A DNA stretch of 64,000 nucleotides from Candidatus Sulfopaludibacter sp. SbA3. Lineage in GTDB: Bacteria > Acidobacteriota > Vicinamibacteria > Vicinamibacterales > UBA2999. Where the stretch lies: the NCBI GenBank assembly GCA_945903265.1, contig CAMDNQ010000009.1:75664-139663 (forward strand), written 5' to 3'. Made by a program: the position numbers and the translations under genes. Below are positions 1 to 64,000 of this stretch, in pieces. A model generated the notes under the pieces. It ran no database searches, had not been told where the DNA came from, and was given only the letters and a program-made list of their open reading frames with translations. Positions within the stretch are counted from its first letter, which is position 1. The number at the start of each line of letters is the position of its first letter.

Positions 1-379
1 AGCGGTATTCGACAGCGCCTGACGTCAGCGGGGCCGTGCTCGCGATCACCGCATCGACCACCGCCTCCACGTCACCGGTAGGATCGTACGTAAGCGTCTT
101 CTGACTGAGATCGATCGTGATGCGCGTGGCCGGGCCGAGCTGTTCCACGCGCAGGTCGAGAACCCGCACGCCAGTCTGCGAGGGCGATTGCAGCGCCTCG
201 AAGCCGAGGGGCGCCGACGTGAGCCCGCGCTCGACGGCAGCTCGCAGCGCGCCGGCGCTCGGAGCCGCGCTCGGGGCGACGCTCGGGGAGACGACAGTCC
301 GCTGTGCGTGGCTGGTCGCTGCCCCGGCGGCGATCAGCGCGAGCGCCACGACGACCTGCCGCAGCGGCTTACCGCGCAA
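1..379 (-). CDS. secreted protein of unknown function (N-terminal part only; gene runs off the left window edge)
   Basis: Minus-strand frame is open from TTG 379..377 down to base 2 (hand-checked: no in-frame tta/cta/tca on the plus strand). N-terminus MRGKPLRQVVVALALIAAGAATSHAQ is a classic signal peptide. The mature part (..VRVLDLRVEQLGPATRITIDLSQ..) resembles the neighbouring lipoprotein. Not in the ORF track because it has no stop in the window. Confidence 0.45.
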   Translation of the reverse strand, partial: MRGKPLRQVVVALALIAAGAATSHAQRTVVSPSVAPSAAPSAGALRAAVERGLTSAPLGFEALQSPSQTGVRVLDLRVEQLGPATRITIDLSQKTLTYDPTGDVEAVVDAVIASTAPLTSGAVEYR

Positions 380-782
380 TCTTGTCCAGTGGAACACCAT
401 CGACGAGGACCCGGTAGTCTTCACGGCGCGGCAGTGGCGGCGTGCGTGATGACGATGCCGCCGCCAGCAGGCGATGCAGTTCGTCTTCGAACGCCCCACC
501 GGTGCCAGCGGCGACGAGCTCCTTGCTGAAATCGAGGACGATCGTGTCGCCCACCCTCTCGACCGACAGCAGCCGCACGTTTAGCAGGAACGGCGCGCAC
601 CCCCGCCCGCACTGCAGCGCATCGTGGACGGCGGCGCGAATACGGACGAGCTCTACGTCCGCCGGTTTGGCGGCCGGCGCGACGTCCGTCGGCCCTGGAA
701 CAGTCGCGCACCCCTGCACGGCGACGAGCGCAGGGATCACGGCGGCAAGACACACACTCATCAGCGTGGCGGTGCGGTGCAA
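369..782 (-). CDS. putative lipoprotein, unknown function
   Basis: 137-aa ORF. N-terminus MHRTATLMSVCLAAVIPALVAVQGC is a signal peptide with a lipobox-like VQG|C. The mature region (VRIRAAVHDAL...LLSVERVGDTIVLDFSKEL) aligns by eye with partial ORF 1..379. Confidence 0.55.
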   Translation of the reverse strand: MHRTATLMSVCLAAVIPALVAVQGCATVPGPTDVAPAAKPADVELVRIRAAVHDALQCGRGCAPFLLNVRLLSVERVGDTIVLDFSKELVAAGTGGAFEDELHRLLAAASSSRTPPLPRREDYRVLVDGVPLDKIAR

Positions 783-804
783 CAGGTATGCCCGTGGGGT
801 GGGA

Positions 805-1698
805 TCAGCCCAGTCGCGAACGAATGCCGCTGCGCGCCATCAGGAGCACGCGCGCAAGCGCCCGGCGCGCAGGAGACGCCGGTGCCACATGGGTGGCGTA
901 ATAGAGGTAGGCGCTTTCATGAAAAGCCCGAACCGCCGGCACCCTGACGCCACGGCTCGAATGGCCGCCCTGGTGCACCGCGGTGGCGGCAGGCGCATAG
1001 CGCACGATGTGACCGCGCGACCGGAGCCGCCGGCACAGGTCTGCGTCTTCCCAGTAGAGGAAGTACCGCTCATCGAAGCCACCGACCTCGGCGAGCGCGT
1101 CGCGCCTGGCGAGCATGCAGGCCCCTGACACCCAGTCCACCGTCCTCGCACTGCCGTCGGCGTCGTCCACGACGTTGCGACGGGACACCGTGAGGCCGGG
1201 AAGCAGGCGCCGCAGGATCGAGGTGCGCCCGAAGATTCCAGTGAGCATGTCCGGATCGCCGCGCGCATTGCCCTGCACCGTCCCGTCCGCGTTCAGAATG
1301 CGGGGCGCGACGATCGCCGCCGTCCGGGTCTGCTCGATTTCACGTTTCATCTGCGCGAACGCGCCGGCGAACAGCCGGCAGTCGGGATTCATGATGAGGA
1401 CCAGCGGCGCCGTCGACCCGGCGATCCCCTGGTTCACGCCGCGGGCGAACCCGACGTTCTCCTGATTGGCGAGTACGCGCACGCGTGGCGCGAAGGTGCC
1501 GGCGACCGCGCGACCGTCGTCGGAGGAGGCATTGTCCACGACAACAGCCTCCCATTCGTAACCGGCCAGATCGCCGGCCAGGGACTGAAGCGCTTCCCGC
1601 AGCACCGACGCGGCGTTGTAGCTCACGAGCACCACGCTGACGTCCACGGTCAGCGCGCTCCCGCCGTGAGGCTCACGTCGAAGCGCTTCTCGCGCCAT
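805..1698 (-). CDS. family-2 (GT-A) glycosyltransferase
   Basis: GT2 signatures VSVVLVSYNAASVLREALQSL, EAVVVDNASSDDG, NVGFARGVNQG, NPDCRL, WEDADLCRR. The first ~110 aa of track ORF 805..2046 are Arg/Pro-rich and overlap the upstream gene, so an internal start is used: ATG 1698. Alternatives are ATG 1713, or GTG 1647 two nt after the upstream TGA. Confidence 0.8.
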   Translation of the reverse strand: MAREALRREPHGGSALTVDVSVVLVSYNAASVLREALQSLAGDLAGYEWEAVVVDNASSDDGRAVAGTFAPRVRVLANQENVGFARGVNQGIAGSTAPLVLIMNPDCRLFAGAFAQMKREIEQTRTAAIVAPRILNADGTVQGNARGDPDMLTGIFGRTSILRRLLPGLTVSRRNVVDDADGSARTVDWVSGACMLARRDALAEVGGFDERYFLYWEDADLCRRLRSRGHIVRYAPAATAVHQGGHSSRGVRVPAVRAFHESAYLYYATHVAPASPARRALARVLLMARSGIRSRLG

Positions 1699-2663
1699 TT
1701 TGCTGCCAGCCATCCGCGCGTGAGGTGGCGCTCGATGGCCTGGCTGTCGACGCGGCGGGTGCGCTGAATTTCGCCGCGCTGCCGCAGCACGCGCGGGACG
1801 GCCGCAAGCGCGGCGCCCTTCGCCTTCAGGAACGGCACCAGCATGCCTCGTCGCGCAAAGTACGCCGCCGCCGCAAGGTCGTACAGGAGGTGTCCGGCGA
1901 TCGTCCGCACGAGCAGTGACGCTGGTGTGTTCTTCAGGTACACCCACTCGAGATTGCGCTGCCCGTGGAAGACGGCGAAGGGACTGACCCGTCCCAGGGT
2001 CGCGCTCCCGTGGTGCCGCACGACGGCATCGGCGACATAGCCACACCGGTAGCCCCGCAGGCGCGCGCGGTACGACAGGTCGACATCCTCATGCGACGCG
2101 AAAAACGCCTCGTCGAATCCACCGAGCTCGTCGAAGACGTCGCGGCGAATCAGGCATGCGCCCCCGCACACGCCGAACACCTCGCCCGAGACGAGAGCCT
2201 GTTCGGCGCGGCCGCCGTGATGGCGCTTGAACGCGCCGCCCCACCGGAACATACCGTCGCCGGCGCTGTCGACAATCGTGGCGTCATGCATGTACACGAT
2301 CCGGGACGTTGTCAGCAGAACTCCAGCGGCCTCGTCTATCCCTGCGCGGAGCGCCGCCAGCCACCCGGCTTCCGGCACCGTGTCGTTATTGAGAAATGCG
2401 ACAAAGCGGCCGCGCGCGGCGCTGGCGCCCGTGTTGCTCCCGCCGGCAAAACCGCGATTCTCCTGGAGCGTGACCAGCCGGACGGCCGGAAAGCGCGACG
2501 CGACCAGCCCGCTGGTGCCATCAGTCGATCCGTTGTCCACCAGGACGACCTCAAAATCGGGCCCGCGCTGTGCGAGCAGGGCGTCGAGACAGGGCTCGAG
2601 GAACCTCCGGCCGTTCCACGAGACGATGACGATCGAGATGTCAGGCGACACGGCGATAGACAT
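1650..2663 (-). CDS. family-2 (GT-A) glycosyltransferase
   Basis: ISIVIVSWNGRRFLEPCLDALLAQ, FEVVLVDNGSTDGT, NRGFAGGSNTG, FASHEDVDLSYR. 337-aa ORF. Confidence 0.85.
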   Translation of the reverse strand: MSIAVSPDISIVIVSWNGRRFLEPCLDALLAQRGPDFEVVLVDNGSTDGTSGLVASRFPAVRLVTLQENRGFAGGSNTGASAARGRFVAFLNNDTVPEAGWLAALRAGIDEAAGVLLTTSRIVYMHDATIVDSAGDGMFRWGGAFKRHHGGRAEQALVSGEVFGVCGGACLIRRDVFDELGGFDEAFFASHEDVDLSYRARLRGYRCGYVADAVVRHHGSATLGRVSPFAVFHGQRNLEWVYLKNTPASLLVRTIAGHLLYDLAAAAYFARRGMLVPFLKAKGAALAAVPRVLRQRGEIQRTRRVDSQAIERHLTRGWLAAKWREKRFDVSLTAGAR

Positions 2664-3789
2664 CCCACGTCAGCCTGGCGGTACGTGGCCAGGTGAAGGC
2701 GGCGGCGCGTGCCAGACCGGCCTGCCGCATCCGGGCGCGCACGACGGCGTTACCAACCACTTCTGATATTGCCGCGGTCCATTCCGCCGTATTGGAAGGA
2801 TCCAGCAATGTCGCGGCGCCGCCTGTCACTTCAGGGATGCAGGCAGCGCGCGACCCGAGCACCGGCGTTCCGGCTGCCATCGCTTCGATCAGCGGGAGGC
2901 CGAACCCCTCGTACAACGACGGGTACACGAGCGCCTCGGCACCGCGATACAAATTCACCAGCTCCTCTTCGCTGACGGACGTGAGATGCACCACCGCATC
3001 CGTCATGCCCGCCGCGGCCGCCCGGGCGCGCAGCGCGCCCCAGACACCTCGGTCGGAGCCTACCAGCACGAGCGATAGCGCTGCCGCCGGACCGCCGGCC
3101 CGGCGCGCGGCGGCCACCGCGTCGATGACCATCGCCAGATTACGGCGCTCATGGAGATCGCCGACATGCAGCACGTACGGGCGGGAGACGCCGTGACCCG
3201 CAGGTGCCGGATCGCCGGTCGACGGGCTGAATCGGGGATCCACACCGAGATGCGCGACGGTGATCCGGTCCGGGGCGATACCGTAGGCTGCCGTGATCTC
3301 AGTGGCGGAGAACGCGGACATGGTCAGGATGTGCGCAGCCACGTGCGCGCTCCGCCTGTAGAACATCCGCCGAATCGGATCGCGGCGGTACGGATACCAC
3401 TCGGGATGACGAGCGTAGCTGACATCGTGAATTGAAAGGACGACCGGGACCGGCGCCCACCACGGGGCGGTGTACGCGGGGGCGTGGATCACGTCCACGC
3501 GCGCGCGGCGCGCGGCCTGCGGCAAGCCCACCAGAATCCATCCCGCGTTGGTCGGAGGATGCCGGGGCTCGGCCTGGTGTGCCACGCCAGCCGGCACGAG
3601 TTCCGGCCGTCCGCCCAGCGCCACTATCTCGAGCGGCTCGCCCAGCGCCAGTAATGCCGGAACGAGGCTGCCCACATACCGCCGGACCCCAGCCGCCGGC
3701 GACGAAAACGCCCGCCCGTCGATGCCGACCCGCAGCGCTACCGGATCTCCATGTGCAACCGGCGGACGGGCCGATTGAGCGCCGCGCAA
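2641..3789 (-). CDS. GT-B glycosyltransferase (GT4/GT1-like)
   Basis: C-terminal GT4 motif YPSLYEGFGLPLIEAMAAGTPVLGS; N-terminal LRVGIDGRAF...GVRRYV. Start is uncertain. The only in-frame start close to the domain is TTG 3789. The track start 3975 adds an Arg/His-rich leader overlapping the upstream gene. Confidence 0.75.
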   Translation of the reverse strand: MRGAQSARPPVAHGDPVALRVGIDGRAFSSPAAGVRRYVGSLVPALLALGEPLEIVALGGRPELVPAGVAHQAEPRHPPTNAGWILVGLPQAARRARVDVIHAPAYTAPWWAPVPVVLSIHDVSYARHPEWYPYRRDPIRRMFYRRSAHVAAHILTMSAFSATEITAAYGIAPDRITVAHLGVDPRFSPSTGDPAPAGHGVSRPYVLHVGDLHERRNLAMVIDAVAAARRAGGPAAALSLVLVGSDRGVWGALRARAAAAGMTDAVVHLTSVSEEELVNLYRGAEALVYPSLYEGFGLPLIEAMAAGTPVLGSRAACIPEVTGGAATLLDPSNTAEWTAAISEVVGNAVVRARMRQAGLARAAAFTWPRTARLTWDVYRRVA

Positions 3790-5537
3790 GTCTGGCGAAT
3801 CCGCTCTTCGATGCTGCCGTTGATCGCCGCGCTGCTGAGGATGACTTCGTCGATGGCGTAGCGCTGAAGCGTGTCCTGCAGATGTTCGAGATTGCCCCGT
3901 ACCGGCACGCCCATGATCCAGCGCCGGTGCTTCATCGGGTCGTCGTCCAGAAAGGCGATGGGATTCATCTTCCATCGCGGGTTGGCGCGCATCTCGCGCA
4001 CCAGCGTCTGGCCGAATGCGCCGGCACCACAGACCAGCACGCGCCGGCTTCGCTTATTCCGCGCCGATGCCAGCAGGTTCATCGAACGGAAGGACGCGCG
4101 TGTCGCGACAATGGCGACTGCGAGGAAGAGCGCGTCCAGGACGTACACCGTCCGCGAAAAGCCCTCCAGCCGGTACAAGTACGCCGCGGCCATGATCGAC
4201 AGGAGTGACCCGAAGCCGACGGCCCGAACGACGGTCGACAGATCGCGGAGTCCGAACGTTTCCCACGATCGCCGGTACAGGCCGGAGAGATACATCGCCA
4301 GCAGCTTGCAGCCCAGGACCGCCGGCAACGACAGGGTGAAGTACGGCAGGAAATTATCGAGATCCTGGCCGTCGAAGCGAATCCGGTACGCGAGGTAGTA
4401 CGCCACGGCGATGAGGACGATATCGAGCAGGACCTCGCCGACATGAAACCGGAACGCCAGATCCTTCAGGAACGGAGCGAACGACGATTTCTGGAGCGCA
4501 CGAAAATCCTCGGCGTTATACGCCGGCACACGCGCGAGATAAATCCCGAGCAGGACGATGCCGACGCTGAACAGCGCCACCACAGGCAGCACGGGCTCGA
4601 TGCCGCCGCCCTGCATCACGAACCAGCCGGTGCCGCCCCCGACGATGCCGAGCGCATACAGCACCCGGACGGCGCTCCGCTCCGAGAACCCGAGCGACAC
4701 CAGACGATGCGAGACGTGGTCGGTGCCGCCCTTGGTCGCCTGCCGGCCCGCCAGCCGCCGCAGCACGAGGACGAACGCCGTATCGAAGAGGGGGACGATC
4801 AGGATCAGGACCAAGATGACCGTCGGGCTGATGAACGCCAGCGGGCCGCCGAAACTGGGCACCAGCGAGATCGCCCCAAGAAGGCCGCCGATAAAGAGAC
4901 TCCCGCAATCTCCCATGAACAGGCGCGCGCGGCTGCGGTTCCAGTAGAGAAATCCGAGCAGAGCGCCGGCGAGCGCCACGAGCCACAGCACCAGCGCCGG
5001 GTGGAGAAACTCCGGCAGCAACAGCGCCGCAAAGGCGGCCGCGATCAGCGCCACGCCGGCGGCCAGTCCATCCATGTTGTCGAGGAGGTTCATCGCGTGG
5101 CTGATGCCCGCGAACCACACGATCGCGACAAGCGTGTAGAGCGACGGCAGGGCGTTGCCTGGATCCGTGCCCCCGAGCGCGAGGACGAGAAACGCGCCGA
5201 CGATGAGCGATCCCACCAGCTTGGCGACCGGCGACAGCTGCAGGCGATCGTCGAGCAGCCCGAGGACGAACATGGCGAACGCCGCCGCGGGAACCGGGAG
5301 CCACTCGGCCGGGTCGCCAATCAAATCGGGCTGGAGGAGGATCGCGAGGAATCCGGCGACGGTGCCGGCGGCAATGGCGATGCCGCCCATGGTCGGGGTC
5401 GGGTCGCGGTGCCATCGGTCGGTTCGCGGCGGAACGACCGCGCCCGCCGCGGCCGCATAGCGCCGTACGAGACCGCCGCCCGCGACGCTGCAGGCCGTCG
5501 CGAGGACAAAGACGATCACGTAAAGGACCATCAGCAA
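3738..5537 (-). CDS. polyprenyl-phosphate HexNAc-1-phosphate transferase (WecA/MraY superfamily) fused to a C-terminal 4-TM + Rossmann-like module of the WbaP/CapD N-terminal type
   Basis: Multi-TM N-terminal half with WecA/MraY motifs DDRLQLSP, HAMNLLDNMDGLAAG, LFMGDCGSLFIGG. The C-terminal part has extra TM helices, then RVLVCGAGAFGQTLVREM...IAFLDDDPMKHRRWIMGVPVRGNLEHL, as in the non-catalytic N-terminal regions of WbaP-type transferases and CapD/WbpM. Confidence 0.85.
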   Translation of the reverse strand: MLMVLYVIVFVLATACSVAGGGLVRRYAAAAGAVVPPRTDRWHRDPTPTMGGIAIAAGTVAGFLAILLQPDLIGDPAEWLPVPAAAFAMFVLGLLDDRLQLSPVAKLVGSLIVGAFLVLALGGTDPGNALPSLYTLVAIVWFAGISHAMNLLDNMDGLAAGVALIAAAFAALLLPEFLHPALVLWLVALAGALLGFLYWNRSRARLFMGDCGSLFIGGLLGAISLVPSFGGPLAFISPTVILVLILIVPLFDTAFVLVLRRLAGRQATKGGTDHVSHRLVSLGFSERSAVRVLYALGIVGGGTGWFVMQGGGIEPVLPVVALFSVGIVLLGIYLARVPAYNAEDFRALQKSSFAPFLKDLAFRFHVGEVLLDIVLIAVAYYLAYRIRFDGQDLDNFLPYFTLSLPAVLGCKLLAMYLSGLYRRSWETFGLRDLSTVVRAVGFGSLLSIMAAAYLYRLEGFSRTVYVLDALFLAVAIVATRASFRSMNLLASARNKRSRRVLVCGAGAFGQTLVREMRANPRWKMNPIAFLDDDPMKHRRWIMGVPVRGNLEHLQDTLQRYAIDEVILSSAAINGSIEERIRQTCAALNRPVRRLHMEIR

Positions 5538-5541
5538 GCGT

Positions 5542-7260
5542 TCAACTGCCGGTCGCCCTCGCCAGCGCGCCAGCCTTCTGTTCGTCCAGGACGAACGGGC
5601 GGCGCTCGAGGATACCGTTGCAGATTGTATCCAAGCCGCGGGAGGCTCCCGGCCGCAGCTCCTCGAGCCCCCGCAGCCGCAGCCGGTAGATCGGGAACCC
5701 CGCCCTCGGCTCGACGAACGGAAGCGGAATCATGCGGTTGAAGAAGAAGTGGTACGCGTAGCGCCGGGCGCGCGCCAGATGTGACCCCGTCAGTCGATCC
5801 GCAAACGGCAGCCGGCCGAGAATCTCGAAGTATTCCGCCGGCGTGCTCGCGTCGTACGTCAGCCCCTTGTTGCGAATCCAGGCTTCGCCCGCCACGATGA
5901 CCGGCACACCGACGCTGGTCAGCTCGACCCCCGTCTTGGTGCCGTAGATGATTGCGGCGTTGCAGAGCGACATCAGCGTGTAGGTGCTCATGTCGCTGTC
6001 AGGCGGGACCACGACGATGTTGGGAGGCAGCTGCGGGAGCCGCTTGCGCAGCTCGGCCAGCACCGGCTGGCGCGACTGGGGGAACCCGCTGATCTCCGCC
6101 GGATGGACGCGGATCAGCAGCTGCAGATCGGGGCGCGTCGCGAAGTACTCGCACGTGCGCACCAGCCACTCCACCATGTTCGGAAACGCGTTGGCGGGAT
6201 AGTGCAGCTGGGCATCCCACGTAACGTTGGTCAGCAGCCCGATGACGGGGCGCGCCGGATCCAGCCGGAGACGCCTCGCGGTCTCCGCCGCATCTGTCCG
6301 TTGCGGCCGGTGAAACACAATCCAGTCAAAGAGACCATCGCGGCGGCTGGCGAGATAGCGGCCCAGGGCGGCATCCTCGGCGGGAGACAACTGCCGCTGC
6401 TCCCAGTGGTCGCGCGGCTCCGTCATCAGCGTGTGGTGGTAGGTATCGTCGTGGCTGAAGATGAACCGCCGCTTGCGGTAGGCGACGTTCCAGGCAACCA
6501 CGCGCACCTGTTCGCTGCGCGCGACCTCACCGACAATGCCCCAGGGCACGTAGATGCCGTGTGTGAAGACGGCGGCTTCGAAGCCCACGCTGCGCATCAG
6601 CCGGCGCGACACGTACGCCGTGCGCAGCGCGCCCTCGAGATACCGCCGCAGCACCGCGTCGCCCATCGGCTCCGAGTCCAGCGACCCGCTGGCGAAAAAC
6701 CGGAGCGCCCCGGCATAGGCGTGCTCGCCAATCGCGACGCCGTCGAGCGTGAACGCCTGGATCTCCGCGGCCGGCAGCGTACGCGCGGTTTCCCGAGCCG
6801 CCGCGGCGTCGTCCGGCGTGATCCAGTCGCTGTACTTGTGGACGGTGAAACCGAGCGTCCGGTACACGCGCTCGGCAGGCCACCGGCAGTCCCGGCACAG
6901 ATCGGGCGCCGGGCCGGCCGCGACAAACTGGGTGAGGTTCGGGTAGAAGGAGGCCTCGCACTCGGCGCAGGCCGGGAGCGCGGCGTCGCACAGCAGCACG
7001 TGCACGTCGGCGCCGCGAAACGTCAGCGCGGCGCCCAGCGCGCTTTCCAGGGTGACCGCGTGCGCGTAGCCCCCAATCGAACTCGCGAGGAGGACGCGCC
7101 GGCCGCCGGCCGCGGCGGTCCTCGCGTTCTGCCACATCCGCGCGTCCGCGGAAACGATCGGCTGCCAGTCGGGATAGGCGCCGAAGCGCGCGTGATACCA
7201 GCGGCGCGCCAGCCGCGTCGCGCGCCACAGCGCCGGCAGCCGGCGGATCACACGCCTCAT
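5542..7260 (-). CDS. capsule-biosynthesis KpsS/KpsC-like (Capsule_synth-type) protein; distant member of the HP-motif family of this locus
   Basis: Start ATG 7260 forms an ATGA overlap with the upstream HAD stop. Motif order LLTNVTWDAQL, then LLIRVHPAE, then IIYGTKTGVELTSVGVPVIVAGEAWIRNKGLTYD. This mirrors what I recall of E. coli KpsS (VYNDSQ / KHHPMD / INSTAG...GNALYDIKGLTY). Contains an N-terminal Cys cluster CDAALPACAEC...CRDC. Confidence 0.65.
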   Translation of the reverse strand: MRRVIRRLPALWRATRLARRWYHARFGAYPDWQPIVSADARMWQNARTAAAGGRRVLLASSIGGYAHAVTLESALGAALTFRGADVHVLLCDAALPACAECEASFYPNLTQFVAAGPAPDLCRDCRWPAERVYRTLGFTVHKYSDWITPDDAAAARETARTLPAAEIQAFTLDGVAIGEHAYAGALRFFASGSLDSEPMGDAVLRRYLEGALRTAYVSRRLMRSVGFEAAVFTHGIYVPWGIVGEVARSEQVRVVAWNVAYRKRRFIFSHDDTYHHTLMTEPRDHWEQRQLSPAEDAALGRYLASRRDGLFDWIVFHRPQRTDAAETARRLRLDPARPVIGLLTNVTWDAQLHYPANAFPNMVEWLVRTCEYFATRPDLQLLIRVHPAEISGFPQSRQPVLAELRKRLPQLPPNIVVVPPDSDMSTYTLMSLCNAAIIYGTKTGVELTSVGVPVIVAGEAWIRNKGLTYDASTPAEYFEILGRLPFADRLTGSHLARARRYAYHFFFNRMIPLPFVEPRAGFPIYRLRLRGLEELRPGASRGLDTICNGILERRPFVLDEQKAGALARATGS

Positions 7261-7976
7261 GCAGACGTCGAGTGCGCGGGGTCGCCTGGACCGGGCCGTG
7301 GGTGTCCGTCGATGAGCGCGACGAAGTCCTCCACCGGCGGCAATTCCGCGAATGCCCTCCACGGCTGGTGAGCCTGCAGTTCATCGAGCGTGTACCCGCC
7401 GGTCGCCACGGCAATCGTGCGGGCACTGATCGCATTCGCGCACTCGATATCGTGCGGGGTATCGCCGATGACGAATAGCCGCTCCTCGGCGACGGGCGCC
7501 GCGCGCTTCGCGAGTTCGAGCGCCCGGCGCGCGATCGACGATCGGTCGCCGGCGTCCTCGGCGAACGCTCCGTCGGGAAAGAACTCCGTCAGGTTGTAGT
7601 GCGCGAGCTTGGCGCGCGCGCCGCCCCGCGTGTTGCCGGTCAGCAGGTAGGAACGCACATCCGGGCGGGACCGCAGCCGCTCGAGAATCTCCCGCACGTT
7701 CGGCAGCACGCCCCCGACGCGGAGCGGCAGGCTCGCCGGCAGGAGTTCTTCGTATCGCCGGACCATCCGCTCGAGCAGATCGCCCTCGGGCCGCACCCCC
7801 ACCACGTCGAAAGTCCGGGCGGCAATCTGGTAGTCGGTCATGCCGGCGATCCGGACCTGGGTCCGCAGGTCGAAATCCTGGCCGGTCACTTCCTTCACCG
7901 AGTCATTCCAGGCGAACATCCCCGCCCGGCCCGTCGTGAGCAGCGTGCCGTCGATATCCCAGAAGAGAACGGTCAC
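7257..7976 (-). CDS. HAD-superfamily phosphatase (subfamily IA, phosphoglycolate/NANP-like)
   Basis: GTG 7976 forms a GTGA overlap with the transketolase stop. HAD motifs: I LFWDIDGTL, II LLTGNT, III/IV K...FVIGDTPHDI. The upstream 126 aa of track ORF 7257..8354 are Arg/Gly-rich and overlap the transketolase gene. Confidence 0.8.
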   Translation of the reverse strand: MTVLFWDIDGTLLTTGRAGMFAWNDSVKEVTGQDFDLRTQVRIAGMTDYQIAARTFDVVGVRPEGDLLERMVRRYEELLPASLPLRVGGVLPNVREILERLRSRPDVRSYLLTGNTRGGARAKLAHYNLTEFFPDGAFAEDAGDRSSIARRALELAKRAAPVAEERLFVIGDTPHDIECANAISARTIAVATGGYTLDELQAHQPWRAFAELPPVEDFVALIDGHPRPGPGDPAHSTSA

Positions 7977-9943
7977 GCGAGCTCCGATACCGCCCGGCCG
8001 CGCCGAGCCTGCAGGGCGGTTGTAAACGCCGCCGCGAGCGACGCGATGTCGAGACAGTGGTACTCGAGGACTTCGTCGTTCGTGCCGCATTGCGGCAGCT
8101 CGGTCACCCCGAGCGACGACACGGTCACCGCCGGGTCGAGTCCAAGCCGCGCGATGGCCGCGGCCAGCATCTGCCCCTGGCCGCCGTCCAGGTAGTGATT
8201 GTCGAGCGTCACCACCTGGCGCGCGCCGCCAATGGTGTCCTTCAGCCAGACGGAATCGACGCGATTGAGCCAGGCAAGATTGACGATCTTGATCGTGGCC
8301 CCGGCCTTGCGCTGAACGTCCTCGGCCGCGTGCCACGCGTTGGACAGCAGCCACGGCCCGTACCCGAACACGACGAGGTCGCTGCCGTCACGCACGGTCC
8401 ATCCGCGCCCGACCTGCACGCGCTGGTCTGCGGGATAGGCAAACGGCACCGGCCACTTCACGGAGACGAGACGGAGATACGCGCTCTCCGCGGCGGTCGT
8501 GACGAAGTAGTCGAACAACGCGGTGACTTCGGCTTCGAGAGCCGGTTCGGCCAGCACCAGATTCGGCACCGCGCCCAGCGCGCTGATGTCGCGCACCGAC
8601 TGGTGCGAATGTCCCGGACCGCCAGGCAGCAGGCCGGCGAGGGACCCGACGTAAATCACCTTCGAGCCTTCGCTGCACTGGTTGTAAATCTGCTCGTTGG
8701 GCCGCGCGGCCAGAAAACAGGCGAATGAATGCGCCACCGGCAGGTACGTGCGGTGGGCCATGCCGCAGGCCATCGACACCATGTCCTGCTCCGCGATGCC
8801 GCACTCGACGAACCGCTCGGGGTACTTCTCCGCGAATGGCACAAGCCCGCAGTCCTTCACCAGGTCCGCGTCGAGCACGATCAGGCGGTCGTGACGGCCG
8901 CCCTGGGCGACGAGCGCGTCGCGGTAGGCCGCGATGAGGTTCTGCGTATCGCGCGGCTCGCGCCGCGCCGGCCGGCGGCCGGTGCGGGTGGCCAGCGCGC
9001 CGAGGCCCGCCGCTTCGAAGAGCCTCTGCGCGCGTGTCAGCAGTTCGGCAGACCCGCGCGCGTATTCGTCCTCGGTTGGCGCGCCCGAGTGATACGCGTA
9101 GAGCTCGCCGGCCTTCATCGACGGCCCTTCCATGAAGGACACGCCTTTCCCCTTCACGGTGTCGGCAATGAGGATCTTCGGCCGGTCGGTGACGCCATCG
9201 AGCGCGCGGAACGCCGATGCCAGACCCGCGATGTCATGCCCGTCCACGCGCGAGACGTGCCATCCGAAGGCGCGCAGCTTGGCGTCGAGATCTCCCAGGT
9301 CGCTGACATCGGCCACCCACGTGTCCGACTGGATCTTGTTGCGGTCGACGATGACCACCAGCTCGCCGAGGCGGGCGTGCACCGCCGACGGGAGCGACTC
9401 CCAGAACTGCCCTTCCTGCAACTCGCCGTCGCCGGTCAGCACGAAGATGCGACGCGGCGCGCCCGCGAGACGATTGGCCAGCGCCATCCCCTTCGCCTTC
9501 GAAATGCCCATGCCGAGCGACCCGGTGTTCGCCTGGATGTAGGGCGTCTCGACATGCGGGTGGCCGGGAAGGCCATGCAGGCGACGCAGATGATCGAGCT
9601 TGTCTTCGGGCAGGAGGCCCAGGCCGATGAGCACCGTGTAGAGCGCCGGCGCATCGTGTCCCTTCGACGAGAAGAAAATGTCACACGCCGCCGGCCCCCG
9701 ATCGAGATCGCGGATCTCATTCAGGAAGAGCCAGCTCATGATGTCGAGCGAGCTGAAGCTGGTGCCGAGGTGGCCCGACCACGCGCGCGCAATCATGTAC
9801 AGGACGTTCACCCGCGCCAGCGCCGCGAACGCCTCCGCCGTGAGGCCGGGCGCGAGTCCGGCGGCCCTGAGGCGGCGGAATTCCTGCGCCGGGATGTAGA
9901 CGAGCTCGTCGCTCGCTACCTGATCGAGCTGTTGTTCACCCAT
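7973..9943 (-). CDS. transketolase-family ThDP enzyme (N-terminal, Pyr and C-terminal domains in one 656-aa chain)
   Basis: GHPHVETPYIQANTGSLGMGISKAKG, ThDP motif LTGDGELQEGQFWES, EQDMVSMACGMA. ATG 9943 confirmed; 28-nt overlap with the upstream gene. Confidence 0.85.
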   Translation of the reverse strand: MGEQQLDQVASDELVYIPAQEFRRLRAAGLAPGLTAEAFAALARVNVLYMIARAWSGHLGTSFSSLDIMSWLFLNEIRDLDRGPAACDIFFSSKGHDAPALYTVLIGLGLLPEDKLDHLRRLHGLPGHPHVETPYIQANTGSLGMGISKAKGMALANRLAGAPRRIFVLTGDGELQEGQFWESLPSAVHARLGELVVIVDRNKIQSDTWVADVSDLGDLDAKLRAFGWHVSRVDGHDIAGLASAFRALDGVTDRPKILIADTVKGKGVSFMEGPSMKAGELYAYHSGAPTEDEYARGSAELLTRAQRLFEAAGLGALATRTGRRPARREPRDTQNLIAAYRDALVAQGGRHDRLIVLDADLVKDCGLVPFAEKYPERFVECGIAEQDMVSMACGMAHRTYLPVAHSFACFLAARPNEQIYNQCSEGSKVIYVGSLAGLLPGGPGHSHQSVRDISALGAVPNLVLAEPALEAEVTALFDYFVTTAAESAYLRLVSVKWPVPFAYPADQRVQVGRGWTVRDGSDLVVFGYGPWLLSNAWHAAEDVQRKAGATIKIVNLAWLNRVDSVWLKDTIGGARQVVTLDNHYLDGGQGQMLAAAIARLGLDPAVTVSSLGVTELPQCGTNDEVLEYHCLDIASLAAAFTTALQARRGRAVSELA

Positions 9944-10689
9944 GGATCCTCGTACGGCGCCTGCGGCACCGGCGGCAGGGACGCGTCCCCGCCCGCCACC
10001 ACGCGCTCGGCCACCATCCAGTCATATTGGTCGTTGATATCGAACCCTTCATAGCCTTCGGTGAAAAACGGCACGATCACGTCGCCCGCGATCGTGCGGC
10101 CGTCCGCCACCACCCGCGTCCATGCCATCTCGAGTGACGCGTTCTGCACGTAGACGGGCGGCAGCGCCTGGTACGGCGTGCTGTGCCACGGCTGCCCCTT
10201 CGGCGCACCAGGCAGGAGCGGGGACATGCGATCGCCGTCCACCACCCACATCTTGCCGGGATGCTGCGCGCACTTCTCAACGGCCCGCAGCGAGTCCGCG
10301 CCCGGCTGGCTGCTGAACCGCGACCAGGCCCGGCGGATGGTCGCCGCGGTCCGGAACGGGCTGGTCGGCCGCAGCAGGCTGAAGCACTCCCACGTCCGCC
10401 CCTGGCGCTTCAGCTCCGCCAGTGTGTACTCCACCCACTCGATGTCCGGCGAGGTGTCGCCCGCGAACTGTCCCGGCCGCAGGAACGGCACCTCGGCGCC
10501 GTAATGACGGGCGAGCGCCGCAATCTCCTCTGAATCCGTCGAGACGATGACCGCGTCGAACACGCCGCTCTCGAGCGCCGGCGCGATCGTGTACGCGATC
10601 GCCGGATGCGCCCCGAGCCGCCGCACGTTCTTGCCAGGGACACGCTTGGAACCCTGGCGGGCGGGAATCAAGGCTACCGCTGTGCTCAC
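9916..10689 (-). CDS. acylneuraminate (nonulosonate/ulosonate) cytidylyltransferase family protein
   Basis: VALIPARQGSKRVPGKNVRRLGAHPAIAYTI, VIVSTDSEEIA, LLRPTSPFR (CTP_transf_3 pattern). GTG start at 10689. Confidence 0.85.
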   Translation of the reverse strand: MSTAVALIPARQGSKRVPGKNVRRLGAHPAIAYTIAPALESGVFDAVIVSTDSEEIAALARHYGAEVPFLRPGQFAGDTSPDIEWVEYTLAELKRQGRTWECFSLLRPTSPFRTAATIRRAWSRFSSQPGADSLRAVEKCAQHPGKMWVVDGDRMSPLLPGAPKGQPWHSTPYQALPPVYVQNASLEMAWTRVVADGRTIAGDVIVPFFTEGYEGFDINDQYDWMVAERVVAGGDASLPPVPQAPYEDPWVNNSSIR

Positions 10690-10705
10690 TTCTACGTTCT
10701 CGCTG

Positions 10706-10797
10706 CTCGGTTCGTGTTCACGTGCGGTTCGCCGTTCATGTTCGGCCTTCGCGTTCGACGTTCACGAACCGAACCCCGAACCTGAACACGAACCGAG
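10706..10797. repeat. long imperfect palindrome in the only large intergenic gap (15-bp perfect outer arms, GTTC/GAAC-rich interior)
   Basis: CTCGGTTCGTGTTCA (10706..10720) is the exact reverse complement of TGAACACGAACCGAG (10783..10797). An inner pair is CGGTTCG (10725..10731) / CGAACCG (10765..10771). Across the gap, eight GTTC tetramers are followed by seven GAAC tetramers. Confidence 0.6.
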
Positions 10798-10830
10798 AAG
10801 AGAGAACCCAGAAGCGTGAACGACACGGGT

Positions 10831-12306
10831 TCAGACGCCCTGTGGGTTGTGGTTGATGTAGACGGTCTTCAGGTCCGAGTAGACGTCGAGCGCCTGCGTG
10901 CCCGCCTCGCGCCACCCGTTTCCTGACTGCCGCAATCCGCCGAACGGCATGTGCGGCTCGCTGCCGTAGGTCCCGCCGTTCACGACCGCCACGCCCGACT
11001 GGATGCGGCCGATGAACGCCATCGCGCGATTGATGTTCTGCGTGTGAATCGACGCCGTCAGCCCGAACGGCGAATCGTTGGCGAGCGCGATGGCCTCTTC
11101 GAAGCCGCTGACGCGATAGAGGCACGTGATGGGACCGAACAGTTCCGCGCGCGAAATCTCGTCGTTCGGCCCGACATGCTCGATGATCGTCGGGGCCACA
11201 AAGAACCCGTCGCCGAATGCCTTGCCGGTAAGCCGGTGCCCGCCCGTGAGCACCACCGCTCCTGCAGCCTTCGCGCGATCCACCGACGCCAGCATGCCCG
11301 TCATCTGCTCGCCGTTGATCACCGGACCGTAATCGTCGGTATCCGCGGTGCCGACCTTCAGCTTCGACGCGGCGGCCACGAGCATCTGGCGGAACGCCTC
11401 GTACACCGCGTCGAACACGATGATGCGGCTGCCCGCGGCGCACCGCTGCCCGGCGTTGCTGAACGCGGAGCCCAGCGTCCACGTCACTGCGTTGGCGAGA
11501 TCCGCGTCGTCGCAGACGATGAGTGGATTCTTGCCGCCAAGTTCGAGGCACACTTTCGCGAGCCGGCGCCCGGCGGTCGCGGCAATCCACCGGCCGACTT
11601 CGCAGGAGCCCGTGAAACTGATCACGGCGACGTCCGGATGCTCGACCAGCGGCGCACCCGCCTCTTCGCCCAGGCCGTGAAGCGTGGTGTAGACACCGTC
11701 GGGGACGCCGGCCTCACGGGCGAGCACGCCGAATGCCCAGGCGGAAAGCGGCGTATCTTCCGAGGTCTTCAGAATCGCGGCGTTGCCGCACAGCAGCGCC
11801 GGGAACGCCTTCCAGGCGACATTGGCGATCGGGGTATTCGCAGCGATGATCAGCCCGGCGACACCGAGCGGCTGGCGAATCACCATCGCGGACTTATTGG
11901 GCACCGCGCTCGTCGTCGTCTGGCCGTAGAACCGGCGGCCCTCGCCGGCGACGAAGAATCCCATCTCGATGGCGGCGTCGGTTTCGCCGAGGGCGTCCTT
12001 GCGCGACTTGCCCGTTTCCAGCGCGACGAGCTCCGCGATGGCGCTGCGGTGCTCGCGCATCAGAAGCGCGATCTGACGCAGGATATCGCCCCGCTTCACC
12101 ACGGTTGTCGCGGCCCACGCCGGCTGGGCCTTGAGCCCGGCGCTGACGGCGCGTTCGACATCCGCGGCGCCGGACCGCGCCACCTCGCAGAGCGGCGCGC
12201 CGGTGGCGGGATTGAGCTTCGAGAACGTGCGCCCATCCTGCGAAGGCGCGTCCTGTCCGCCGATCTGATTCAGGACCACCGCGGGAACGGCCGACAGGCT
12301 CACCAT
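10831..12306 (-). CDS. NAD(P)+-dependent aldehyde dehydrogenase family protein
   Basis: 491 aa; ALDH signatures LELGGKNP (catalytic Glu), FSNAGQRCAAGSR (catalytic Cys), EPHMPFGG. Confidence 0.9.
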   Translation of the reverse strand: MVSLSAVPAVVLNQIGGQDAPSQDGRTFSKLNPATGAPLCEVARSGAADVERAVSAGLKAQPAWAATTVVKRGDILRQIALLMREHRSAIAELVALETGKSRKDALGETDAAIEMGFFVAGEGRRFYGQTTTSAVPNKSAMVIRQPLGVAGLIIAANTPIANVAWKAFPALLCGNAAILKTSEDTPLSAWAFGVLAREAGVPDGVYTTLHGLGEEAGAPLVEHPDVAVISFTGSCEVGRWIAATAGRRLAKVCLELGGKNPLIVCDDADLANAVTWTLGSAFSNAGQRCAAGSRIIVFDAVYEAFRQMLVAAASKLKVGTADTDDYGPVINGEQMTGMLASVDRAKAAGAVVLTGGHRLTGKAFGDGFFVAPTIIEHVGPNDEISRAELFGPITCLYRVSGFEEAIALANDSPFGLTASIHTQNINRAMAFIGRIQSGVAVVNGGTYGSEPHMPFGGLRQSGNGWREAGTQALDVYSDLKTVYINHNPQGV

Positions 12307-13112
12307 GCCGTAAACCCGCCGTCGACACGCAGCTCGTGGCCGGTCACATACGTCGAGGCATCCGAGGCGAGGAACACGAGGGGCCCTTTCAGATCCGCCG
12401 CCTGGGCCATGCGGCCCAGCGGAACGCGTGCCGAATACTTCGTCTTGAACGACTCGTCCTGCCCGGCGAGCACGCCGCCGGGCGAGAGCGTGTTGACGCG
12501 CACACCGGATGGTCCCCAGAGGGTTGCAAAGTATTTCGCCAGATTGACCACGGCCGCTTTCGAGGCGCCGTACGCCGGCGATTTCAGGAACGGAAGGTCG
12601 CCGGCAAGGTGATCGTAGAACCGCTGATCGGGCGACACCGACGCATACAGCGACCCGATGTTGATAATGGACCCGCGCGACGCGTCAACCATCCGCTGAC
12701 CCGCAATCTGCGTCACCTGGAACGTGCCGAGCAGATTCACTTCCACCATCCGGCGAAACTGCTCGATTGGCAGGTCGTCGATCCGCGACCGGTTGCCACC
12801 GGAGTCGGGCGGCTGGTCGACGCCAGCGTTATTCACGAGAATCGCCGGTTCGCCAAACTGGCGGACCAGGGCCTCAACCGCCGCTTCGATGGAGGCTCGC
12901 TGCGTCACGTCGCAGTCGAAGCGCCGCAGCCGGTCGCCCGCGCGGCTGGCGAGCGCGGTAAACGCCGGCGAGGGTGCGGCTCCCGGAAGGTCGAGGGCCG
13001 CCACCGTTGCGCCCGCGTCGAGCAAGGCCTCCGCCCAGATGGGACCGAGCTTCCCGGTCGCCCCGGTCACCACCGCGGTACGGCCGTCGAGTTGGAACAG
13101 CGGCTGGCTCAC
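12300..13112 (-). CDS. short-chain dehydrogenase/reductase (classical SDR)
   Basis: TAVVTGATGKLG cofactor loop, NNAG, SLYASVSP...YGASKAA (YxxxK). Confidence 0.9.
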   Translation of the reverse strand: MSQPLFQLDGRTAVVTGATGKLGPIWAEALLDAGATVAALDLPGAAPSPAFTALASRAGDRLRRFDCDVTQRASIEAAVEALVRQFGEPAILVNNAGVDQPPDSGGNRSRIDDLPIEQFRRMVEVNLLGTFQVTQIAGQRMVDASRGSIINIGSLYASVSPDQRFYDHLAGDLPFLKSPAYGASKAAVVNLAKYFATLWGPSGVRVNTLSPGGVLAGQDESFKTKYSARVPLGRMAQAADLKGPLVFLASDASTYVTGHELRVDGGFTAW

Positions 13113-14188
13113 GAACGCGCGAAGGCCGCGCTGGCTTTGCCGCTCAGCACGTCGTAGGACAGCACGTCGTCCTCATGGAGTGCCGCGTTCGTCGTGCGGC
13201 CGATGACCGCCTCCAGTTCGTAGGGCGGAATTCCGCCGCCGGGCGACTTCATCACGATGTCGGCCGCGGTCAGGACGTGGCCGGCCGGGAGGTCGCGCGC
13301 GACCACCAGGCTCTTGCCCATCTTCACGATCGGCGCCTTCTCACTCTCGTAGATCTTCTTCACCCCGTCCCCGAGCGCCTCGTGCGTGCGCTCGAGGTCG
13401 CGAACCAACTTGCGCAGGCCGACCGGCTCGAGCGAGAACGCGTGGTCGGTCCCCTTCATGGCGCGGTTCAGCGTGAAGTGCTTCTCCACGACGCGCGCGC
13501 CGAGCACGTAGGCGGCAACCGACATAGCGATGCCGCTGTCGTGGCCCGAGAACCCGATGACGGCCCCGGGGAACTCGCGGCGGTACTGCTCGATGACGCG
13601 CAGGTCGAGTTCCTCGAACGCGGCCGGATAGCCGGCGGTGCACTGGAGAATGGCGAGCTGCGGGTTGATCGGCATGATCGTGTCGTACACGCGCCGGACG
13701 TCCTCAAACAAGGCGCCGCCGGTGGAGACGATCATCGGCTTGCCGAAGGCGGCGACGTGCTTCAGGAGCGGCAGGCTTTTCACATCGCCCGACGCAATCT
13801 TGTAGGCCGGCATGCCGATCTCTTCGAGGAAGTCGGCGCTGCGGGCGTCGAACGCGGTGGCGAAAAATTCGATGCCCAGCTCTTTCGCATACGCCTGCAG
13901 CTCGACGTACTCCTTCCGTTCGAATTCGAGGAAGGCGCGATGCTCGCCGTAGGTCGGGCCGAAGCTGTTTTCGTTGTCGTACGGCTTGTTATACGCGGCC
14001 CGCGTATACAGCCCCCGGTTGTCGCGCTTCTGGAGCTTCACCGCGTGCGCGCCGGCGAGCTTCGCCTCGTGGAACAGCTCGCGCGCTTTCTGCAGGCTCC
14101 CCTGATGGTTGTGCCCGATTTCCGCAATCACATAGCACGGGGTGCTGTCGCCGATCTCGTGCCGCCCGATGCGCATGCTGCCTGCCAT
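13109..14188 (-). CDS. nonulosonic acid (sialic-acid-type) synthase, NeuB family, resembling the animal NANS (9-phosphate-forming) subtype, with C-terminal SAF domain
   Basis: CYVIAEIGHNHQGSL, KLQKR, FGPTYGEHRAFLEFERKEY, LQCTAGYP, GFSGHDSGIAMSVAAYVLGARVVEKHFTL, KGTDHAFSLEP. ATG 14188 (MAGSMRIGRHEIG). Confidence 0.88.
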   Translation of the reverse strand: MAGSMRIGRHEIGDSTPCYVIAEIGHNHQGSLQKARELFHEAKLAGAHAVKLQKRDNRGLYTRAAYNKPYDNENSFGPTYGEHRAFLEFERKEYVELQAYAKELGIEFFATAFDARSADFLEEIGMPAYKIASGDVKSLPLLKHVAAFGKPMIVSTGGALFEDVRRVYDTIMPINPQLAILQCTAGYPAAFEELDLRVIEQYRREFPGAVIGFSGHDSGIAMSVAAYVLGARVVEKHFTLNRAMKGTDHAFSLEPVGLRKLVRDLERTHEALGDGVKKIYESEKAPIVKMGKSLVVARDLPAGHVLTAADIVMKSPGGGIPPYELEAVIGRTTNAALHEDDVLSYDVLSGKASAAFARS

Positions 14189-14205
14189 CCTGAGTGCTCC
14201 TGTGG

Positions 14206-15126
14206 TTATGTCCGGACCATCGGGCGCAGCTGCGCCACGAGCTGGTCCCACCCGTATTCCTGGGCGATTTCGCGCGCCGACTGGCCGATCCGCGTCGCCT
14301 CGTCAATGCCGGGCAGGCGATCGCACCGGTTGATGTCGATGACGTTCTTCATGTGGGCGATGCCCGCGGGCGAGTGCTCATCCAGGTTCGTGATGACCGC
14401 ACAACCGCACTCCATCGCGGCGTTCACCGTGGTGTTGTTGGCGCGCAGACCTTTTTCGAAGAAGGCGGCCAGAAACGTGCAGTCCATCAGCTGGTTATAG
14501 ACGGCGGTATCCGACAGATACCCCATGAAATACACCTGGCCGTCGAAGAGCGCTTCCAGTTCCTTGAAGCGGACGACGAACGAATCGTCGAAGCTCGTGT
14601 TCTCGTGGAGCGCCGTCGACACGTAGATTGAGTACGTCTGACCGGTCGCCGCGAGCAGATCCCGAAGGCGCCGGTACAGCGGCACGCGAATCTTGTGCGC
14701 CATGCCGAAGGTGAACACCGACAGATCCGACCGCTGAAAGCGCTGCGGGTTGAGAAGCGTACCCGGGCAGAACGACTCCTGGATATCGGGCCGCAGGGGA
14801 CTCAGCTTGTGGAAGAGCTCCCGGTTCCCGCACGACACGCGCGCGGCGGCCGCCACCAGCCGGCGTTCGACCTCCGTCCCGTCGTACGCATGCAGGAACA
14901 GCTCGAAGCGGCCGCGATGCGCGGCGCTCCACATGTCCAGGTCGGCCACATCCGCCGGCGAAAATTCCGACAGCTTCAATGACAGGAGCGGCAGCCGGAA
15001 GTCGCCGAGCTCCACGGCGCGCAGGCCGACCACCGGGACCCCGAATTTCGCGGCGAGGATCTCGTTGAACTTGGCAATCCCGCACGTCCACGGGTTGAGG
15101 TGATATCCGGCGATACAGTCGATCAT
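14206..15126 (-). CDS. hypothetical protein, possibly a divergent GT-B-like transferase
   Basis: 306-aa ORF (MIDCIAGYHLNPWTCGIAKF...). The only family-like feature is the C-terminal FFEKGLRANNTTVNAAMECGCAVITN, reminiscent of the GT4 E-x-F-G...EAMA-x-G-x-PVI motif. Confidence 0.6.
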   Translation of the reverse strand: MIDCIAGYHLNPWTCGIAKFNEILAAKFGVPVVGLRAVELGDFRLPLLSLKLSEFSPADVADLDMWSAAHRGRFELFLHAYDGTEVERRLVAAAARVSCGNRELFHKLSPLRPDIQESFCPGTLLNPQRFQRSDLSVFTFGMAHKIRVPLYRRLRDLLAATGQTYSIYVSTALHENTSFDDSFVVRFKELEALFDGQVYFMGYLSDTAVYNQLMDCTFLAAFFEKGLRANNTTVNAAMECGCAVITNLDEHSPAGIAHMKNVIDINRCDRLPGIDEATRIGQSAREIAQEYGWDQLVAQLRPMVRT

Positions 15127-15187
15127 CAGAAGTTGAACCGGGGTGGCGGAACGCGTGGAGGGCGTCGCGAAGCCCAGGTCCCGCCTG

Positions 15188-16159
15188 CTATGTCCTCGGA
15201 AGTTCTGATTTTACCGTATGTTGGGCGGTCCTGGACTCCACGACGTACCGCGGCCGGCTCCGCACTTCGTCCAGGGCCCGCCACACGTACTCGCCGACCC
15301 CGGCCAGCATCGCGAGGCCGATCCCCGAGAGGACCATCATCGCGCCCAGAAGCACGACGTGCGCGGGCGCCAGCACCCCCAAGGGGAGCCCCAGCGCGCC
15401 TGCGCCAGCCAGCGCCGCGCCCGCGACGGTGAGCACCAGCGCCGTCACCCAGCAGAGAGCCACCGGCACATCGGAAAACGCCGTCACGGAGTCCACGACC
15501 AGCTTGAGCTTCCTGCGGAGGGTCCACCCCGACGCGCCGTGGAGGCGCGCCTGTTTGTCGTACTCAACCTGCTCCTGACGAAAGCCGATCCACGTGATCA
15601 GCGCAAACACGCTGGTGTGGCGCTCGTGAAGCCGCCGGAAGACGTCGATGACCGCCCGGTCGATGAGAAAGAAATCAGCGCCCGCGGCCGGCATATCCTG
15701 CATTCCGACCACCCGCCGCATGATCCAGTAATAGAGGCGGGAGAACACCCCCTCGTGCGAGGCGCCCGGCACGCGGCGGCGCGACGCCCAGACGACGTGA
15801 GCCCCGTTCTGCCAGCGCGCCATCAGCGCCGGGATGACTTCAGGCGGATCCTGAAGGTCGGCGGCGAGGACCACCGCGGCACTCCCCTTCGCCTCGTCCA
15901 GTCCGCAGGTGATCGCCGCGTGTGAACCGCCATTGCGGGCGAGGCGGACGCACCGGACCCTGGGATCTCGAAGGGCAAGCTGCTGCACAGCGTCGAAGGT
16001 CTCGTCGCGCGAGTGATCGTCAACGACGATCCATTCCCAGGTCAGTCCGCCCGGCTCCAGCACCGACCGCAGGCGCTCGTAGAGCACAGGAAGATTGCGG
16101 GCCTCATTCCAGGCGGGCGTAATAACCGAGAGGCTCACGCTGTCCATGCTGGTGCTCAA
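15188..16159 (-). CDS. GT2 polyprenyl-phosphate glycosyltransferase (ArnC/GtrB/DPM1-like) with two C-terminal TM helices
   Basis: LSVITPAWNEARNLPVLYERL, WEWIVVDDHSRDETF, ARNGGSHAAI, ADLQDPPE. C-terminal hydrophobic stretches VPVALCWVTALVLTVAGAALAGAG and HVVLLGAMMVLSGIGLAMLAGVGEYV. Confidence 0.85.
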   Translation of the reverse strand: MSTSMDSVSLSVITPAWNEARNLPVLYERLRSVLEPGGLTWEWIVVDDHSRDETFDAVQQLALRDPRVRCVRLARNGGSHAAITCGLDEAKGSAAVVLAADLQDPPEVIPALMARWQNGAHVVWASRRRVPGASHEGVFSRLYYWIMRRVVGMQDMPAAGADFFLIDRAVIDVFRRLHERHTSVFALITWIGFRQEQVEYDKQARLHGASGWTLRRKLKLVVDSVTAFSDVPVALCWVTALVLTVAGAALAGAGALGLPLGVLAPAHVVLLGAMMVLSGIGLAMLAGVGEYVWRALDEVRSRPRYVVESRTAQHTVKSELPRT

Positions 16160-17316
16160 TCGGCCCCCGAGCAGATCTCCCGCAGCGCGGCCATTACGGC
16201 GTCCTGGTCGGCATCAGTCATCTCGGCGTACAGCGGCAGCGCCACGCCGTGGTCCTGAATCGCTTCGGAGGTCGCGAGCGTGCCGGCTGCGCGCCAGGTG
16301 CCGTCCGGGTACGACGGCTCGCGATGCGCGCACATCACGCCGCGGCGGGTGGGGATGCCCCGGTCCAGCAGGCGCTGCATCACCATCCGCTGATCGAGCC
16401 GCTTGTCCAGGACGACCGCGTAGGTCTGCCAGTTACTGCGGGCGAAATCGCGCTCCGCAGGGAGATGAATCGCACCGCAGCCGAGAAGACCCTCGCGATA
16501 GCGTGCGGCGAGAGCGCGCCGGCGCGCGATGATCGCCGGCAGCCGCTTCAGCTGCTCACGGCCGACCGCGGCCTGGATGTCGGTCATCCGGTAATTGAAC
16601 CCGAACGTGTCGTAGGACTCGAAGATGACCTGCGGCGCAGCGTGCCGGACGGTATCCGGCACACTCATGCCGTGCTGGCGGAGCCTGCGGAACCCGGCAT
16701 CCAGCTCCGCGCTGCCCGTCGTCAGCATGCCGCCGTCACCTGTTGTCAGCACCTTGCGCGGGTGAAAGGAAAAACAGGCGACATCTCCGTGCGGCCGGCC
16801 GATCCGTGCCCAGGCACCGCCAACCTGGATCTCGCTTCCAATAGCGCAGGCGGCGTCTTCGACGAGCGGGAGGGAACGGCGGCGGGCGAACGCGCCGAGC
16901 GCGGCGAGATCGCACGGCATGCCGAGCTGGTGGACGCAGAGGATCGCACGTGTCCGCGGTCCGGCCGCGGCCTCGAGCTGGTTCGGATCGATGTTGTAGG
17001 TATCCGGCTCGACGTCGACAAACACCGGAAGCGCGCCGCAATAACGAACCGCATTCGCGGTCGCGATGAATGAGTGGCTGACGGTGATGACTTCGTCGGC
17101 GGGCCCCACGCCAACCGCGAGCAGCGCCAGATGGAGCGCCGCTGTGGCGCTCGACACGGCGCACGCGAATTCGGCGCCGACAGCAGCGGCGAACTCGCGC
17201 TCGAACGCCGCAACCTCCGGGCCCTGGCTGACCCAGCCGGACAGGATCGCCCGGCGGGCGGCTTCCACTTCAGGCTCGCCGAGACTGGGACGCGCGAATG
17301 GAATCGCGCGCTTCAT
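16156..17316 (-). CDS. DegT/DnrJ/EryC1/StrS-family PLP-dependent sugar aminotransferase
   Basis: IPFARPSLGEPEVEAARRAILSGWVSQGPEVAAFE, SSATAALHLAL, FSFHPRKVLTTGDGGM (PLP lysine region). Confidence 0.9.
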   Translation of the reverse strand: MKRAIPFARPSLGEPEVEAARRAILSGWVSQGPEVAAFEREFAAAVGAEFACAVSSATAALHLALLAVGVGPADEVITVSHSFIATANAVRYCGALPVFVDVEPDTYNIDPNQLEAAAGPRTRAILCVHQLGMPCDLAALGAFARRRSLPLVEDAACAIGSEIQVGGAWARIGRPHGDVACFSFHPRKVLTTGDGGMLTTGSAELDAGFRRLRQHGMSVPDTVRHAAPQVIFESYDTFGFNYRMTDIQAAVGREQLKRLPAIIARRRALAARYREGLLGCGAIHLPAERDFARSNWQTYAVVLDKRLDQRMVMQRLLDRGIPTRRGVMCAHREPSYPDGTWRAAGTLATSEAIQDHGVALPLYAEMTDADQDAVMAALREICSGAD

Positions 17317-18317
17317 TGCGGTTGCGGAACCGTCCAGTTGCGAACGACCTCATCCTCGAGAAGGGTGTCGGGGTCGACGGCGAGCGATGTGTACCAGGCC
17401 ATCAACCGTCGTACGCCGTCTTCGAGCGTCACGCGCGGACGATAGTCCAGGAGTCCCGCCGCGCGTGTGACGTCGGCGCACAGGCGCAGGATGTCCCCGG
17501 GTCTCATCACGTCATGCTCGACGGTCACCGGCCGTCCTGCGACCCGGGCAATCGTCGCAGCGAGATCGTTAATCGCGATCTCGGCGCCGCTACCCAGATT
17601 GATCGTTTCCCCCGGCGTGCGGTCGTGCTCGCCCGCCTTGAGAATGCCGCCAGCCGTGTCGCTGACGTAGGTGAAGTCCCGCGTCTGCGATCCATCGCCA
17701 AAGACGATGAGCGGGCGTCCCGCAAGCGTCCGCAGCAGGAACTTCGGAATCACTTCTCCGCTGTCGCCCTCGTGATGGCTGCGCGGACCGTACGTGTTGA
17801 ACGGACGCACGACCACGGTCGGATAGCCGTACGTACGGTAATAGGCACGAGTGTAGGATTCGCCGGCCAGCTTCGAGGCGCCGTATACAGTGCACGGGCT
17901 CGTGGGATGGTCCTCCGTCATCGGCACCCATCGGGCGGTCCCATAAACCTCAGAACTGGAGACGTAGACGAATCTGGGTACACCCGCGGCGCGGCAGACC
18001 TCGAGCAGCCGCAGAGTCGCCGTGGCGTTGACCTCGTGATTTTCCTGGGGCGCATGAATCGAGTGCCGTACGCCGAGACACGCCAGGTGGAACACGATCC
18101 GCACGCGCGGCAGGATCGCAGCGAGACGCCCGGTGTCGCGGATATCCGTGGTGTCGAGGGCGACGCGGTCCCCGAGGATGTCATCGACGTTCTCGCGACG
18201 CCCGTTCACCAGCGTATCGACGATGACGACGCGGTCGCCGCGCGCGTGCAGCTGGCGGACGAGCTCCGAGCCGATGAATCCGGCCCCGCCGGTCACGAGC
18301 ACTACGCTTCTATCCAC
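17313..18317 (-). CDS. extended-SDR NAD-dependent sugar-nucleotide epimerase/dehydratase
   Basis: VLVTGGAGFIGSELVRQL, SSSEVYG, YGASKLAGE (YxxxK), RPFNTYGP. Confidence 0.9.
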   Translation of the reverse strand: MDRSVVLVTGGAGFIGSELVRQLHARGDRVVIVDTLVNGRRENVDDILGDRVALDTTDIRDTGRLAAILPRVRIVFHLACLGVRHSIHAPQENHEVNATATLRLLEVCRAAGVPRFVYVSSSEVYGTARWVPMTEDHPTSPCTVYGASKLAGESYTRAYYRTYGYPTVVVRPFNTYGPRSHHEGDSGEVIPKFLLRTLAGRPLIVFGDGSQTRDFTYVSDTAGGILKAGEHDRTPGETINLGSGAEIAINDLAATIARVAGRPVTVEHDVMRPGDILRLCADVTRAAGLLDYRPRVTLEDGVRRLMAWYTSLAVDPDTLLEDEVVRNWTVPQPQ

Positions 18318-18320
18318 GCT

Positions 18321-18986
18321 CTATCCACCCGCCGGCTCGGTGCGGTACCGCAGCAGCCGCGCTGGGACGCCGGCCACGATCGCCAGCGGAGGGACGTCGT
18401 CGGTCACGACGGCGCCCGCACCGACGATCGACGCCCGGCCCACGCGCACGCCCGGCATCACGACCGCGTTGACGCCGATGTCGGCCCACGCCTCGACCGT
18501 CACCGGCTGGATCTCCAGCTCTGTCTGGATGACCGGCAGCTCGATCGGTTCCCCCGTGTGGGTCGAGCCAAGAACTTTCGCCCCGGGCCCCCATCCCACG
18601 TATTCACCAAGTGTCAGGTGGCGCGCGTCCAGAAACGCGTGGGGGCCGATCCAGGTATGCGCCCCAATCCGGCAGGTGCCGTCGATGCGGCCCTGGATGA
18701 CGGCGTACTCCCCAATGAACACGCCTTCGCCGATCTCGAACGTCTCCGGATGCCGGAACCGCGCACCGCGCTCCACGCGCAACCCGTCTCCGACCTGACG
18801 CACCAGGGCGCGCCACAGCACGCGGCGCATCATGCCGTCGAAGGCCGACTCGCCATCGACACATCGTCCGTACAGCGCCAGCCGCTCTTCAACGGACGTC
18901 GTGGCACGCAGGTGCGCCGCGAGTCCGACTTCGTGGGCGGGGTCGGGAGTGATGACGCGCTGGCCGTGCACGGCGGAGACTTTCAT
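18321..18986 (-). CDS. hexapeptide-repeat (left-handed beta-helix) acyl/acetyltransferase
   Basis: Repeating [LIV]G-x4 hexapeptides: IGEGVFIGEYAVIQG, IGAHTWIGPHAFL, VEAWADIGVNAVVMPGVRVGRASIVGAGAVV. Confidence 0.85.
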   Translation of the reverse strand: MKVSAVHGQRVITPDPAHEVGLAAHLRATTSVEERLALYGRCVDGESAFDGMMRRVLWRALVRQVGDGLRVERGARFRHPETFEIGEGVFIGEYAVIQGRIDGTCRIGAHTWIGPHAFLDARHLTLGEYVGWGPGAKVLGSTHTGEPIELPVIQTELEIQPVTVEAWADIGVNAVVMPGVRVGRASIVGAGAVVTDDVPPLAIVAGVPARLLRYRTEPAGG

Positions 18987-18992
18987 CGGCCT

Positions 18993-20123
18993 CTAGACAG
19001 GTGTAGCGGCCGGTGTGGTCGCCGGCGAGGCGGCTCGGATAATCCCTGCGACCGTCTCAATCTGACCGTCGGTGAGCTCGGGATACATCGGCAGCGACAG
19101 CACTTCACCCGCGATGCGCTCCGCCACCGGAAAATCGCCTGCCCCGTAGCCGAGATCGCGGTACGCAGGCTGGAGATGGAGGGGAATCGGATAGTGAATC
19201 CCCGTTTGTACGCCCGCGGCCGTCAGCTGCGCGCGAACTGCGTCGCGATTCGGCACCCGAACGGCGAACACATGATAGACATGCCGCACGCCGGCGCGGA
19301 CCTGCGGAATCACCGCAGCAGTACCGGCCAGGTAGCGTGCGTACACCTCGGCGCGCTGGCGGCGAGCCTCGGTCCATCCTTCGAGGTAGCGCAGTTTCAC
19401 GCCGAGCACCGCGCCCTGCAGGCCGTCCATCCGGTAGTTGAATCCGCGGCGCGTATGGACGTAGCGCGTGTCCTCGCCCCAGGCGCGAAGCGACCGCATG
19501 GTGGCGGCCAGCTGCGGGTCGCTGGTCACCACGGCGCCACCCTCGCCGCAGGCGCCAAGGTTCTTGCCGGGATAGAAACTGAAGCAGCTGATGACGCCCA
19601 TCGAGCCGCACCGGCGGCCGTGGTACTCCGCGCCGTGCGCCTGGCAGGCATCTTCGATGACGGCCACGCCGCGCGCGCGGGCGATCTCGAGAATCGGATC
19701 CATGTCCGCAGGCTGGCCGTACAGGTGCACCGGGACGATCGCCCTGGTCCGCGTCGTCATGGCGGCCTCGAGTTTCGCCGGATCGAGGGTGTAGTACGCC
19801 GGATCGATGTCGACAAAGACAGGCGTGGCGCCGGCGTACTCAATCGCCGCAATCGTCGCGACGAACGTGAAGGGGGTCGTGATGACCTCGTCGCCGGGAC
19901 CCACGCCGGCGGCCAGCAGCGCCAGATGGAGCGCGCTCGTGCCGCTGTTGACCCCGATGGCTTCGCGTACGCCGCAGTACTCGGCGAAACCCTGTTCGAA
20001 CTCGGCGACGGCGGGCCCGAGGGCGAAGTGGCCGCTCTCGAGCACCTGGTGGACGGCGGCGTCCAGTTCGGGCTTGATGGCGCGATACTGCGCCTTCAGG
20101 TCCAGAATGGGGATGGTCGTCAT
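18993..20123 (-). CDS. DegT-family sugar aminotransferase (WbpE-like by context)
   Basis: ATG 20123 in an ATGA overlap with the upstream stop. IPILDLKAQYRAIKPELDAAV, NSGTSALHLALLAAG, FSFYPGKNLGACGEGG. Confidence 0.9.
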   Translation of the reverse strand: MTTIPILDLKAQYRAIKPELDAAVHQVLESGHFALGPAVAEFEQGFAEYCGVREAIGVNSGTSALHLALLAAGVGPGDEVITTPFTFVATIAAIEYAGATPVFVDIDPAYYTLDPAKLEAAMTTRTRAIVPVHLYGQPADMDPILEIARARGVAVIEDACQAHGAEYHGRRCGSMGVISCFSFYPGKNLGACGEGGAVVTSDPQLAATMRSLRAWGEDTRYVHTRRGFNYRMDGLQGAVLGVKLRYLEGWTEARRQRAEVYARYLAGTAAVIPQVRAGVRHVYHVFAVRVPNRDAVRAQLTAAGVQTGIHYPIPLHLQPAYRDLGYGAGDFPVAERIAGEVLSLPMYPELTDGQIETVAGIIRAASPATTPAATPV

Positions 20124-21142
20124 ACGGTCACTCGATCGAGACTCACGAGCTGGCCGCGTCCGGCCATCGACGCGGTGGCCGCCTCGAGCAGGCGGACGAC
20201 GCGCAGCCCCGCCTCTCCATCGGTCATCGGGCGCCGGCCGGTTGCCACGCATTCAAGGAAATGAGCGGCACCGACCTGCAGCGCCTCCGTGAGCCGCAGC
20301 TTCGGCGCCCACATGTCTCCCGTGCGATAGCCCACCAGCATCTCGTGGATGCTCTCCGGGCTCGGATCGACCGAAATGCCGCGGTCGTACACCTTGATCT
20401 TCTCGTTCGTCTCGAGATCGTCGAACACAATCATGCGCTTGCTGCCACCAAGCAGCGTCCGCCTCACCTTGACCGGCGCAAGCCAGTTGACGTGCACGTG
20501 CGCAATCAGCCGATCGTCAAAGAACATGGTGAGGTACGCGATGTTCTCCGGTTTTCCGGCGACGTGAGCCAGGCCGGTGGCGGACACGGCCGTCGGCTGC
20601 CGCTGCAGGACGTAGTCCATGATCGACAGGTCATGCACCGCCAGGTCCCACAGCACGTTCACATCCGGCTGGAAGAGACCCAGATTGATGCGGACCGAAT
20701 CGTAGTAATAAATGTCGCCGAGCTCCCCCGCGTCCGTCAGCTCGCGCATCTTCTGCACGGCCCCTGTGTAGACGAAGGTGTGGTCCACCATCAGCGTCAA
20801 CCGCCGCTGCGACGCCTCGTCGATGAGCCGCGCCGCCTCGTCTGCGGTCGAGGCCATCGGCTTCTCAATGAGCACGTGCTTGCCTGCGCGAAGCGCCGCC
20901 ATGCCGAGCCGGAAGTGGTCATCCGCAGGGGTCGCAACCACGACCGCATCGACTGTGGGGTCCTCGAGCACGTCGGCGGCACGATCGGTCACGCGGACAT
21001 GCGGGTACTGACGGGTGACGGCGGTGCGCCGCCCTTCACGAAGATCGCAGACCACGCGGACCGCCGCGTCGGACTGGTCGGCGAAGTTGCGGACCAGATT
21101 GGGCCCCCAGTAGCCGTACCCGATGACCCCGATGCCGATCAC
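20120..21142 (-). CDS. Gfo/Idh/MocA-family NAD-dependent sugar-nucleotide oxidoreductase (WbpB-like by context)
   Basis: GTG 21142 in a GTGA overlap with the upstream stop. IGIGVIGYGYWGPNLVRNF, HVLIEKPMA. The remainder of the track ORF upstream is Arg-rich overlap. Confidence 0.9.
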   Translation of the reverse strand: MIGIGVIGYGYWGPNLVRNFADQSDAAVRVVCDLREGRRTAVTRQYPHVRVTDRAADVLEDPTVDAVVVATPADDHFRLGMAALRAGKHVLIEKPMASTADEAARLIDEASQRRLTLMVDHTFVYTGAVQKMRELTDAGELGDIYYYDSVRINLGLFQPDVNVLWDLAVHDLSIMDYVLQRQPTAVSATGLAHVAGKPENIAYLTMFFDDRLIAHVHVNWLAPVKVRRTLLGGSKRMIVFDDLETNEKIKVYDRGISVDPSPESIHEMLVGYRTGDMWAPKLRLTEALQVGAAHFLECVATGRRPMTDGEAGLRVVRLLEAATASMAGRGQLVSLDRVTV

Positions 21143-21612
21143 GCGAGCGGTGCCCTTCCCCGCGCGCGAGCCGGTACCCCGGCGACGGTGGTCCCGGCCG
21201 CAACGTCCCGGGTCACAACAGCGCCCGCACCAACGAGCGCGCCGGCCCCGATGGTGACGCCGCACATGACTACGGCGCCGCTCCCGATCGAGGCGCCGCG
21301 CTCGACACGGGTTGGCACGACCTGCCAGTCCGCCTCCGTCTGCAACTGGCCGCCGCGTGTGGCACGAGGGTGGCGATCGTTGATGAACATCACGCCATGG
21401 CCGACGAACACGTCGTCATCGATCGTCACACCCTCGCAGATGAACGTGTGCGACGAGATCTTGCACCGGCTGCCGACCTCCGCGCCCTTCTGAATCTCCA
21501 CGAACGTCCCGATCCTGGTCTCCGCGCCGATGCGGCACCCGTACAGATTCACGAGATCCGGATGGCGGATCGTGGCGCCCGCGCCAAGCACCACGTCAGG
21601 AGCGATCGGCAT
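21139..21612 (-). CDS. hexapeptide-repeat N-acetyltransferase (WbpD-like by context)
   Basis: 157 aa; IGAETRIGTFVEIQKGAEVGSRCKISSHTFI, IGSGAVVMCGVTIGAGALVGAGAVV. Confidence 0.85.
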   Translation of the reverse strand: MPIAPDVVLGAGATIRHPDLVNLYGCRIGAETRIGTFVEIQKGAEVGSRCKISSHTFICEGVTIDDDVFVGHGVMFINDRHPRATRGGQLQTEADWQVVPTRVERGASIGSGAVVMCGVTIGAGALVGAGAVVTRDVAAGTTVAGVPARARGRAPLA

Positions 21613-22273
21613 GCACCTTTTCGAGGACGAGAACCCGGCCCTTTTTTCCCCAGTCCAGCTTGTCTTCGAGATCGGGCCGCGACCGGCATCCTTCGAGGAC
21701 GAACAGGAGCCGGAGCATGTCCTTGTTCAACAACGTGATGTGCGACGGATCTACGTCGAACTGCGTCGTGAAATCGAGCAGGCTCGCCGGAGCCGGATGG
21801 AAGCGTGTCGTGACGTAGACGTACCGGGAGGTCATCCGCACCATGTTCGCGACCGCCTGCCGTACCTGCAGCACGGTGAGGTGCTCCAGCACTTCGCGGC
21901 AAATCACGAGGTCGTACGCGTCGGCCGGTTTCAGCGTCGCGTCGGTGACCAGCCCGACCGAGATGCGATCACGCACCTCCGGGGTGGCCAGCCTCACGCT
22001 GCTGTCGGCGAAGTCGATGCCCTCGACGTTGACGCCAAGCTCCCACAGCAGATGCATGAGTGCGCCAGGACCGCATCCCAGATCGAGGACCTTCTCCGGC
22101 TGAAACACCTCTTTAATGAGGAAGGGATTCCTGGCCTCGATCTGCCGCCGGGTCTCGAGGGAGTAGTTGTTACCCCCCTCGCGCCATTCTCCGGTGAAAT
22201 ACTCCGCATCGTAGTGTCCCGACGCGACGGATGTCTGCGCGTGCACGCGCGTTTCAAACTCGGTGATGTTCAT
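21596..22273 (-). CDS. class I SAM-dependent methyltransferase
   Basis: Motif I VLDLGCGPGALMHLL, motif post-I VEGIDFA, DLVICREVLEHL. Confidence 0.85.
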   Translation of the reverse strand: MNITEFETRVHAQTSVASGHYDAEYFTGEWREGGNNYSLETRRQIEARNPFLIKEVFQPEKVLDLGCGPGALMHLLWELGVNVEGIDFADSSVRLATPEVRDRISVGLVTDATLKPADAYDLVICREVLEHLTVLQVRQAVANMVRMTSRYVYVTTRFHPAPASLLDFTTQFDVDPSHITLLNKDMLRLLFVLEGCRSRPDLEDKLDWGKKGRVLVLEKVHADRS

Positions 22274-22713
22274 CGCTGATTCTGTTGGCTCGCAAAGTGT
22301 TCGAGCAGGCGGGTCGACGAGTCGACCACCGTGTCCAGATACACGATCTCGGTCCCGTACTGCTGGCAGATTTGCACCTGCTCTGCCGGGAGACGGTTCC
22401 GCCAGTCCTGCCCCTTGATGTAATAGCGCGGCTGGAGCTCGCGCAGAGTTGTTTCGGTGTCGACGACATAGAGATGCGTATAGGTGATGTACCGGATGGC
22501 ATCGACGACGGCCACGCGATGCGCTGCGGGGAGCAGCGGGGGATGCTTGGTCCGTACGTACGCGTCCGACGCCACGTTACACAGGAGCGGCACGCCGAGC
22601 TCCGCCGCCGCGCGGAAATACTCGATATGCCCCTGATGCAGCGGGTCGAACGCCCCGTCCACCATTCCGACGCGGCCGCGGTACTCCTTGAGCTCGTCGA
22701 ACAGGACGACCAC
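22270..22713 (-). CDS. cytidylyl/adenylyl-transferase of the HxGH nucleotidyltransferase family (TagD / RfaE-domain-II-like)
   Basis: 147 aa; VGMVDGAFDPLHQGHIEYF (HxGH motif). Size fits glycerol-3-P cytidylyltransferase-type enzymes. Confidence 0.8.
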   Translation of the reverse strand: MVVLFDELKEYRGRVGMVDGAFDPLHQGHIEYFRAAAELGVPLLCNVASDAYVRTKHPPLLPAAHRVAVVDAIRYITYTHLYVVDTETTLRELQPRYYIKGQDWRNRLPAEQVQICQQYGTEIVYLDTVVDSSTRLLEHFASQQNQR

Positions 22714-23849
22714 TACCGGACCAGCAGCCCTTTCTCGCTCAGTTCATTGAGAGCGCGGTCGAAGAAATCCTCCGCCACATCGGGCGTCGTCTTCGCCCAC
22801 TCGATGAGCTCGGTGAATCCCTGCTCGAGCGAGACCGACGGCGCGTATCCGAGCGTCGTCTGCGCGCGTGAGATGTCAGCCGTATTGTGCCGGATGTCGA
22901 ATCGCCGGCCCGTCTGGGTGATCTGCGGCTCGATATCGGAGCCGAGCAGCCGTGTCAGCAGCCGCGCGATGTCGAGAATCGTCACGGTCTCTCCGGAACC
23001 GATGTTGACCGGAAGGAAGTCGGCGCCGTTCTGCTCGATCATCAGCACCAGGCATCTGACCACATCGTGGATGGAGACGAAATCGCGAAGCTGGCCGCCG
23101 TCTTCGAACACGACCGGTTGCCGGCCGTTCAGCAAGCGGCTCAACCAGATTGCCGCAACGCCGGCGTACGGGTTACTCAGGCTCTGGCGCGGGCCATACA
23201 CATTGAAAAACCGCGGCGCCACGGCTGGAATCCCGTAGGTCTTGCCGATGAGGAGCACCATCTCCTCCTGGTGGTACTTCGTCATCGAATAGATGTTGTC
23301 GCGGTACAGCGCCTTGTCCTCTGGAGTCGGGATGGACGCCACGTGCTCACCGCAGGACGGACAGCGCTGCTCCCAGTCGCGAGCCGCGAGCGGGGCTTCG
23401 GCACGGATGCCCGGCGCGACAACGCCGTGAGTGGCGCAACGGTACGCCCCCTCGCCGTAGACGCCGATTGACGAGGCCACGACCACCTTCTGTATGTGAT
23501 GCTTCGCATTCACCAGGATGTCGAGCAGCAGCGCGGTCCCCCGCGTGTTCACGTCGACGTACCGGTCCACCTGGTACATGCTCTGGCCGACGCCGACCGC
23601 CGCCGCAAAGTGCACGACGGCATCGGCAGCCAGCATCAGCGCTTCCAGCCTGGCGCGATCACGAACGTCGCCCTGGATATACGTGGCACGCGGATTCGCG
23701 TAGGACGGCCACGTGCCGGACCGATGCACCTGCGGGTCGAGATTATCCAGGACGGTCACGCGATAGTCGCGGGCCACCAGCGCATCGACGAGATGCGAGC
23801 CGATGTAGCCGGCGCCGCCGGTGACAAGGATGTGTTGGATTTTCGTCAT
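22713..23849 (-). CDS. extended-SDR NAD-dependent epimerase/dehydratase with a Cys/His-containing insertion
   Basis: ATG 23849 (MTKIQHILVTGGAGYIGSHLVDAL), YSMTKYHQE (YxxxK), insertion YRCATHG...EQRCPSCGEH. Confidence 0.85.
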   Translation of the reverse strand: MTKIQHILVTGGAGYIGSHLVDALVARDYRVTVLDNLDPQVHRSGTWPSYANPRATYIQGDVRDRARLEALMLAADAVVHFAAAVGVGQSMYQVDRYVDVNTRGTALLLDILVNAKHHIQKVVVASSIGVYGEGAYRCATHGVVAPGIRAEAPLAARDWEQRCPSCGEHVASIPTPEDKALYRDNIYSMTKYHQEEMVLLIGKTYGIPAVAPRFFNVYGPRQSLSNPYAGVAAIWLSRLLNGRQPVVFEDGGQLRDFVSIHDVVRCLVLMIEQNGADFLPVNIGSGETVTILDIARLLTRLLGSDIEPQITQTGRRFDIRHNTADISRAQTTLGYAPSVSLEQGFTELIEWAKTTPDVAEDFFDRALNELSEKGLLVR

Positions 23850-23859
23850 GTGTCCTGCG

Positions 23860-24873
23860 TCAACGATACTTCGCCTCACCGGGCGCCTGGCGCGCGTCGA
23901 GCAGATCCGGCGTCCCCAGTGAGGCGAGCGCCGTGTGCGCCATGGTCAGGTGCGCGCGGGAGAACGCCGACGCATCAGCGTAGTACGCCGTGCACGGCAC
24001 ACCGTAAAAGGGGGCGAGGTACGAGAAACCGCCGTAAGTGCCGACGAACCTCTCCGCGTTCGCGACGATGGCGCTCTGCACCCGCAGGTTCTCCGATGGG
24101 GGCGCAATCGTGGCCGGATCGATCGACTGCCCCCCCGCCGACAGACAGGCGCCATGATCGTCGAGCGCCACGCCAGTCGTGAGCAGGATCACAGGGGCCT
24201 CCGTCGACAACTGCGCGATCACCTGCGACACGATGGCGCGGTTCTCGTCCGTCGCCGGAAAGCAGTCGTTGTAGTAAAACTTCGCGGCGATGTACCGGTC
24301 CGGCAGCGGGACTTCCCCGATCCGCCCCGGCGCCACAAGCCGCTCATAGCGCGCGTGCCGGAGTATCCACTCCTCGTCCAGATGCCGCCACCAGAATGGA
24401 TTCATCAGGTCGTACATCACCGACGGATGCAGTATGACGCTATCCCGCGGCAGCCCTTCGAGCACCTGATCGAGAAGATTGCGCTCGCGCGCCGTGACCC
24501 GCGTCTGCTTCTGTTCACCGATCTCCGCGGCGTGGTCGCGGCGCGACTGCCGGAACTCGGACGGCGAGAGATGATCGAGGACGTCTTCATAGCGGCCGGC
24601 GACAGGGGCGTACCACCCGGCCGTGCCGCCCCGCGACACGACCGTCAACCGGCCGGGAGCGACCTGGAATTCAGAGGCGAACCAGCGGATAAACGGCGCC
24701 CAGTACAGGATCTCGAAACCAACTTCGCCCATCCAGGGTCCGGCGACGATCGGTGTACCGCGTGCCGCGAGCGCGCCCAGACGCCGCCGGATCGCCGTGC
24801 CCCGGGACTGCCCGACGACAGCGGCCAAGCGGCGGCGGACCGCCGATGGAACGAACGAACGAAAGCCGCTCAC
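23860..24873 (-). CDS. uncharacterised LYW-domain protein (stand-alone copy 1 of a 4-copy paralogous domain)
   Basis: IVAGPWMGEVGFEILYWAPFIRW, VVSRGGTAGWY, ILHPSVMY, PDRYIAAKFY, ERFVGTYGGFSYLAPFYGV. The same signature occurs in 30253..31479 and in the C-terminal domains of 31476..34136 and 49104..51455. Confidence 0.75.
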   Translation of the reverse strand: MSGFRSFVPSAVRRRLAAVVGQSRGTAIRRRLGALAARGTPIVAGPWMGEVGFEILYWAPFIRWFASEFQVAPGRLTVVSRGGTAGWYAPVAGRYEDVLDHLSPSEFRQSRRDHAAEIGEQKQTRVTARERNLLDQVLEGLPRDSVILHPSVMYDLMNPFWWRHLDEEWILRHARYERLVAPGRIGEVPLPDRYIAAKFYYNDCFPATDENRAIVSQVIAQLSTEAPVILLTTGVALDDHGACLSAGGQSIDPATIAPPSENLRVQSAIVANAERFVGTYGGFSYLAPFYGVPCTAYYADASAFSRAHLTMAHTALASLGTPDLLDARQAPGEAKYR

Positions 24874-24874
24874 G

Positions 24875-25567
24875 TCAGCGCGCCGCCAGCGCGCGCTCGG
24901 CGGCGGCCCAGTCCGCCTCCGTATCGATCGAGAGCGACTCGGCAGGATCGATCAGCAGGGGCCGGCAATCCTCCCCGTAGATCGTACCGGACAGTCGAAC
25001 CGTGTCCGTGAGAAAGGCGTACACGGTGCCATCCCGCACGAATGCCGCCCGCGCGTCCTGCCGGCGCACCACGCGCGGGCCATCCGCGAGAAATGGCCGC
25101 AACCGCCCGTCCTCGATGCGCATCACGTAATCCGGCGAGAGGTGCGGCGGTAGCTCGACGACCGTGACCACCGAGTCGGCGCCTGAGCGGCGAAGCAGAT
25201 CGACGGCCGCACCGATATGCCGCGGCGTCCTCAGCGGTGACGTCGGCTGCAGGAGGACGACGATATCGGGCTGCCAGCCGGCGCGACCGAGCTCCTCCAA
25301 CGCATGTTCGACGACGGCAAGCATCGGAGTTTCATCCTGCGCAAGCGCAGCGGGCCGCAGGAACGGGACATCGAGGCCGAGAGTCCGGCCGCAGTCGGCG
25401 ATCTCGGCCGCGTCGGTCGACAGCACGACGCGGTCGAACACGCCAGACGCTGTAGCCGCGTCCGCGGTATATGCCAGCAGGGGCCGGCCGGCCAGTGGCC
25501 TGATGTTCTTGCCGGGGACGCCCTTGGAGCCTCCGCGCGCGGGGACGAGTCCGAGTACGGTCGCCAT
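24875..25567 (-). CDS. neuA: CMP-nonulosonate synthetase (acylneuraminate cytidylyltransferase, NeuA/LegF family)
   Basis: LGLVPARGGSKGVPGKNIRPLAGRPLLAYT, VLSTDAAEIA, LLQPTSPLR. Its ATG overlaps the upstream TGA by 1 nt (TGATG). Confidence 0.85.
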   Translation of the reverse strand: MATVLGLVPARGGSKGVPGKNIRPLAGRPLLAYTADAATASGVFDRVVLSTDAAEIADCGRTLGLDVPFLRPAALAQDETPMLAVVEHALEELGRAGWQPDIVVLLQPTSPLRTPRHIGAAVDLLRRSGADSVVTVVELPPHLSPDYVMRIEDGRLRPFLADGPRVVRRQDARAAFVRDGTVYAFLTDTVRLSGTIYGEDCRPLLIDPAESLSIDTEADWAAAERALAAR

Positions 25568-26499
25568 CAGGCGTCAGCCGCTCGTCCAGGCGTGTTCTGT
25601 ACCAGACGCACCTCGCGAAGGAGGTCGTGCACGCCAGCCGGATCCGGGAGCGAGGCCGACGGCTCGCCAGGCCGGCAGACGTACCCAATATGCAGGTGAT
25701 CCTGCGCGTAATCGGACCGCATCACCTCGAAGCCCGCACGTGCCAGCAGCGCCGTCATCGTCGACTCGGTCAGGTAGTAAGGATGATCGATCTTGATGGC
25801 GTCCTCGACCGACCAGCCGCGCAGGTACGCCGCGCGGAAATCCACGATGTCCACGAAGAGCACGCCGTGCGGGTTCAGCAGCGAGCGCAGGCGCCGGAGG
25901 GTCGCGCTGATATCCAGCAGGTGATCCACCGTCTGGCACAGCAGGACAACATCGAACCGCCGGTTTCCGAACTCGTGGTGTTCGACCATGCCGCTCAGCG
26001 TCTCGATACCCTGACGCCGGGCCTCCTCGACCTCGGGCGGGGCGGGATCGATAATCGTCGCCGCCAGCCTGAACTCGCGGGCTACGCGGGCCGCCACGAC
26101 GCCCGTCGAGCCTCCGACATCCAGCAGCGTCGCGTGTGCCGACGTGACGAATGGCCGGAGACACTCGAGCCGCTGCGCCGCATACTTCTCCTGCTCGGGC
26201 TGAATAGTCTTCGCGTCGATCAGCCGTCCGTGAAATGCGCTGACGAGCGGGCGGTATACCGATTCGTAGAAGCGGCCGTACGCCGCCGCCGTAAGGCGCG
26301 GATTCAGAAACACGAGGCCACAGGCGGCGCAGGCATGCGCCTCGGCGGCGAATCCATACCGATCGCGGTGCGAGATGACGACGAACTGGCTGCGGCCGCA
26401 GAGGTTGCATCTCTCCACGGACTCACAGGACTGCGCGGCATAGTCGAAGTTCACCGACGCAATGCGCGCTGCGCGTCCGGCGGATATCCCCTCCGTCAT
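25567..26499 (-). CDS. class I SAM-dependent methyltransferase with N-terminal Cys4 zinc-ribbon
   Basis: CNLCGRSQF...CAACGLVFLNPR, then LLDVGGSTGVVAARVA and FDVVLLCQTVDHL. Confidence 0.85.
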   Translation of the reverse strand: MTEGISAGRAARIASVNFDYAAQSCESVERCNLCGRSQFVVISHRDRYGFAAEAHACAACGLVFLNPRLTAAAYGRFYESVYRPLVSAFHGRLIDAKTIQPEQEKYAAQRLECLRPFVTSAHATLLDVGGSTGVVAARVAREFRLAATIIDPAPPEVEEARRQGIETLSGMVEHHEFGNRRFDVVLLCQTVDHLLDISATLRRLRSLLNPHGVLFVDIVDFRAAYLRGWSVEDAIKIDHPYYLTESTMTALLARAGFEVMRSDYAQDHLHIGYVCRPGEPSASLPDPAGVHDLLREVRLVQNTPGRAADA

Positions 26500-27654
26500 T
26501 CAGTACGTCAGGTGCTTGTCGATCGACAGCGCCGCTCCGGCCACGCAGTCCGCAATGCGCACCCCGGCGCGGCCGTCGCCATACAGCGAGTCGGACGCCG
26601 GCCTGCCCCGGCGCGCGTGCTCGCCTAACGCGGCCGCAATCTCCGCCCGATCGTGCCCGACGTCGATGACGTTGGCGCCGCGCTCGCGCCCGCGCTGGCG
26701 CGTGCCGATGTTGACGGCCGGAACCCCAAGGTAGGAGCACTCCCGGATGCCGACGCTCGAATTACCGACAATCGCCGTCGCGTTCACGAGCAGCCGCAGG
26801 AAGTCCTCTGGAGACATGCTGCGAAACCAGTGGAAGCCGTCAGCCCTCTCATGCTCCCGGAACACGCGAATGCCCTTCGATGTGTCGTCAGACCCTGCAT
26901 CGGGGTTCGGCCAGAACCAGAGCACCGGCAGGCCAGCGCCCTTGGCGGCATACAGCGTCTCCTCCACCTGCGCCCGCGCGCGTTCGTACTCGGTGGTGAC
27001 GGGATGCTGCATCACGACAAGGTATCCCCCCGACAGCTCCGCCCGTTGACCGACTCCGCCGTACCGCTCGAAAGGGTCGAAGTCCAGCTGGGGGTTGGCC
27101 GCGACTTCGGCGGCAATGTCGATCGACGGACAGCCGGTGACGATCACCGTGTCCTCGCGTTCGCCGAGCTTGATGACACGCTCGCGCGCCAGCTTCGTCG
27201 ACACGAGATGCAGATCGGACAGTTTCGTGACCGCGTGCCGCACCTTTTCGTCGATCGAACCCGTCACTTCCCCGCCCTGGACGTGGACGACGGGAATGTT
27301 CATATAGGCGGCGGCGACGGCGGTCGCCAGCGTCTCGTAACGGTCGGCGACGGTCACGACCGCGTCGGGCGCGAGATTGTCGAAGGCAGTGGCGAGCTCC
27401 GACACGCCGATACCGGTTGATTTCGCCGACGTGACGAGGTTCTCACCCTCGAGAAGGAGGTAGACCCGCTGGGAGATCGTGAACCCGTCGCGGGTGATGG
27501 TCTGCACGGCGCTGCCGTAGCGGTCCAGGAGCGCCGACGCCGCCACGACGACCTGGAGCTCGAGGTCAGGGTGATCCGCGATGGCGCGCAGGGCGGACCG
27601 GATGCGTGAATAGCTTGGCCGCGCCGTCACGACCACGCAGACTTTTCGCGTCAT
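26500..27654 (-). CDS. neuC: UDP-N-acetylglucosamine 2-epimerase, hydrolysing type (NeuC/LegG family)
   Basis: VCVVVTARPSYSRIRSAL, DRYETLATAVAAAYMNIPVVHVQGGEVTGSIDEKVRHAVTKLSDLH, GNSSVGIRECSYLGVPAVNIGTRQ. Confidence 0.9.
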   Translation of the reverse strand: MTRKVCVVVTARPSYSRIRSALRAIADHPDLELQVVVAASALLDRYGSAVQTITRDGFTISQRVYLLLEGENLVTSAKSTGIGVSELATAFDNLAPDAVVTVADRYETLATAVAAAYMNIPVVHVQGGEVTGSIDEKVRHAVTKLSDLHLVSTKLARERVIKLGEREDTVIVTGCPSIDIAAEVAANPQLDFDPFERYGGVGQRAELSGGYLVVMQHPVTTEYERARAQVEETLYAAKGAGLPVLWFWPNPDAGSDDTSKGIRVFREHERADGFHWFRSMSPEDFLRLLVNATAIVGNSSVGIRECSYLGVPAVNIGTRQRGRERGANVIDVGHDRAEIAAALGEHARRGRPASDSLYGDGRAGVRIADCVAGAALSIDKHLTY

Positions 27655-28718
27655 GACGCCGACAGTCCTTCAACGTCTTCGACCGCGAGGACCTCGTCTG
27701 CCTCAACGGATCGGCGCAGCCGCTTGCCGATGACCGCGTCGAGACGCTCTGGAGCGATCCCCGTGCCTGGCTTCTTGATCGCGAGATGTTCGCGCGTCAG
27801 TACAGTGCCCGCCGGAAGCGTGTGGCGCGCCACCAGGCTTCGCGTGAACAGCCGCCGCAGCTGCGCGGTGTCCTTCGCGGCGATGTCTTTGTCGACGGGA
27901 TTCGCCCGCATCGCTTCGATGAACCTGATGCCATCCACGAGCTGTCGCAGCTCGCCCGTCGTCACCGATGCGACGACGTCCGGTCCGAACATGTCACGAG
28001 ACAGCGTCACGTGGACTTCCAGCATGTCTACGCCAACGGCAGCCGCCGCGAGCCCCGCATAGATCGTCGCGGAGTGATCCGACAGGCCCACCCAGCATCC
28101 GTACCGCTGACGAAAGACCGGAATCAGATTCAGGCCGATGCGCTCCGGCGGACACGGGTACGCGGTGGTGCATTGAAACACGCCCACCGGCGCGCCGTGG
28201 GAGCGGACGAACGCCACGGCATCGTCAATCTCCGCCAGCGGGCTCATTCCTGTCGAGAGCAGCACGGGGGCGCCGGTCCGCGCGACCCGCTCCAGCAGAT
28301 GCCGGTTCGACGTTTCGCCCGACGGCATCTTCCACAGCGCCTGGCCGACCCGCTCGAGCATGTCGACGGCCTCGAGGGAGAACGGCGACGACATGAAGAT
28401 GACGCTGCGGTCGCGACAGTGGTCGGCGAGGCCCCGCCACTGGTCCTCGGTGAATGCTGTGCGCTCCCAATATTCATAACGCGATGCGTCCTGCCGGCTG
28501 AACGCGACGCGAAACGGCTCCGCGGGGGTGCTCTCCGCGGCCGCAATGTGCGTCTGAAACTTCACGGCGTCGGCTCCGGCGTCCGCAATGGCATCCACGA
28601 AGGCATGCGCCACGCCGAGGCTGCCGTCATGGGTCAATCCCACTTCGCCGACGATCAGGCACCGCCCGTGACCCAGTCCGGTCAGGGCGGGATGATTCGA
28701 ACGTTGCGAATCGCTCAT
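27651..28718 (-). CDS. neuB: nonulosonic acid synthase (NeuB/LegI family) with SAF domain
   Basis: CLIVGEVGLTHDGSL, AVKFQTH, FQCTTAYPCPPE, VGLSDHS, EVHVTL, C-terminal SAF-like region LPAGTVLTREHLAIKKPGTG. Confidence 0.9.
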   Translation of the reverse strand: MSDSQRSNHPALTGLGHGRCLIVGEVGLTHDGSLGVAHAFVDAIADAGADAVKFQTHIAAAESTPAEPFRVAFSRQDASRYEYWERTAFTEDQWRGLADHCRDRSVIFMSSPFSLEAVDMLERVGQALWKMPSGETSNRHLLERVARTGAPVLLSTGMSPLAEIDDAVAFVRSHGAPVGVFQCTTAYPCPPERIGLNLIPVFRQRYGCWVGLSDHSATIYAGLAAAAVGVDMLEVHVTLSRDMFGPDVVASVTTGELRQLVDGIRFIEAMRANPVDKDIAAKDTAQLRRLFTRSLVARHTLPAGTVLTREHLAIKKPGTGIAPERLDAVIGKRLRRSVEADEVLAVEDVEGLSAS

Positions 28719-30256
28719 CGGGGTTTCTCTCCCTGCGCTCCCGGGGACGCCGTCAGCGCGGCCTGCCGCGCCGGATCCAGTTCACGCGGCGATCGGACGA
28801 GGCGGTCGCCGATCAGCCAGGACGCACCGCGCACCACTCCGCCCAGCACGGCGCGCATCCAGGCCGGCGAGCTCACGCGGCCGGGAGCCGCCGTGGCTGA
28901 CCCGAGCGCCTCCACCGCCTGGACAAACACAGGGGTCGCAGGACTCGCGAGGCCATGCGGCCTGATAAAGGCTGCCAGGAACTCGCGATGAGGATGCTCC
29001 AGGGATGCGGGTCGCCGGAGCGCCGTTCCCAGCTGCGCGACGTGTTCGTCCATCGACCGCGCAATGCGCAGCATCCCCCCACCGACCTCGACCAGATACC
29101 GGAAATGCGCCGTGCCCATCTGGTTGTCGTGAAATCGTGGCACCAGGAGTGTGAGCACTTCGCGCCCCGCGATCGCGCCTTCGATGAAGGCGCTCGTATT
29201 CAAGCCGACGACCGCGGCGCTGTGAAACAGCGAATCGAAGTAGTCGGCGCGCGACCGCTCGTCGATCGGGTTGCCGCCCCAGACCGCGATCGGGCCGTAC
29301 GGAGTGAGATCGACGCCTTTCCAGACCCCTGCGGTCGACGGATAGGGCCGGATCAAGACGGACGCGCCCGCGACCGACGCGTCTGCGCTGCGCCGCAGAG
29401 CCTCGAGCCATTCGATCACGAAGTCGACCTCCGGCGGACTGCCCTGAATCACCCCGGTGCAGACGTACAGAATGATGGGCCGATCGGCCGGCAGCTTGAG
29501 GTGCGCGCAGAATTCATCCCGGCTGCGAGAAGGTTGCCTCGTAAACCAGTGGTCGAAGCACTGGGCGCCGGTGACGACGACCCGCTCCGCCGGCACGCGG
29601 TGCACCCGCACCGCTTCGTCGCGCTGGGTCTCGTTCCAGACGAGCACGCGGTCCGGATAATCTCGAAGCAGTGCCTTGCTCGTCAGGTGGTCCCAGCTCC
29701 AGACAGGGAGGCCGCACGGGATGCGAAGACGGCGCGCGGCCCTGACGTAGTCAATCTGCTGCGATCCCAGATCCACAAGGGGGGTCACGAGCAGCACGTC
29801 GGGCGCCTCGCGCGCCAGGTAGCTGATGACGGACTCCGACGGCGGGACCGCGGCATCAAGGGCATGCAGCAGACGGCCGTAGAAACGGCGCCAGCGAGGT
29901 CCCCCGACCATCGGAGGATTCGCGCCAGCGGCCAGCAGCCGTGGGGTCCGGTTCCGGGCACGGACCCGACGCAGCGGGGCGTCATCGTAGAACGGGTCGA
30001 GATAGCGCAGATAGTCGATCGCCAGCCGGATCCGCGGCGCGATGCTGCTCCACGTATCCGGACGTGACGAGGGGATGGTCCCCACCGTGACGCCGGGAGA
30101 TTCGTCCGCGAGGGCGCGCACCGCTCCCTCGCCGCCCAGCTTGTCTTCCACTTCGACCGCAAGATGCACGCGGTGCCCGTGCCCGGCCAGCATCCGGATC
30201 GCCGCATCGTAGTTGCGGAAATACGTCCAGTGCCGCGCGATGAACAGGATCTTCAC
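28715..30256 (-). CDS. HP-family protein (copy 1): GT-B-like putative cytidine-nucleotide-dependent transferase; RPYP variant
   Basis: MKILFIARHWTYFRNYDAAIRMLAGHGHRVHL, DYLRYLDPFY, LLVTPLVDLGSQQIDYVRAA, VWSWDHLTSKALL, VTGAQCFDHWF, VLIRPYPSTAGVW (Tyr where all other copies have His), YFDSLFHSAAVVGLNTSAFIEGAIAGREV, GTAHFRYL. Confidence 0.8.
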   Translation of the reverse strand: MKILFIARHWTYFRNYDAAIRMLAGHGHRVHLAVEVEDKLGGEGAVRALADESPGVTVGTIPSSRPDTWSSIAPRIRLAIDYLRYLDPFYDDAPLRRVRARNRTPRLLAAGANPPMVGGPRWRRFYGRLLHALDAAVPPSESVISYLAREAPDVLLVTPLVDLGSQQIDYVRAARRLRIPCGLPVWSWDHLTSKALLRDYPDRVLVWNETQRDEAVRVHRVPAERVVVTGAQCFDHWFTRQPSRSRDEFCAHLKLPADRPIILYVCTGVIQGSPPEVDFVIEWLEALRRSADASVAGASVLIRPYPSTAGVWKGVDLTPYGPIAVWGGNPIDERSRADYFDSLFHSAAVVGLNTSAFIEGAIAGREVLTLLVPRFHDNQMGTAHFRYLVEVGGGMLRIARSMDEHVAQLGTALRRPASLEHPHREFLAAFIRPHGLASPATPVFVQAVEALGSATAAPGRVSSPAWMRAVLGGVVRGASWLIGDRLVRSPRELDPARQAALTASPGAQGEKPR

Positions 30257-31479
30257 AGCGCGTTCGTCCGGGCGCGCATCAGCAGATTTCCGGCGCCGGC
30301 GGGGTCGAGTCCGCGCAGATCGGTCACCGCGAAGCGTCCTGCGTCAAGCTTGTGATACGCGCGCATCCCGACGGCGACGTGCGCGTGAAGCCACTCGGGA
30401 TTGACGAACATCGCCGACGTATCCACGCCGAAACGGGGCAACAGCCACGCGATGCTGCCGCACGTGCCGACGAACCCCCGCGCGCCGGCGGCAATCTGCG
30501 TCTGCACTCCAAGATTGGTCTGGGGCGTCATCCAGTCCCGCGCGCTGATGACGTCCGCGCCGCCGAACGTGTAGTCGCCATGATCGTCGTGCAGCAGCAG
30601 CCCCGTGTCGAGCAGCACGACGGGCATCTGCTCGGCGAGCGCCGCCACGATGCCTCGCAGCATCGCGCGGACGGGCGGGGTGTCGGGCATGGACCGGGCT
30701 CCGTAGAACTTCACGGCAATGTAGTCGCGCGGCAGCAGTGACGGATCGATGATCGTGGGCGGCGTCTGCCGCGTGAAGCGCGTGTGCAGATCGACGAACC
30801 CCATGGCCCGATGCCCGGACCAGTAGAGCGAAAACAGCCGGTACATCAGGCCGGGGTGAATGACATCGAAATCGCGGGTCCCAATCTTCCGCGCAACCGC
30901 CTCGAGCACGTCCTGGTCGAATGGTGACGGCTCGTAGTGCTTGACGAGGCCGCGCTCGGCAATCCGCTTCGCCGCGTCCGTAGGATCGAAGTGGTCCCAG
31001 ATTTCCACGTAGCGGGACGCCACACCCTGATACCAGGACCCGACACCGCCGCGCGACACCGCGACCAGACGGTCTTCAGGCAGGCGGAACGCCACCTTGA
31101 GCCACTGGAGGAACGGTACCCAGTACAGCGCCTCGAACCCGACTTCCGAGAGCCACGGTCCGACGACGAGCAGCCGCTCGCGCCGCACGATGGTCTCGAT
31201 CTCACTTTCGATCTCCCACTCGGTGCGATGAAATTCCCAGTGCTCGCGGATCTGGGCGCTGCGGCGGTGCGCGGACCGGACCGGACGGCGTAGCCGCCGA
31301 TACACGTCCTTCACCGCGTTGAAGACCACGTCCCGGCTGCGGCCGGCGGCGCGCCGCACCGCGATCCGTCCATCATTCGCGCCTTCTCCGGCGACCTTCG
31401 TCGTCCACCGGGCGCGCCTCCACACGCGTCGCAGTTCCTTGCGAAGACGATTGTCCGCCGCAGACGTCCAGTTCGTCAT
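30253..31479 (-). CDS. uncharacterised LYW-domain protein (stand-alone copy 2) with basic N-terminal extension
   Basis: ATG 31479 in an ATGA overlap with the upstream stop. LLVVGPWLSEVGFEALYWVPFLQW, AVSRGGVGSWY, VIHPGLMY, PRDYIAVKFY, RGFVGTCGSIAWLLPRFGV. Confidence 0.75.
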   Translation of the reverse strand: MTNWTSAADNRLRKELRRVWRRARWTTKVAGEGANDGRIAVRRAAGRSRDVVFNAVKDVYRRLRRPVRSAHRRSAQIREHWEFHRTEWEIESEIETIVRRERLLVVGPWLSEVGFEALYWVPFLQWLKVAFRLPEDRLVAVSRGGVGSWYQGVASRYVEIWDHFDPTDAAKRIAERGLVKHYEPSPFDQDVLEAVARKIGTRDFDVIHPGLMYRLFSLYWSGHRAMGFVDLHTRFTRQTPPTIIDPSLLPRDYIAVKFYGARSMPDTPPVRAMLRGIVAALAEQMPVVLLDTGLLLHDDHGDYTFGGADVISARDWMTPQTNLGVQTQIAAGARGFVGTCGSIAWLLPRFGVDTSAMFVNPEWLHAHVAVGMRAYHKLDAGRFAVTDLRGLDPAGAGNLLMRARTNAL

Positions 31480-34136
31480 CGCCGCAGTGACTCGATGAGC
31501 GCTCCGGCGCCGCCGAAGCCGACCTTCACCACCTTCACGGCTCGGGTCTCGAGCTCCACGAACGCACCGCACCGCAGTCCGGAAAACACGCGCTTGGCGA
31601 CCTCCAGGTGGTCGAAGCGGAAGGTCGTCGGCCGCGAATAGAACGAGAGCGTGTCGACGCCGAGCAGCGGCGCCAGGTAACAGAAGCCGCCGTAGGTCCC
31701 GACAAACGCCTCGGCGCCCCGGATCACCTGCGTCTGGATTGCGAGATTGTTCTCAGGCCTCATGAGGTGATCGATCCGGTGGATACGCCCCTTGAGTTCA
31801 GGCGGAAAGTCATGGTGATCGTCGTACCGATCCGCCGTATTCAAGAGGACGACGTCGGTGTGCTGCGCCAGGTCGGCCAGAAACGACGCCACGAACGCGT
31901 GGTTCTCGGCGGTGCCCGGCAGGGCGCTGTTGGCGTAAAACTTCGCCACGACGTAACGCTCCGGAAGCTGATCGCGCAGCGCGAACGGGGGCGTTGGCGG
32001 CAGCACTGAGAACTGCGTGAACATTTCGATCAGCGTCACCGGAGCGCGCTGAAACCAGAAGTGTTCGAACAGCCGGTACATCACCGACGGATGCAGGAGC
32101 TCCACATCGCTGAGACCGCGAGCTCTCTTTACGCGATCGATGATTTCGCGGTCGAATTCAGTCACCTCCAGGTGCTTCATCCGGCCATCCTGCGCCGCGA
32201 CGCGGGCTTCATTGCGCTGCCGGAATTCGTCCGGCGTGTAGTGCGTGAGCAGCTCCTCGTAGTTGGACGTCAGATGCGAGTACCAGGGAGCGGCCCCGCC
32301 CCGTGAAACGACGATCAGCTTTGCGGGATCGAGATTGGCGTACGCCTTCGCCCATGCGACAAACGGAATCCAGTACAGCAGCTCGAACCCCGTCTCGGAC
32401 AGCCAGGGCCCTACGAGAATCGGCTTCCGGCTGCGGCCGAGCAGCGTGACGAGCTCGCGCGCCTCCTCGGCCTCGACGCCGCCCCATTTCCACGACCGCT
32501 TCGCCGGATCGCGATACCGCCCTGGCTTCGGCGTCAGCGCAGACGGCGGCAGGACGCCAGGAAGCTCCGACTTCGCAGTGGGCGCCAGCCGGAGCACGAA
32601 CCGGCGTATTTCCCTGACGCCGTTCCGTTTCACCTTCTTGAGATTCTTCCGGAGCCGGTTCCGCACGCGTTTCGACTGCAGCCGCAGGCGGGCGCGGCCA
32701 ATGACGAGCGCCGTCATGGCGTGCAGCGGCAGCCGGAGGAGGGCGTCTGCAACGCCGGCCCGGTCGGGCGCCGGCGCCGGCACGGCGAGCGACTGCTCGA
32801 TCGCGGCAACGAATCGCGGGGTGGCCTGTTCGCCGGCGCCGAAAGGACGCACGAACATTCCGGCGAAGGCGCGCGAGCGGGGATCGTCCACGCCTTCGGG
32901 CAAGAGCGTGTCGCCAAGCTGCCGTACGTGCTCGTCGAACGACCGCGCTCCATGCAGCAGTCCCGCCAGGACGTACTGGAAGTGGATGGTCCCTTCCTGG
33001 TTCGTGAGCGAAATCTCGGGGAGCATGATGGTGTGGACGGGGCGCCCGACCACGGCGGCTTCGATGAACGCGCTCGTGTTCAGCCCGACGACCGCCGCGC
33101 TGTAGTACATCGAGTCGAAGTAATCGTGCTTCGATTGCTCATCGACCGGGTGATCGCCGAAAAACGCGACCTGAGAGAATTCCGACAGATCGACGGATTC
33201 CCATTCCTTCAAACGCGTCGGATGCGGCCTGATGAGAAGACCGATATCCCTGAGCCGGGGGTCGGGGCTGGACCGCACCGCGCGAACCCAGTCCACGACA
33301 AACGGCGGCTCGTCCACGGTGTTCCTGAACAGCGTGGAACAGACATAGAGAATGAACGGCTTGTCGGCCCGAAGCCCCACGTGTTCGCAGAATGCCTGCC
33401 GCGAGCGCACCGGGGTCCGGCCCCACCACTGGTCATAGCACTGCGCGCCCGTGACGGCCACTCGAGGCGCCGGCACGCCGTGCATATCGACGGCTTCTGT
33501 GCGCTGTTCCTCGTTCCAGACGATGACAGTGTCGGGAATGACCCGCAGCAGGGCCTTGGTGGAGAGGTGATCCCAGCTGCACACCGGCAGCACCGTCCGG
33601 GTGCCCAGCGCCTTGGCGGACCGCAGATAGTCGATCTGCGGCGAGCCCAGGTCGACGAGCGGCGTCACGAGCACCATGTCAGGCCGTTGCGCCGCGATGA
33701 ATGCGTCCACCGACGCGGAGCGCGGCAGCGCGCGCTCGAAGGCACGCAGGACCCGCGCCACCAGTCCGCGCCCGAATGGTGTGCGAAGCCCCGGCATCTC
33801 CAGCAGCCTCACCACGACGGCAGGCGTCCGCTGGGCCGCCCGCGCCCGCAGCTGAATGGTGTGCTCGTAGCGCGGCTCGAGGTAGCGCAGGTAGTCGAGA
33901 CTCAGTCGGAGGCGGCGCCCGAGGTCGAACCACGGACCGGCGACGGCTGGTGCCTCGCCCATCGACAGGTGCTGCGGATGCCGCGCGACCATCCGCTCGG
34001 CCATCTGCTGCCCGCCGAGCGACTCGGGGACGCTGGCCACCATGTGCACGTGGTGGCCACGCTCCGCGAGCGCTTCAATGGCGGATTCGAAATTCCGCAG
34101 GTACGACCAGTGACGCGCGAAAAACAGCAGTTTCAT
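31476..34136 (-). CDS. HP-family domain (copy 2) fused to a C-terminal LYW domain (copy 3)
   Basis: 886 aa. N-terminal MKLLFFARHWSYLRNFESAIEALAERGHHVHM, VCSWDHLSTKALL, LLIRPHPTRLKEW, VVGLNTSAFIEAAVVGRPV. A basic linker (RLRLQSKRVRNRLRKNLKKVKRNGVREIRR) follows. Then ILVGPWLSETGFELLYWIPFVAW, LLHPSVMY, EAFVGTYGGFCYLAPLLGV (LYW domain roughly 31476..32480). Confidence 0.82.
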   Translation of the reverse strand: MKLLFFARHWSYLRNFESAIEALAERGHHVHMVASVPESLGGQQMAERMVARHPQHLSMGEAPAVAGPWFDLGRRLRLSLDYLRYLEPRYEHTIQLRARAAQRTPAVVVRLLEMPGLRTPFGRGLVARVLRAFERALPRSASVDAFIAAQRPDMVLVTPLVDLGSPQIDYLRSAKALGTRTVLPVCSWDHLSTKALLRVIPDTVIVWNEEQRTEAVDMHGVPAPRVAVTGAQCYDQWWGRTPVRSRQAFCEHVGLRADKPFILYVCSTLFRNTVDEPPFVVDWVRAVRSSPDPRLRDIGLLIRPHPTRLKEWESVDLSEFSQVAFFGDHPVDEQSKHDYFDSMYYSAAVVGLNTSAFIEAAVVGRPVHTIMLPEISLTNQEGTIHFQYVLAGLLHGARSFDEHVRQLGDTLLPEGVDDPRSRAFAGMFVRPFGAGEQATPRFVAAIEQSLAVPAPAPDRAGVADALLRLPLHAMTALVIGRARLRLQSKRVRNRLRKNLKKVKRNGVREIRRFVLRLAPTAKSELPGVLPPSALTPKPGRYRDPAKRSWKWGGVEAEEARELVTLLGRSRKPILVGPWLSETGFELLYWIPFVAWAKAYANLDPAKLIVVSRGGAAPWYSHLTSNYEELLTHYTPDEFRQRNEARVAAQDGRMKHLEVTEFDREIIDRVKRARGLSDVELLHPSVMYRLFEHFWFQRAPVTLIEMFTQFSVLPPTPPFALRDQLPERYVVAKFYANSALPGTAENHAFVASFLADLAQHTDVVLLNTADRYDDHHDFPPELKGRIHRIDHLMRPENNLAIQTQVIRGAEAFVGTYGGFCYLAPLLGVDTLSFYSRPTTFRFDHLEVAKRVFSGLRCGAFVELETRAVKVVKVGFGGAGALIESLRR

Positions 34137-34142
34137 TACGGT

Positions 34143-35732
34143 CTATTTTGTGGATCCGGTCGAGCCACGCATGGCCCCCAGCCGGCGAAGCACGAAGCGC
34201 TTGGGATTACCCAGCAGGCGCATCCTCCACTGCAGATAACCCTTGCGCGCGCCGCTGCGCAGATGCTTCCAGCCGACGGGTGTGCGCTCCGACAGATCCG
34301 TCCACGCCAGGGCGGCGTACAACGGCAGCCGCAGCGCAACCTCTGCGAGCGTGGCGCGCTCCGGCGTGGGCGCCGGCGATGCAAGCACCTGCTCGATGAC
34401 GCCCACGAACCGCGGGGTCGCGGGATGCTCCTCGCCGAACGGGAGGACGAAGCTGCGGGCAAATGCGCGCGACCGCGGATCGCTGACGCCTTCCGGTACC
34501 AGGGAGTCGGCCAGCATCCGCACGTGCTCATCGAACGACCGCGCCACGTAGAGCAGGTCCGCGGCCAGGTAGCGGAAATGAATGGTGCCTTCCTGGCTGG
34601 CGGTTGAAATCTCGGGCAGAAGCACAGTGTGGCACGCGCGGCCGGCAACGGCGGCCTCGATAAACGCACTGGTCACGAGGCCGACCACCGCGCCGCTGTA
34701 ATACATCGACTCGTAGTAGTCGTCTTTCGACTGCTGGTCGATCGGGTGGTCGCCGAACAGCACGACCTGCGGGTATGCCGACAGGTCGATCGGCTCCCAC
34801 TCCTTGACCCGTGCCGGGTGGGGACGAATCAGAATGCCGATGTCTTTCAGCCGCGGGTCGCCGCTCGATCGGATCGCACGAATCCAGTCGAGCACAAACG
34901 TCGGCTCGTGGGTCGTCTTCCTGAGGAGGGACGAACATGCATACAGGACAAAGGGTCTGTCGGATCGTAGACCCACGCGCTCGCAAAAAGCCCCACGCGA
35001 GCGAGACGGCTGCCTGCTCCACCACTGGTCGTAGCACTGCGCGCCAGTGACCACGACGCGGTCGGCGGCGAGGCCATGCATCTCCACCGCTTCGGTCCGC
35101 TGGATCTCGTTCCAGACGATGACGGTGTCGGGAACGAACCGGAGAAGCGCCTTGGTCGAGAGGTGGTCCCAGCTGCACACCGGCAGCACCGTCCTCAAGC
35201 CGAGCGCCTTGGCCGCGCGCAAGTAGTCGATTTGCGGCGACCCCAGGTCGATGAGCGGCGTGATGAGCACCGCGTCGGGCTGCTGCGCGGCGATAAACCG
35301 CTCGAATGCCGGGACGCGCGGAATGGCCCGTTCGAGCGCACGAAGCGCGCGCGAGAGCCACCGGCGCCCCGCATCGCCGCGGAAGAGCCGCCGCTGAAGC
35401 AGTTCCAGGATGAGGCGAGGCGTGCGTTCCTCCGCCCGCACCCGCAGCTGCGGAGTGTCGGCATACCGGGGTTCGAGGTACCGCAGGTAGTCCACGCTCA
35501 GCCGAAGGCTTCGCGCCAGCTCGAACCATCGTCCTTTGGCGGCGGGCGCGGTGCCCATCGAGAGCTGTCCCGGGTAACGCGCGACGAGCCGCTCGATCAT
35601 CCCCTGGCCGCCGAGCGTTTCGCCGACGCTCACGACCATGTGCACGTGATGACCGCGCTGCGCGAGCGCCTCGAGCGCCGACTCGAAGTTGCGCAGGTAG
35701 GACCAGTGGCGGGCAAAAAACAGCAGCTTCAT
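34143..35732 (-). CDS. HP-family protein (copy 3), close duplicate of the N-terminal domain of 31476..34136
   Basis: 529 aa. 77 of the first 100 residues are identical to the neighbour (hand count). VCSWDHLSTKALL, ILIRPHPARVKEW, VVGLVTSAFIEAAVAGRAC. Confidence 0.82.
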   Translation of the reverse strand: MKLLFFARHWSYLRNFESALEALAQRGHHVHMVVSVGETLGGQGMIERLVARYPGQLSMGTAPAAKGRWFELARSLRLSVDYLRYLEPRYADTPQLRVRAEERTPRLILELLQRRLFRGDAGRRWLSRALRALERAIPRVPAFERFIAAQQPDAVLITPLIDLGSPQIDYLRAAKALGLRTVLPVCSWDHLSTKALLRFVPDTVIVWNEIQRTEAVEMHGLAADRVVVTGAQCYDQWWSRQPSRSRGAFCERVGLRSDRPFVLYACSSLLRKTTHEPTFVLDWIRAIRSSGDPRLKDIGILIRPHPARVKEWEPIDLSAYPQVVLFGDHPIDQQSKDDYYESMYYSGAVVGLVTSAFIEAAVAGRACHTVLLPEISTASQEGTIHFRYLAADLLYVARSFDEHVRMLADSLVPEGVSDPRSRAFARSFVLPFGEEHPATPRFVGVIEQVLASPAPTPERATLAEVALRLPLYAALAWTDLSERTPVGWKHLRSGARKGYLQWRMRLLGNPKRFVLRRLGAMRGSTGSTK

Positions 35733-35737
35733 CGACG

Positions 35738-37552
35738 TCAGCAGACACTCCGGCGCGCGACACGCTTGGCCGCGGCACCAGCGCCGCGCACTCGCGCAAC
35801 GACCTTCTTCCTGGTCCGCCGCAGCGTCTTCTCGATCTGTCGTGTCGACTCGTACCAGGCGCGCCAGACCTGCCGGCGGACCCTCTTGCCGGTCTTGCCC
35901 GCGTACTCACTCGCCGCCTCCTGCGCCCTGAAGCCCGCCCCCCAGAGGGCAACCCCACCTGAGAGCAGAGGGGTCGTGGCGAACGTCCAGAGAGGGCGAT
36001 CCTGCGCCAGAGCCCGCGCCAGCCGTGCGAGGACGAACGCCGGCGGCCGGCACGCCAGCGTCCACCACGACGGGCGCTGCTGCACCGGCCGCGCGAGACG
36101 CACGAGATCGTCGATCGCCTGGCGGAAGACCGTCGTCGATTCGACGTCGAGACCGTGCGGGCGAATGAACGACTGCACGAAGTCGCGTCCGGCGCCGTCG
36201 GTCACGCCTCCTCGCAGGACCTCCGCCAGCTGCAGGCCATGCTCATCGAAGTTCGATGCGACTCGCGCCAGTCCGCCTCGTGCGGCCGCAAGATGCTGGA
36301 AGTGGAGCGTGCCTTCCTGTGCGTGGGCGAACTCCGGCGCACGAATCGTGAACACCGGCCGTCCCACGATCGCCGCTTCCAGTTGCGCACTTGTATTGAT
36401 ACCGACCACCGCGGAGCTGTAATAGAGCGACTCGAAATAATCGGACGACGACTCCGGAGCGCTCGGGTCGGCACCGACGGGCGGCCATATCGCCACGTCT
36501 CTGAACGCGCCGGCATCGAAGGCCCGCCACTGACGGGCATTCGCCGGGTGGGGCCGGATGAGGACGCCCGATGACGCCACTTCCGGAATGGCGGAAGCCC
36601 GAAGTGCGACGAGCCAGCGCTCGACAAAGGGGACTTCGTCGGGTGCGATGAACACCGACGATCCCACATAGAGCACGTAAGGACGCGCGGGGTCGAGTCC
36701 GACCGCGCGGCAGAACGCCTCCCGCGAGCGTTGCGGCCGGGCGGCGAACCACCGATCGAACAGGTGCGCCCCGGTCGTGATCACCTGCGCCGGCGCGACG
36801 CCATGCATCTCCACGGCCTCGCGCTTCTGTGCCTCGTTCCACACCAGCACGTGGTCCGGCACGACGCGGATGAGCCCCTTACTGGTCAGGTTGTCCCAGC
36901 TCGCCACGCAGAGGGCGCTGCGGATGCCGCGGCGGCGGGCGCACTTGACGTAGTCCACCTGCTGCGAGCCGAGCTCGATGAGCGGAGTCACGAGCAGGAG
37001 ATCGGGACGCTGCTCCCGCAGAAATTCCTCAATGGCCCGATTCGGCGGAATCACCGCCTCCGCCGCCTGCAGCGCCGCCGCCAGGATGCGTCGGCCCGCT
37101 CGAGTCCCGGCCGCCCACGCGATGAGGCCGCGATAAATGCGTGGCACGCGCTTTTCCGCTCGAGCGCGCAACGCGGACGCCCGCGTGAACACCGGGTCAA
37201 AAAACCGCAGGTAATCGAGCAGCAGCCTCACGGTCGTGCCGAGGCTGTCCCACGATTCTTCGCGCCCCTCGCGCGACCAGGAGGACACGCCGCGCCCGCC
37301 GCTGCGCGTCGCCTCGCGGTCGCCGCGCGCGAGAAAGTCCCGCACGCTCTCACCCCGTTCCGGCGTGGCGCCGAACGTCAGGCGCGGAGACGCGGCGGCC
37401 AGGCGGGTGGCGATCGCGTGTTCGCCAAGCTTCGTCCGGTCGGTTTCGAAGGCGACGTGCACGTCATGACCGGCGGCCGCCAGCGCCTGCAGCGCGCTGT
37501 CGTAGTACCGGAGAAAGCCCGGATGCAGCATGACGAACAGAATCCGGTTCAC
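35738..37552 (-). CDS. HP-family protein (copy 4)
   Basis: GTG 37552 in a GTGA overlap with the upstream stop (VNRILFVMLHPGFLRYYDSALQALAAAGHDVHV). VASWDNLTSKGLI, VLIRPHPANARQW, VVGINTSAQLEAAIVGRPV, GTLHFQHL. Basic C-terminal tail (RRTRKKVVARVRGAGAAAKRVARR). Confidence 0.8.
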   Translation of the reverse strand: MNRILFVMLHPGFLRYYDSALQALAAAGHDVHVAFETDRTKLGEHAIATRLAAASPRLTFGATPERGESVRDFLARGDREATRSGGRGVSSWSREGREESWDSLGTTVRLLLDYLRFFDPVFTRASALRARAEKRVPRIYRGLIAWAAGTRAGRRILAAALQAAEAVIPPNRAIEEFLREQRPDLLLVTPLIELGSQQVDYVKCARRRGIRSALCVASWDNLTSKGLIRVVPDHVLVWNEAQKREAVEMHGVAPAQVITTGAHLFDRWFAARPQRSREAFCRAVGLDPARPYVLYVGSSVFIAPDEVPFVERWLVALRASAIPEVASSGVLIRPHPANARQWRAFDAGAFRDVAIWPPVGADPSAPESSSDYFESLYYSSAVVGINTSAQLEAAIVGRPVFTIRAPEFAHAQEGTLHFQHLAAARGGLARVASNFDEHGLQLAEVLRGGVTDGAGRDFVQSFIRPHGLDVESTTVFRQAIDDLVRLARPVQQRPSWWTLACRPPAFVLARLARALAQDRPLWTFATTPLLSGGVALWGAGFRAQEAASEYAGKTGKRVRRQVWRAWYESTRQIEKTLRRTRKKVVARVRGAGAAAKRVARRSVC

Positions 37553-38448
37553 CGTGCCCGCTCCGCCTGCACGCGAGCGAGGCGCCCGTCGCCGACGAAC
37601 CCTCCAGCCGCGTCCCACTCGATGACGTCGCGTACCTGCGATGCGAGCGCCACTCCCGCGTCAGCGACCGCCCGCCGGAACTGCGCCTGTGCGTCGGTAT
37701 CCCGCCACCCGTGGCGTACGCCCTCGATCATTTCGGTGACCGCCGCCGCGATTTCGCCCGCGCCCGTCGGCCGGTAGCCGCAGTTCCGGCTGTTGCGGAA
37801 GTACCGCGCGGTCAACAGTTCGGGGATGGCAAGCGCGTGCCCGGTATCGAGATCGATGACCGTCGCAAGCGTATAGATGCCATGTGTGCGAATGGGATAT
37901 GCCGTAATCGGATCGCGTGCGTCGAGCCGCAGTGACGGCGTACCGGCCGCGTCGGCTGCGGACTGTCCGTCGGAACTGGTGCACACCACAAACGCGCTCC
38001 TCGCGACGAGGTATCGCGCGAGCAGCGGCGCGTCGGCGGTGTCGGCGGCGACGTCGACGACGGCAGGCAGACGGACAACTTGGAACCCTTCGTCCCGTAG
38101 AACGGCGAGCGCCGGGGCCCACAGATCCGGCCGGTTCAGCGTTTCGACCGTCACAATCGGCTGCCCGTCCGTGAGACCCAGTGCGGCGGCACACCGCTGC
38201 GCCTGGCGAGTGTCGGCGTCTGACAGGGTGGCGGGCGCGGCAGTCCGGACCGCGAGGCGATTCACCCGCGGTGCGATCGCGAGCACCTCGTCGACCGCGC
38301 ATCGTTGATGCGTGCGATCGGCCATATCCCGGAGAGCGGTGCGCACGGGATATGGAAGCCGCTCATCGCCTGAGTGCCGCCGCAGGTCGCGGTAACACTC
38401 ACGCCAGAACGACGCGAGCGCTGCATGAACACCGTGGCTGACTCCCAT
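37549..38448 (-). CDS. hypothetical protein
   Basis: ATG 38448 (MGVSHGVHAALASFWRECY...), 8 nt after the upstream TAA. I recognise no family motif. ...YFRNSRNCGYRPTGAGEIAAAV... is vaguely like C-terminal halves of GT-B-type accessory proteins. Confidence 0.55.
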   Translation of the reverse strand: MGVSHGVHAALASFWRECYRDLRRHSGDERLPYPVRTALRDMADRTHQRCAVDEVLAIAPRVNRLAVRTAAPATLSDADTRQAQRCAAALGLTDGQPIVTVETLNRPDLWAPALAVLRDEGFQVVRLPAVVDVAADTADAPLLARYLVARSAFVVCTSSDGQSAADAAGTPSLRLDARDPITAYPIRTHGIYTLATVIDLDTGHALAIPELLTARYFRNSRNCGYRPTGAGEIAAAVTEMIEGVRHGWRDTDAQAQFRRAVADAGVALASQVRDVIEWDAAGGFVGDGRLARVQAERAR

Positions 38449-38456
38449 GTGCCCTG

Positions 38457-39536
38457 TTACGGTGTCTGGCCGCGTCCCCGGAGACCGAGCCGGTGCGTTA
38501 ATACGAGCACCTCGTAGAGCGCCCGTTTCGCGATCCGGCGGAGCCGGCCACGTGCCGTCCGCGCACCCACAAGAGTGCTGTAGAGCGCGTGCCGCGCATA
38601 GTGGGAGACGAGCTTCCGGCTCCACCAGACACGGCCCGCTGCGCGCTCGACCACGTGTGACAGGTCACTCTTGCGGAACCCCTTCCATCCGTACGCGACC
38701 TGGTACCGGAGCAGCATCCCGAGCCACTGCGCTCGTGTAATCGGATACGGCGGCGGCACCGGGCTCGCGTACTCACGCCACAACACGACGCTGTGCTGCA
38801 GCCACGGAGCCCACGAAAACCACCACGGGGCGGCGCCGGGGAGCATCAGAGTTGTCCGCTGCCGCGACACGCTTCTGGCGCTCGACTGCCGGCGGAACCA
38901 GAGCTCCTCCGGGACCTGACGGATGCGGCCCTGCAGCGTCAATTCGGCAATCAGAAGGCGGTCCGGGCGGAGCACCGTGCGGAATGTGCCGGCACGGCGA
39001 AGCGCCTCGAGACGTATCAGTCCGTACACCATGTCGCCGGCGCCGACGACATCGCGACAGAACGCCTTCCATCGTTCGTGAACGTCACCATAGGCGGCCG
39101 TGTCGAACAGGCGCGGGTCCTTGTCGATGACGGCGCCTCCCGGAGTGACACGACGCGTCATCGGATAGGCCAGCACCGCCTCGCGGTCGGCATCGAGCTC
39201 CGCCATCATCCGCTCGAGCCATCGGGAATCCCAGATGTCATGGTCGCTGACCCACGCGTAGTACTCGGCGGACGGACATTCACCAGCGGCGATATCCACA
39301 ACGCCGCGCCATGTGGCGATCATCGCCTGCCGGGCCGCATGGCGGTGATACCGGATACGCGAGTCACGGGCGGCATAGTCCCGGCAGATCGCTGCGGTGT
39401 CGTCCGACGACGCATCGTCAAGCAGGACGAGGACGAACGCGCGGTGGGTCTGCCCCAGCAGAGAGTCGAGCGCACGCGGCAGGTGCGCCGCGTTGTTGTG
39501 GAGCGTCATTCCCAGCGCGACGCGCGGAACGGTCAC
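38457..39536 (-). CDS. family-2 glycosyltransferase (paralog group with 51452..52336 and 54013..54951)
   Basis: VALGMTLHNNAAHLPRALDSLLGQTHRAFVLVLLDDASSDDT, YYAWVSDHDIWDSRWLE, shared C-terminal extension with the two other paralogs. Confidence 0.82.
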   Translation of the reverse strand: MTVPRVALGMTLHNNAAHLPRALDSLLGQTHRAFVLVLLDDASSDDTAAICRDYAARDSRIRYHRHAARQAMIATWRGVVDIAAGECPSAEYYAWVSDHDIWDSRWLERMMAELDADREAVLAYPMTRRVTPGGAVIDKDPRLFDTAAYGDVHERWKAFCRDVVGAGDMVYGLIRLEALRRAGTFRTVLRPDRLLIAELTLQGRIRQVPEELWFRRQSSARSVSRQRTTLMLPGAAPWWFSWAPWLQHSVVLWREYASPVPPPYPITRAQWLGMLLRYQVAYGWKGFRKSDLSHVVERAAGRVWWSRKLVSHYARHALYSTLVGARTARGRLRRIAKRALYEVLVLTHRLGLRGRGQTP

Positions 39537-40498
39537 ACCTGTTCCGTTGCAGAGAGAAGACGGCTGATCGCCTCCGCGGTCGAATACGGAGGCAGATCGC
39601 GGGTATCGATACGTGGCAGTTCAAAACCCGGATCGTCGAGCCGCAATTGCCGCCGGACCGTATTGAAGGCGAGCGAGTAGCCCGACTCGCCAAGAATGCG
39701 CACGGTCTCCGCGGTATACGTGTGAGGACCGCCCCACGGATAACAGAACGGCACGGCCGCCTGGCCGGTCATTCCGCGGATCCAGGCGACACCACCCGAG
39801 AGCTCGTACAGCTGCTCTTCCGGTGACAGCCGCGCAAGCATCCGATGCGTGCGGGTGTGCGACCCGAAGGTCATGCCGCCTTCCGCCATCTCACGAACCA
39901 TCGCCGGACGGACGTAGAAGGTCTTCGCGAACGCGACCGGGTCGCCGACGTGACGCACGAACAAGTCGTCGAGAATCCGATCCGCCTGATCGAAGGGCAG
40001 CTCATGAACCACGAGGCGCTTGACCGCGCGCGCATCCTCGTCTTCCCAGCGATCGCTGCCGAACACCTCGGCGGCTCCGGCCTGTCGCGGCTGTCCGCTG
40101 GCGGCCAGGACGGCCTGCCCGAAGGCATCGGCGCCGAGACAGGCCAGCAGAAACTGGGCTTTGTGAACGGGCAGGAGCCTCGGCGTATCGCTGCAGGCGT
40201 CCTCGGTCAGGAAGAACGTGCCGTTCAGGCCTCGCCGGCGAAGGACCGGAAATACCGTCTCGTAGTGGTCGATGAGACCGTCATCGAATGTCAGGACGGC
40301 GGCGTTACGCGGCAGCGATCCATGGCCGGCCAGCGCGTCCGTCAGGCATGACAGGGGGACCACGTCGTACTCGGCCTGCAGCCAGTCGAGCTGCTGCTCG
40401 AAGAGCGCGACCGGCAACGCGCGAATATCGGGAAACGGCGTTCGGGCCGTGTCGCGGACGTAGTGATACATCACGGCCAGACACGAGGAGCCGGTCAT
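39533..40498 (-). CDS. polysaccharide deacetylase / deformylase (NodB-homology, CE4-like)
   Basis: VMYHYVRD, LTFDDGLIDHYETVFPVLRRRGLNGTFFL, FGSHTRTHRML. Confidence 0.85.
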   Translation of the reverse strand: MTGSSCLAVMYHYVRDTARTPFPDIRALPVALFEQQLDWLQAEYDVVPLSCLTDALAGHGSLPRNAAVLTFDDGLIDHYETVFPVLRRRGLNGTFFLTEDACSDTPRLLPVHKAQFLLACLGADAFGQAVLAASGQPRQAGAAEVFGSDRWEDEDARAVKRLVVHELPFDQADRILDDLFVRHVGDPVAFAKTFYVRPAMVREMAEGGMTFGSHTRTHRMLARLSPEEQLYELSGGVAWIRGMTGQAAVPFCYPWGGPHTYTAETVRILGESGYSLAFNTVRRQLRLDDPGFELPRIDTRDLPPYSTAEAISRLLSATEQV

Positions 40499-41292
40499 CG
40501 CGTCACCTTGTCCAGCGACACCAGCGACAACGCCGCATCCCTCACGGTCTTGTCTTTCAGGTACGCGCCAATCATCCCTGACTCGAAGTTCTGGTAGAGC
40601 CGACGCACTGCCGCAGCCGAGAAATCAGCCCGCTTGTAAAGGCGCCCTCCACTCTCCTGGGGAACCCCGACAAGCGTTGCGTCCTCCAGCGCATAGGCAG
40701 CGTCAGCCAGCGCATCTGCAGCGGCGACAATCGTCTTGTTGCCGATGTCATGGGGGCCGTCGGCGTCGCACATGTCGGGACGCACGTGGGCGATGATCGG
40801 ACCGGTATCGACGCCCGCATCAAGAAAATGGATGGTCGCTCCGCAATACTCCGGCTCACCGTTGACCAGTGGCCAGAAATTGGTTCCGGCGCCGCGGTAG
40901 TACGGGGACAAGCCGAGATGTATGTTCAGGATGCGGCCCGGAAAGGTCTCAATGAGCGGCACCTTGAGCAGGCCGGTTCCGAACACGAGCACGACATCCG
41001 GCGCGAGATCCCGCATACGGGCGATTTCCGCGGAGTCGTTGCAGCCTCCGGGACCGACGGAGCGGCTGGGAGCCGTCACGCTCGACTCCGCCGCAAAGTA
41101 CGCCTCTTCTGACGTGTCGCGCGCGGTGAAGTGCTGCGCGATGACTGCGGCGTCCTCGTCCGATCCTGCGTATTTCAGCGGCTCGAACGTCTTCTGCTCC
41201 CGCCACACGCCCGCCACCGGCAGCCGCGCAGCCAGCCGGTTCGCGACAAACGCGTGTCGCCGGAGTGAACTCGTCAGAACGATCGCGCGCAT
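40495..41292 (-). CDS. formyltransferase-domain protein (sugar N-formyltransferase / ArnA-N-terminal-like)
   Basis: ATG 41292 (MRAIVLTSS...). PDVVLVFGTGLL, ILNIHLGLSPYYRGAGTNFWPL, IHFLDAGVDTGPIIA. Confidence 0.82.
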   Translation of the reverse strand: MRAIVLTSSLRRHAFVANRLAARLPVAGVWREQKTFEPLKYAGSDEDAAVIAQHFTARDTSEEAYFAAESSVTAPSRSVGPGGCNDSAEIARMRDLAPDVVLVFGTGLLKVPLIETFPGRILNIHLGLSPYYRGAGTNFWPLVNGEPEYCGATIHFLDAGVDTGPIIAHVRPDMCDADGPHDIGNKTIVAAADALADAAYALEDATLVGVPQESGGRLYKRADFSAAAVRRLYQNFESGMIGAYLKDKTVRDAALSLVSLDKVTR

Positions 41293-41305
41293 TCGATGAT
41301 GAGAG

Positions 41306-43021
41306 CTACTTGTCGTTCCGCGGGTTTCCGGGCAGTTCACCGCGCCAGACGCCCGTCACATGCAGCGTGCGGTACACGGTGACCGCCGTCCGGTGGCGGG
41401 CGGTCATCAACAGGCTTTTCGTGACTTTGGCCGCGCGCAGTACCTTGTCACGACCACTGACGAGGCCGCGAATGATCGCTTTCTTCTTCTGGTGCCGTTC
41501 GTTGTAAAAGACCCGCCGTAAACGCGCCGCCTCGCGCCAGAGCTTATGAACCACGAGCGCGTCACCACGCGGATCTCTGACCAGCCAGCCGCCCATGACG
41601 CCGTGGGTCCTCCCGGCGAGAGCGACCGCAGGCCAGCGCCCCCAGGTCATCGCTGGCGGAGCCGCTGTGGAAGGCCCGCTTCGATGCAACCGCTCGAGCG
41701 CATCGATAAAGGCAGGTGTTGACGGCGTCTCGAGTCCGGCCGGCCGGACGAACGCATGAAGAAAAGCGCGGTTCCGCTCGTCGCGGGCGCCGCGCAGCGC
41801 GAGGGCTTCGGCAAGGTGGGTGAAGTGCGTGTGGAAGTCCGCGGCCGTTCGCAGCGGGCCGCCGTTGGAGTCCATCAGGTACTGGAAATGGATCATCTCC
41901 TCCTGATGCGCGCGATACTCCGGCAACGTGATGGTCAGGACCTGCCGGCCGACGATGGCCGCCTCGAGGAATGAGCTGGTGACCAGTCCGATGACGGCGT
42001 CGCTGTAGTACAGCGCGCCGAAGTAGTCGTCGCGCGCGGAAGGGTCAATCGGGTTGCGGCCCCGAAAGGCGACGTTCTCGAATCGATCGAGACGAATCCC
42101 CTTCCACTCTTTCATCCGTTCAGGGTGAGGCCGCACGAGGACGCCGAGCTCCCTCAGCGCCGGGTCGGGATGCGCACGCAACGCCTCGAGCCACTTGACG
42201 ACGAGCTGCGGCTCCGGAGGTTCCGGCGTCGGCGTGAGGGCCGAATGGACCCAGAGCACGAACGGGCGATCGGGCCGGAGCCCCATCGCGGCGCAGAACT
42301 CGTCTCGGCTGCGCTCCGGCCGGCGCGTGAACCAGTGGTCGTAACACTGGGCGCCGGTGGCAACGACGCGCTCGCCAGGAAGGCCGTGCATCTCGACGGC
42401 TTCCTGACGCTGCCGCTCGTTCCAGACGAGGACCATGTCCGGCACGATGTGCACCAGCGCCTTGCTGGAGAGATGGTCCCAACTGAGAATCGCGGCGGCG
42501 ACCGGGATATTCAACTCGCGCGCGGCCTTGAGCAGATCGTGCTGCCGCGATCGCGCGAAGGTCAGCGCACTCAGCACGACCACATCGGGCGCATGGCGCC
42601 GCAGGTACGCCACCATGTCGCGGCTGGCGGGAAGCAGTTGCTCGAACCGCGTGAGCCCCTTTCGGGCGGCCGCCCGTCCGCCGGGGGCGCGCGTCGCCCA
42701 CCGGATGACGCGTGACGTGCGCGGCAGCGCGCGGAGCCGCAGCTTTTCCGGATACCGCGGCTCGAGCGCGCGCACATAGGTCAGCGACTCGCGCATCCGC
42801 TGGGCCGCGTCGAACCAGCGTTCGTGTTCCAGCGACGGAATCCGATCCCACGTGATCGATGCATGGTCCGCCGCAAGCTGATCGACAAGCGCCTGACCAC
42901 CCAGCGTTTCCGGCTCCTCGTCCGCGAGATGAACCTGATGACCCCGCTCCGCCAGCCCACGCACGACCGAATCGAAATTCCGGAAGTGCGCGTAGTGCAG
43001 CGTCGCGAACAGAACTTTCAT
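41306..43021 (-). CDS. HP-family protein (copy 5)
   Basis: MKVLFATLHYAHFRNFDSVVRGLAERGHQVHL, ILSWDHLSSKALV, VLVRPHPERMKEW, VIGLVTSSFLEAAIVGRQV, basic C-terminal tail (NERHQKKKAIIRGLVSGRDKVLRAAKVTK). Confidence 0.8.
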   Translation of the reverse strand: MKVLFATLHYAHFRNFDSVVRGLAERGHQVHLADEEPETLGGQALVDQLAADHASITWDRIPSLEHERWFDAAQRMRESLTYVRALEPRYPEKLRLRALPRTSRVIRWATRAPGGRAAARKGLTRFEQLLPASRDMVAYLRRHAPDVVVLSALTFARSRQHDLLKAARELNIPVAAAILSWDHLSSKALVHIVPDMVLVWNERQRQEAVEMHGLPGERVVATGAQCYDHWFTRRPERSRDEFCAAMGLRPDRPFVLWVHSALTPTPEPPEPQLVVKWLEALRAHPDPALRELGVLVRPHPERMKEWKGIRLDRFENVAFRGRNPIDPSARDDYFGALYYSDAVIGLVTSSFLEAAIVGRQVLTITLPEYRAHQEEMIHFQYLMDSNGGPLRTAADFHTHFTHLAEALALRGARDERNRAFLHAFVRPAGLETPSTPAFIDALERLHRSGPSTAAPPAMTWGRWPAVALAGRTHGVMGGWLVRDPRGDALVVHKLWREAARLRRVFYNERHQKKKAIIRGLVSGRDKVLRAAKVTKSLLMTARHRTAVTVYRTLHVTGVWRGELPGNPRNDK

Positions 43022-44716
43022 CTATGACAGAGAGGGCTTTCGTCCAATGACGCGCAGGTTCTTCCCGTAGGCGCCAGCGTTGGCAAAGAACTGGAGCCGA
43101 TCGGCAATCGCCTCGACCCCCGCGTCATCCGCTCCGTGAACCTCCCGCCGGTACCAGAGGTAATCGACGATGTCGAGCCCTTCCGTGGCCACATACTCCG
43201 GCAGCAGTCCCTCGCGGCGCAGGAGATTTCTCATCGTGATCGGCGTGTAGTAGTTGAGGTGATGCGTCGGCCAGATGAAGTGCGCGTCGCGGCCCATCAG
43301 CAACCGGGACGCGGAGTCGTAATTGGGCACATACATGAACAGGATCCCGCCGGGCCGCAGCAGCCGGGTGCACGCCTGTACCGTGCGGACCGGTTCGAGC
43401 AGGTGTTCCAGGACGTCGAACAGGCAGACCGCGTCGAAACTCCCCGGTTCCAGCTCCGCGTCTTCGAGGGCGACGTCGCGCAGGTCGAGCCCACGGCTGC
43501 AACCAAACTCCACGGCCGACGGGTTCAGATCGAGCCCGACGGCGTCCCATCCGCGATCGCGCGCCGCTTCCACCACGAACCCCGTACTGCAGCCGACATC
43601 CAGCATCCGTGGGCGCGGGATAGGCAGGTGGCGCGCCATGATATCCACCCGTTCCCGGCCAAACCGCTCGACGCGATAGGCATGACTGCGGATCCCGAGG
43701 TCCCGGACGATGTCCTGGTACTCCGTTGACCGGTACACCTTCTTGTAATGGGATTCGTCGAACACCGGGCTCACATAGACGAGATCGCACGCCGTGCAGC
43801 GCACGATGCGCATGTGGTCCTTCTCGAGTTCCGGCGTCGCTTCCGCGCCGCCGCACGTCGGGCACCGCCGTGCGGACAGGAGATCGTCGGGAATCTTCCC
43901 GTGCACCCGCACAAGTTCGTCGATTGGATGCGTCCGCTTCTCGATCAGCTGCTTGTACGACCCGCCTGGCCGCAGCTGCGCCACATCGACCGGCTCGTAT
44001 TCATCCGGCCGCCTGTACGAAATCCGCAGGCGATCGTCGCCCAGCGTCCGCTCGATCAACCGCACATCGTCGGCGCTGTCGATATCGAGCGAGTCGGCCG
44101 CGCTCATGACGAACGGCCGGCAGTCATCGCCGTACAGCGACCCGCGCTCCAGCACTTCCGCACGAACCGCGAGCACCGCCGGACCGTTGCGGGCATACAC
44201 GCGCGGCTTGTCCTGGCGGCGGGTCGGGAGCGGACTCTCCGAGTACGGGCGCAGCCGATCGCCGTCAAGCCGCATCACGGATGCCGGTGAGAACTGGTGC
44301 GGCACTTCCACGACGCTGACGACCGAATCGGCCTTGCTGCTCTCGAGCAGTTCTATCGCCCGGTCGATGTGTTCGGCCCGCCGCAGCGGCGAGGTCGGCT
44401 GGAGGAGCACGATGACGTCTGCCGCGGTTCCCTGCCGCTTCAGCTCCGCCACCGCATGCTGCAACACCGCTAGCATGGGAGCCTCGTCGCCCGCGAGATC
44501 GGGCGGACGGAGAAATGGGACGTCCAGACCGAGCCCGCGCGCCGAGTCCGCGATTGCGGGATCGTCCGTGCTCACAATTACGCGCGTCAGCCGCCGGCTC
44601 GCCAGCGCTGCCGACGCGGTGTAGGCAAGGAGAGGACGGCCCGCGACCGTGATCAGGTTCTTGCGCGGAATGCCCTTGGATCCGCCCCGGGCGGGAACGA
44701 CACCAATGACGTTCAT
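43022..44716 (-). CDS. bifunctional fusion: CMP-nonulosonate synthetase (N-terminal) + zinc-ribbon class I SAM methyltransferase (C-terminal)
   Basis: N-terminal VIGVVPARGGSKGIPRKNLITVAGRPLLAYT, LLQPTSPLR. Middle RCPTCGG...CTACDLVYVSPVF. C-terminal MLDVGCSTGFVVEAA, FDAVCLFDVLEHL. The same two modules are separate adjacent genes at 24875..26499. Confidence 0.85.
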   Translation of the reverse strand: MNVIGVVPARGGSKGIPRKNLITVAGRPLLAYTASAALASRRLTRVIVSTDDPAIADSARGLGLDVPFLRPPDLAGDEAPMLAVLQHAVAELKRQGTAADVIVLLQPTSPLRRAEHIDRAIELLESSKADSVVSVVEVPHQFSPASVMRLDGDRLRPYSESPLPTRRQDKPRVYARNGPAVLAVRAEVLERGSLYGDDCRPFVMSAADSLDIDSADDVRLIERTLGDDRLRISYRRPDEYEPVDVAQLRPGGSYKQLIEKRTHPIDELVRVHGKIPDDLLSARRCPTCGGAEATPELEKDHMRIVRCTACDLVYVSPVFDESHYKKVYRSTEYQDIVRDLGIRSHAYRVERFGRERVDIMARHLPIPRPRMLDVGCSTGFVVEAARDRGWDAVGLDLNPSAVEFGCSRGLDLRDVALEDAELEPGSFDAVCLFDVLEHLLEPVRTVQACTRLLRPGGILFMYVPNYDSASRLLMGRDAHFIWPTHHLNYYTPITMRNLLRREGLLPEYVATEGLDIVDYLWYRREVHGADDAGVEAIADRLQFFANAGAYGKNLRVIGRKPSLS

Positions 44717-45882
44717 ACAGCCGCCGGCGTGAAGACGAGCCGCTTCTGCGCTTTCAGGGGCACGCGGGCCAGCAGGTCGGCGATTCGATCACCGGCTTCG
44801 CCATCTCCGTAGAGCGGATTTGAGGGATAGCGCCCGTGCGCCACCTGTTTGGCGATCGCCTCGGCGATCTCACGCCGGTCATAGCCGACGTCGATCACGT
44901 TGGCGCCGCGATCCCGGCCTTCCTGCCGGGTGCCGATATTGACGGCCGGCGCGCCGAGAAACGCGCCCTCCCTGATAGGCGCGCTCGAATTGCCGACGAC
45001 GCAGGAGCACGACAGCATCAGGCGCACGTAGGTGTCGATCGGGAAGTTCTTGTAGAAGCGCACGTACGTCGGTTGGCGCTTCTCACGGAACGTGCGCATG
45101 CCGCTCGAAATGTCTTCCGATCCGGCATCGACGTTGGGCCACAGCATGATCGTCGGCATCTTCAGATCATCGAGCGCCAGCAGCGTCTCCCAGATCTGCT
45201 CTTTCCCGTGTCCGTACTCCGTGGTTACGGGGTGCTGGTTCACGAGCAGGAAGGGCTGCGTCGGGTCGATGTGCGCGCCGACGCCTTCGCGCGTCAGCCA
45301 CTCGGCGTGCGGCATGGCGTCGGTGCTCCGCGCGATCTCCGCGACGAGGTCGATGCGGGGACAGCCGACGACATGCACCGTGTTGGGATGTTCGCCCATG
45401 CGGACGATGCGATCGCCTGCGGCCGCATTGGCGGGAAAATGAATGTGGGACATCTTCGTCACCGCATGACGAATGCTCTCGTCGATCGTGCCGCTGATCT
45501 CCCCTCCCATCGTGTGCGCGACTGGAATGTTCATGTACGCGGCCGCAATTGCGGTCGCCATCGTTTCAAATCGATCGCCGACGCTGACGACCACATCCGG
45601 TTTGAGGAGCTCGAAGATGGTGGGCAGTTCCAGCAGCCCGAGGCCGGTCGATTTCGCCATGGTCGCGGGCGTCTCCCCTTCGACGATCATGGTGACGCGG
45701 GCTGATGGCGTGAACCCGTCGGACTCGATCAGATCGACGACCGCTCCGAAGCGGTCGAGGAGCGCTGACGCGCCCACGACAAGCTGGAGCTCCAGGGACG
45801 GGTGCGCCTTGACCGCGCGCATCACGGACTTGATGCTGCTGTAGTTGGCGCGAGAGCCGATGAAGATGCAGATTTTTCGCAC
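44713..45882 (-). CDS. neuC: UDP-N-acetylglucosamine 2-epimerase, hydrolysing type (NeuC family), second copy
   Basis: ICIFIGSRANYSSIKSVM, DRFETMATAIAAAYMNIPVAHTMGGEISGTIDESIRHAVTKMSHIH, GNSSAPIREGAFLGAPAVNIGTRQ. Confidence 0.9.
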   Translation of the reverse strand: MRKICIFIGSRANYSSIKSVMRAVKAHPSLELQLVVGASALLDRFGAVVDLIESDGFTPSARVTMIVEGETPATMAKSTGLGLLELPTIFELLKPDVVVSVGDRFETMATAIAAAYMNIPVAHTMGGEISGTIDESIRHAVTKMSHIHFPANAAAGDRIVRMGEHPNTVHVVGCPRIDLVAEIARSTDAMPHAEWLTREGVGAHIDPTQPFLLVNQHPVTTEYGHGKEQIWETLLALDDLKMPTIMLWPNVDAGSEDISSGMRTFREKRQPTYVRFYKNFPIDTYVRLMLSCSCVVGNSSAPIREGAFLGAPAVNIGTRQEGRDRGANVIDVGYDRREIAEAIAKQVAHGRYPSNPLYGDGEAGDRIADLLARVPLKAQKRLVFTPAAV

Positions 45883-45906
45883 GTTGGTATCCCGATTGAT
45901 GACTGG

Positions 45907-48900
45907 TTAACGGCCTTCTCCACCCGGTTTCGCGGGCCGCTGCAGCACGACCGTCGCGACGTAATAGCGTGCGAGCCTGAGGCTGCGCATCACATGGCGA
46001 GGCACTTTGCGGAGATCCCGGCCGGCCGCGCGCGCGACACGCGAGGTGCGGCGGCCGAGCCCACGGCCGAGCCTGCGTCCGGCGGCGCGGACGGCCTGCC
46101 CCAGGCCGGTGCCGGATGGCTCAGGCGCGCCGGGCGCCGGCGTCCCGAGCCAGAGCATCGCCGCCAGCGGCCAGAACAGCACGCGCAGCACACGCGACGT
46201 GCCCCGTTCGCGCTCCTCGGATGCGGCGCCCTGTAGCGCGAGCTGCTGAATCGCATCCGCAAGAATCGGCGTACACGGTCTGCTGACGCCGTGCGGCCGG
46301 AGGAAGGACCCCACGAACCGCTCCGTCTCGCTGCGCACGAGCGCCGGATCGCGCAGCACCGTGACGAGCTGTTCGAGATGGTCCGGGAGTGAATTGGCGA
46401 CCCTGACAAATCCGCCGTTTTCCGGACGCAGGTAGCGGAAATGGAGCGTCCCGTCCTGGGTACCGGCGAATGTCGGCGACAGCAGCGACAGCACCGGCTT
46501 GCCGAGAATCGCGGCCTCAATCATCGCACTGGTGTTGATGCCGACGACGGCCTGGCAGTAGGAGAGCGAATCGAACAGCGTGGCGCGCGCATCCTCCGCC
46601 ACCGGCGTGTACCGCGCCCTGGGCCAGATCGCGACGGCGCCGAGATCCGACAAATCGGCGGTCGTCCATGCCACCGGGTTGAACGGGTGCGGCCGCACGA
46701 GAATGGCGGCCTCGCGGAGCAGCGGATCGCTGCTGGCCCGCATGCCTTCGATCCACTCGCGCACGAACGGGACCTCGTACTCCGAGCGTGCGATGAAGAC
46801 CGACGATCCGGTAAACAGCACAAACGGGCGGTCGTCCGGCAGGCCGACCATCCGGCAGAAGTCGCTCCGGCTCTGGCTCGGCTGACGCTCGAACCAGTGA
46901 TCGAACGGCTGGGCGCCGGTGACGACGACGCGATCGGGTTTCACGCCGTGCAGCTCGACGGCCTCGAGCTTCTGCCGCTCGTTCCACACGGCGACCGCGT
47001 CGGGCTCGACGCGGATGTGACCCTTGTTCGTGAGATTGTCCCAGCTCGCGATGGCCGCCATCACGGGAATGCCCGCTGCCCTGGCGGCACGAACCGCATC
47101 CACCTGGTCCGACGCGGCGTCAATCAACGGCGACACCACGAGCACGTCGGGCGCCTGGCTGTCGAGGAACTGCGCCATTGACGCACTGACGGGCACCGCG
47201 CGCTCGCAGGCCTGCAGGCCTCGAATCAGTCGATTCACGCGTGACGGCCGCATCGACCGGATTCGATTGAGAAGGCCGAGCCATGACGGCAGCACCTTGC
47301 GATACATCCGGTTCCGGAGCACCGGCGCATCGGCGTACCGCGGATCGAGATACCGGACAAAATCCATCGTTCCGCGAATCGCGCGCGCCAGCGGCATCCA
47401 GACGTCCTGCCGCTCCGGCACCACCCCCGCGATCTCGATCCGGTCGTCGTCGATCAAATCGAGCCGGGCGTGCTTCCGCTCCCGCAACGAATTGACCGCC
47501 AGGACGACGCTGTGCCCCCGATCGGCGAGGAGCTTCATGGTGGAATCGTAGTACCGCAGGTATTCCGGAGACGCGACCGCGAACAGAATCCGCATCGAGG
47601 GCCCTGGCGCGGTGCGCGGGGTGCGCCGTGGGTCTCGCTGCTGCCGGAGCAGCACCGCCACACGAGCGCTCGCCGCCACCGGCCATAACGCCAGACGACG
47701 CACGGCCACTGACCACGTATCCGGCCGGCGCGAGACGGCTGGCGCCGCCGCGCACGCTTCGAGCGCGTCGACGACGCGCGGCGCGGCCGGAACATCCAGA
47801 CCATGCGGCCGCACGAAGGCTTCGACAAACGCGCGGCTCTTCGACGGGTCGTAGGAACCATTGAGCGTCCTGGAGAGCTGATCCAGGTGCTCGTCCATCG
47901 CGCGGCCGACCTGCAGGAGTCCGCCATTGACCGTCTTCAGATGCTGAAAGTGCAGTGTGCCTTCCTGCTGGCCGGCAAACTCGTCGGCGAGCAGCGTGAA
48001 GACGGGACGCCCGACGATGCCAGATTCGATGAGCGCGCTCGTGTTCACGCCGATGACCGCAGCGCTGTAGAACATGGAATCGAAATACTCGGCCCGCGCG
48101 TTCGGGTCGAGCGGATTCGCGCCACCTCGCGGCCATATCGCGACGGCGTCAAGCGCTGTCGTGTCGACGTCACGCCATTGCCCCGCGTTCTGCGGATGCG
48201 GCCGGATCAGAATGGCGGCCCGCTGCAGCTCCGGGTCCGCGGCGCTCCGTACGGCGTGGATCCATCGGCGCACGAAGGCCACCTCGTGAGGCGTGATGAA
48301 CGGCGACGAGCAGAGGTACAGCAGCAGAGGACGGTCATCCGGAAGACCCGCGGTCCGGCAGAATTCGCTCCGCGACACGCTGGGCTGCGAGGTGAACCAC
48401 CGATCGTAGGCCTGCGCGCCCGTCACAATCACGCGCGACGGATCGATCCCGTGCAGTTCCGCCGCTTCGCGCCGCTGCATTTCGTTCCAGACCATCACGT
48501 GGTCTGGCGCTTCATGGATGAGGCCCTTGGTCGTCAGGTGATCCCAGCTTCCGACTCCGAGCACGGTCCGGATGCCGGCGGCCCGGGCGGCGCGTACGTA
48601 GTCCACCTGGGTGGATCCGAAATACAGAAGCGGTGTCAGGAGCAGGAGATCCGGCTGCTGGTCCCGCAGCAGACGCCGAGCGCCGTCGGCCGGCGGCATC
48701 GCGCGCTCCAGCCACGCCACCACGCCGCGCCAGATCCGCATCGCCGCGGAAGAGCCGACGAGAGGCCAGCGCGGCAGGCGGACGGCCAGCGCTGGCGCCT
48801 GACGCTCCGCGCGGGCCCGCAGGCTCGCCGCGTTGTCGAACCGGGGACCGAGATAGCGCCAGTAGTCGAGCGTCAGCCGCAGCGCCGACGCCAGGGGATG

Positions 48901-49107
48901 CCACGGCGAACTCCCGCGGGACGCATACGCGTGCGTGATCTGCGCTGGATAGTCACGCTCGAGCGCTTCGACGGTGCGCATCCCGCCGACGCTGTCCTGC
49001 CGGTCAGCGACCAGATGCACCCGGTGGCCGCGGTCGGCAAGCAGGCGGAGCGCCGGCTCGAAATTCCGCAGGAATCCAAAGCTGCCGAGACAGAAGAGCA
49101 ATTTCAT
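45907..49107 (-). CDS. tandem double HP-family protein (copies 6 and 7 in one 1066-aa chain)
   Basis: Domain 1: MKLLFCLGSFGFLRNFEPALRLLADRGHRVHL, VGSWDHLTTKGLI, ILIRPHPQNAGQW. Domain 2 begins at in-frame ATG 47595 (MRILFAVASPEYLRYYDSTMKLLADRGHSVVL): IASWDNLTNKGHI, ILVRPHPFNPVAW. No stop codon between the halves. Confidence 0.82.
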   Translation of the reverse strand: MKLLFCLGSFGFLRNFEPALRLLADRGHRVHLVADRQDSVGGMRTVEALERDYPAQITHAYASRGSSPWHPLASALRLTLDYWRYLGPRFDNAASLRARAERQAPALAVRLPRWPLVGSSAAMRIWRGVVAWLERAMPPADGARRLLRDQQPDLLLLTPLLYFGSTQVDYVRAARAAGIRTVLGVGSWDHLTTKGLIHEAPDHVMVWNEMQRREAAELHGIDPSRVIVTGAQAYDRWFTSQPSVSRSEFCRTAGLPDDRPLLLYLCSSPFITPHEVAFVRRWIHAVRSAADPELQRAAILIRPHPQNAGQWRDVDTTALDAVAIWPRGGANPLDPNARAEYFDSMFYSAAVIGVNTSALIESGIVGRPVFTLLADEFAGQQEGTLHFQHLKTVNGGLLQVGRAMDEHLDQLSRTLNGSYDPSKSRAFVEAFVRPHGLDVPAAPRVVDALEACAAAPAVSRRPDTWSVAVRRLALWPVAASARVAVLLRQQRDPRRTPRTAPGPSMRILFAVASPEYLRYYDSTMKLLADRGHSVVLAVNSLRERKHARLDLIDDDRIEIAGVVPERQDVWMPLARAIRGTMDFVRYLDPRYADAPVLRNRMYRKVLPSWLGLLNRIRSMRPSRVNRLIRGLQACERAVPVSASMAQFLDSQAPDVLVVSPLIDAASDQVDAVRAARAAGIPVMAAIASWDNLTNKGHIRVEPDAVAVWNERQKLEAVELHGVKPDRVVVTGAQPFDHWFERQPSQSRSDFCRMVGLPDDRPFVLFTGSSVFIARSEYEVPFVREWIEGMRASSDPLLREAAILVRPHPFNPVAWTTADLSDLGAVAIWPRARYTPVAEDARATLFDSLSYCQAVVGINTSAMIEAAILGKPVLSLLSPTFAGTQDGTLHFRYLRPENGGFVRVANSLPDHLEQLVTVLRDPALVRSETERFVGSFLRPHGVSRPCTPILADAIQQLALQGAASEERERGTSRVLRVLFWPLAAMLWLGTPAPGAPEPSGTGLGQAVRAAGRRLGRGLGRRTSRVARAAGRDLRKVPRHVMRSLRLARYYVATVVLQRPAKPGGEGR

Positions 49108-51455
49108 GACGCGCGGACCTTGACGGGCAGGCGAAGGCGCTTGAATCGCTTCGACCGTTCAGCCGTGACAGCCGCCCAGCCGCCGGTCGCGGCGGCGGCC
49201 TGCAGCCGCTCGATCTGGTCGATGGGAAGCCGCTCGCTGTGGTACGTCGTCGCGGGCGTCCCACAGAACGCCGCAAGGATCGCCATGTCCCCGTAGGCGC
49301 CGACGAACGCCGCGGCGCGCTCCAGCGCGTCCACGCGGTCGGCCAGCGGCAGCCGGTCGAGGCTGACCACATCGCCGGCCGCCGAGGCGTGTCCGGCGAG
49401 TTCGGTCAGAAACTGTCGATGCTCCTCGGTGTCAGGCAGCGCAGCGGTGCATTCGCCGCTCACGGCCACGCCCGACCGCACTGCGGACGCCTGAGGCGCC
49501 GCAGAGGGCGCCGCGGAAAGCGCCTCGTACTTCAGGATCTCCGCGAAACGCGCCAGCTCGCCATCAGCCTGCAGACGGCGGAACGTCCGGAACAGCAGAA
49601 ACGGATGCAGCACCTGCGGTTCTGACAGATCGAACGCGCGCGCCGCGCGCTCGACGATGTCCGCATCGAACGGCGACATCACCGCCTGCTTTGGATCCTG
49701 CTCACTCTGAGGGACGGTGCGCCGTGCCCACTGCGCACCCTCGGAGTCTGAAAACAGCGTGGCGGTGTCCAGGAACCGGTGGGCAATCGACCCGTACCAG
49801 TCACGCTGGCCGCCGTGCGACAACACCACCAGCCGCTCGGGCGGAATGGCATACGCCGCAACCACCCAGCGCACGAACGGAATCCAGTACAGCAGCTCCA
49901 GCCCAATCGAGTCGACCCAGGGGCCGACAAACACCATGGCGGTTCCCTGCTGCACTTCTTCGAGCGCCGTCCTGACAGGCCGCAGTGAGAGTGACGTGCC
50001 GATGACCGTCGAATCGGCCGCGAGCTTCTGCGATCCGCCGCGCCGCCGCAGCCACAGGTACAGTCCGCGACGAAGAGGCGCATAGACCGGCGTGGATGCC
50101 TGCGGACGCTTGCGAACATCGGCGGCCGCCCGTTCGATTTCGGCGGCGAGGAGCGGAGCCACTGGCCGGTCGATGCCGTGCGGCCGCAGGAACTGCCCGG
50201 CAAATGTCCGGCTGCGCGCGGCGCAGATCGGATCCTGCCCGAGGAGCGGCACGAGCTGCCGGTGATGCTCCGGAAAGTCATGCGCCACGGACGCGAGCCC
50301 ACCGTAGGCCTCGACGAGGTAATGAAAGTGCATCGTGCCAGTCTGGCCTTCGTCGAAGCCGGGCATCACGAGCGTGTGCACCGGCCGGCCCACGATGGCG
50401 GCCTCGAGCATGGCGCTCGTGTTGAGACCGACAGCGGCGTGCGCGTGATGGATCGAATCGAACAACTCCTGGTCTCCGCCCCGGCTGGCATCCAGCGACA
50501 GCGCCACATTACCCAGATCGGAGAGGTCGACCGACGTCCATGAATTCCGCACCGCCGGGTGCGGCCGCACCAGAATCCCGCAGGACCGAAGGCGGCTGTC
50601 GTCCGCACGGCGGATTGATTCCGCCCAGCGCCGGACGAGTTCCATTTCGTTGGGCCCGGTCAACTGGGACGACCCGAGGTACAGCACCATGGGCGTCTGC
50701 GCATTCAGCCCGAACGATTCGAGAAATTCCGTTCGGTTGGTCGAGGGCGTTCGCGAGAAGAAATCGTCGAACCGGGCGGCGCCCGTGACCGCCACGATCT
50801 CCGGGGGGCAGCCGTGGAGTTCGATCGCCTCCTGCCGCTGGATGTCGTTCCAGACCAGGACGCGGTCCGGGAGAATGCGCATCAAGCCCTTGTTCGTGAG
50901 GTTGTCCCAGCTGAATGGCACAAAGACCACAGGGATGCCGAGCTTGTGCGCGGCCTTCACGTAATCGGTTTGATACGACTCGAACGTGACGAGCGGCGTC
51001 ACCAGGATCAGGTCGGGGCGTTCTTCGCGAAGAAACGCCTCGAACGCGGCGTCCACCGGGATGAGGTCCTCGCAGAACGCCAGCGCGCGTCCCAGGAGCC
51101 CTGGATGACGCTTGATCCACGCGTGGCGCTCGCAGAAGAGCGCGAACTCGGTCGGCGCAATTTCGTATGCGCGGCGGACCAGCCGTGTCGCCTGCGCGTA
51201 GCGGGGAGCGAAATACCTGGCGTAGTCGCGAGCGCCTCGCAGCAGATCGACGAACTCGCGCCATTCGTCCGCACGCTGCGTCGGATTGACCCGGCCGGAA
51301 ATCCGTTCGTGCGCGACCGCCGACGGCAGTTCGAAGCTGCCCTTCCTGAGCCGGCCGGCGAGGCGAATGTCATGCCCGCGATCGGCGAGCAGCATGAGCG
51401 TGTCGCGAAAGTTGCGAATGCGGCTCGTCGCGCCGAGGAGAAACAGGATCTTCAT
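49104..51455 (-). CDS. HP-family domain (copy 8) fused to a C-terminal LYW domain (copy 4)
   Basis: 783 aa. MKILFLLGATSRIRNFRDTLMLLADRGHDIRL, PFSWDNLTNKGLM, ILVRPHPAVRNSW, AVGLNTSAMLEAAIVGRPV. Then VFVGPWVDSIGLELLYWIPFVRW, VLHPFLLF, AAFVGAYGDMAILAAFCGT (LYW domain roughly 49104..49960). Confidence 0.8.
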   Translation of the reverse strand: MKILFLLGATSRIRNFRDTLMLLADRGHDIRLAGRLRKGSFELPSAVAHERISGRVNPTQRADEWREFVDLLRGARDYARYFAPRYAQATRLVRRAYEIAPTEFALFCERHAWIKRHPGLLGRALAFCEDLIPVDAAFEAFLREERPDLILVTPLVTFESYQTDYVKAAHKLGIPVVFVPFSWDNLTNKGLMRILPDRVLVWNDIQRQEAIELHGCPPEIVAVTGAARFDDFFSRTPSTNRTEFLESFGLNAQTPMVLYLGSSQLTGPNEMELVRRWAESIRRADDSRLRSCGILVRPHPAVRNSWTSVDLSDLGNVALSLDASRGGDQELFDSIHHAHAAVGLNTSAMLEAAIVGRPVHTLVMPGFDEGQTGTMHFHYLVEAYGGLASVAHDFPEHHRQLVPLLGQDPICAARSRTFAGQFLRPHGIDRPVAPLLAAEIERAAADVRKRPQASTPVYAPLRRGLYLWLRRRGGSQKLAADSTVIGTSLSLRPVRTALEEVQQGTAMVFVGPWVDSIGLELLYWIPFVRWVVAAYAIPPERLVVLSHGGQRDWYGSIAHRFLDTATLFSDSEGAQWARRTVPQSEQDPKQAVMSPFDADIVERAARAFDLSEPQVLHPFLLFRTFRRLQADGELARFAEILKYEALSAAPSAAPQASAVRSGVAVSGECTAALPDTEEHRQFLTELAGHASAAGDVVSLDRLPLADRVDALERAAAFVGAYGDMAILAAFCGTPATTYHSERLPIDQIERLQAAAATGGWAAVTAERSKRFKRLRLPVKVRAS

Positions 51456-52336
51456 TCGGAAGCGAGCGCCGGCCGCAGCCGGGACAGTTCACGGCGTGTG
51501 GAGAGTCTCAGCTGCAGTGCGGCCAGCTTCAACCCGGTCCACCTGGAGATCGCGGCGCCTCCGCGGCGCCGCACCGCGAGATCCCACAGGAGTAATCCGA
51601 AATGCTGGACGTTCGGGGGCAGGTACGCGTACGGAGGAACTCGTCCTGCAAACAACATCCGGCGCTGACGAGGCAGGCTGAATCCCCCCGCGACTTCGCG
51701 GTACCAGAGCATTTCAGGCGCGCAGGTGAACTCTCCGATAAGGGCGAGGCGCACAAGAATCTCGAGGTCAGGCATGAGCACCGGCCTGAAGACACCCGCA
51801 TCCGCGAGGGCGCGCGTCCGGAACAGCCCGTAGACGCAGTTACCCGCCGCCGCCGCGAGAGCCGTCCGGCGCAGCCGCTCGCCGGGATCCCGGACGCCTG
51901 CCGTCTCGAACGGCACCGGCATCCGGCGGCGTTCACGCGGGTAGACGCGCACGGTCTGGGGGTACGCGAGCACCGACCGTGGATTCTGGTCAAGGATCGA
52001 GACGAGCACCTCGAGCCACCGCGGATGCCAGACGTCGTGATCGCTGACCCATGCAAAATAGTCGGCGCCTGGAAACAGCTCCCTCCCCCGCTGAAACGTC
52101 CGGCGCCAGTTGCCAATCATGCCGAGGCGTGTCGCGTTCACCTCGTACACGATTCGGTGGTCCACCGACGAATAGGTGCGGACGATCGCCTCAATGGCAG
52201 GCGAAGGCGCGTCGTCCACGATGACGATCGCGAAATCACCGAAGGTCTGATCGAGCAACGACTCCAGCGCGCGCGCGAGCGTGTCCGGCCGGTTGTAGGC
52301 GGCCAGTCCAAGAACCACGCGCGGGCTGGGCGTCAT
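51452..52336 (-). CDS. family-2 glycosyltransferase (paralog of 54013..54951)
   Basis: ATG 52336 in an ATGA overlap. RVVLGLAAYNRPDTLARALESLLDQTFGDFAIVIVDDAPSP, YFAWVSDHDVWHPRWLE. Confidence 0.85.
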   Translation of the reverse strand: MTPSPRVVLGLAAYNRPDTLARALESLLDQTFGDFAIVIVDDAPSPAIEAIVRTYSSVDHRIVYEVNATRLGMIGNWRRTFQRGRELFPGADYFAWVSDHDVWHPRWLEVLVSILDQNPRSVLAYPQTVRVYPRERRRMPVPFETAGVRDPGERLRRTALAAAAGNCVYGLFRTRALADAGVFRPVLMPDLEILVRLALIGEFTCAPEMLWYREVAGGFSLPRQRRMLFAGRVPPYAYLPPNVQHFGLLLWDLAVRRRGGAAISRWTGLKLAALQLRLSTRRELSRLRPALASE

Positions 52337-53277
52337 ATCTGCTTCCGCCGCCATCCGATGAGGTGCGAGTACTCCGCGCCAGCCTTGCGCAGTTCCACGC
52401 GCGACGGAACGGGATGGAGCCAGTACAACCGCTCGATGGCACGCCACAGCGTGGGGGATTCACCGTCTGCCCAGTCGCCCTGATGCAGGGAATAGAGGTA
52501 CCGGCAACCAGCCTCAAAGGCGTGCCGGACGTGCCGGCCGACGCGTTCGGACGTCATCTCCCGCAGCGCGAGGAGGTCCAGTGTGAGGTCGAGGCGAGGC
52601 GGACGCAGCGACGCCAGCGCCTCCTCCGGGGCGAAGATGAAATCCACGTTCTCCCAGTCGTGCCACAACGCGTCGGTGGACGATTCGCCGAAGAACCGGC
52701 AGCGCGCGCCTGGGAATGCGGTCATCAGATACACAGCGGAGACGAGAAACGTATCGGGATTCCCGGTGATCAGATAGGTCACGTTCGGGCAGACCGTCTT
52801 GAACTGGTAGGCGAAGCCGCCCCACCCGCCGCCGATCTCCCACACGATGCGGCGTGGCTGCTGCCGGAATGGGGGAAGTACCGCACCGTCCTGCAATGCA
52901 ACCAGCACACTGAAAAACCTCAGGGTGTCCTCGTTGCACCGGCCCTCGGTCGTGCGGCATCCGAAGCCGCCGAGGAACGAAGGCTCCTCGACGAAGAGGT
53001 CGCGGCCGACCTGCACGAAGAGGCGCTTCAGGTCCCGGCGAATCGCCTTTTCTATCCGCGACTCTGGGCTCTCATAGTCCGCGGCGGACGCACCGCCGAC
53101 CGGGTCGGCCCATCGGCGAAGCCCGGCGATCGTGTCTGGTGACGCATCCCACAACGGCGCGAGCGCGCGGGCGACCGCCAGCTCGGTATCAGTCCGCGCG
53201 GGCTTTCCAGGGCTGTCGAGGGCACCCATCCGGCGCGCCCAGTCGCGAACGCGGAGATAGTGCTCGTACGCGGTCAC
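52333..53277 (-). CDS. SAM-methyltransferase-like Rossmann protein (putative sugar methyltransferase), stand-alone copy
   Basis: GTG 53277 in a GTGA overlap with the upstream stop. VWEIGGGWGGFAYQFKTVCPNVTYLITGNP, DFIFAPE. Colinear homology to the C-terminal ~300 aa of 54948..57440. Confidence 0.7.
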   Translation of the reverse strand: MTAYEHYLRVRDWARRMGALDSPGKPARTDTELAVARALAPLWDASPDTIAGLRRWADPVGGASAADYESPESRIEKAIRRDLKRLFVQVGRDLFVEEPSFLGGFGCRTTEGRCNEDTLRFFSVLVALQDGAVLPPFRQQPRRIVWEIGGGWGGFAYQFKTVCPNVTYLITGNPDTFLVSAVYLMTAFPGARCRFFGESSTDALWHDWENVDFIFAPEEALASLRPPRLDLTLDLLALREMTSERVGRHVRHAFEAGCRYLYSLHQGDWADGESPTLWRAIERLYWLHPVPSRVELRKAGAEYSHLIGWRRKQI

Positions 53278-54011
53278 CAGCGCGCGAGCAGCAGCTGTTC
53301 GGTGCGGGTATCCCAGACGTGAAACCGCACATCCGTCTTTCCCAGGTATTCGAGCGTCGCGGTCGGTACTCCGGTGCACCGCGGCGACGAATAGTCGTCG
53401 ACGACGATGACGCCGCCCGGCGACAGCCGTCGTCCGAAATACTCCAGGCAGTCGAGCGTCGGCTTGTACAGATTGGTGTCGATGTGCACGAAGCGGTAGG
53501 CAGACTCGGGCAGGTGAACGAGCATGGCGCTCACGTCGCCCTGGTGGATCTGCATCTGCGTAAACGCCGAAAGGTACGCCACCACCTTTTTGTACTTCGC
53601 GCCTCCCCAATGGCCGGCCCCATGAAACGAATCGTGTGCGGTCACCGCGTCCGGGGGGTGGCCTTCGAACGTGTCGAAGACGTGCATTGGCACCTCGCTG
53701 CCCGTCAGCGAGAGAAATGTGCTGGCGATGAAATACGCGGAGCCGCCGCGATAGGCGCCGATCTCCGCCGCGGCGCCCGGTACGCGGACGACGTTATGGA
53801 CAGCCTGCCAGATCGCGTACAGCTTGTCGTACCCCATGACGGTCCGGCGTGACTTGATGATGGGCTCCGCCGCGTCAAAAAATGCGGCAGTAGGACGGTA
53901 CGCCGTGTCGATGCGGCGCCACTCCTTGCCAAGCGCGCGCGATCCCCAGTTGGCGGGGTCGCGCTTCGGCCGATCCGGCTCCGGGGCGGGAGTTACATCG
54001 TCTGAATCCAT
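53274..54011 (-). CDS. TylF/MycF-type (macrocin-O-methyltransferase-like) SAM-dependent O-methyltransferase
   Basis: ATG 54011 (MDSDDVT...). AAEIGAYRGGSAYFIA, VFDTFEGHP, FVHIDTNLYKPTLDCLEYFGRRLSPGGVIVVDDY. Confidence 0.8.
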   Translation of the reverse strand: MDSDDVTPAPEPDRPKRDPANWGSRALGKEWRRIDTAYRPTAAFFDAAEPIIKSRRTVMGYDKLYAIWQAVHNVVRVPGAAAEIGAYRGGSAYFIASTFLSLTGSEVPMHVFDTFEGHPPDAVTAHDSFHGAGHWGGAKYKKVVAYLSAFTQMQIHQGDVSAMLVHLPESAYRFVHIDTNLYKPTLDCLEYFGRRLSPGGVIVVDDYSSPRCTGVPTATLEYLGKTDVRFHVWDTRTEQLLLARW

Positions 54012-54012
54012 C

Positions 54013-54951
54013 TCACCTCGCTTGATCCGGCCGCTGCCGCCACACATACAATTTCTGGATCGTCATGCGCCAATCGGACTTCGGACGCTCGAGATCGCGC
54101 ACACACGACCACCAGAGCTGACTGCAGGCGTAGCGCAGCCCCGCGAGACGCCCGAATGCAGGCTGCCCTGCCCCCCGGATCGCAAAGTCCCACAGCAGCG
54201 TCGCGAAGTGCTGCACGTGGGCTGGCAGATAGACATACAGGGGCGCGCCGTTTGGGAAAAACACCTGCCGTTGCCGCCCGACGTCGAACACGCGCAGGAC
54301 CTCGCGATACCAGAGCACTTCCGGCAGCTGACGCACCTGCCCAAAGAGCGATAACGCCAGCAGCACCTGCCGGTCCGGTGTCGTCACGCGCCTGAAGACG
54401 CCCGCAGCATTCAGGGCCCGCACGCGTATCAGCCCGTAGATCATGTCGCCCGACAGCATGTAGCGCGCCGAGCGGCGCAGGCGTGCGGCCCGATTGCGCA
54501 TCCCGAACGTCTCGAAGGACTTGTCGGTCATGCGCCCATCGCCCGGCATCATGCGCATGTTCCTGACATACGCGAGCGCCACATCGGGGTGCGCGCCGAG
54601 AACCGCCACGAGCTCCTCCAGCCAGCGCGCGTGCCAGAGGTCATGGTCGCTGACCCACGCGAAATACTCGGCCCCGGGGTACTGCTGCGTGGCGCGCTCG
54701 AAGACGCGCCGCCAGTTGTCGACCATGCCGAGGCGCGTGTCGTTCGCCTCGTACCGCACCCGCCCGTCCTCGCGCGCATACGCTTCGGCAATCGACGTGG
54801 TCTCGGCGGATGGACGATCGTCCATGATGACCACTGCGAAATCGCGGTACGTCTGCGAGAGCAGCGATTCAAGTGCTCGCGCGAGCGTGTCCGGCCGGTT
54901 GTACGCCGGCAGTCCGAGCACCACGCGGGGCCCGGTCGCGCTGCCGGTCAT
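54013..54951 (-). CDS. family-2 glycosyltransferase (paralog of 51452..52336)
   Basis: ATG 54951 in an ATGA overlap. RVVLGLPAYNRPDTLARALESLLSQTYRDFAVVIMDDRPS, YFAWVSDHDLWHARWLE. Confidence 0.85.
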   Translation of the reverse strand: MTGSATGPRVVLGLPAYNRPDTLARALESLLSQTYRDFAVVIMDDRPSAETTSIAEAYAREDGRVRYEANDTRLGMVDNWRRVFERATQQYPGAEYFAWVSDHDLWHARWLEELVAVLGAHPDVALAYVRNMRMMPGDGRMTDKSFETFGMRNRAARLRRSARYMLSGDMIYGLIRVRALNAAGVFRRVTTPDRQVLLALSLFGQVRQLPEVLWYREVLRVFDVGRQRQVFFPNGAPLYVYLPAHVQHFATLLWDFAIRGAGQPAFGRLAGLRYACSQLWWSCVRDLERPKSDWRMTIQKLYVWRQRPDQAR

Positions 54952-57440
54952 ACGTGCAACCGCCGCCAGCCGAGGAAGTACGGCAGCGCGGCCGCCGAGT
55001 CCCGCGTCGTCAGGACAAGCCGTTTCGCCACGTAACCCGGAGACGACACCGGGTGCGGCCAGTAGAACCGTTCCAGGATTGTCTGCACACCGGATGAGGA
55101 GATGACATGCCGGCAGCCGAGAGCGTGCGCACTCCGCGCATGCAGGGTCGCTCGCTCGCTCGTCATGTCCGCGAGAGCCCCGCAATCCACTGTCAGGGCG
55201 AGCGCGGGAGGGTGCAGCTCGCCCGCGATCGATTCAGGCGCAAAGGCAAAGTCGACCGACTGCCAGTCATGCCAGAACGCGTCCGGCTGCTCCGCGTCGT
55301 AGACGCGGACCCGGGCGGCCGGAAACATCGCCGACAGATACACCGCCGACAGCAGCAGCTGCTCGGATGGTCCGGTCATCAGGTATGTGACGCCCGGGCA
55401 CAGCGTCTTGAAGTGAAACGCAAATCCGCCCCACCCCGCGCCAACCTCCCAGACCGTCTTCGGCGCGGCGGCCGTACGGAACTCGCCAAGCAGCGCCGCA
55501 TCCTGCAGCAGCGACAGCACACGGAAGTGCTGCAGCGTGTCCTCGTTGTACCGTTCGACACGGCCGTTGAACCCGAAGCCCCCGAGCACGGCCGGCTCGT
55601 CCACCCACAGCGTCGAGTCGCCTTTTTCGAGCAATAGACGCAGATGTCGATCGAGACGGTCCTTGAGCGGCGTGTTCGCCGGATCGTAATCACCCGCCCG
55701 TACACCCGTGATGGCCTCGCCACACTCGCGGAGCCGGACGACGGTATCCGGCGACGCCTCCCACAGCCCGGCGAGGGCGGTCCGCCGTTCCTGCTCCCGC
55801 GGCGTCAGCGCAGCGTCCGGCAGATCGGCTGCACGCAGGCCGCGCATGCCGTCGCGGATCCGGACGTACTGGGCGAAGACGGTATCGGCGGTTGCCTGCG
55901 TCCACACGGCATCCTCGTGCGTGCGCAGCTGTGCCGCCTTCTTCTTTCGCGCCTTGTCCTTCCGCTGCCGGAGCTGCTGGTCAACGGCGTCCGCTGATTG
56001 CTCCACCGCCGCGGCCGCGCCGGCGAGCGCCGGCCGGACAAGTGGGCTCCACCATGAGTTGCCGGCCGGCCTCCGTGTCCGAGCCGCAGCCTCGAGCGCC
56101 GCAACAAGCCTGGGCGCAGCCGGCTCGCCGATTCCATGCGGACGCACAAACGCCTCGACGAACCGCCGGCATGTCTCGCGATGCAGGGCGGGGTCCCGGA
56201 CCGATCGCTCGAGCTGCGCGACATGCTCCTCGAGACTCGATGCCACCTGCAGGACACCGTCCTTGGCGTTGCGCAGGTGGTGGAAGTGCAGCGTGCCGTC
56301 CTGGGTATCGCGGAACTCGGGGGCGTAGGCCGCGTGGACCGCACGCCCGACGATGGCACTCTCAATCTGGGCGCTGGTGTTCACGCCGACGACCGCCGCG
56401 CTGTGATAGATCGAGTCGTAATAGTCCGCCCGCGACTCTTCGTCCGCCGGGTTGGCTCCCTCTCGCGGCGAGATCGCGACGTTCCCGAGCGCGCTCAGGT
56501 CCGCGTCCCGCCAGGCGGCGGCATTCTGCGGGTGCGGACGCACCAGCACACCAGCGCCCCGAAGTATCTCGGATCGGTTTCGAATGTCCTCAATCCATGT
56601 CCGGACAAACGGCCCTTCGTCTGGCGCAATGAACCGTGAGGAGCAGAGATACAGGATGTACGGACGCCGCGGGTCCAGGCCGATGCGGGCGCAGAACGCG
56701 TCGCGATCGTCGCGTGGCGCCCAGCTGAACCAGTGGTCGTAGGCGACCGCGCCCGTGACCGCTACGCGGCTCGCCTGAACGCCGTGAAGTGTCGTGGCTT
56801 CGCGCTTCATCGGCTCGTTCCACACCGTCACCAGGTCGAGGGCATCGTGGATGAGCCCCTTGTTCGTGAGGTTGTCCCAGCTGTAGACGGACAGTGCGGT
56901 CGGAATGCCGAGCGACCGCGCCGCGCGCAGGTATTCGGACTGCGGCGACCCCGGCTCGACGAGCGGCGTGACGACCACGAGGTCGGGCCGCTGGTCGCGC
57001 ACGAACGCGGCAATCGCCTTATCCACCGGTACCGCACGATTGGCAATCCCAAGGAGCCGCGCGAGCATCGAACGACCGGCGGGCGTCGGCACCAGCCGCT
57101 GCCAGAATCCGGCTGATGCGAACAGCGGCATCTTCAGTTCCGCGCGGAGCCGCAGCTTCGGGGCGTTCCGGTATTCCGGCCGGAAGTATCGGAGATAGTC
57201 GAGCCCCTTGCGCAGCTCGATACCGAATCCGACCCACCGTGCCGACGCCGGGGCCGGCGGGCGTCCCTGCGTGAGACCGGGGTACTCGCGGCACAGACGT
57301 CCCAGCAGATCGGTGGGATCGAGATGCTCGTGCGTCTCCGCCACGATGTGCACCTGATGCCCGCGATCGGCCAGCAGCCGCAGCGTCGACTCGAAGTTCC
57401 GCGCGTAGATGTTGCTGCGCATGAAAAACAGGACGCGCAC
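54948..57440 (-). CDS. HP-family domain (copy 9) fused to a C-terminal SAM-methyltransferase-like domain
   Basis: GTG 57440 (VRVLFFMRSNIYARNFESTLRLLADRGHQVHI), 11 nt after the upstream TAG. VYSWDNLTNKGLI, VLVRPHPQNAAAW, VVGVNTSAQIESAIVGRAV. Basic linker QLRQRKDKARKKKAAQLR. C-terminal VWEVGAGWGGFAFHFKTLCPGVTYLMTGP (roughly 54948..55916) is homologous to 52333..53277. Confidence 0.8.
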   Translation of the reverse strand: MRVLFFMRSNIYARNFESTLRLLADRGHQVHIVAETHEHLDPTDLLGRLCREYPGLTQGRPPAPASARWVGFGIELRKGLDYLRYFRPEYRNAPKLRLRAELKMPLFASAGFWQRLVPTPAGRSMLARLLGIANRAVPVDKAIAAFVRDQRPDLVVVTPLVEPGSPQSEYLRAARSLGIPTALSVYSWDNLTNKGLIHDALDLVTVWNEPMKREATTLHGVQASRVAVTGAVAYDHWFSWAPRDDRDAFCARIGLDPRRPYILYLCSSRFIAPDEGPFVRTWIEDIRNRSEILRGAGVLVRPHPQNAAAWRDADLSALGNVAISPREGANPADEESRADYYDSIYHSAAVVGVNTSAQIESAIVGRAVHAAYAPEFRDTQDGTLHFHHLRNAKDGVLQVASSLEEHVAQLERSVRDPALHRETCRRFVEAFVRPHGIGEPAAPRLVAALEAAARTRRPAGNSWWSPLVRPALAGAAAAVEQSADAVDQQLRQRKDKARKKKAAQLRTHEDAVWTQATADTVFAQYVRIRDGMRGLRAADLPDAALTPREQERRTALAGLWEASPDTVVRLRECGEAITGVRAGDYDPANTPLKDRLDRHLRLLLEKGDSTLWVDEPAVLGGFGFNGRVERYNEDTLQHFRVLSLLQDAALLGEFRTAAAPKTVWEVGAGWGGFAFHFKTLCPGVTYLMTGPSEQLLLSAVYLSAMFPAARVRVYDAEQPDAFWHDWQSVDFAFAPESIAGELHPPALALTVDCGALADMTSERATLHARSAHALGCRHVISSSGVQTILERFYWPHPVSSPGYVAKRLVLTTRDSAAALPYFLGWRRLHV

Positions 57441-57451
57441 CGGTGTGCTCG

Positions 57452-59950
57452 CTATCGTGGAGGGGCCTCGGAGGACGTGACCGGCCCCTCGCCGCCCCGC
57501 ACGAAGAGTCCGTACCACACGACGTGCTCGCCCGACTTGCTCCTGACGCTCACCTTGGATTCAAGGCGGAGCCCGTGGCCTTCCAGCACGTCGCCCACGG
57601 CCGTTGAGAGCGCCGTCGACACTTCCACGAGCATCGTTCGCAGCTCGGGCGACGCGATCGCGCGGGATGCGCCGTCGAGCACCTCGAGTTCTCCGCCGTC
57701 GACGTCGAGCTTGATGTGATTCGGCTGCGGCAGCCCGAAGCGCTCCATCAGGTCGTCGAGCCGGTACATCATCACCGGCTGCTGATAGAGCGTGGGCCCA
57801 TCCTCCGGGGGGTCATAGCCCAGCACATGACGCGCGGCCCCCGGCTCGAGGTCGCGGAGGCTGAACACGTTCATCGCGGTCGTGCCCGACAGCGCGACGG
57901 GCATCGGCGTGATCTGTGCGTCCAGCTTGTTGAGCGCGATGTTCGCGCAGAGCGACGCGATGCTGGCGTAGCTCGCCTCGAACGCGAAGACCCGGGCGCC
58001 GCCGCCCGGCTTCATCGCCGCCACCAGCGAGTAGGCGCCGATATTGGCGCCGATGTCGTACAGCACCTCGCCCGGGGCAATGCGCCGATGAATCCAGTCG
58101 ACGGTAAAGGGCTCCTTGTGGCACGCGCGCAGCCGGAACTCCTCGCCCTTCGTGTGCACGCGCATGTAAATGTCCGCGTGCTCGTACTCGAGGCGTCTCG
58201 GAGGCGTGGCCGCGTGCAGCTCGATGAACGAGCTCGGCGGAAAGTGCTCCATCATCGAACTGAGCACCGTTCGCCGCCGCACCTCCCCCAGCGACTGGAA
58301 TGTCGATAACAGCAATTCCGTCTTCTGGTTCGCGTTGAGCCGCTCCTCAGGCCTGGCGGTTCGCGCGGCGTCTTCGACTCTGGCTTGCTCCGCCTGGCGG
58401 GCCTGCTGCGCCGCCACACGCGCCTTCCGTTTGGCTTGCCGCGCCGCCTTGGCGGCCTGCCGGGCGGCCTTCGCCTTGGCCGCCTTCTCCGTCTCGTGCG
58501 CGAGGATCGCCGCGCGTCCGGCGAGGCGCGACCTCAGGAGAGGCGTCCACGGCGGCAGCCGCACATGGGGACGGGTACGGGCCAGTTGCTCCAGCGCGTC
58601 GGCGAGCCGCGGCGTGGCAGGCACGTCCAGTCCGTTCGGGCGCACAAACGCTTCGACGAAGCTCCGGCACCGCGCCGCAGCGGCCGACGGAGGCTCGGCC
58701 AGCGCGGCGTCGAGCTGCGTGAGGTGCTCCTCGAAATTGCGGGCGGCCGTCACCACGCCGCCGCTGACTCGCTGCAGGTGATGAAAGTGCAGCGTGCCTT
58801 CCTGCGTGTCGCGGAATTCAGGCGCCAGGATGGTGAACACCGGCCGTCCGACGATGGCGCTCTCGATCTCTCCGGTGGTATTGATGCCGACGACGGCGCT
58901 GCTGTGAAAGATCGAATCGAAGTAGTCGCTGCGGCTGCCGGCGTCGACAGGCGCGGCGCCGGCGCGCGGCCAGACCGCCACGGCGCCAGCCTCCTCCAGG
59001 CTCTCCTGTTCCCAGAGTTCGGCATTCTGCGGATGCGGCCGCACGAGGATGCCCGCCTCGCGCACACGATCGGACGATGAGCGCCGGATCTGCTCGACCC
59101 ACGTCCGGATGAATGGCGGCTCGTTCGGAGCAACGAACTTCGACGAGCAGAGATACAGCACGAACGGCCGGTCGGCCGGCAGGCCGGCGCGCGCGCAGAA
59201 CTCCCCGCGTGTCGTCCGGGGCCGCCAGTCGAACCAGTGATCGAACGCGGCAGCCCCTGTGACGGCCACCTGTCCGGCTGGTACGCCGTGCAGCTCCACA
59301 GCCTCGCGCTTCATCGCGTCGTTCCAGACGGTGACGAGATCCACCGGGCCGTGAATCAAGCCCTTATTGGTCAGGTTGTCCCAGCTGGCGACGCAGAGGG
59401 CGGCCGGAATCCCGCGCGCGCGCGCGGCCCGGACGAATTCGGCCTGCGGCGCCCCCGGCTCGATGAGCGGCGTGACCGCGAGTACATCGGGGCGGATGTC
59501 CGCCAGGTACGCGTCGATAACCGGGTCAATCGGAATCGCCAGGTCCTGCGCCCGCAACCAGGCGGCCAGTGCGCGGCGGCCTGCGGCGGTACGAGCCGTC
59601 CCGTGCGTTGTCCGATCGAGGACGTACTGCGGCGCTTCGCGCAGTGCCCGCTGCCGCAGCTTGGGGGCGTCGTCGTATTCCGGCGTCAGGTAACGCAGAT
59701 AGTCCAGACCGAGGCGCAACTGGCGGCCGAGCAGACCCCAGCCATCCCGCCGCATCGGCATCCGGCCGTGTGTGAAGTTCGGATACCGGGCCGCCAGCTG
59801 CCCGGCAATGTCCGCGGGGTCGAGCTGCGCGTACTTCACGGTGCCCTGAAACGCGAGATGCACGTGGTGGCCGCGGTCGCACAACATCCGGAGCGTCGAC
59901 TCGAAGTTGCGGACATATCCCGCGTGCCGCATGACGAACAGCAGTTTCAT
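57452..59950 (-). CDS. HP-family domain (copy 10) fused to a C-terminal FkbM-family methyltransferase
   Basis: ATG 59950 in an ATGA overlap (MKLLFVMRHAGYVRNFESTLRMLCDRGHHVHL). VASWDNLTNKGLI, ILVRPHPQNAELW, VVGINTTGEIESAIVGRPV. Ala/Lys/Arg/Gln linker EKAAKAKAARQAAKAARQAKRKARVAAQQARQAEQAR. FkbM motifs VLYDIGANIGAYSL, VFAFEAS, HIKLDVDGGELEVLDGA. Confidence 0.82.
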   Translation of the reverse strand: MKLLFVMRHAGYVRNFESTLRMLCDRGHHVHLAFQGTVKYAQLDPADIAGQLAARYPNFTHGRMPMRRDGWGLLGRQLRLGLDYLRYLTPEYDDAPKLRQRALREAPQYVLDRTTHGTARTAAGRRALAAWLRAQDLAIPIDPVIDAYLADIRPDVLAVTPLIEPGAPQAEFVRAARARGIPAALCVASWDNLTNKGLIHGPVDLVTVWNDAMKREAVELHGVPAGQVAVTGAAAFDHWFDWRPRTTRGEFCARAGLPADRPFVLYLCSSKFVAPNEPPFIRTWVEQIRRSSSDRVREAGILVRPHPQNAELWEQESLEEAGAVAVWPRAGAAPVDAGSRSDYFDSIFHSSAVVGINTTGEIESAIVGRPVFTILAPEFRDTQEGTLHFHHLQRVSGGVVTAARNFEEHLTQLDAALAEPPSAAAARCRSFVEAFVRPNGLDVPATPRLADALEQLARTRPHVRLPPWTPLLRSRLAGRAAILAHETEKAAKAKAARQAAKAARQAKRKARVAAQQARQAEQARVEDAARTARPEERLNANQKTELLLSTFQSLGEVRRRTVLSSMMEHFPPSSFIELHAATPPRRLEYEHADIYMRVHTKGEEFRLRACHKEPFTVDWIHRRIAPGEVLYDIGANIGAYSLVAAMKPGGGARVFAFEASYASIASLCANIALNKLDAQITPMPVALSGTTAMNVFSLRDLEPGAARHVLGYDPPEDGPTLYQQPVMMYRLDDLMERFGLPQPNHIKLDVDGGELEVLDGASRAIASPELRTMLVEVSTALSTAVGDVLEGHGLRLESKVSVRSKSGEHVVWYGLFVRGGEGPVTSSEAPPR

Positions 59951-61221
59951 TCGACGCTGAGCAGTCCGTGCGAGACGAGCTGATCGACCAGCGGATACAG
60001 ATCCCAGACGGGTACGCCGCACTCGTCGGCGATGTCGACGAGCGACCTGGTTCCGTCGGCCCACGTAATCAGATTCAGAATCAGCGGCACCTGCGCTTCC
60101 GGCGTGGAGAGCTGCGCATAAAGCCCACGCGGTCCGAGCTGGGGCTCCCCAAGCACGGTGACGCGCGGAAAGCAGTGCCGCTCGATTGTTTCGAGCGCGA
60201 GCCGCACGGCGTTGTAGCCGCCGTCGAGTCCCGCCGGCGTCACCACATTCGCGAGGTCGTCCATCGAGGTGTGGTACTCGGGATACCGGTCGAACTTCGA
60301 GCGCATCATGCACGCGACCGGCAGGTCGATCCCTGGCGCGCAGTACTGGCGCTCGTCGCTTCCCCGATCGGCCCACCGATACGTCACGAACCCCGCATCG
60401 ACCCATGTGAGGACGTGTCTGGCGACCCGATCGCTGAGCGTGCCCCCGTTGCGCGACGGCAGGTACGCATAGCCACGCTCATCACCGATGCACGACAGGT
60501 TGAATCCGGCGATCACATGCGCCTTCAGCCAGTCGAGGTTCCGGCTGAGATACGTGATGGACCCGATGGTCTCGGGAACAAAAACGATGCGGTAGGAGTA
60601 CTTTCGTGCGGGGAGCGAACGCAGCCACTTGGCGAGAAAGGTCGTGACCGTCGGACCCGACAGCTCGTTGTTGGCCATCGAGGGATGGCACACGTAGGTC
60701 GACAGAAACACTTCCTGCGACGTGGCGCCGGGAATCAGCACTTCGCCGTAGGTCAGCGCGCCGTCGAAGAGCTCCGAGTCGATCACGACCCGGTACATCC
60801 CCTGCTGCAGCTGGATGCGCTGATTGTGGGAGAGGCAGAAGCCCCATCGCTCCTGGTAATACGACGTGATGAATGGAACAGCGTCGGGGCGGTCCGGCAG
60901 CGAGTGCAGGTGGGCGTTCAGCTCCTCGAGCGACAGCGTGCGGTCGACCGGAGTGCTGTAGCCGACCACGTGCAGGTTGTTCACCGCGAAATCACAGATG
61001 CGCCGGCCGTCGGGGGTCACGATGTAGGCCGCGCGAATCTTCCACTCACGGGGCACGACCCAGTCGAAGGCCCGCGTTCCCGTCGGCACCTCGTGCACCG
61101 TCAGCTCAGGCAGGTGCAGCCGCTGGATGATGCGAAGCGTCTCGCGCACGCCGTCGCCCGTGATGCTCCGATTGAGCGGCCACAGCGTCTGGGCGAGGCG
61201 GTGAATCTCCTCGCCGATCAC
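59947..61221 (-). CDS. aminopeptidase-like DUF2172/DUF4910-type protein associated with polysaccharide loci
   Basis: MIGEEIHRLAQTLWPLNRSITGDGVRETLRIIQ...LTVHEVPTGTRAFDWVVPREWKIRAAYI matches my recollection of the DUF4910 / aminopeptidase-like family N-terminus. The C-terminal end looks winged-helix-like. Confidence 0.7.
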   Translation of the reverse strand: MIGEEIHRLAQTLWPLNRSITGDGVRETLRIIQRLHLPELTVHEVPTGTRAFDWVVPREWKIRAAYIVTPDGRRICDFAVNNLHVVGYSTPVDRTLSLEELNAHLHSLPDRPDAVPFITSYYQERWGFCLSHNQRIQLQQGMYRVVIDSELFDGALTYGEVLIPGATSQEVFLSTYVCHPSMANNELSGPTVTTFLAKWLRSLPARKYSYRIVFVPETIGSITYLSRNLDWLKAHVIAGFNLSCIGDERGYAYLPSRNGGTLSDRVARHVLTWVDAGFVTYRWADRGSDERQYCAPGIDLPVACMMRSKFDRYPEYHTSMDDLANVVTPAGLDGGYNAVRLALETIERHCFPRVTVLGEPQLGPRGLYAQLSTPEAQVPLILNLITWADGTRSLVDIADECGVPVWDLYPLVDQLVSHGLLSVE

Positions 61222-62024
61222 GGTGTCTGCTTGATGGAGTACATCGTGCCGAGTGCCCGACCGGTGTCAATGAGATCCGCGAGGAAGTCGAACATCGCGC
61301 GCGCTTTGATCGTGCGCAATCCTGAACCGACCCCAGGCCGGTCACCCCTGTACAGGCCGCGCGCCCACATCATGTCGGACGCCGGGTTGCCTTCGGTCGT
61401 CACGCCTTGGTCAACGTCGCGCACATACAACCGGTATGTCCGGGTGCTGGCCACCCCATCCCAGTCAGTGTAGGTGCCGGTGAACTCCTTGAAATAGCGG
61501 TACGGCACACGCTTCAGCTCCTCGACATGGTGATAGAACGTCATGCTGTTGTATTCGTCGAGGTCAAGCGCGCCGACGGTGCCATCGAGCTCGCGGAGGA
61601 GGGCAAACGGCGAGTCCTCGCCGAATGCGCTGATGTTGTCAACGCCGCGAAACCGCTCCGCCTGTCCACCGATGGCTGCGAATGAATAAATGGGGTGCCC
61701 GGTGCGAACCGCGTCCGGATGCTTCCGCCCGGCCTCGGTCAGCACGCCCATTTCCGACGGGGTGTTCCGGATGTCGAACGGCAGGCCTTTGGTGAAACCA
61801 AAATTGAAGAGCGGCAGCAGCAGCGTTCCGCCGGGGCCCAGCGCGTCGAGCAAGCTCTCGAGCACGTCTTCGACGGACACCGGTCCGGCGACGCGCCTGC
61901 AGGTCCGCAGCGTGCGGATGATATTGCTGTGCAGCAACATCGTCGTGCCGGACTCGACGCCGGCGGCCGACCATTGCCGCGCGAGCATGCCGACGGCGCT
62001 CTCGGAGTGACGAGGCGCGGTCAC
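61218..62024 (-). CDS. AAC(3)-family (Antibiotic_NAT-type) N-acetyltransferase
   Basis: GTG 62024 in a GTGA overlap with the upstream stop (alternative ATG 61988). TMLLHSNI, GGTLLLPLFNF, PSEMGVLTEAGR, RTGHPIYSFAAIG. Confidence 0.78.
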   Translation of the reverse strand: MTAPRHSESAVGMLARQWSAAGVESGTTMLLHSNIIRTLRTCRRVAGPVSVEDVLESLLDALGPGGTLLLPLFNFGFTKGLPFDIRNTPSEMGVLTEAGRKHPDAVRTGHPIYSFAAIGGQAERFRGVDNISAFGEDSPFALLRELDGTVGALDLDEYNSMTFYHHVEELKRVPYRYFKEFTGTYTDWDGVASTRTYRLYVRDVDQGVTTEGNPASDMMWARGLYRGDRPGVGSGLRTIKARAMFDFLADLIDTGRALGTMYSIKQTP

Positions 62025-64000
62025 GCGCTCACGCTCCCCGCTTCGGCCGCTTCCGCGCGCGCGGGCGCGTCCCATCCGAAGAGCCGATCCAGTTCTTTGG
62101 GCGCCACGCGCCAGGGCTCGCCGACTTGCTGCGCCCCCCATGCCCCCTGCACGCCCGCCTGATCCGGCTCGACGAACAGGAACGGGTAATGCGCGCGGAG
62201 CGCCTCTCCCGAGCAGAGGGCGCAGGCCTGTTCAAGCAGCTCGGGGAACATCTTGGCGCCGTGCGTCTCCCGCATCCGCTCGCGGGGAAACTCGGCGAAC
62301 GGCCCCCAGACGGAGATTCTGGCCCCACAGTACGCGGCGATCGCGATGTGCGACCCGAAGCCATTTGTCGTCACATACTCGAAGGTCTCGAGAATCTTCC
62401 GAAGGCGCATCAAGCCGCGGGGGTCCGCCAGATCCGTGGTGGTAAACACATCGATCCCGCGGCGCCGGAACGATGTGACCCACTGGTCCTGCGCGATGTC
62501 GCCGTCGCTCAGGCCGACCCACACGTGTTCAAACCGTGAGCGGATTGCCGCAATGGCCTCGGCATAAGCCTCCGCCTCGACGTCCTCTGGTCCGTGCGTG
62601 CGGTGGCCGTGCGGCGGCATGACCAGCAGCGAATTCGGCACGCGGCGCGCACCCGACGGAGGGACATAGGTAATCGGGAGCCCGATGGCCTTGGCATGCC
62701 GGTAGCCGTGCGCCGCGAGGAACTCCGCCTGGTCAGCGCGTGCCACCCACTGCGGTACCTGCTCCCTCTCGACGCGAATCTGTCCCTCGAAATCGTACCC
62801 GTCAGACTGCCCCGCCCGCTTATGGTGGGCAAGGAGCAACGGGTGCACGTTGTGATACGCCGGGAACCAGCCGTGCATCCAGTAACCCGGCACGACACGG
62901 TCCGGAGTGCGCCCGCAGTACTCGGCGGCGACCAGATGCGCCCCGTAGGCGTGCGAAATCGTGTGCCGCTTGACGCCCGTCCGCTGTGCGCGCTTCTTCC
63001 GGCCAATGTTGTCGACGCGCGATCGGCAGAATTCGGCGAGCCGGTCGGCGTAGGTGCCGGGCTCCCTCGTGACGATTCGTTCCAGGACATCGGCACGATA
63101 CTTCGCGTGCCACTTGTGGCGGCGCCCGCTCAGCAGATCCGCGGTCTCGTCGATCATCCGATCCGCCTGATGGCACCAGCGCAACGCCGGTGAATCGCGC
63201 AGCTCCGCGACATGGGTCGTCTGCGCGGTGACATCCGGCGTGTAGCGATGCTTGCCGTCGCTATAGGCGATGGCGAGCGTCGGCTTGTCGAGGATGAGCG
63301 ATTCGATCAGGAGCGTCGACATCGGCGAGATGACGGCATCCGCCGCGGACAACAGCGCCGACAGATAGGCCATGTCGAACATCGGGCCGCGCCGCTTGAG
63401 ATACCCGGGCTCGGCCTGTTCGCGGAGGTAGCGGTCGCGCATCGCCGGGTCGAAGACGACGTGCGACCACTCGAAATCGAAAAAACTCTGTTCGTGCCTG
63501 CGGGAGGCGCGCCAGGGATGCGGTCGATACACAATCCGGGCTCGCGGCAGACGCCCATCGGCAATGGCCTGTTCGAGCCGCCGCAGCGCGGTCGTTTCGT
63601 CGAACTGGCGGAACGATCCGCCGAAGAGGACCAGCCGCTCGTCCCCGACTACCCCCAGTGATTCGCGAAGCGCCTGAACCTCGGCCGCGGGAGCGGGCGC
63701 GAGGCACTCGTACTGGGCCGCGCCCAGCAGTGCGATGCGCTTGCGAGGAATGTGCTGCAGGGTGACTGCGTGCGAGCGCGATTGCGGCCCCCAGCACCCG
63801 AGAAACGGCGTCCGTCCGTAGACTCGCCCCTTGCTCGACATATTGTCCCAGCCGCTCTGAAGCAGGACACAGGGCACCTCCACGGCCTCGCAGGCCCGGA
63901 CCACTTCGTTGCAGAACAGATCGAGCAGCGACGTCGGAACGATGCAGTAGACGGGCGTGTAGCGCGCGAGCAGATCGAGGATCGCAGGAAGCGGTTCCGT
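62021..64000 (-). CDS. divergent HP-family domain + ~315-aa uncharacterised C-terminal domain (N-terminus beyond the right window edge)
   Basis: The frame stays open from 63904 to base 64000 (..TEPLPAILDLLARYTPVYCIVPTSLLDLFCNEV..), so the track start (GTG 63904) is not the true start. LLQSGWDNMSSKGRV, IVYRPHPWRASRR, VISPMSTLLIESLILDKPT. The C-terminal domain (roughly 62021..62971) has no motif I recognise. Confidence 0.75.
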   Translation of the reverse strand, partial: TEPLPAILDLLARYTPVYCIVPTSLLDLFCNEVVRACEAVEVPCVLLQSGWDNMSSKGRVYGRTPFLGCWGPQSRSHAVTLQHIPRKRIALLGAAQYECLAPAPAAEVQALRESLGVVGDERLVLFGGSFRQFDETTALRRLEQAIADGRLPRARIVYRPHPWRASRRHEQSFFDFEWSHVVFDPAMRDRYLREQAEPGYLKRRGPMFDMAYLSALLSAADAVISPMSTLLIESLILDKPTLAIAYSDGKHRYTPDVTAQTTHVAELRDSPALRWCHQADRMIDETADLLSGRRHKWHAKYRADVLERIVTREPGTYADRLAEFCRSRVDNIGRKKRAQRTGVKRHTISHAYGAHLVAAEYCGRTPDRVVPGYWMHGWFPAYHNVHPLLLAHHKRAGQSDGYDFEGQIRVEREQVPQWVARADQAEFLAAHGYRHAKAIGLPITYVPPSGARRVPNSLLVMPPHGHRTHGPEDVEAEAYAEAIAAIRSRFEHVWVGLSDGDIAQDQWVTSFRRRGIDVFTTTDLADPRGLMRLRKILETFEYVTTNGFGSHIAIAAYCGARISVWGPFAEFPRERMRETHGAKMFPELLEQACALCSGEALRAHYPFLFVEPDQAGVQGAWGAQQVGEPWRVAPKELDRLFGWDAPARAEAAEAGSVSA

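What the first reader, a model, noticed from the sequence alone, without database searches (positions are those of the whole stretch)
7973..13112. Transketolase, aldehyde dehydrogenase and SDR embedded between the synthase and the cytidylyltransferase
Transcription order is NANS-like synthase, SDR (12300..13112), ALDH (10831..12306), [palindrome gap], cytidylyltransferase, full-length transketolase (7973..9943), HAD. None of the characterised Neu, Leg, Pse or Kdn pathways uses a ThDP transketolase or an ALDH.

Possible roles:
- building an unusual phosphorylated aldose precursor by C2 transfer;
- oxidising a side-chain aldehyde to a carboxylate;
- ketoreduction of the product.

Any of these would point to a modified or novel ulosonic acid.
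Basis: inference. Interest (0 to 1): 0.65.

Follow-up and report, generated by a model that had tools for sequence, protein, structure and literature searches.

The report
Sialic-acid-like pathway with repurposed transketolase
This soil acidobacterium carries an intact, tightly packed gene set, shared with bacteria of several phyla and some phages. It joins a sialic-acid-type sugar pathway to a remodelled transketolase, a dehydrogenase and an aldehyde dehydrogenase, and it probably makes an undescribed, shortened, doubly acidic surface sugar.

Summary
On the minus strand lie intact, translationally coupled genes for NeuB (13109-14188), SDR (12300-13112), ALDH (10831-12306), CMP-transferase (9916-10689), a 656-aa transketolase-like protein (7973-9943) and a HAD phosphatase (7257-7976).

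These are not housekeeping paralogues:
- The genome has a separate bona fide transketolase (NF004559, 896 bits). The locus copy scores 386, below the cut-off of 488.
- The locus copy belongs to a monophyletic subfamily. It keeps every ThDP-binding and catalytic residue but has lost all sugar-phosphate-binding residues (human R318, S345, H416, R474) and D424.
- In 9 of 9 context look-ups of distant members, and in 23 of 26 metagenome loci, this subfamily sits beside NeuB and/or the CMP-transferase. Loci without the subfamily signature and with comparable flanks show this in 0 of about 15.
- The usual order is NeuB-(phosphatase)-SDR-ALDH-CMP-transferase-TK. A four-gene version occurs on phage contigs.
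- Only 13 of 301 sampled Acidobacteriota genomes carry it.

Best reading (inferred, about 45%): a nine-carbon ulosonic acid is made by the 9-phosphate route. The NAD-type SDR oxidises C8, the TK removes C8-C9 as a ketol unit, and the ALDH oxidises the C7 aldehyde. The CMP-activated product would be a 3-deoxy-heptulosaric acid. I found no paper describing this.

The parts
13109..14188 (-). NeuB-family ulosonic acid synthase (NeuB + SAF domains). This is the module-specific 'NeuB1' clade, and it probably forms a 9-phosphate product.
   Evidence: Pfam NeuB 255 bits and SAF 46 bits. TIGR03569 scores 292 bits, below the 400 cut-off. It is 44-61% identical to the NeuBs next to most distant TK-subfamily members (32% in L044, 37% in L046) but only 29% identical to the window's second NeuB. 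ATG at 14188, no internal stops.
12300..13112 (-). Classical SDR, NAD-preferring. Proposed C8 dehydrogenase that turns the glycerol side chain into a terminal ketol.
   Evidence: adh_short_C2 161 bits. Motifs TGATGKLG, NNAG and S...YGASK are present, with Asp at the end of beta-2 (ALDL). Best NCBIfam and PDB hits are sugar-acid dehydrogenases (gluconate 5-DH, KduD, mannonate oxidoreductase), all below cut-off. An orthologue at 35-43% identity lies in 8 of the 9 distant TK-subfamily loci looked up and in 16 of 26 metagenome loci.
10831..12306 (-). Aldehyde dehydrogenase. Proposed oxidation of the C7 aldehyde left by the TK to a second carboxylate.
   Evidence: Aldedh 497 bits. Catalytic ELGGKNP Glu and QRCAAGSR Cys are present. 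The best NCBIfam models are 2,5-dioxovalerate/alpha-ketoglutarate-semialdehyde DH at 412 and 402 bits, far below cut-off. Orthologues at 33-62% identity occur in most but not all modules.
10690..10830 (-). 141-nt intergenic hairpin between ALDH and the cytidylyltransferase. It is not part of the conserved module.
   Evidence: RNA fold of 10680-10840 gives -81.3 kcal/mol, z = -5.85 against shuffles. No U-tail terminator is called there. In relatives the gap is 3-57 nt.
9916..10689 (-). CMP-ulosonic acid synthetase (CTP_transf_3).
   Evidence: PF02348 67 bits. PseF model 129 bits, below the 206 cut-off. It is the commonest neighbour of the TK subfamily: 22 of 26 metagenome loci, usually immediately upstream.
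7973..9943 (-). Transketolase-like ThDP enzyme of a distinct subfamily. Proposed to remove C8-C9 of an 8-keto-nonulosonic acid as a glycolaldehyde unit.
   Evidence: Three TK domains. 33% identity to the genome's own housekeeping TK. NF004559 scores 386 bits, below 488, while the housekeeping copy scores 896. It keeps H37, H77, H110, D155, N185, H258 and E366 (human numbering). It has R318I, S345D, H416L, D424P, Q428H and R474S. The subfamily is monophyletic with the signature columns masked.
7257..7976 (-). HAD-IA phosphatase. Proposed ulosonic acid 9-phosphate phosphatase.
   Evidence: HAD/HAD_2 47 bits. Motifs DIDGT, TGN and GDTPHD are present. The GTG overlaps the TK stop. In other lineages it is replaced by a KdsC-type Hydrolase_3 phosphatase directly after NeuB.
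14206..15126 (-). Compact GT-B-fold protein. It lies upstream of NeuB in most Vicinamibacterales loci and directly upstream of the SDR in the few where NeuB is absent. Probably a glycosyltransferase; not part of the cross-phylum core.
   Evidence: No Pfam hit (weak Glyco_trans_1_4 at E = 0.12). AlphaFold model pLDDT 77.5. Best Foldseek hits are GT-B glycosyltransferases SenB, BshA and PimA at E about 1e-7. Absent from distant modules.
5542..7260 (-). KpsS/KpsC-like (Capsule_synth) protein. Candidate transferase for the CMP-activated product.
   Evidence: PF05159 24 bits. Orthologues follow the TK in Vicinamibacterales, in a cyanobacterial MAG at 54% identity and in 7 of 26 metagenome loci.

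Best explanation
The six genes form a dedicated biosynthetic module for a modified, CMP-activated ulosonic acid.

Shown here:
- The genes are intact and translationally coupled.
- The TK-like gene is a non-housekeeping paralogue. It belongs to a distinct subfamily that is found almost only next to NeuB, an SDR and a CMP-transferase, across distant lineages.

Inferred pathway:
1. The NeuB1-type synthase condenses PEP with a common hexose 6-phosphate (Man-6-P or ManNAc-6-P), giving a nonulosonic acid 9-phosphate.
2. The HAD phosphatase removes the phosphate.
3. The NAD+-preferring SDR oxidises C8-OH. The exocyclic side chain becomes -CH(OH)-CO-CH2OH, which has the D-threo stereochemistry required of transketolase donors.
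4. The TK-like enzyme cleaves C7-C8 and carries off C8-C9 as dihydroxyethyl-ThDP, to an unknown acceptor or as glycolaldehyde. A C7 aldehyde is left on the pyranose ring.
5. The ALDH oxidises this aldehyde to a carboxylate, giving a 3-deoxy-hept-2-ulosaric acid. This has the Dha skeleton; its stereochemistry is not predicted.
6. The CTP_transf_3 enzyme makes the CMP sugar, and the downstream KpsS-like and other transferases install it in a surface glycan.

The order of CMP activation relative to tailoring is unknown.
For: Not housekeeping:
- The genome holds a second TK that passes the NF004559 equivalog cut-off (896 bits). The locus TK does not (386 bits).
- Only 13 of 301 sampled Acidobacteriota species genomes carry the locus type.

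Subfamily signature:
- Catalytic His residues, GDG...N and the cofactor Glu are kept.
- The phosphate-binding residues R318, S345, H416 and R474, and also D424, are replaced by I/V, D, L, S/N and P.
- This holds in about 45 representatives, down to 36% identity.
- The clade is monophyletic, support 0.80, with the signature columns masked.

Synteny:
- About 30 colinear Vicinamibacterales loci.
- 9 of 9 distant look-ups show NeuB, SDR, ALDH and/or CTP3 around the TK.
- 23 of 26 subfamily loci from metagenomes with at least 6 kb of flank carry NeuB or CTP3. Loci without the subfamily signature: 0 of about 15.
- Phage contigs carry NeuB-SDR-CTP3-short TK.

Precursor route:
- The phosphatase type varies (HAD-IA, KdsC-like). 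A few modules use a NeuC-like epimerase and a different NeuB clade instead. This argues that SDR, TK and ALDH act after the synthase.

Chemistry:
- The SDR has the NAD-type Asp, and its nearest models are sugar-acid penultimate-carbon dehydrogenases.
- The nearest ALDH models oxidise the terminal aldehyde of a 2-keto-3-deoxy acid.
- Loss of D424 fits a donor whose C4' oxygen is the ring ether.
- Loss of the phosphate site fits a dephosphorylated substrate.
- C7 and C6 of Kdn or Neu5Ac match the 3S,4R rule for TK donors (established stereochemistry; my reasoning).
- Asn-synthase-like amidotransferases lie downstream in some loci (L033, L034, L047), as expected if a new carboxylate is made.
Against: - No enzyme activity, metabolite or glycan structure is available. 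Every chemical step is inferred from family membership, residues and synteny.
- The SDR and ALDH hits are all far below the curated cut-offs, so their substrate class is only suggestive.
- The TK gained no conserved basic residue to hold the C1 carboxylate, and its C2 acceptor is unknown.
- ALDH is missing from about 40% of modules and from all phage versions. The diacid therefore cannot be the universal product.
- A phosphatase is not seen in every module.
- In a few Vicinamibacterales the NeuB1 gene lies elsewhere in the genome.
- The clade support of 0.80 is moderate.
Confidence: 0.45

Rival explanations
1. Precursor building, on the logic of rifamycin Rif15. The TK, SDR and ALDH act before NeuB, trimming or rebuilding a sugar into an unusual aldose that the synthase then condenses with PEP. 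The unusual part of the product would then be its distal end, but it would be made first.
For: - A cluster-specific TK that supplies an odd aldose phosphate to a PEP-condensing enzyme is known in AHBA/rifamycin biosynthesis (my knowledge, not tested here).
- The module has its own NeuB clade, which could reflect an unusual substrate.
- Cleaving a 5-keto-hexose first and condensing afterwards would give the same final skeleton.
Against: - The TK has lost all phosphate-binding residues, whereas the phosphatase implies that the synthase substrate is phosphorylated.
- TK products are ketoses, and the core contains no isomerase.
- The module also works with a NeuC-type epimerase route.
- Oxidising C5 of a pyranose precursor is harder than oxidising the free exocyclic chain.
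Confidence: 0.17
2. Truncation without a diacid. SDR and TK shorten the side chain as above, but the pathway product is the C7 aldehyde, its alcohol or an amine. The ALDH only removes the released glycolaldehyde, or it acts in a subset of lineages.
For: - ALDH is absent from L042, L043, L070 and all phage modules, while NeuB, SDR, CTP3 and TK persist.
- E. coli AldA-type enzymes are among the PDB hits of the ALDH.
- No phosphate site is left for a sugar-phosphate acceptor, so release of glycolaldehyde is plausible.
Against: - Where present, the ALDH is tightly embedded between the SDR and the CMP-transferase, overlapping the SDR gene by 7 nt.
- It co-varies with the module at 33-62% identity across distant lineages.
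- Asn-synthase-like genes near some modules suggest that a new carboxylate exists.
Confidence: 0.17
3. Chain extension or another rearrangement. The TK adds a C2 ketol to an aldehyde on the ulosonic acid, or on its precursor, and the SDR reduces the new ketone. The product would be a longer (for example eleven-carbon) ulosonic acid.
For: - TKs are reversible.
- The conserved C1-OH-binding histidines show only that a glycolaldehyde unit is handled, not the direction.
- The SDR is always paired with the TK.
Against: - It needs an enzyme to make a sugar aldehyde first, and it leaves the ALDH without a role, or competing with the TK for that aldehyde.
- The SDR looks NAD+-type, that is oxidative.
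- A ketose-phosphate donor would need the lost phosphate site.
Confidence: 0.07
4. The three enzymes make an acyl substituent (glycolyl, glyceroyl or similar) that decorates an amino-nonulosonic acid, rather than altering the carbon skeleton.
For: - TK-like enzymes supply glycolyl units in some natural-product pathways (my knowledge).
- N-glycolyl and N-glyceroyl nonulosonic acids exist.
- The window also encodes aminotransferases and an acetyltransferase.
Against: - The conserved core contains no carrier protein, lipoyl partner, ligase or acyltransferase.
- The aminotransferase and acetyltransferase genes are not conserved with the module.
- The minimal phage module has only NeuB, SDR, CTP3 and TK.
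Confidence: 0.04
5. TK, ALDH and SDR are housekeeping paralogues that merely sit inside the locus.
For: All three belong to large families with central-metabolic members.
Against: - A separate equivalog-grade TK exists in the genome.
- The locus TK lacks the sugar-phosphate site.
- Distribution is patchy, 13 of 301 genomes.
- Synteny with NeuB and CTP3 is conserved across lineages and phages.
Confidence: 0.01

Closest known systems
9-phosphate route to sialic acid and Kdn (vertebrate NANS-NANP-CMAS; Bacteroides thetaiotaomicron Kdn-9-P synthase, phosphatase and CMP-Kdn synthetase)
   Same: A NeuB-family synthase, a HAD-superfamily phosphatase and a CTP_transf_3 cytidylyltransferase are encoded together, with no NeuC-type epimerase in the module.
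   Different: Three extra, co-conserved enzymes (SDR, TK-like, ALDH) are interleaved with these genes. The NeuB scores below the NeuB_NnaB equivalog cut-off. The substrate and the 9-phosphate intermediate are not demonstrated.
Canonical transketolase (EC 2.2.1.1; human TKT, PDB 4KXU and 3MOS; NCBIfam NF004559)
   Same: Three-domain fold, ThDP/Mg2+ motif, cofactor-activating Glu and all active-site histidines. 217 bits to human TKT.
   Different: R318, S345, H416, R474 and D424 are replaced. There are conserved new residues (D97, M145, Y282, D364, P440). It scores below every TK and DXS equivalog cut-off. It is linked to NeuB rather than to pentose-phosphate genes.
Kdo8N pathway of Shewanella (KdnB alcohol dehydrogenase and KdnA aminotransferase act on the terminal carbon of free Kdo before CMP activation; recalled from memory)
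   Same: The distal end of a finished ulosonic acid is tailored by an oxidoreductase and then a second enzyme, encoded beside the sugar's synthase and activation genes.
   Different: The enzyme families differ (metal-dependent ADH and a PLP enzyme there; SDR, ThDP enzyme and ALDH here). No C-C bond is cut in Kdo8N formation.
Catabolic and secondary-metabolic transketolases that cut modified ketoses (sulfo-TK pathway SqwGH, apulose-4-P TK, rifamycin Rif15; recalled from memory)
   Same: The logic is to make or take a ketol, cleave it with a TK, and then oxidise or reduce the resulting aldehyde.
   Different: Those enzymes act on small phosphorylated or sulfonated ketoses in catabolism or shikimate-type pathways. 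None is linked to NeuB or to CMP activation.
Dha (3-deoxy-D-lyxo-hept-2-ulosaric acid) of plant rhamnogalacturonan-II, prasinophyte thecae and Rhizobiaceae LPS cores
   Same: The predicted product has the same skeleton: a 3-deoxy-2-keto seven-carbon diacid. The activated form of Dha is listed as unidentified (PMC3355719). Its occurrence in bacteria is cited in PMC5713287.
   Different: A Kdn- or Neu5Ac-derived product would have the L-arabino configuration, not D-lyxo (my derivation). There is no evidence that plants or rhizobia use this module.

Membership tests
Canonical transketolase (EC 2.2.1.1) | PP, Pyr and C-terminal domains in one chain or two subunits | tested here: met
   Transketolase_N 108 bits, Transket_pyr 83 bits, Transketolase_C 42 bits.
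Canonical transketolase (EC 2.2.1.1) | ThDP/Mg2+ binding (GDG...N), cofactor-activating Glu and the active-site His set (human H37, H77, H110, H258) | tested here: met
   All are conserved in the window protein and across the subfamily.
Canonical transketolase (EC 2.2.1.1) | Sugar-phosphate binding residues (human R318, S345, H416, R474) and the Asp that reads the C2-OH of the acceptor (D424) | tested here: not met
   They are I, D, L, S and P in the window protein. The same pattern holds in about 45 subfamily representatives. Canonical TKs in the same alignment keep R, S, H, R and D.
Canonical transketolase (EC 2.2.1.1) | Passes a curated TK equivalog model | tested here: not met
   The best model is NF004559 at 386 bits against a cut-off of 488. 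The genome's other TK scores 896.
1-deoxy-D-xylulose-5-phosphate synthase (DXS) | Passes the TIGR00204 or PRK05444 models | tested here: not met
   140 bits against 466, and 107 against 395. The C1-OH-binding histidines typical of TK are retained.
NeuB-dependent 9-phosphate ulosonic acid pathway (NANS/Kdn-9-P type) | NeuB-family synthase with a SAF domain | tested here: met
   PF03102 255 bits and PF08666 46 bits.
NeuB-dependent 9-phosphate ulosonic acid pathway (NANS/Kdn-9-P type) | Dedicated HAD-superfamily phosphatase encoded with the synthase | tested here: met
   A HAD-IA gene overlaps the TK stop and has an intact DxDGT motif. KdsC-type phosphatases take its place in other lineages. The activity itself was not tested.
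NeuB-dependent 9-phosphate ulosonic acid pathway (NANS/Kdn-9-P type) | The synthase uses a hexose 6-phosphate and releases a 9-phosphate product | not testable with these tools
   This needs an enzyme assay. The NeuB scores below the NeuB_NnaB and PseI equivalog cut-offs.
NeuB-dependent 9-phosphate ulosonic acid pathway (NANS/Kdn-9-P type) | CMP-activating cytidylyltransferase | tested here: met
   PF02348 67 bits. It is the commonest neighbour of the TK subfamily.
Classical SDR | TGxxxGxG, NNAG and the Ser-Tyr-Lys triad; the residue at the end of beta-2 sets cofactor preference | tested here: met
   TGATGKLG, NNAG and S...YGASK are present. The Asp in ALDL indicates NAD(H).
ALDH superfamily | Catalytic Cys and general-base Glu | tested here: met
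   ELGGKNP and QRCAAGSR are present. No substrate-specific equivalog is reached; the best is 412 bits against a cut-off of 750.
Rifamycin-type aminoDAHP precursor system (Rif15 TK) | TK encoded with a DAHP-synthase-type enzyme and kanosamine genes | tested here: not met
   The condensing enzyme is NeuB. No DAHP synthase or kanosamine kinase appears in any module inspected.

The most novel reading that the evidence does not exclude
SDR, TK-like enzyme and ALDH form an enzymatic equivalent of periodate trimming. They cut C8-C9 off a finished nonulosonic acid and oxidise the stump. This would be the first biosynthetic route to a CMP-activated 3-deoxy-heptulosaric acid (Dha-class diacid) and the first transketolase that works on a non-phosphorylated glycan building block. 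ALDH-less versions, including phage-borne ones, would give seven-carbon aldehyde, alcohol or amine sialic-acid analogues.
Probability: 0.4. Interest if true: 0.85.

Novelty: new variant of a known kind. Interest (0 to 1): 0.72.

Why it matters
Nonulosonic acids shape how bacteria and phages meet hosts, immune systems and each other. Their known diversity comes from changes in stereochemistry and substituents on a nine-carbon skeleton.

A widespread cassette that changes the carbon skeleton itself with a ThDP enzyme would add:
- a new class of surface sugars;
- a new reaction type for transketolases, on a non-phosphorylated, ring-bearing donor;
- a candidate route to heptulosaric acids. The activated form of Dha, the known sugar of this class, is listed as unidentified in the review I read (PMC3355719).

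It also gives a simple sequence signature (S345D, H416L, D424P). With it, proteins now annotated as 'transketolase' can be separated from real pentose-phosphate enzymes.

Tried and rejected
- **Housekeeping hypothesis:** rejected.
- **DXS identity:** rejected by scores and residues.
- **unk306 as a divergent FkbM methyltransferase** (FkbM genes flank several distant modules): no similarity. Its model is a GT-B fold.
- **L040 462-aa protein after the TK as a homologue of the KpsS-like protein:** no similarity.
- **First attempt to read the HAD** used a wrong frame and was corrected.
- **Too-strict E-value limits** gave empty PDB searches, which were repeated.
- **The genome-contig scan** picked clade-specific N-terminal patterns and returned only Vicinamibacteria. 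The representative search and the metagenome scan were needed to reach other lineages.
- **A regex classifier for the TK signature** was too crude and was replaced by alignment-based classification.
- **Literature searches** for transketolase with nonulosonic, NeuB, legionaminic or pseudaminic terms found nothing relevant. Searches for heptulosaric acid found only occurrence data, no bacterial pathway.
- **Dha itself as the product:** considered and set aside. A Kdn- or Neu5Ac-type parent would give the L-arabino isomer, not D-lyxo.

Full report
**What is there**

The window is 64 kb at about 67% G+C. Its closest relatives are MAGs named Vicinamibacterales or Acidobacteriota.

On the minus strand, 5.5-15.1 kb holds an unbroken chain of genes:
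- a 306-aa protein with no family (14206-15126);
- NeuB+SAF (13109-14188);
- a classical SDR (12300-13112);
- an ALDH (10831-12306);
- a 141-nt gap;
- CTP_transf_3 (9916-10689);
- a 656-aa three-domain transketolase-like protein (7973-9943);
- a HAD-IA hydrolase (7257-7976);
- a KpsS-like Capsule_synth protein (5542-7260).

Further downstream come a WecA-like initiating transferase and three more glycosyltransferases. All reading frames are intact. The junctions are -4, -7, +141, -28, -4 and -4 nt.

Upstream lie LegB/LegC-like genes and an acetyltransferase gene. Further on is a second, separate nonulosonic acid set: NeuB2, a NeuC/LegG-type Epimerase_2, a methyltransferase and a second CTP_transf_3 at 24.9-28.7 kb. 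The module under study therefore has its own synthase and its own activating enzyme, and no epimerase.

**Not housekeeping**

The genome is 98.9% complete and has exactly two Transketolase_N matches. The other one is a 617-aa protein about 68 kb away on the same contig. It resembles human TKT, scores 896 bits on the NCBIfam transketolase equivalog NF004559 (cut-off 488), and groups with human TKT in a tree.

The locus protein is 33% identical to that housekeeping copy and scores 386 bits, below the cut-off. Among 301 Acidobacteriota species genomes drawn evenly, only 13 hold a close relative of the locus TK: 6 in the same family, 1 more in the order and 6 in other classes. The distribution is patchy and accessory.

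**A distinct transketolase subfamily**

I aligned the window protein with human TKT, the housekeeping copy and 65 full-length representatives from a search of 1.8 billion proteins.

- Kept in the window protein: H37, H77, H110, D155, N185, H258 and E366 (human numbering). This is the full ThDP and catalytic set, including the histidines that hold the C1 hydroxyl of a ketol donor.
- Replaced: the residues that bind the substrate phosphate (R318, S345, H416, R474) become I, D, L and S. The Asp that reads the acceptor C2-OH (D424) becomes P.
- The same pattern holds in about 45 representatives, from 54% down to 36% identity. Canonical residues reappear abruptly at 35% identity and below.
- Other subfamily-specific conserved positions are D97, M145, Y282, G287, N421 and P440. 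No new conserved Arg or Lys appears.
- With the six signature columns masked, the subfamily is still one clade (46 tips, SH-like support 0.80).

The enzyme should therefore still move a glycolaldehyde unit, but not on an ordinary sugar phosphate.

**Conserved company**

In about 30 Vicinamibacterales loci (TK identity 61-93%) the order unk306-NeuB-SDR-ALDH-CTP3-TK-(HAD)-KpsS-like is the same.

Distant subfamily members (37-46% identity; contigs from 25% to 75% G+C) were looked up one by one:

| Locus | Gene content around the TK |
|---|---|
| L040 | NeuB-KdsC-like phosphatase-SDR-ALDH-CTP3-TK |
| L041 | NeuB-SDR-ALDH-TK-CTP3 |
| L045 | unknown-NeuB-SDR-ALDH-CTP3-TK |
| L046 | SDR-ALDH-CTP3-NeuB-TK |
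| L044 | ALDH-TK-NeuB-NeuC-like epimerase-SDR-CTP3 |
| L042 | NeuB, SDR, CTP3 and TK, no ALDH |
| L043 | NeuB, SDR, CTP3 and TK, no ALDH |
| L047 | SDR-TK, with NeuB nearby |
| L050 (cyanobacterial MAG) | ALDH...CTP3-TK-HAD-KpsS-like, at 54-65% identity to the window proteins |

A metagenome scan gave 80 further TK loci. I classified them by alignment. Of 26 subfamily loci with at least 6 kb of flank:
- 23 carried NeuB or CTP3;
- NeuB was in 19, CTP3 in 22, SDR in 16, ALDH in 15 and a phosphatase in 11;
- the usual order was the one above.

None of about 15 loci without the subfamily signature (2 canonical, the rest unclassifiable low scorers) and with similar flanks did.

The NeuBs next to the TK form their own group (44-61% identical to each other, 29% to NeuB2), except in L044 and L046. 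Named sources of close subfamily members include Gammaproteobacteria, Parcubacteria, a cyanobacterium and Sideroxyarcus.

In a few Vicinamibacterales the NeuB1 gene has moved elsewhere in the genome, next to a TRAP transporter gene, while the rest of the block stays in place.

**How it most likely works**

The invariant core is NeuB, SDR, TK and CTP3. A phosphatase and the ALDH are frequent additions.

- A phosphatase of either of two HAD types follows or accompanies NeuB in most modules. NeuC-type epimerases are rare. This is the logic of the NANS or Kdn-9-P route, starting from a common hexose 6-phosphate.
- The SDR has the Asp that marks NAD+ preference. Its nearest, sub-threshold models are gluconate 5-dehydrogenase, KduD and mannonate oxidoreductase. 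These enzymes oxidise the penultimate carbon of sugar acids.
- Oxidising C8 of Kdn or Neu5Ac gives an exocyclic -CH(OH)-CO-CH2OH. Read from C9, C7-OH and the C6 oxygen have the 3S,4R arrangement that transketolase donors need. This follows from the D-glycero-D-galacto configuration and is my reasoning.
- C7-OH is free only in ulosonic acids of nine or more carbons. In Kdo the corresponding oxygen is the ring ether. This explains why the partner is NeuB rather than KdsA.
- Cleavage leaves a C7 aldehyde on the ring. The nearest models of the ALDH oxidise the terminal aldehyde of 2-keto-3-deoxy acids, so it would make a second carboxylate.
- The lost phosphate site fits a dephosphorylated donor. 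The lost D424 fits a ring-ether oxygen at C4' of the donor.
- The module also occurs with a NeuC route and a different NeuB. Together with the lost phosphate site, this favours tailoring after the synthase rather than precursor building.
- Asn-synthase-like amidotransferases lie near TK genes in L033, L034 and L047. This is a weak hint of a new carboxylate.

None of these chemical steps is shown. I put the full scheme at about 45%. The broader claim, that this is a dedicated module for a novel CMP-activated ulosonic acid, I put at about 85-90%.

**Weak points**

- The C2 acceptor is unknown.
- No basic residue has appeared to hold the C1 carboxylate.
- ALDH is missing from about 40% of modules, so the diacid cannot be the only product.
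- Some modules show no phosphatase.
- The SDR and ALDH assignments rest on sub-threshold similarities.
- The point of CMP activation is open.
- The product's stereochemistry cannot be read from sequence. A Kdn-type parent would give the L-arabino isomer, not Dha itself.

**Context genes**

The 306-aa protein upstream of NeuB models as a compact GT-B fold. The model has pLDDT 77.5, and the best matches are SenB, BshA and PimA at E about 1e-7. It is confined to Vicinamibacterales, so it is probably a lineage-specific glycosyltransferase. The KpsS-like protein travels with the module across distant lineages and is the best candidate for the dedicated transferase.

**Known or new**

Full-text searches that combined transketolase with nonulosonic, NeuB, legionaminic, pseudaminic or sialic acid synthase terms found no paper linking them. 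Heptulosaric acid appears in the literature only as Dha, a component of plant, algal and Rhizobiaceae polymers, and its activated form is listed as unidentified.

Earlier AI notes of this scan, on about 30 other genomes, describe the same cassette and reach the same reading. I reached mine before reading them (note). They are leads, not independent evidence.

Noticed in passing
L097 (metagenome contig Ga0114930_10004681) 666-8220; IMG/VR loci L131-L134: A phage terminase large subunit gene is directly followed by NeuB, SDR, CTP_transf_3, a short (433-aa) TK of the same subfamily that lacks the C-terminal domain, and an FkbM methyltransferase. Four IMG/VR viral contigs, one of them 44.7 kb, carry the same four-gene order NeuB-SDR-CTP3-short TK, without ALDH or phosphatase.
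   Followed up: partly
window 10690-10830: The only sizeable gap in the operon folds into a very stable long hairpin as RNA (-81.3 kcal/mol for 10680-10840, z = -5.85) with no U-tail. Relatives have only 3-57 nt here, so it looks like a lineage-specific inserted palindromic element, not part of the module.
   Followed up: partly
window 16156-18986 and 24875-28718: There is a second, separate nonulosonic acid pathway: LegB-like dehydratase, PseC/LegC-like aminotransferase, hexapeptide acetyltransferase, and further on NeuB2, a NeuC/LegG-type Epimerase_2, a methyltransferase and a second CTP_transf_3. NeuB2 is only 29% identical to the module's NeuB.
   Followed up: partly
L048 9517-10644 and L049 9454-10710 (genomes of L016 and L025): In some Vicinamibacterales the NeuB1-type gene is missing from the block. 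It sits alone elsewhere in the genome, upstream of a DctM-type TRAP transporter gene (61% identity to the window NeuB1).
   Followed up: partly
L034 12292-14316, L033 about 13734-15677, L047 12645-14522: Glutamine-dependent Asn-synthase-like amidotransferases lie just downstream of the TK in the HAD-less Vicinamibacterales loci and in a 75% G+C locus. They may amidate a carboxylate of the product.
   Followed up: no
L050 (Cyanosarcina radialis MAG contig) 5005-14357: A cyanobacterial MAG (45% G+C) carries ALDH, CTP3, TK, HAD and the KpsS-like gene at 54-65% protein identity to the acidobacterial ones. A methyltransferase and a radical-SAM/SPASM gene are inserted, and no NeuB or SDR lies within 10 kb. 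This suggests recent cross-phylum transfer of the sub-block.
   Followed up: partly
L016 6516-7571; L019 6427-9132: In some relatives an extra roughly 350-aa ORF (weak 2OG-Fe(II) oxygenase hit) sits between the SDR and the ALDH. In L019 an open frame runs from there into the ALDH gene, giving a 901-aa ORF. This is either an additional tailoring enzyme or a start-site artefact.
   Followed up: no

Follow-up and report, generated by a model that had tools for sequence, protein, structure and literature searches.

Among the closest described systems is the Kdn pathway of Bacteroides thetaiotaomicron, which comprises the Kdn-9-phosphate (Kdn-9-P) synthase BT1714, the Kdn-9-P phosphatase BT1713 and the CMP-Kdn synthetase BT1715. 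The Kdn-9-P synthase of Prymnesium parvum has been shown to convert mannose 6-phosphate (Man-6-P) but not mannose (PMC6200933), and no linked phosphatase is known for this enzyme. The animal counterpart of these proteins is N-acetylneuraminate-9-phosphate synthase (NANS). We analysed a stretch of 64,000 nucleotides from the soil acidobacterium Candidatus Sulfopaludibacter sp. SbA3 (hereafter the window), which contains a synthase of the NeuB family in a cassette of genes on the minus strand (Table 1). Like the B. thetaiotaomicron locus, this cassette appears to combine in one cluster a NeuB of the phosphosugar-using type, an HAD phosphatase dedicated to the pathway and a CMP-transferase. We refer to its NeuB as the cassette synthase, and to the second NeuB of the window as NeuB2.

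Table 1. Predicted genes of the synthase cassette and of the second, canonical set in the window
Feature	Coordinates	Strand	Length, domains and remarks
KpsC/KpsS-like protein (Capsule_synth, GT107-like), putative CMP-ulosonate transferase	5542..7260	minus	weak Pfam PF05159 match
HAD-IA (C1-cap) phosphatase, proposed ulosonate-9-phosphate phosphatase	7257..7976	minus	239 aa; Pfam HAD, HAD_2, Hydrolase
Transketolase-like ThDP enzyme, altered substrate channel	7973..9943	minus	656 aa; all three transketolase domains
Predicted CMP-ulosonic acid synthetase (CTP_transf_3)	9916..10689	minus	257 aa; Pfam PF02348
Predicted NAD(P)-dependent aldehyde dehydrogenase (ALDH)	10831..12306	minus	491 aa; Pfam Aldedh, 497 bits
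Classical SDR, proposed to dehydrogenate a secondary alcohol in the side chain of the ulosonate	12300..13112	minus	270 aa; Pfam adh_short_C2
Cassette synthase, predicted NANS / Kdn-9-P-synthase-type (phosphosugar-using) ulosonic acid synthase	13109..14188	minus	359 aa; NeuB and SAF domains
Small GT-B-fold glycosyltransferase-like protein	14206..15126	minus	306 aa; AF2 fold
Canonical set outside the cassette (NeuB2, NeuC-like epimerase, methyltransferase, second CMP-transferase)	24875..28718	minus	
Second CMP-transferase	24875..25567	minus	Pfam CTP_transf_3
NeuC-like UDP-GlcNAc 2-epimerase	26500..27654	minus	Pfam Epimerase_2
NeuB2	27651..28718	minus	groups with Neisseria NeuB; KFQTH, Glu at the E134 position

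Affinities of the cassette synthase

The cassette synthase matches the NeuB TIM-barrel domain (PF03102, 255 bits) over residues 40-277 and the antifreeze-like SAF domain (PF08666) over residues 293-348. Its homologues are 358-359 residues long, and for this reason we preferred the ATG at 14188, which has an AGGAG 8 nt upstream, over an upstream GTG at 14251 as its start; its stop codon overlaps the start of the SDR gene in the sequence GTGA. The original prediction assigned this protein to the animal NANS subtype on the strength of several sequence blocks, all of which (KLQKR, FGPTYGEHRAFLEF, LQCTAGYP, GFSGHDSGIAMSVAAYVLGARVVEKHFTL and KGTDHAFSLEP) were found in the translation. The comparisons agree with that assignment: against mammalian NANS (P0126) the protein shows 41% identity over 333 residues with a single gap (285 bits, E 8e-99), about twice the score obtained with Neisseria NeuB (137 bits) or with its paralogue NeuB2 (29% identity, 132 bits). 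It is 37.6% identical to the P. parvum Kdn-9-P synthase and 34.6% identical to a B. thetaiotaomicron-type Kdn-9-P synthase, for which we used the gene adjoining a phosphatase 99.4% identical to BT1713; the corresponding values for NeuB2 are 30% (157 bits) against NANS and 25.8% against the P. parvum enzyme. A human NANS bait served solely to retrieve database NANS proteins, and the comparisons were made with the retrieved proteins named N-acetylneuraminate-9-phosphate synthase, which were 96-97% identical to the bait; a search of the PDB returned no full-length NANS. On the NCBIfam model TIGR03569 (NeuB_NnaB) the cassette synthase scores 292.5 bits and vertebrate NANS proteins score 297-317 bits, all under the curated cut-off of 399.65, and on TIGR03586 (PseI) it scores 235.2 bits, under the cut-off of 340.25. 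The public record annotates it as N-acetylneuraminate synthase. A fourth, weak PF03102 match in the genome (contig C1) was set aside, its N-terminal sequence having the appearance of a DAHP synthase rather than of a NeuB.

In a tree computed under a mixture model (IQ-TREE LG+C20+F+G4 PMSF), the cassette synthase lies inside a clade of 42 rows with support 100/97, which also takes in NANS, the P. parvum enzyme and every locus linked to a KdsC-type phosphatase. Outside this clade fall the Neisseria meningitidis NeuB (NmNeuB), NeuB2, the NeuC-linked loci, SpsE and a PseI-like paralogue. Within it, the clade of the cassette synthase and that of NANS group together with support 92/94, and the B. 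thetaiotaomicron-type Kdn-9-P synthase groups with two phosphatase-linked loci (L053 and L054). Quick trees were consistent with this placement of the cassette synthase; the careful trees were computed without L011, L082 and L083, which are frameshifted or badly trimmed, and the N-terminally truncated L045.

The clade is typified by a constellation of residues that tracks its membership over 98 aligned rows and is also present in the B. thetaiotaomicron-type enzyme. After strand beta2 its members have K-x-Q-K-[RS] where the excluded enzymes have K-x-Q-T-[HFY], and the cassette synthase has KLQKR. The alpha2-beta2 loop conforms to NS[FWY]GxTYGxH[RK]xxLE[FL], for which the cassette synthase has NSFGPTYGEHRAFLEF, of the form NSFGxTYGEHRxxLEF. 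At the position of Neisseria E134 the clade has Asp or Ser, Asp in the cassette synthase, and at that of R314 it has no Arg, the cassette synthase having Ser. An E134D replacement has been reported in NanS, with a possible relation to the use of ManNAc-6-P proposed (PMC8208679). These signature residues correlate with what appears from sequence to be the phosphosugar-using clade, and together with the phylogeny they place the cassette synthase within this predicted subtype. The original prediction had regarded such a subtype as rare in bacteria and unusual in a locus of this kind; that part did not hold, as the subtype forms a large, mainly environmental clade that spans more than 10 bacterial phyla, and is widespread rather than rare in environmental bacteria.

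The conserved cassette and its proposed pathway

The cassette synthase is co-conserved with the SDR, the ALDH, the CMP-transferase and the transketolase-like enzyme, and the gene order of the cassette is conserved. No gene accompanies synthases of this type more consistently than the SDR, whose best solved relative is a gluconate 5-dehydrogenase (1vl8, 126 bits). Of the 45 loci in the orthologue clade, 24 were tagged for the ALDH, whose top NCBIfam models are the 2,5-dioxovalerate and alpha-ketoglutarate-semialdehyde dehydrogenases (both below cut-off). The cytidylyltransferase, which is co-conserved with the synthase across phyla, scores 129 bits on the PseF model, under its cut-off, and has NeuA / CMP-Neu5Ac synthetases as its best solved relatives; the P. 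parvum CMP-Kdn synthetase matches it at 27% (77 bits), no better than the window's other CMP-transferase at 31% (92 bits), a comparison that favours neither specificity. For the KpsC/KpsS-like protein an AF2 model (pLDDT 86) gave the KpsC beta-Kdo transferase 6mgb as its best fold match (E 7e-9, TM 0.54 on the target), and homologues of this protein adjoin the cassette, among other groups, in Alphaproteobacteria and Pelagibacteraceae. The small protein encoded upstream of the synthase had no Pfam or NCBIfam match; the top fold matches of its AF2 model (pLDDT 82) were all GT-B/GT4 transferases such as HepE and BshA (E ~1e-8), and its gene keeps this position in loci of Acidobacteriota, Rhodospirillales and Solirubrobacterales. 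No NeuC homologue is present in the cassette. We found no description of such a cassette in the literature on transketolase-nonulosonate clusters, on the nonulosonic acids of Acidobacteria or on heptulosaric acid biosynthesis.

The transketolase-like protein has human TKT as its closest solved structure (216 bits). Its family keeps the ThDP, metal and catalytic residues H37, H77, H110, D155, N185, H258 and E366 (human numbering), save for one sequence with E366A. The phosphate binders R318, S345, H416 and R474, as well as D424, are replaced in all 19 aligned members (R318 by I/V/L/Q/S/A/M, S345 by D, H416 by L/Y, R474 by S/I and Asp424 by P), whereas the housekeeping transketolase of the same genome retains all five. 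The gene is present in each of the 11 genomes, among 301 sampled, that carry the cassette synthase, and it adjoins nonulosonate genes almost exclusively. In one genome whose NeuB proteins are solely of the canonical type (KHQTH, KFQTL), the SDR, transketolase-like and ALDH genes have NeuC-like and CMP-transferase genes as their neighbours, and this points to the nonulosonate product as the substrate of the three enzymes.

We consider it probable that the cassette synthase is a phosphosugar synthase whose product loses its phosphate to the HAD-IA enzyme, is activated by the cytidylyltransferase and is transferred by the KpsC/KpsS-like protein. We infer the identity of the sugar and the activities of all the cassette enzymes from the evidence given here. 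The synthase would condense PEP with a 6-phosphorylated hexose to give the 9-phosphate of a nonulosonate, for example Kdn-9-P; the core cassette has no amino-sugar genes, which makes Man-6-P the most economical guess at the substrate. The HAD-IA enzyme encoded at the cassette end would then remove the 9-phosphate, the free acid would be CMP-activated by the cassette cytidylyltransferase, and the KpsC/KpsS-like transferase would add the sugar to a surface polymer, a step in which the small GT-B protein probably takes part. The cassette probably makes a so far undescribed acidic surface sugar. In this respect the original prediction, with its Kdn-9-P or Neu5Ac-9-P-like route, needs correction: since the SDR, the ALDH and the modified transketolase travel with the synthase, the product is probably neither plain Kdn nor plain Neu5Ac.

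A tentative possibility is that these three enzymes act on the dephosphorylated nonulosonate to give 3-deoxy-hept-2-ulosaric acid. The SDR would oxidise the C8 hydroxyl to create a HOCH2-CO-CHOH tail, which is the donor motif of transketolases; the transketolase-like enzyme would cleave between C7 and C8, taking two carbons off the tail; and the ALDH would oxidise the resulting C7 aldehyde to the diacid, a Dha-like dicarboxylic sugar of composition C7H10O8. On the supporting side, the nearest solved relative of the SDR oxidises a penultimate carbon and the top models of the ALDH are 2-keto-acid semialdehyde dehydrogenases. On the other side, the resemblances of the SDR and the ALDH are weak and below family cut-offs, and three Chloroflexota loci have the synthase, a KdsC-type phosphatase, the SDR, the CMP-transferase and the transketolase-like gene with no ALDH nearby. 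It is a more speculative, rather doubtful suggestion that the cassette, found in more than 10 phyla, represents an undescribed route to a CMP-activated C7 dicarboxylic ulosonic acid, either a stereoisomer of plant Dha or a compound related to it.

The same three enzymes could act upstream instead, supplying the synthase or a later enzyme with an aldose 6-phosphate of an unusual kind or with a substituent that is not a sugar, and transketolases do normally interconvert sugar phosphates; the tight linkage of the trio to the synthase would also fit such a role. We regard this as unlikely, because none of the residues that bind the sugar phosphate survives in the transketolase-like family, because the precursor differs in the genome with only canonical NeuB where the trio also occurs, and because a pathway that requires the terminal hydroxyl to be free would account well for a phosphatase gene in the cassette. 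The loss of the phosphate site and the occurrence of the trio with NeuC-linked genes likewise led us to rank a transketolase that supplies the hexose phosphate lower than one acting on the nonulosonate product.

Mutually exclusive phosphatase types in the cassette

The original prediction also paired the synthase with an HAD phosphatase and a cytidylyltransferase of the same sub-cluster. The positions and expected Pfam domains of both were confirmed, and comparative genomics supports the pairing with the phosphatase: in 9 of the 11 Acidobacteriota genomes with an orthologue of the synthase, an HAD-IA gene lies in the same cassette about 5.2 kb downstream of it. One of the other two has a KdsC-type phosphatase instead, and the other assembly is too fragmented to judge. 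The HAD-IA and KdsC-like genes never co-occur in the cassette among these 11 genomes, a mutually exclusive distribution. In other phyla it is a KdsC/BT1713-type phosphatase that immediately adjoins the orthologue of the synthase, with 28-37% identity to BT1713. No KdsC-like gene was detected at E <= 1e-5 in the window's genome, or anywhere in four checked genomes of its own family, and a KdsC-family HMM run on three HAD-IA loci (L005, L006 and L017) matched none of their ORFs. Of the 73 loci inside the clade, 37 have a phosphatase gene and 1 has NeuC next to the synthase, as against 0 and 4 of the 9 loci outside it, though neither set of counts is phylogenetically independent. These patterns suggest that in the acidobacterial lineage an HAD-IA enzyme has taken the place of the KdsC/BT1713-type phosphatase found beside the synthase elsewhere.

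The HAD-IA protein of the window has the core motifs I-IV and a C1 cap, with DIDGTL, LLTGNT and GDTPHD intact, and its start codon overlaps the stop codon of the upstream transketolase-like gene in the sequence GTGA. It is distinct from the KdsC/BT1713 type, which is capless (C0), about 160-190 aa long and marked by FDxDGVxTD, being longer (239 aa) and carrying the cap insertion; BLAST gave no match to BT1713. Orthology to NANP was likewise rejected, as phmmer, run against PDB sequences at E <= 0.01, yielded 2hcf, an uncharacterised Chlorobium HAD that is its best solved relative, and generic HADs, with no NANP among them. Since the protein showed no specific resemblance to either BT1713 or human NANP, its proposed role is read from genomic context. 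A linked phosphatase is not obligatory, because 22 of the 45 orthologous loci have none within 10 kb; a regular expression for the HAD motifs, run on 21 phosphatase-less loci, produced a single match, which was spurious.

These observations bear on the reading that the cassette synthase uses a phosphosugar while the HAD-IA enzyme acts on another intermediate or on an unrelated substrate, dephosphorylation falling to a housekeeping phosphatase. It would explain why about half of the orthologous loci do without a linked phosphatase, P. parvum also having no recognisable Kdn-9-P phosphatase (PMC6200933), and it agrees with the uncharacterised status of 2hcf and with the failure of the HAD-IA protein to reach any NCBIfam cut-off. 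We nevertheless find it improbable in view of the strict complementarity of HAD-IA and KdsC-like genes in the cassette across the 11 genomes, the translational coupling of the HAD start to the transketolase-like gene and the lack of KdsC-like genes at the same threshold in the four genomes of the family. It is very improbable that the cassette synthase is an ordinary Neu5Ac, legionaminic or pseudaminic acid synthase with an unphosphorylated sugar as substrate, its NANS likeness being mere ancestry and the HAD coincidental, for although the public annotation and the amino-sugar genes of the large locus would suit this, the protein scores under the curated cut-offs of the NeuB and PseI models, is excluded with support 100/97 from the NmNeuB/NeuC-linked and PseI-like groups, lacks their T-[HFY] motif, E134 and R314, has orthologues that adjoin BT1713-like phosphatases, and shares the window with a NeuC-NeuB-CMP-transferase set that is already complete.

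Place among known nonulosonate systems

Thousands of genes of this kind are publicly annotated as plain N-acetylneuraminate synthases, and the signature combined with a rule on genomic context separates putative phosphosugar-using synthases from canonical ones. The animal-type route would be no oddity of Bacteroides and appears to be common among bacteria of soil, groundwater and the sea. Carriers of the cassette include Vicinamibacteria, whose many soil-metagenome homologues suggest abundance, SAR202 and Pelagibacteraceae. The SDR, the ALDH and the transketolase-like enzyme, the last devoid of its phosphate site, are tightly co-inherited, which points to an uncharacterised acidic surface sugar. 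If the remodelling of the nonulosonate tail is true, the transketolase-like protein would be the first among known transketolases to work on a sugar of the sialic acid type, and the cassette would offer a candidate model for the so far undescribed biosynthesis of Dha-type sugars.

Compared with transketolase as represented by human TKT and the housekeeping enzyme, the cassette protein has the same three domains, ThDP/metal ligands and histidines holding the C1 hydroxyl of the donor; it departs from EC 2.2.1.1 in that the four phosphate binders and the Asp that reads the C2 hydroxyl of the acceptor are replaced throughout its family. With N. meningitidis NeuB (PDB 1xuz) the cassette synthase shares the fold and the catalytic Glu/Lys/Gln core, and a condensation of PEP with an aldose is expected; it differs in having K/R for T56/H57, D for E134 and S for R314, and in its alpha2-beta2 loop. 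Unlike the synthase of the canonical NeuC-NeuB-NeuA route, to which NeuB2 belongs in the window, it has no NeuC neighbour.

The P. parvum Kdn-9-P synthetase resembles the clade of the cassette synthase in its K-F-Q-K-R and YGDTYGAHREFLEF motifs; it lacks the C-terminal SAF domain and has Ser, not Asp, at the E134 position. Animal NANS aligns with the cassette synthase almost without gaps over both the NeuB and the SAF domain. The animal pathway differs in that the bacterial cassette has no GNE-type epimerase/kinase and has the additional enzymes proposed to modify the tail. The window phosphatase and animal NANP share the same broad HAD-IA architecture, which would be convergent because the two proteins are not orthologous. 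The replacement of a KdsC-type phosphatase by one of the HAD-IA type parallels the NANP solution of animals and would be a clean case of non-orthologous displacement.

The B. thetaiotaomicron-type synthase shares with the cassette synthase the signature K-x-x-K-R, NSFGRTYGEHRAFLEL, Asp at the position of Neisseria E134 and Ser at that of R314, and the phosphatases beside orthologues of the cassette synthase in other phyla are, like BT1713, of the KdsC type. The window differs from the Bacteroides locus in its phosphatase, a C1-capped HAD-IA enzyme as against a capless one of the KdsC/BT1713 type, and in its transferase, which is KpsC/S-like as against polysialyltransferase-like (PF07388). The Bacteroides locus has no SDR, ALDH or transketolase-like enzyme, whereas the cassette of the window has all three.

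Subtype of the target synthase

The longest ORF of the target synthase, a NeuB-family gene, opens at a GTG at 14251; the ATG at 14188, which lies 8 nt downstream of an AGGAG box, gives a product of 358–359 residues, as in all close homologues. Its scores against the NCBIfam models for N-acetylneuraminate synthase (292.5 against a curated cut-off of 399.65) and pseudaminic acid synthase (235 against 340) lie below threshold, and vertebrate NANS likewise falls under these cut-offs. A human NANS sequence served only as bait; the comparisons use the database proteins retrieved with it, which are named N-acetylneuraminate-9-phosphate synthase and are 96–97% identical to the bait. The motifs by which the gene had been likened to NANS were all found in its translation, and pairwise comparison bore out its distinctness from the second NeuB of the window: it matched a mammalian NANS (P0126) with 285 bits (41% identity over 333 residues with one gap), as against 132 bits (29% identity) for the second NeuB and 137 bits for Neisseria NeuB.

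Features of the locus in the window
Feature	Position	Strand	Remarks
KpsC/S-like protein	5542-7260		cassette flank
HAD-IA phosphatase	7257-7976		HAD motifs intact, cap insertion
Transketolase-like enzyme	7973-9943		
CMP-transferase	9916-10689		
Intergenic gap	10690-10830		only sizeable one of the cassette
ALDH	10831-12306		
SDR	12300-13112		
Target synthase	13109-14188	minus	NeuB domain (Pfam, 255 bits) and SAF domain
Small GT-B protein	14206-15126		cassette flank
GDP-mannose 4,6-dehydratase model match	17313-18317		
GDP-mannose 4,6-dehydratase model match	22713-23879		
NeuC-like epimerase	26500-27654		
Second NeuB	27651-28718		canonical type

Three reference enzymes are tied to phosphosugar use, namely vertebrate NANS, the Kdn-9-P synthetase of Prymnesium parvum and the Bacteroides thetaiotaomicron-type Kdn-9-P synthase. 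The last was located by a search with the BT1713 phosphatase sequence and retrieval of the contig, on which a phosphatase 99.4% identical to BT1713 adjoins a NeuB and a CMP-transferase; the Kdn-9-P synthase assay of this lineage was reportedly performed on BT1714 itself. Their identities are, in the same order, 41%, 37.6% and 34.6% to the target synthase and 30%, 25.8% and 25% to the second NeuB. The trees combine these three enzymes with Neisseria NeuB and Bacillus subtilis SpsE (both copied from alignment print-outs and slightly truncated), the three paralogues of the genome, 105 cluster representatives and 80 named loci, and all agree in their overall picture. The mixture-model tree contains a 42-row clade (UFBoot 100, SH-aLRT 97) uniting the target synthase, NANS, the algal enzyme and every phosphatase-linked locus. 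It excludes Neisseria NeuB and SpsE as well as the genome's own second NeuB and PseI-like third paralogue and four loci of the NeuC-associated group. The orthologue clade of the target (100/99) joins the NANS clade at 92/94, and the Bacteroides-type enzyme is placed beside phosphatase-linked loci of the phosphosugar clade.

A residue signature tracks this split in 98 rows, apart from three sequences that are corrupted or truncated and a few that vary at a single residue. The motif after strand β2 is K-x-Q-K-R (or S) in the phosphosugar clade and K-x-Q-T-[HFY] outside it, and the α2–β2 loop, usually NS[FWY]GxTYGEH[RK]xxLEF within the clade, is different elsewhere. The position of Neisseria E134 is occupied by Asp or Ser, as against mostly Glu outside, and that of R314 is never Arg, as against mostly Arg; since the Neisseria chain in the comparison carries the R314A mutation, position 314 was read from the motif. 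The target carries every phosphosugar-clade state. Eukaryotic NanS has been described as showing E134D and R314 changes, with E134 near the expected site of the ManNAc-6-P phosphate (PMC8208679). Alignments and trees thus uphold the original assignment in grouping the target with NANS and the Kdn-9-P synthases, apart from Neisseria NeuB: by every feature testable here it is a member of this subtype, its catalysis being predicted from sequence.

The phosphosugar route had also been regarded as a rarity in bacteria, and this view has to be given up, as named loci of the target's type come from more than 10 phyla. The best 150 cluster representatives are all nearer to the target than Neisseria NeuB is. 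Within Acidobacteriota its orthologues are patchy (11 of 301 species genomes, at least 61% identity). A NeuC-like epimerase and a CMP-transferase of its own accompany the second NeuB, and the genome therefore has both routes side by side. A third paralogue (contig C9, 141188–141910, locus L001), about 1.5 kb past the right end of the window, combines K-V-Q-T-Y with Glu at E134 and Arg at R314 and clusters with PseI/SpsE-like enzymes; hence the locus region may encode three different nonulosonate synthases.

Phosphatases linked to the synthase

The HAD-IA gene starts at a GTG that shares the sequence GTGA with the stop of the preceding gene. No specific relatedness of its product to human NANP or BT1713 was detected, and the predicted pairing with the synthase is favored by context, in that the cassette is conserved and the HAD-IA type swaps with a KdsC type. 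A KdsC-type phosphatase lies beside the synthase in 34 of 82 loci from named genomes of many phyla, usually a few bases from the synthase stop; the 17 found by clustering are 28–37% identical to BT1713, and some loci apparently encode the phosphatase domain and the CMP-transferase as one fused protein. Directly upstream of the synthase in loci L068 (8772–9998), L072 (8664–10001) and L076 (7112–8392), ORFs of about 400 residues match the KdsC-type HMM, those of L068 and L076 matching CMP-transferase too; they look like fused phosphatase–cytidylyltransferases, as in some known CMP-sialate synthetases.

Among 45 loci of the orthologue clade, 20 have the KdsC type, three the HAD-IA type (all Acidobacteriota-like) and 22 neither. 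Nine of the 11 Acidobacteriota genomes carry the HAD-IA orthologue on the same strand about 5.2 kb downstream of the synthase; one assembly is too fragmented to tell, and in the remaining genome this position has no HAD-IA and a KdsC-type gene lies 3.8 kb from the synthase. The two types therefore replace each other, which is the pattern expected of non-orthologous displacement at one pathway step. Phosphatase genes are adjacent in 37 of 73 loci inside the phosphosugar clade versus 0 of nine outside, and NeuC in one of 73 versus four of nine, counts that ignore shared ancestry and are not phylogenetically independent.

At E ≤ 1e-5 no KdsC-like phosphatase was found anywhere in the source genome or three genomes of its family; other Acidobacteriota have one elsewhere. 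In these four organisms, either the usual Kdo route is missing or the phosphate of Kdo-8-P is removed by a different enzyme, which could be the same HAD-IA. In a Chloroflexota locus with a KdsC-type gene (L038), the transketolase-like gene is followed by an extra 219-residue protein (10427–11086) that bears a DFDNT HAD-like motif.

The cassette and its transketolase-like enzyme

The cassette order (GT-B protein, synthase, SDR, ALDH, CMP-transferase, transketolase-like enzyme, HAD, KpsC/S-like protein) is conserved in related Acidobacteria, and its core, from synthase to transketolase-like gene with or without KdsC, also occurs in Desulfobacterota, Myxococcota, Bdellovibrionota, Gemmatimonadota, Chloroflexota including SAR202, Alpha- and Gammaproteobacteria, Actinomycetota and Melainabacteria. 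The 306-residue flanking protein is predicted to adopt a GT-B glycosyltransferase fold, and the best predicted fold match of the 572-residue one is the β-Kdo transferase KpsC, whose donor is a CMP-ulosonate. After the cassette genes, the commonest neighbor is a GDP-mannose 4,6-dehydratase-like gene (16 of 42 loci with a synthase match of at least 48% identity), whose Pfam model also matches two proteins of the window; such neighbors may simply reflect shared polysaccharide context.

The most unusual member is the transketolase-like enzyme. Across 19 sequences from several phyla (human TKT numbering), its family keeps the catalytic histidines H37, H77, H110 and H258, the cofactor and metal ligands D155 and N185 and, except for Ala in one sequence, the cofactor-activating E366. 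The sugar-phosphate-binding R318, S345, H416 and R474 are always replaced, and D424, which reads the C2 hydroxyl of the acceptor, is always Pro. The genome also has a separate housekeeping transketolase, which was compared with human TKT at 13 functional positions and matches it at every one. Among the 301 Acidobacteriota genomes, orthologues occur in all 11 with an orthologue of the target synthase and in only two others. One of the two (L091, G248:C39, 9267–15625) has the order SDR, transketolase-like, ALDH, NeuC-like epimerase, CMP-transferase without an orthologue of the target, and the NeuB genes of its genome, which lie on other contigs, are all of the canonical type, one of them showing KHQTH and GSGE motifs like those of Neisseria. 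The SDR–transketolase-like–ALDH trio therefore accompanies nonulosonate pathways of either type, which speaks for the nonulosonate itself, and not a hexose phosphate, as its substrate. Just upstream of these genes in L091 lie a D-2-hydroxyacid dehydrogenase gene and RmlA/B/D-like genes.

Proposed pathway and known systems

The evidence supports a route in which the synthase would condense PEP with a hexose 6-phosphate (Man-6-P would be the simplest choice, since amino-sugar genes are absent from the core cassette), the HAD-IA enzyme would take off the 9-phosphate, the cytidylyltransferase would form the CMP ester and the KpsC/S-like enzyme would transfer the activated sugar. More speculatively, the SDR, whose nearest solved relative is gluconate 5-dehydrogenase, an enzyme oxidizing a penultimate carbon, might oxidize the C8 hydroxyl of the free side chain to leave a HOCH2-CO-CHOH tail; the tail of Kdn or Neu5Ac, read from the end, would have the D-threo configuration, as in a transketolase donor. 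The transketolase-like enzyme could then cut off C8–C9, where the next position is the pyranose ring oxygen with no hydroxyl and the far end bears no phosphate, which would account for the missing Asp424 and phosphate site. The ALDH, whose top family models are 2-keto-acid semialdehyde dehydrogenases, might oxidize the C7 aldehyde, and the end product would be 3-deoxy-hept-2-ulosaric acid. This tail remodeling would give each conserved enzyme a step in a single linear path and explain the need for a free C9 hydroxyl, and hence for the phosphatase. Against it, three Chloroflexota loci have the transketolase-like gene without ALDH, and the SDR and ALDH similarities are generic; we offer it tentatively, as a scheme rather unlikely to be correct.

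A literature search found no description of a cassette of this synthase with SDR, ALDH, CMP-transferase and transketolase-like genes. The synthase–phosphatase finding is by itself of moderate interest, and would be of more if the transketolase-based remodeling were true. The pathway logic is the same as that of the B. thetaiotaomicron Kdn locus and the animal NANS–NANP pair, from which the cassette differs in its phosphatase of another type, its added SDR, ALDH and transketolase-like enzymes, and its KpsC/S-like transferase.

Follow-up and report, generated by a model that had tools for sequence, protein, structure and literature searches.

A fused protein with two GT-B-like modules in Vicinamibacterales and its predicted role in nonulosonic acid transfer

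A single uninterrupted gene on the minus strand of the window (the whole stretch of 64,000 nucleotides that was analysed) was found to encode a 1066 aa protein (P0001; 45907..49107) with two GT-B-like modules, which by their sequences belong to two old, distinct paralogue lineages and not to sister lineages. Both modules are apparently catalytically competent, and on balance we favour, with some reserve, the explanation that this N/C fusion of GT-B modules performs two consecutive CMP-nonulosonate transfers to different acceptors.

The fused gene, its two modules and their motifs

The open reading frame list and the translation gave an ATG start and no internal stop. Two complete copies of the module (about 466 aa each) were found with the domain HMM, at aa 1-466 (module N, 47710..49107, minus strand) and aa 505-971 (module C, 46195..47595, minus strand), and an earlier reading of the sequence alone (the sequence-only reading), which had described two complete domains of one family in one chain, was borne out in this. 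The pairwise alignment that it had proposed ran through the halves end to end, with 45% identity over 486 columns (E 5e-126). It had also placed the opening of the second half at an in-frame ATG with no stop before it, and module C does start there, at residue 505 (first base 47595, minus strand; MRILFAVASPEYLRYYDS). As a conserved internal start, this ATG was rejected and is considered incidental, because residue 505 is Met in just 2 of the 80 fused orthologues (Leu in 59/80).

The modules are separated by 38 aa (47596..47709, minus strand), in which a helix after module N (aa 465-491), with a net charge of +5, gives way to a disordered linker (aa 492-504), as delimited by the AF2 model and orthologue comparison. 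AF2 pLDDT was <50 at aa 492-501, and orthologues vary in the linker (entropy 2.18). Comparison with the tails encoded by split N genes identifies this segment as what was once the C-terminal end of a separate N-type protein. Module C is followed by a C-terminal tail (aa 972-1066 and the stop; 45907..46194, minus strand; AF2 and sequence features), where a hydrophobic helix (969-988) leads into an Arg-rich amphipathic region with a net charge of +15. No transmembrane segment was found in the tail, which is a putative peripheral membrane anchor.

All four motifs quoted in the sequence-only reading were present, each half with its own intact set. In module N, VGSWDHLTTKG begins at aa 185 (48523..48555, minus strand), with S187, W188, D189 and K194 invariant in 112 domains, and the 'HP' motif ILIRPHPQNAGQW begins at aa 299 (48175..48213, minus strand; R302 P303 H304 P305). 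Their counterparts in module C are IASWDNLTNKG at aa 686 (47020..47052, minus strand; S688 W689 D690 K695) and ILVRPHPFNPVAW at aa 802 (46666..46704, minus strand; R805 P806 H807 P808). The R-P-H-P motif (H304, H807) was present in 111/112 domains, and in the alignment and the AF2 model its His-Pro comes after a beta-strand in the donor half; Q167-x-[D/E]169 and SWD189 are other family invariants. Loss of conserved catalytic residues from one half, which would have counted against the earlier reading, was not seen: both halves retain 84/84 of the positions conserved at >=95% in the 112 family domains, including SWD..K, RPHP and NTS..E, and conservation of the modules among 80 orthologues was equal (0.77 vs 0.76). 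Residues conserved by type (N vs C) cluster in the first Rossmann subdomain, where the modules share 32% identity, vs 51-60% in the donor half.

Fusion, split genes and module lineages in the order

The same fusion was recovered in >117 independent protein clusters (57-91% identity, ~99% coverage), with a linker of 37-38 aa, and was free of stops in 5 genomes from two families of the order (G132, G020, G001 and G076 among them). The sequence-only reading had itself named a hidden stop or frameshift near the linker as the fault to look for. A sequencing or assembly error of this kind, in which a linker indel masks the stop between two real genes, might be suspected from the metagenome-type assembly (45 contigs) and from the split versions in a minority of relatives; the identical uninterrupted fusion, with its linker length kept, in the >117 clusters and in 4 other genomes, and a closest relative at 91% identity across 100% of length, make the chance of it close to nil. 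On these comparisons the fusion is evidently fixed in a large clade of Vicinamibacterales.

The sequence-only reading had asked if the halves are sisters or were paired long ago, and this was addressed by placing them in the paralogue tree. N and C clades were separate with a support of 99-100 (trees mostly from 'quick' searches), module C grouping with stand-alone C-type genes, which are present in other families of the order, and a clade of N plus C was rejected by the AU test (p=1.7e-5, delta lnL 120). Recent internal duplication was ruled out by the trees and this test; the method is able to detect such an event, as the two modules of another protein (P0251) were recovered as sisters. The last modules of 15/20 divergent multi-module representatives fell within the C-type clade, and the N-C pairing is therefore ancient and fusion recurrent.

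The sequence-only reading had also suggested a check of homologous loci for split versions, and these were found. At four loci (L019, L021, L002 and G050/L009) the pair stands in the order N then C with a 4-nt ATGA or GTGA overlap. At L022 two genes lie between the N and C genes, L020 has an N gene with no C gene adjacent, and in one relative ABC_tran and ABC2_membrane genes lie directly upstream of the split N gene. L001 was discarded as a genuine split, having a second frameshift inside module C and looking error-prone or pseudogenised, as were P0122-P0125 and similar single-domain matches, which are contig-end fragments. The history may be one fusion with later fissions, or at least two independent fusions.

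Fold, distant relatives and comparison with known enzymes

The full-chain structure prediction, another of the proposed checks, yielded two GT-B-like modules (mean pLDDT 87.3), their relative orientation being uncertain (pTM 0.56). The order of secondary structure in the AF2 model has the features of GT-B: two Rossmann-like domains with a cleft between them, and a helix at the C-terminus that crosses back. Foldseek gave 225 PDB matches at E<=0.001, and all among the matches listed were GT-B enzymes, including 2-epimerases, MshA, GT1 enzymes and TagF. The predicted fold is a generic GT-B, and from the model the modules would be GT-B glycosyltransferases, with glycosyl transfer as their predicted reaction. 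The top structural matches belong to epimerases and not to transferases, namely NeuC/WecB 2-epimerases (PF02350; PDB 5xvs, 1f6d; E 5e-9, TM to target 0.64-0.69), and the protein has a weak PF02350 match (E 0.011); identity to these enzymes, however, is 13-15%, and true NeuC-type genes (PF02350, 1e-69) are separate in the operon. It is also hard to see what ten paralogous epimerases would do.

Neither the protein itself nor a module profile built from 27 sequences found anything relevant among PDB sequences, and the module family (~7,350 representatives at 50% clustering) has no Pfam family and no curated model of its own. The sole curated model matched by all ten modules in the window was NF046086, the BFO_1060 family (E 1e-5 to 8e-12), with 25-45 bits against a curated cut-off of 200 and over profile positions 40-175 only; module N scored 24.7 bits, module C 35.3 and the whole protein 55, all short of that cut-off. 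Since NF046086 also gave below-cut-off matches in B. subtilis, Synechococcus and Lactococcus, the link may merely reflect a general TagB/TagF-like superfamily. In Tannerella forsythia, members of NF046086 (Tanf_01245 / TFUB4_00887 / BFO_1060), described as TagB-like, were proven by knock-out to be transferases of Pse or Leg derivatives (PMC5420450). The fused protein resembles them in its GT-B/TagB-like fold, its HP motif and its position beside nonulosonic acid biosynthesis genes, and differs in having two modules (theirs is a single module of ~445 aa) and in the absence of their D/E-D/E-G and DXD motifs (PMC5420450). In the outline of Freiberger 2007 that is cited in PMC5420450, bacterial sialyltransferases carry D/E-D/E-G together with HP; of the set as outlined there, the fused protein has HP and no [DE][DE]G anywhere.

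The sequence-only reading had called the architecture KpsC-like, and this held for the design and failed for homology. KpsC (CAZy GT107; PF05159) is a retaining beta-Kdo transferase with two modules that acts in group 2 capsule synthesis; in this enzyme an invariant QXXXD motif carries the Asp nucleophile and a conserved His (HP) protonates the CMP leaving group (PMC10148158). As in KpsC, whose modules are both catalytic (PMC10148158), the fused chain holds two intact paralogous transferase modules of one family. The two modules differ most in the N-terminal alpha/beta half, where KpsC has its specificity for acceptor and linkage, and further likenesses are the conserved His-Pro of the donor half, with a presumed similar role, a C-terminal region that would associate with the membrane (here the +15 amphipathic tail), and the likely use of a CMP-ulosonic acid donor. 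Against homology, no PF05159 match to the protein was found in a Pfam scan at E<=1, and its single Q...D of the QXXXD type (Q745SRSD) is not common to module N. Neither KpsC nor WbbB was among the best 50 Foldseek matches. Another gene of the window (5542-7362) does match PF05159; hhalign of the module profile against it gave a probability of 2%, and at this sensitivity the modules were rejected as homologues of the KpsC/KpsS family. In GT107 enzymes the GT-B fold is modified, with an alpha-helical subdomain and an N-terminal Rossmann domain that is reduced (PMC12887879). The N-domain predicted here has 7 strands and looks full-size, with an insert of four helices at 70-150. Unlike KpsC, the modules derive from two old lineages, which also exist as separate genes. 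Because the copies are old, distinct paralogues, encoded by adjacent separate genes in relatives, a KpsC-like design appears to have been reached in an unrelated family. By this analogy, the arrangement of two paralogous modules, presumably using CMP-sugars, and a membrane tail would have arisen independently in a soil phylum.

The fused protein shares with the ABC-transporter-dependent O-antigen polymerase WbdA the presence of two same-family GT-B modules in one chain. In E. coli O9a WbdA, each of the two GT-B modules makes a different linkage, and the enzyme works beside a methyltransferase-containing terminator. As a point of difference, the modules of WbdA belong to GT4 and transfer mannose from GDP-mannose.

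Genomic context, proposed function and rival explanations

Immediately upstream, a 783 aa divergent paralogue of the module with an extra C-terminal region (49104..51455, minus strand) overlaps the ATG of the fused gene with its TGA (ATGA). Downstream, 24 nt past the stop, lies a NeuC-type UDP-GlcNAc 2-epimerase gene (44713..45882, minus strand; PF02350, 1.8e-69), and then a CMP-nonulosonate-synthetase-type cytidylyltransferase fused to a methyltransferase (43022..44716, minus strand; PF02348), a candidate supplier of the activated donor. The window contains 2 NeuB, 2 NeuC-type and 3 PF02348 cytidylyltransferase genes, and the same operon carries eight further family modules, paralogues fused to FkbM-type or other methyltransferases, and GT2, GT4 and PF05159-like transferases. 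NeuB was present in 10/10 family-positive genomes vs 68/151 overall (Fisher p=2.3e-4, 151 genomes), a weak test because NeuB is common in the order. No ABC transporter or Wzx/Wzy was seen beside the cluster up to the contig end, 6 kb past the window. A distant paralogue (62021-64000) has a weak PF04464 match of 19.5 bits, under the cut-off of 22.1.

From this context, CMP donors were inferred for the fused enzyme. In relatives the N and C genes are neighbours and translationally coupled, and the fusion arose when the ATGA/GTGA stop-start junction was lost and the N protein's tail became the 38-aa linker. The surrounding NeuB/NeuC/NeuA-type genes would supply a CMP-activated nonulosonic acid, which each module would bind through its C-terminal Rossmann half (RPHP His, NTS loop, Glu361/864), and the more divergent N-terminal half would select a different acceptor in each module. 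The glycan that receives the sugars would be lipid-linked, and two different transfers would follow one another on it at the cytoplasmic face of the membrane, where the basic amphipathic tail would keep the enzyme as one station in a line of ~10 paralogous transferases.

The sequence-only reading had suggested an enzyme making an alternating-linkage or two-sugar polymer. A co-polymerase of the KpsC/WbdA type, whose modules alternate processively to build a long polymer of alternating linkages or of a two-nonulosonic-acid repeat, is possible and not favoured: we would be somewhat surprised if it proved correct. It would suit the two intact modules and basic tail, as in KpsC (PMC10148158), the ancient N-C pairing retained across deep family diversity, and the ABC_tran and ABC2_membrane genes directly upstream of one split N gene. 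It would also suit the methyltransferase-fused paralogues of the operon. Methyltransferase-fused transferases resemble chain terminators of ABC-transporter-dependent pathways. However, with eight further modules and the GT2, GT4 and PF05159-like enzymes the operon has more transferases than a two-linkage polymer requires, which suggests that a complex glycan is assembled step by step; moreover, the N and C genes stand two genes apart at L022, the N gene of L020 has no adjacent C gene, and no ABC transporter was found beside the cluster before the contig end. A bolder and still more doubtful proposal is a new glycosyltransferase family, without sequence relationship to GT38, GT52, GT80, GT97, GT107 and GT118, in which the N-C tandem would serve as core heteropolymerase and processively make a poly-nonulosonic-acid chain with alternating linkages or alternating Leg/Pse-type sugars; the ancient, recurrently fused 'X-C' pair would be the minimal polymerase unit and the other paralogues would be primers, branchers and methyltransferase-coupled terminators.

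Less probable again is that the modules are phosphotransferases like TagF/TagB, and not glycosyltransferases; the group passed on from a CDP- or CMP-activated donor would then be the phosphate of an alditol or sugar, and the product a teichoic-acid-like phosphodiester polymer. TagF/TagB (PF04464; PDB 3l7i-3l7l) share the GT-B-like fold and a donor-half His after a strand (catalytic or phosphate-binding), here the conserved His-Pro, and also have a cytidine-nucleotide donor and a peripheral membrane location, both of which are likely for the fused protein. TagF (3l7j, 3l7l) is among the structural matches, the distant paralogue has its weak PF04464 match, and NF046086 is described as TagB-like (PMC5420450). 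Yet the fused protein has no PF04464 match at E<=1, the structural similarity to TagF is modest (TM 0.49, rank 37), and the neighbouring genes are overwhelmingly those of nonulosonic acid synthesis and CMP activation. There is a very slim chance that only one module is catalytic, the other having degenerated into a scaffold or a module for binding the acceptor. Tandem glycosyltransferases commonly include pseudo-enzyme modules and the inter-module geometry of the model is uncertain, but the 84/84 conserved positions in both halves and their equal conservation among orthologues argue against it.

Two consecutive, different nonulosonic acid transfers by one fused enzyme thus remain the preferred reading. 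Since the architecture is a known principle, the advance is moderate. To our knowledge, the transferases described so far for nonulosonic acids of bacteria (Pse, Leg and relatives) are few, and the fused enzyme, with its predicted activities, would be a compact two-activity entry point for their biochemistry. Its natural split and fused forms are ready constructs with which to ask why glycosyltransferase modules fuse, and the cluster is a hint that the acidic surface polymers of Acidobacteriota may be unusually complex.

A single chain with two conserved modules

The fused gene (45907..49107, minus strand) runs from an ATG start without internal stops (ORF list and translation) and encodes a protein of 1066 aa. 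It is part of a long minus-strand operon (window GC 67%), in which the TGA of the upstream gene overlaps its ATG (ATGA) and, 24 nt beyond its stop, a gene for a NeuC-type epimerase begins. Two complete copies of the module, residues 1-466 (module N) and 505-971 (module C), were detected with an HMM built from window paralogues, and pairwise alignment of residues 1-504 with 505-1066 gave 45% identity over 486 columns (E 5e-126). The sequence-only reading, one reading frame holding two full module copies, was thus borne out; its four motifs lie at residues 185, 299, 686 and 802, and its in-frame ATG (first base 47595) is the start of module C. Residue 505 is Met in only 2/80 fused orthologues, so the fused protein is a genuine single chain.

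A stop or frameshift hidden near the junction, considered in the same reading, did not come to light. The fusion recurred in >117 clusters (word-seeded search; 1025-1120 aa, 57-91% identity, ~99% coverage), every one of them from metagenome bins of Acidobacteria/Vicinamibacterales. When 151 genomes of the order were searched in six frames, it was uninterrupted in three genomes of the same family (G132, G020, G001) and one of another (G076). The linker was 37-38 aa, equal in length in every fused genome compared. At the sequence level, these results indicate that the fusion is no artefact.

Nor had either half lost its conserved, presumed catalytic residues, the other doubt raised earlier: both keep 84/84 columns conserved at ≥95% across 112 domains. 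The conserved set in module N includes S187/W188/D189/K194, V-W-N, E214, H219, T-G, D235, R-P-H-P, N-T-S, E361, Q381, H386 and H407, with module C counterparts at an offset of +501 to +503. Modules N and C were conserved to the same degree in a set of 80 orthologues (majority fractions 0.77 and 0.76), in which the linker and tail were variable.

Ancestry of the two halves

Whether the halves are closest relatives or an ancient pairing had been left as a question. In a tree of the 112 domains, the N halves grouped in one clade (branch support 99) and the C halves in a second (100). Other paralogues branched between them, and this separation persisted when domains of ten related genomes were added. 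An N+C clade was rejected by the AU test on a careful 33-row tree (delta lnL 120, p 1.7e-5), and module N was 48% identical to the window paralogue at 54948-57518 vs 45% to its own partner. The halves are therefore not sisters, and the separate clades and AU test rule out recent internal duplication as the origin of the fusion. Such an event is detectable by this analysis, since the two modules of P0251 (1006 aa, representative library) are each other's sisters in the tree; P0251 thus differs from the window protein in stemming from a recent internal duplication.

Twenty multi-module proteins were present among the best 148 of 7,353 family representatives, and 15 of them had their last module in the C-type superclade (support 95) and their first elsewhere, so the 'X-C' pairing is old and recurrent. 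One of the twenty, P0241 (1546 aa), carries three complete modules in a single chain.

Split forms, sought in homologous loci, were found. N then C stand as adjacent separate genes with a 4-nt ATGA or GTGA overlap at four loci (L019, on a 239-kb contig of an NCBI bin; L021; L002; and G050/L009); at L022 two other genes lie between them, L020 has an N gene without an adjacent C gene, and three families of the order (f10, f11, f16) have stand-alone C-type genes. When split and fused forms are aligned, the separate C gene starts opposite residue 505, and the linker lies opposite the tail of the unfused N protein. The main fused clade is monophyletic, and the G076 and G001 fusions cluster with the split G050 pair, so that either two fusions or a single fusion with later fissions would account for the tree.

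Further observations concern loci L020, L001 and L002. A 1406-aa gene at L020:6522-9509 (ENA scaffold, 1.3 Mb) has two modules closest to window 34143-35732 and 31476-34136, which are separate neighbouring paralogues; neighbouring genes of the family have thus fused in a second way as well, independently of the N-C fusion. At L001:7526-8764 (ENA contig), the module of a C-type gene that follows an N gene is broken by a further frameshift (past ...NTSAMIE), due either to pseudogenisation or to an indel error in long reads. At L002:1934-5988 (Logan contig), ABC_tran, ABC2_membrane, PIG-L deacetylase and sulfotransferase genes lie immediately upstream of the split N gene, which hints that the pathway is ABC-transporter-dependent and the glycan sulfated.

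Family, fold and operon

Nine genes of the window carry ten close modules between them, and a distant, truncated one lies at 62021-64000; two more copies lie outside the main cluster on contig C42 of the source genome (2360-3715, plus strand; 6665-8095, minus strand). An exhaustive profile search returned 7,353 representatives at E≤1e-3, of which 2,202 passed E≤1e-30. The family occurred in 10/151 genomes of the order, each with 4 to 10 or more copies, and NeuB was present in 10/10 of these vs 68/151 overall (Fisher p 2.3e-4).

The Pfam scan gave no model for the module and only sub-threshold GT4 and Epimerase_2 matches, and PDB sequence searches were empty. NF046086 (NCBIfam, BFO_1060 family) matched 10/10 modules (E 1e-5 to 8e-12, far under cut-off), confined to profile positions 40-175; as it also scored under cut-off in three unrelated control genomes, the match was taken to show no more than a superfamily-level link. 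In Tannerella, knock-out established BFO_1060 and its allele Tanf_01245 as Pse/Leg-derivative transferases (PMC5420450). The AF2 model of the fused protein (pLDDT 87.3, pTM 0.56) has two GT-B units, with residues 492-501 between them and the tail disordered. Foldseek gave 225 PDB matches at E≤0.001, led by UDP-GlcNAc 2-epimerases (target TM as high as 0.69), MshA, GT1 enzymes and TagF; KpsC and WbbB were absent among the best 50.

Also encoded in the window are two NeuB proteins, two epimerases of the NeuC type and three PF02348 cytidylyltransferases, of which one is a fusion with a methyltransferase. They are accompanied by DegT aminotransferases, dehydratases, several methyltransferases, a deacetylase, a formyltransferase, enzymes of GT2 and GT4, and a WecA-type initiating transferase. 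The 606-aa product of 5542-7362 (-) scored 24 bits (cut-off 20) against Capsule_synth (PF05159, KpsC/KpsS family), centred on an 'RVHP' motif, without detectable relationship to the tandem family in hhalign, and is a separate candidate ulosonic-acid transferase of the operon. The gene at 3738-5537 (-) fuses a polyprenyl-phosphate HexNAc-1-P transferase domain (PF00953) to a CoA_binding_3 domain; this is likely the initiating enzyme, which would imply a lipid-linked glycan. Paralogous modules at 57452-60406 (-) and 54948-57518 (-) are fused to an FkbM-type (PF05050) methyltransferase domain and to another methyltransferase domain, and could be chain-terminating or modifying enzymes. A DUF4910/DUF2172/HTH_47 protein (59947-61221, -) lies inside the operon, adjoining an aminoglycoside 3-N-acetyltransferase-like protein (PF02522; 61218-62141, -). 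Just past the window the operon continues to the contig end (C9:139664-145775) with genes for a third NeuB and for a dioxygenase of the PhyH type, and with a HisF/HisH-like pair, possibly an acetamidino-group amidotransferase.

Comparison with KpsC and proposed action

In line with the KpsC-like architecture proposed from the sequence, the fused protein shares with KpsC the two-module chain, an HP histidine and, putatively, a membrane tail; it has no PF05159 match, QXXXD or D/E-D/E-G motif, and its N-domain looks different in the AF2 model. With the same design but other family features, the likeness is one of convergent architecture, not membership. A polymerase whose modules alternate as in KpsC, making the alternating-linkage or two-sugar repeat suggested earlier, is possible and would fit that design, but is made less likely by the many paralogous transferases in the operon and by the loci with non-adjacent N and C.

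The action we propose instead is that CMP-activated nonulosonic acids are transferred in two consecutive steps. No TM segment was predicted; a basic, hydrophobic helix follows each module, the tail has a net charge of +15, and the protein would act as a peripheral membrane enzyme. In GT-B enzymes the N-terminal half selects the acceptor. Between N and C types, 111 positions were conserved in both with the same residue and 38 with different residues, the latter over-represented within the first Rossmann subdomain (aa 1-69; 9/15; 32% identity) and close to the SWD and HP motifs. Identity in the donor half was 51-60%. Since KpsC likewise chooses its acceptor with the N-terminal half (PMC10148158), these differences suggest that modules N and C would use donors of a similar class but differ in their acceptors.
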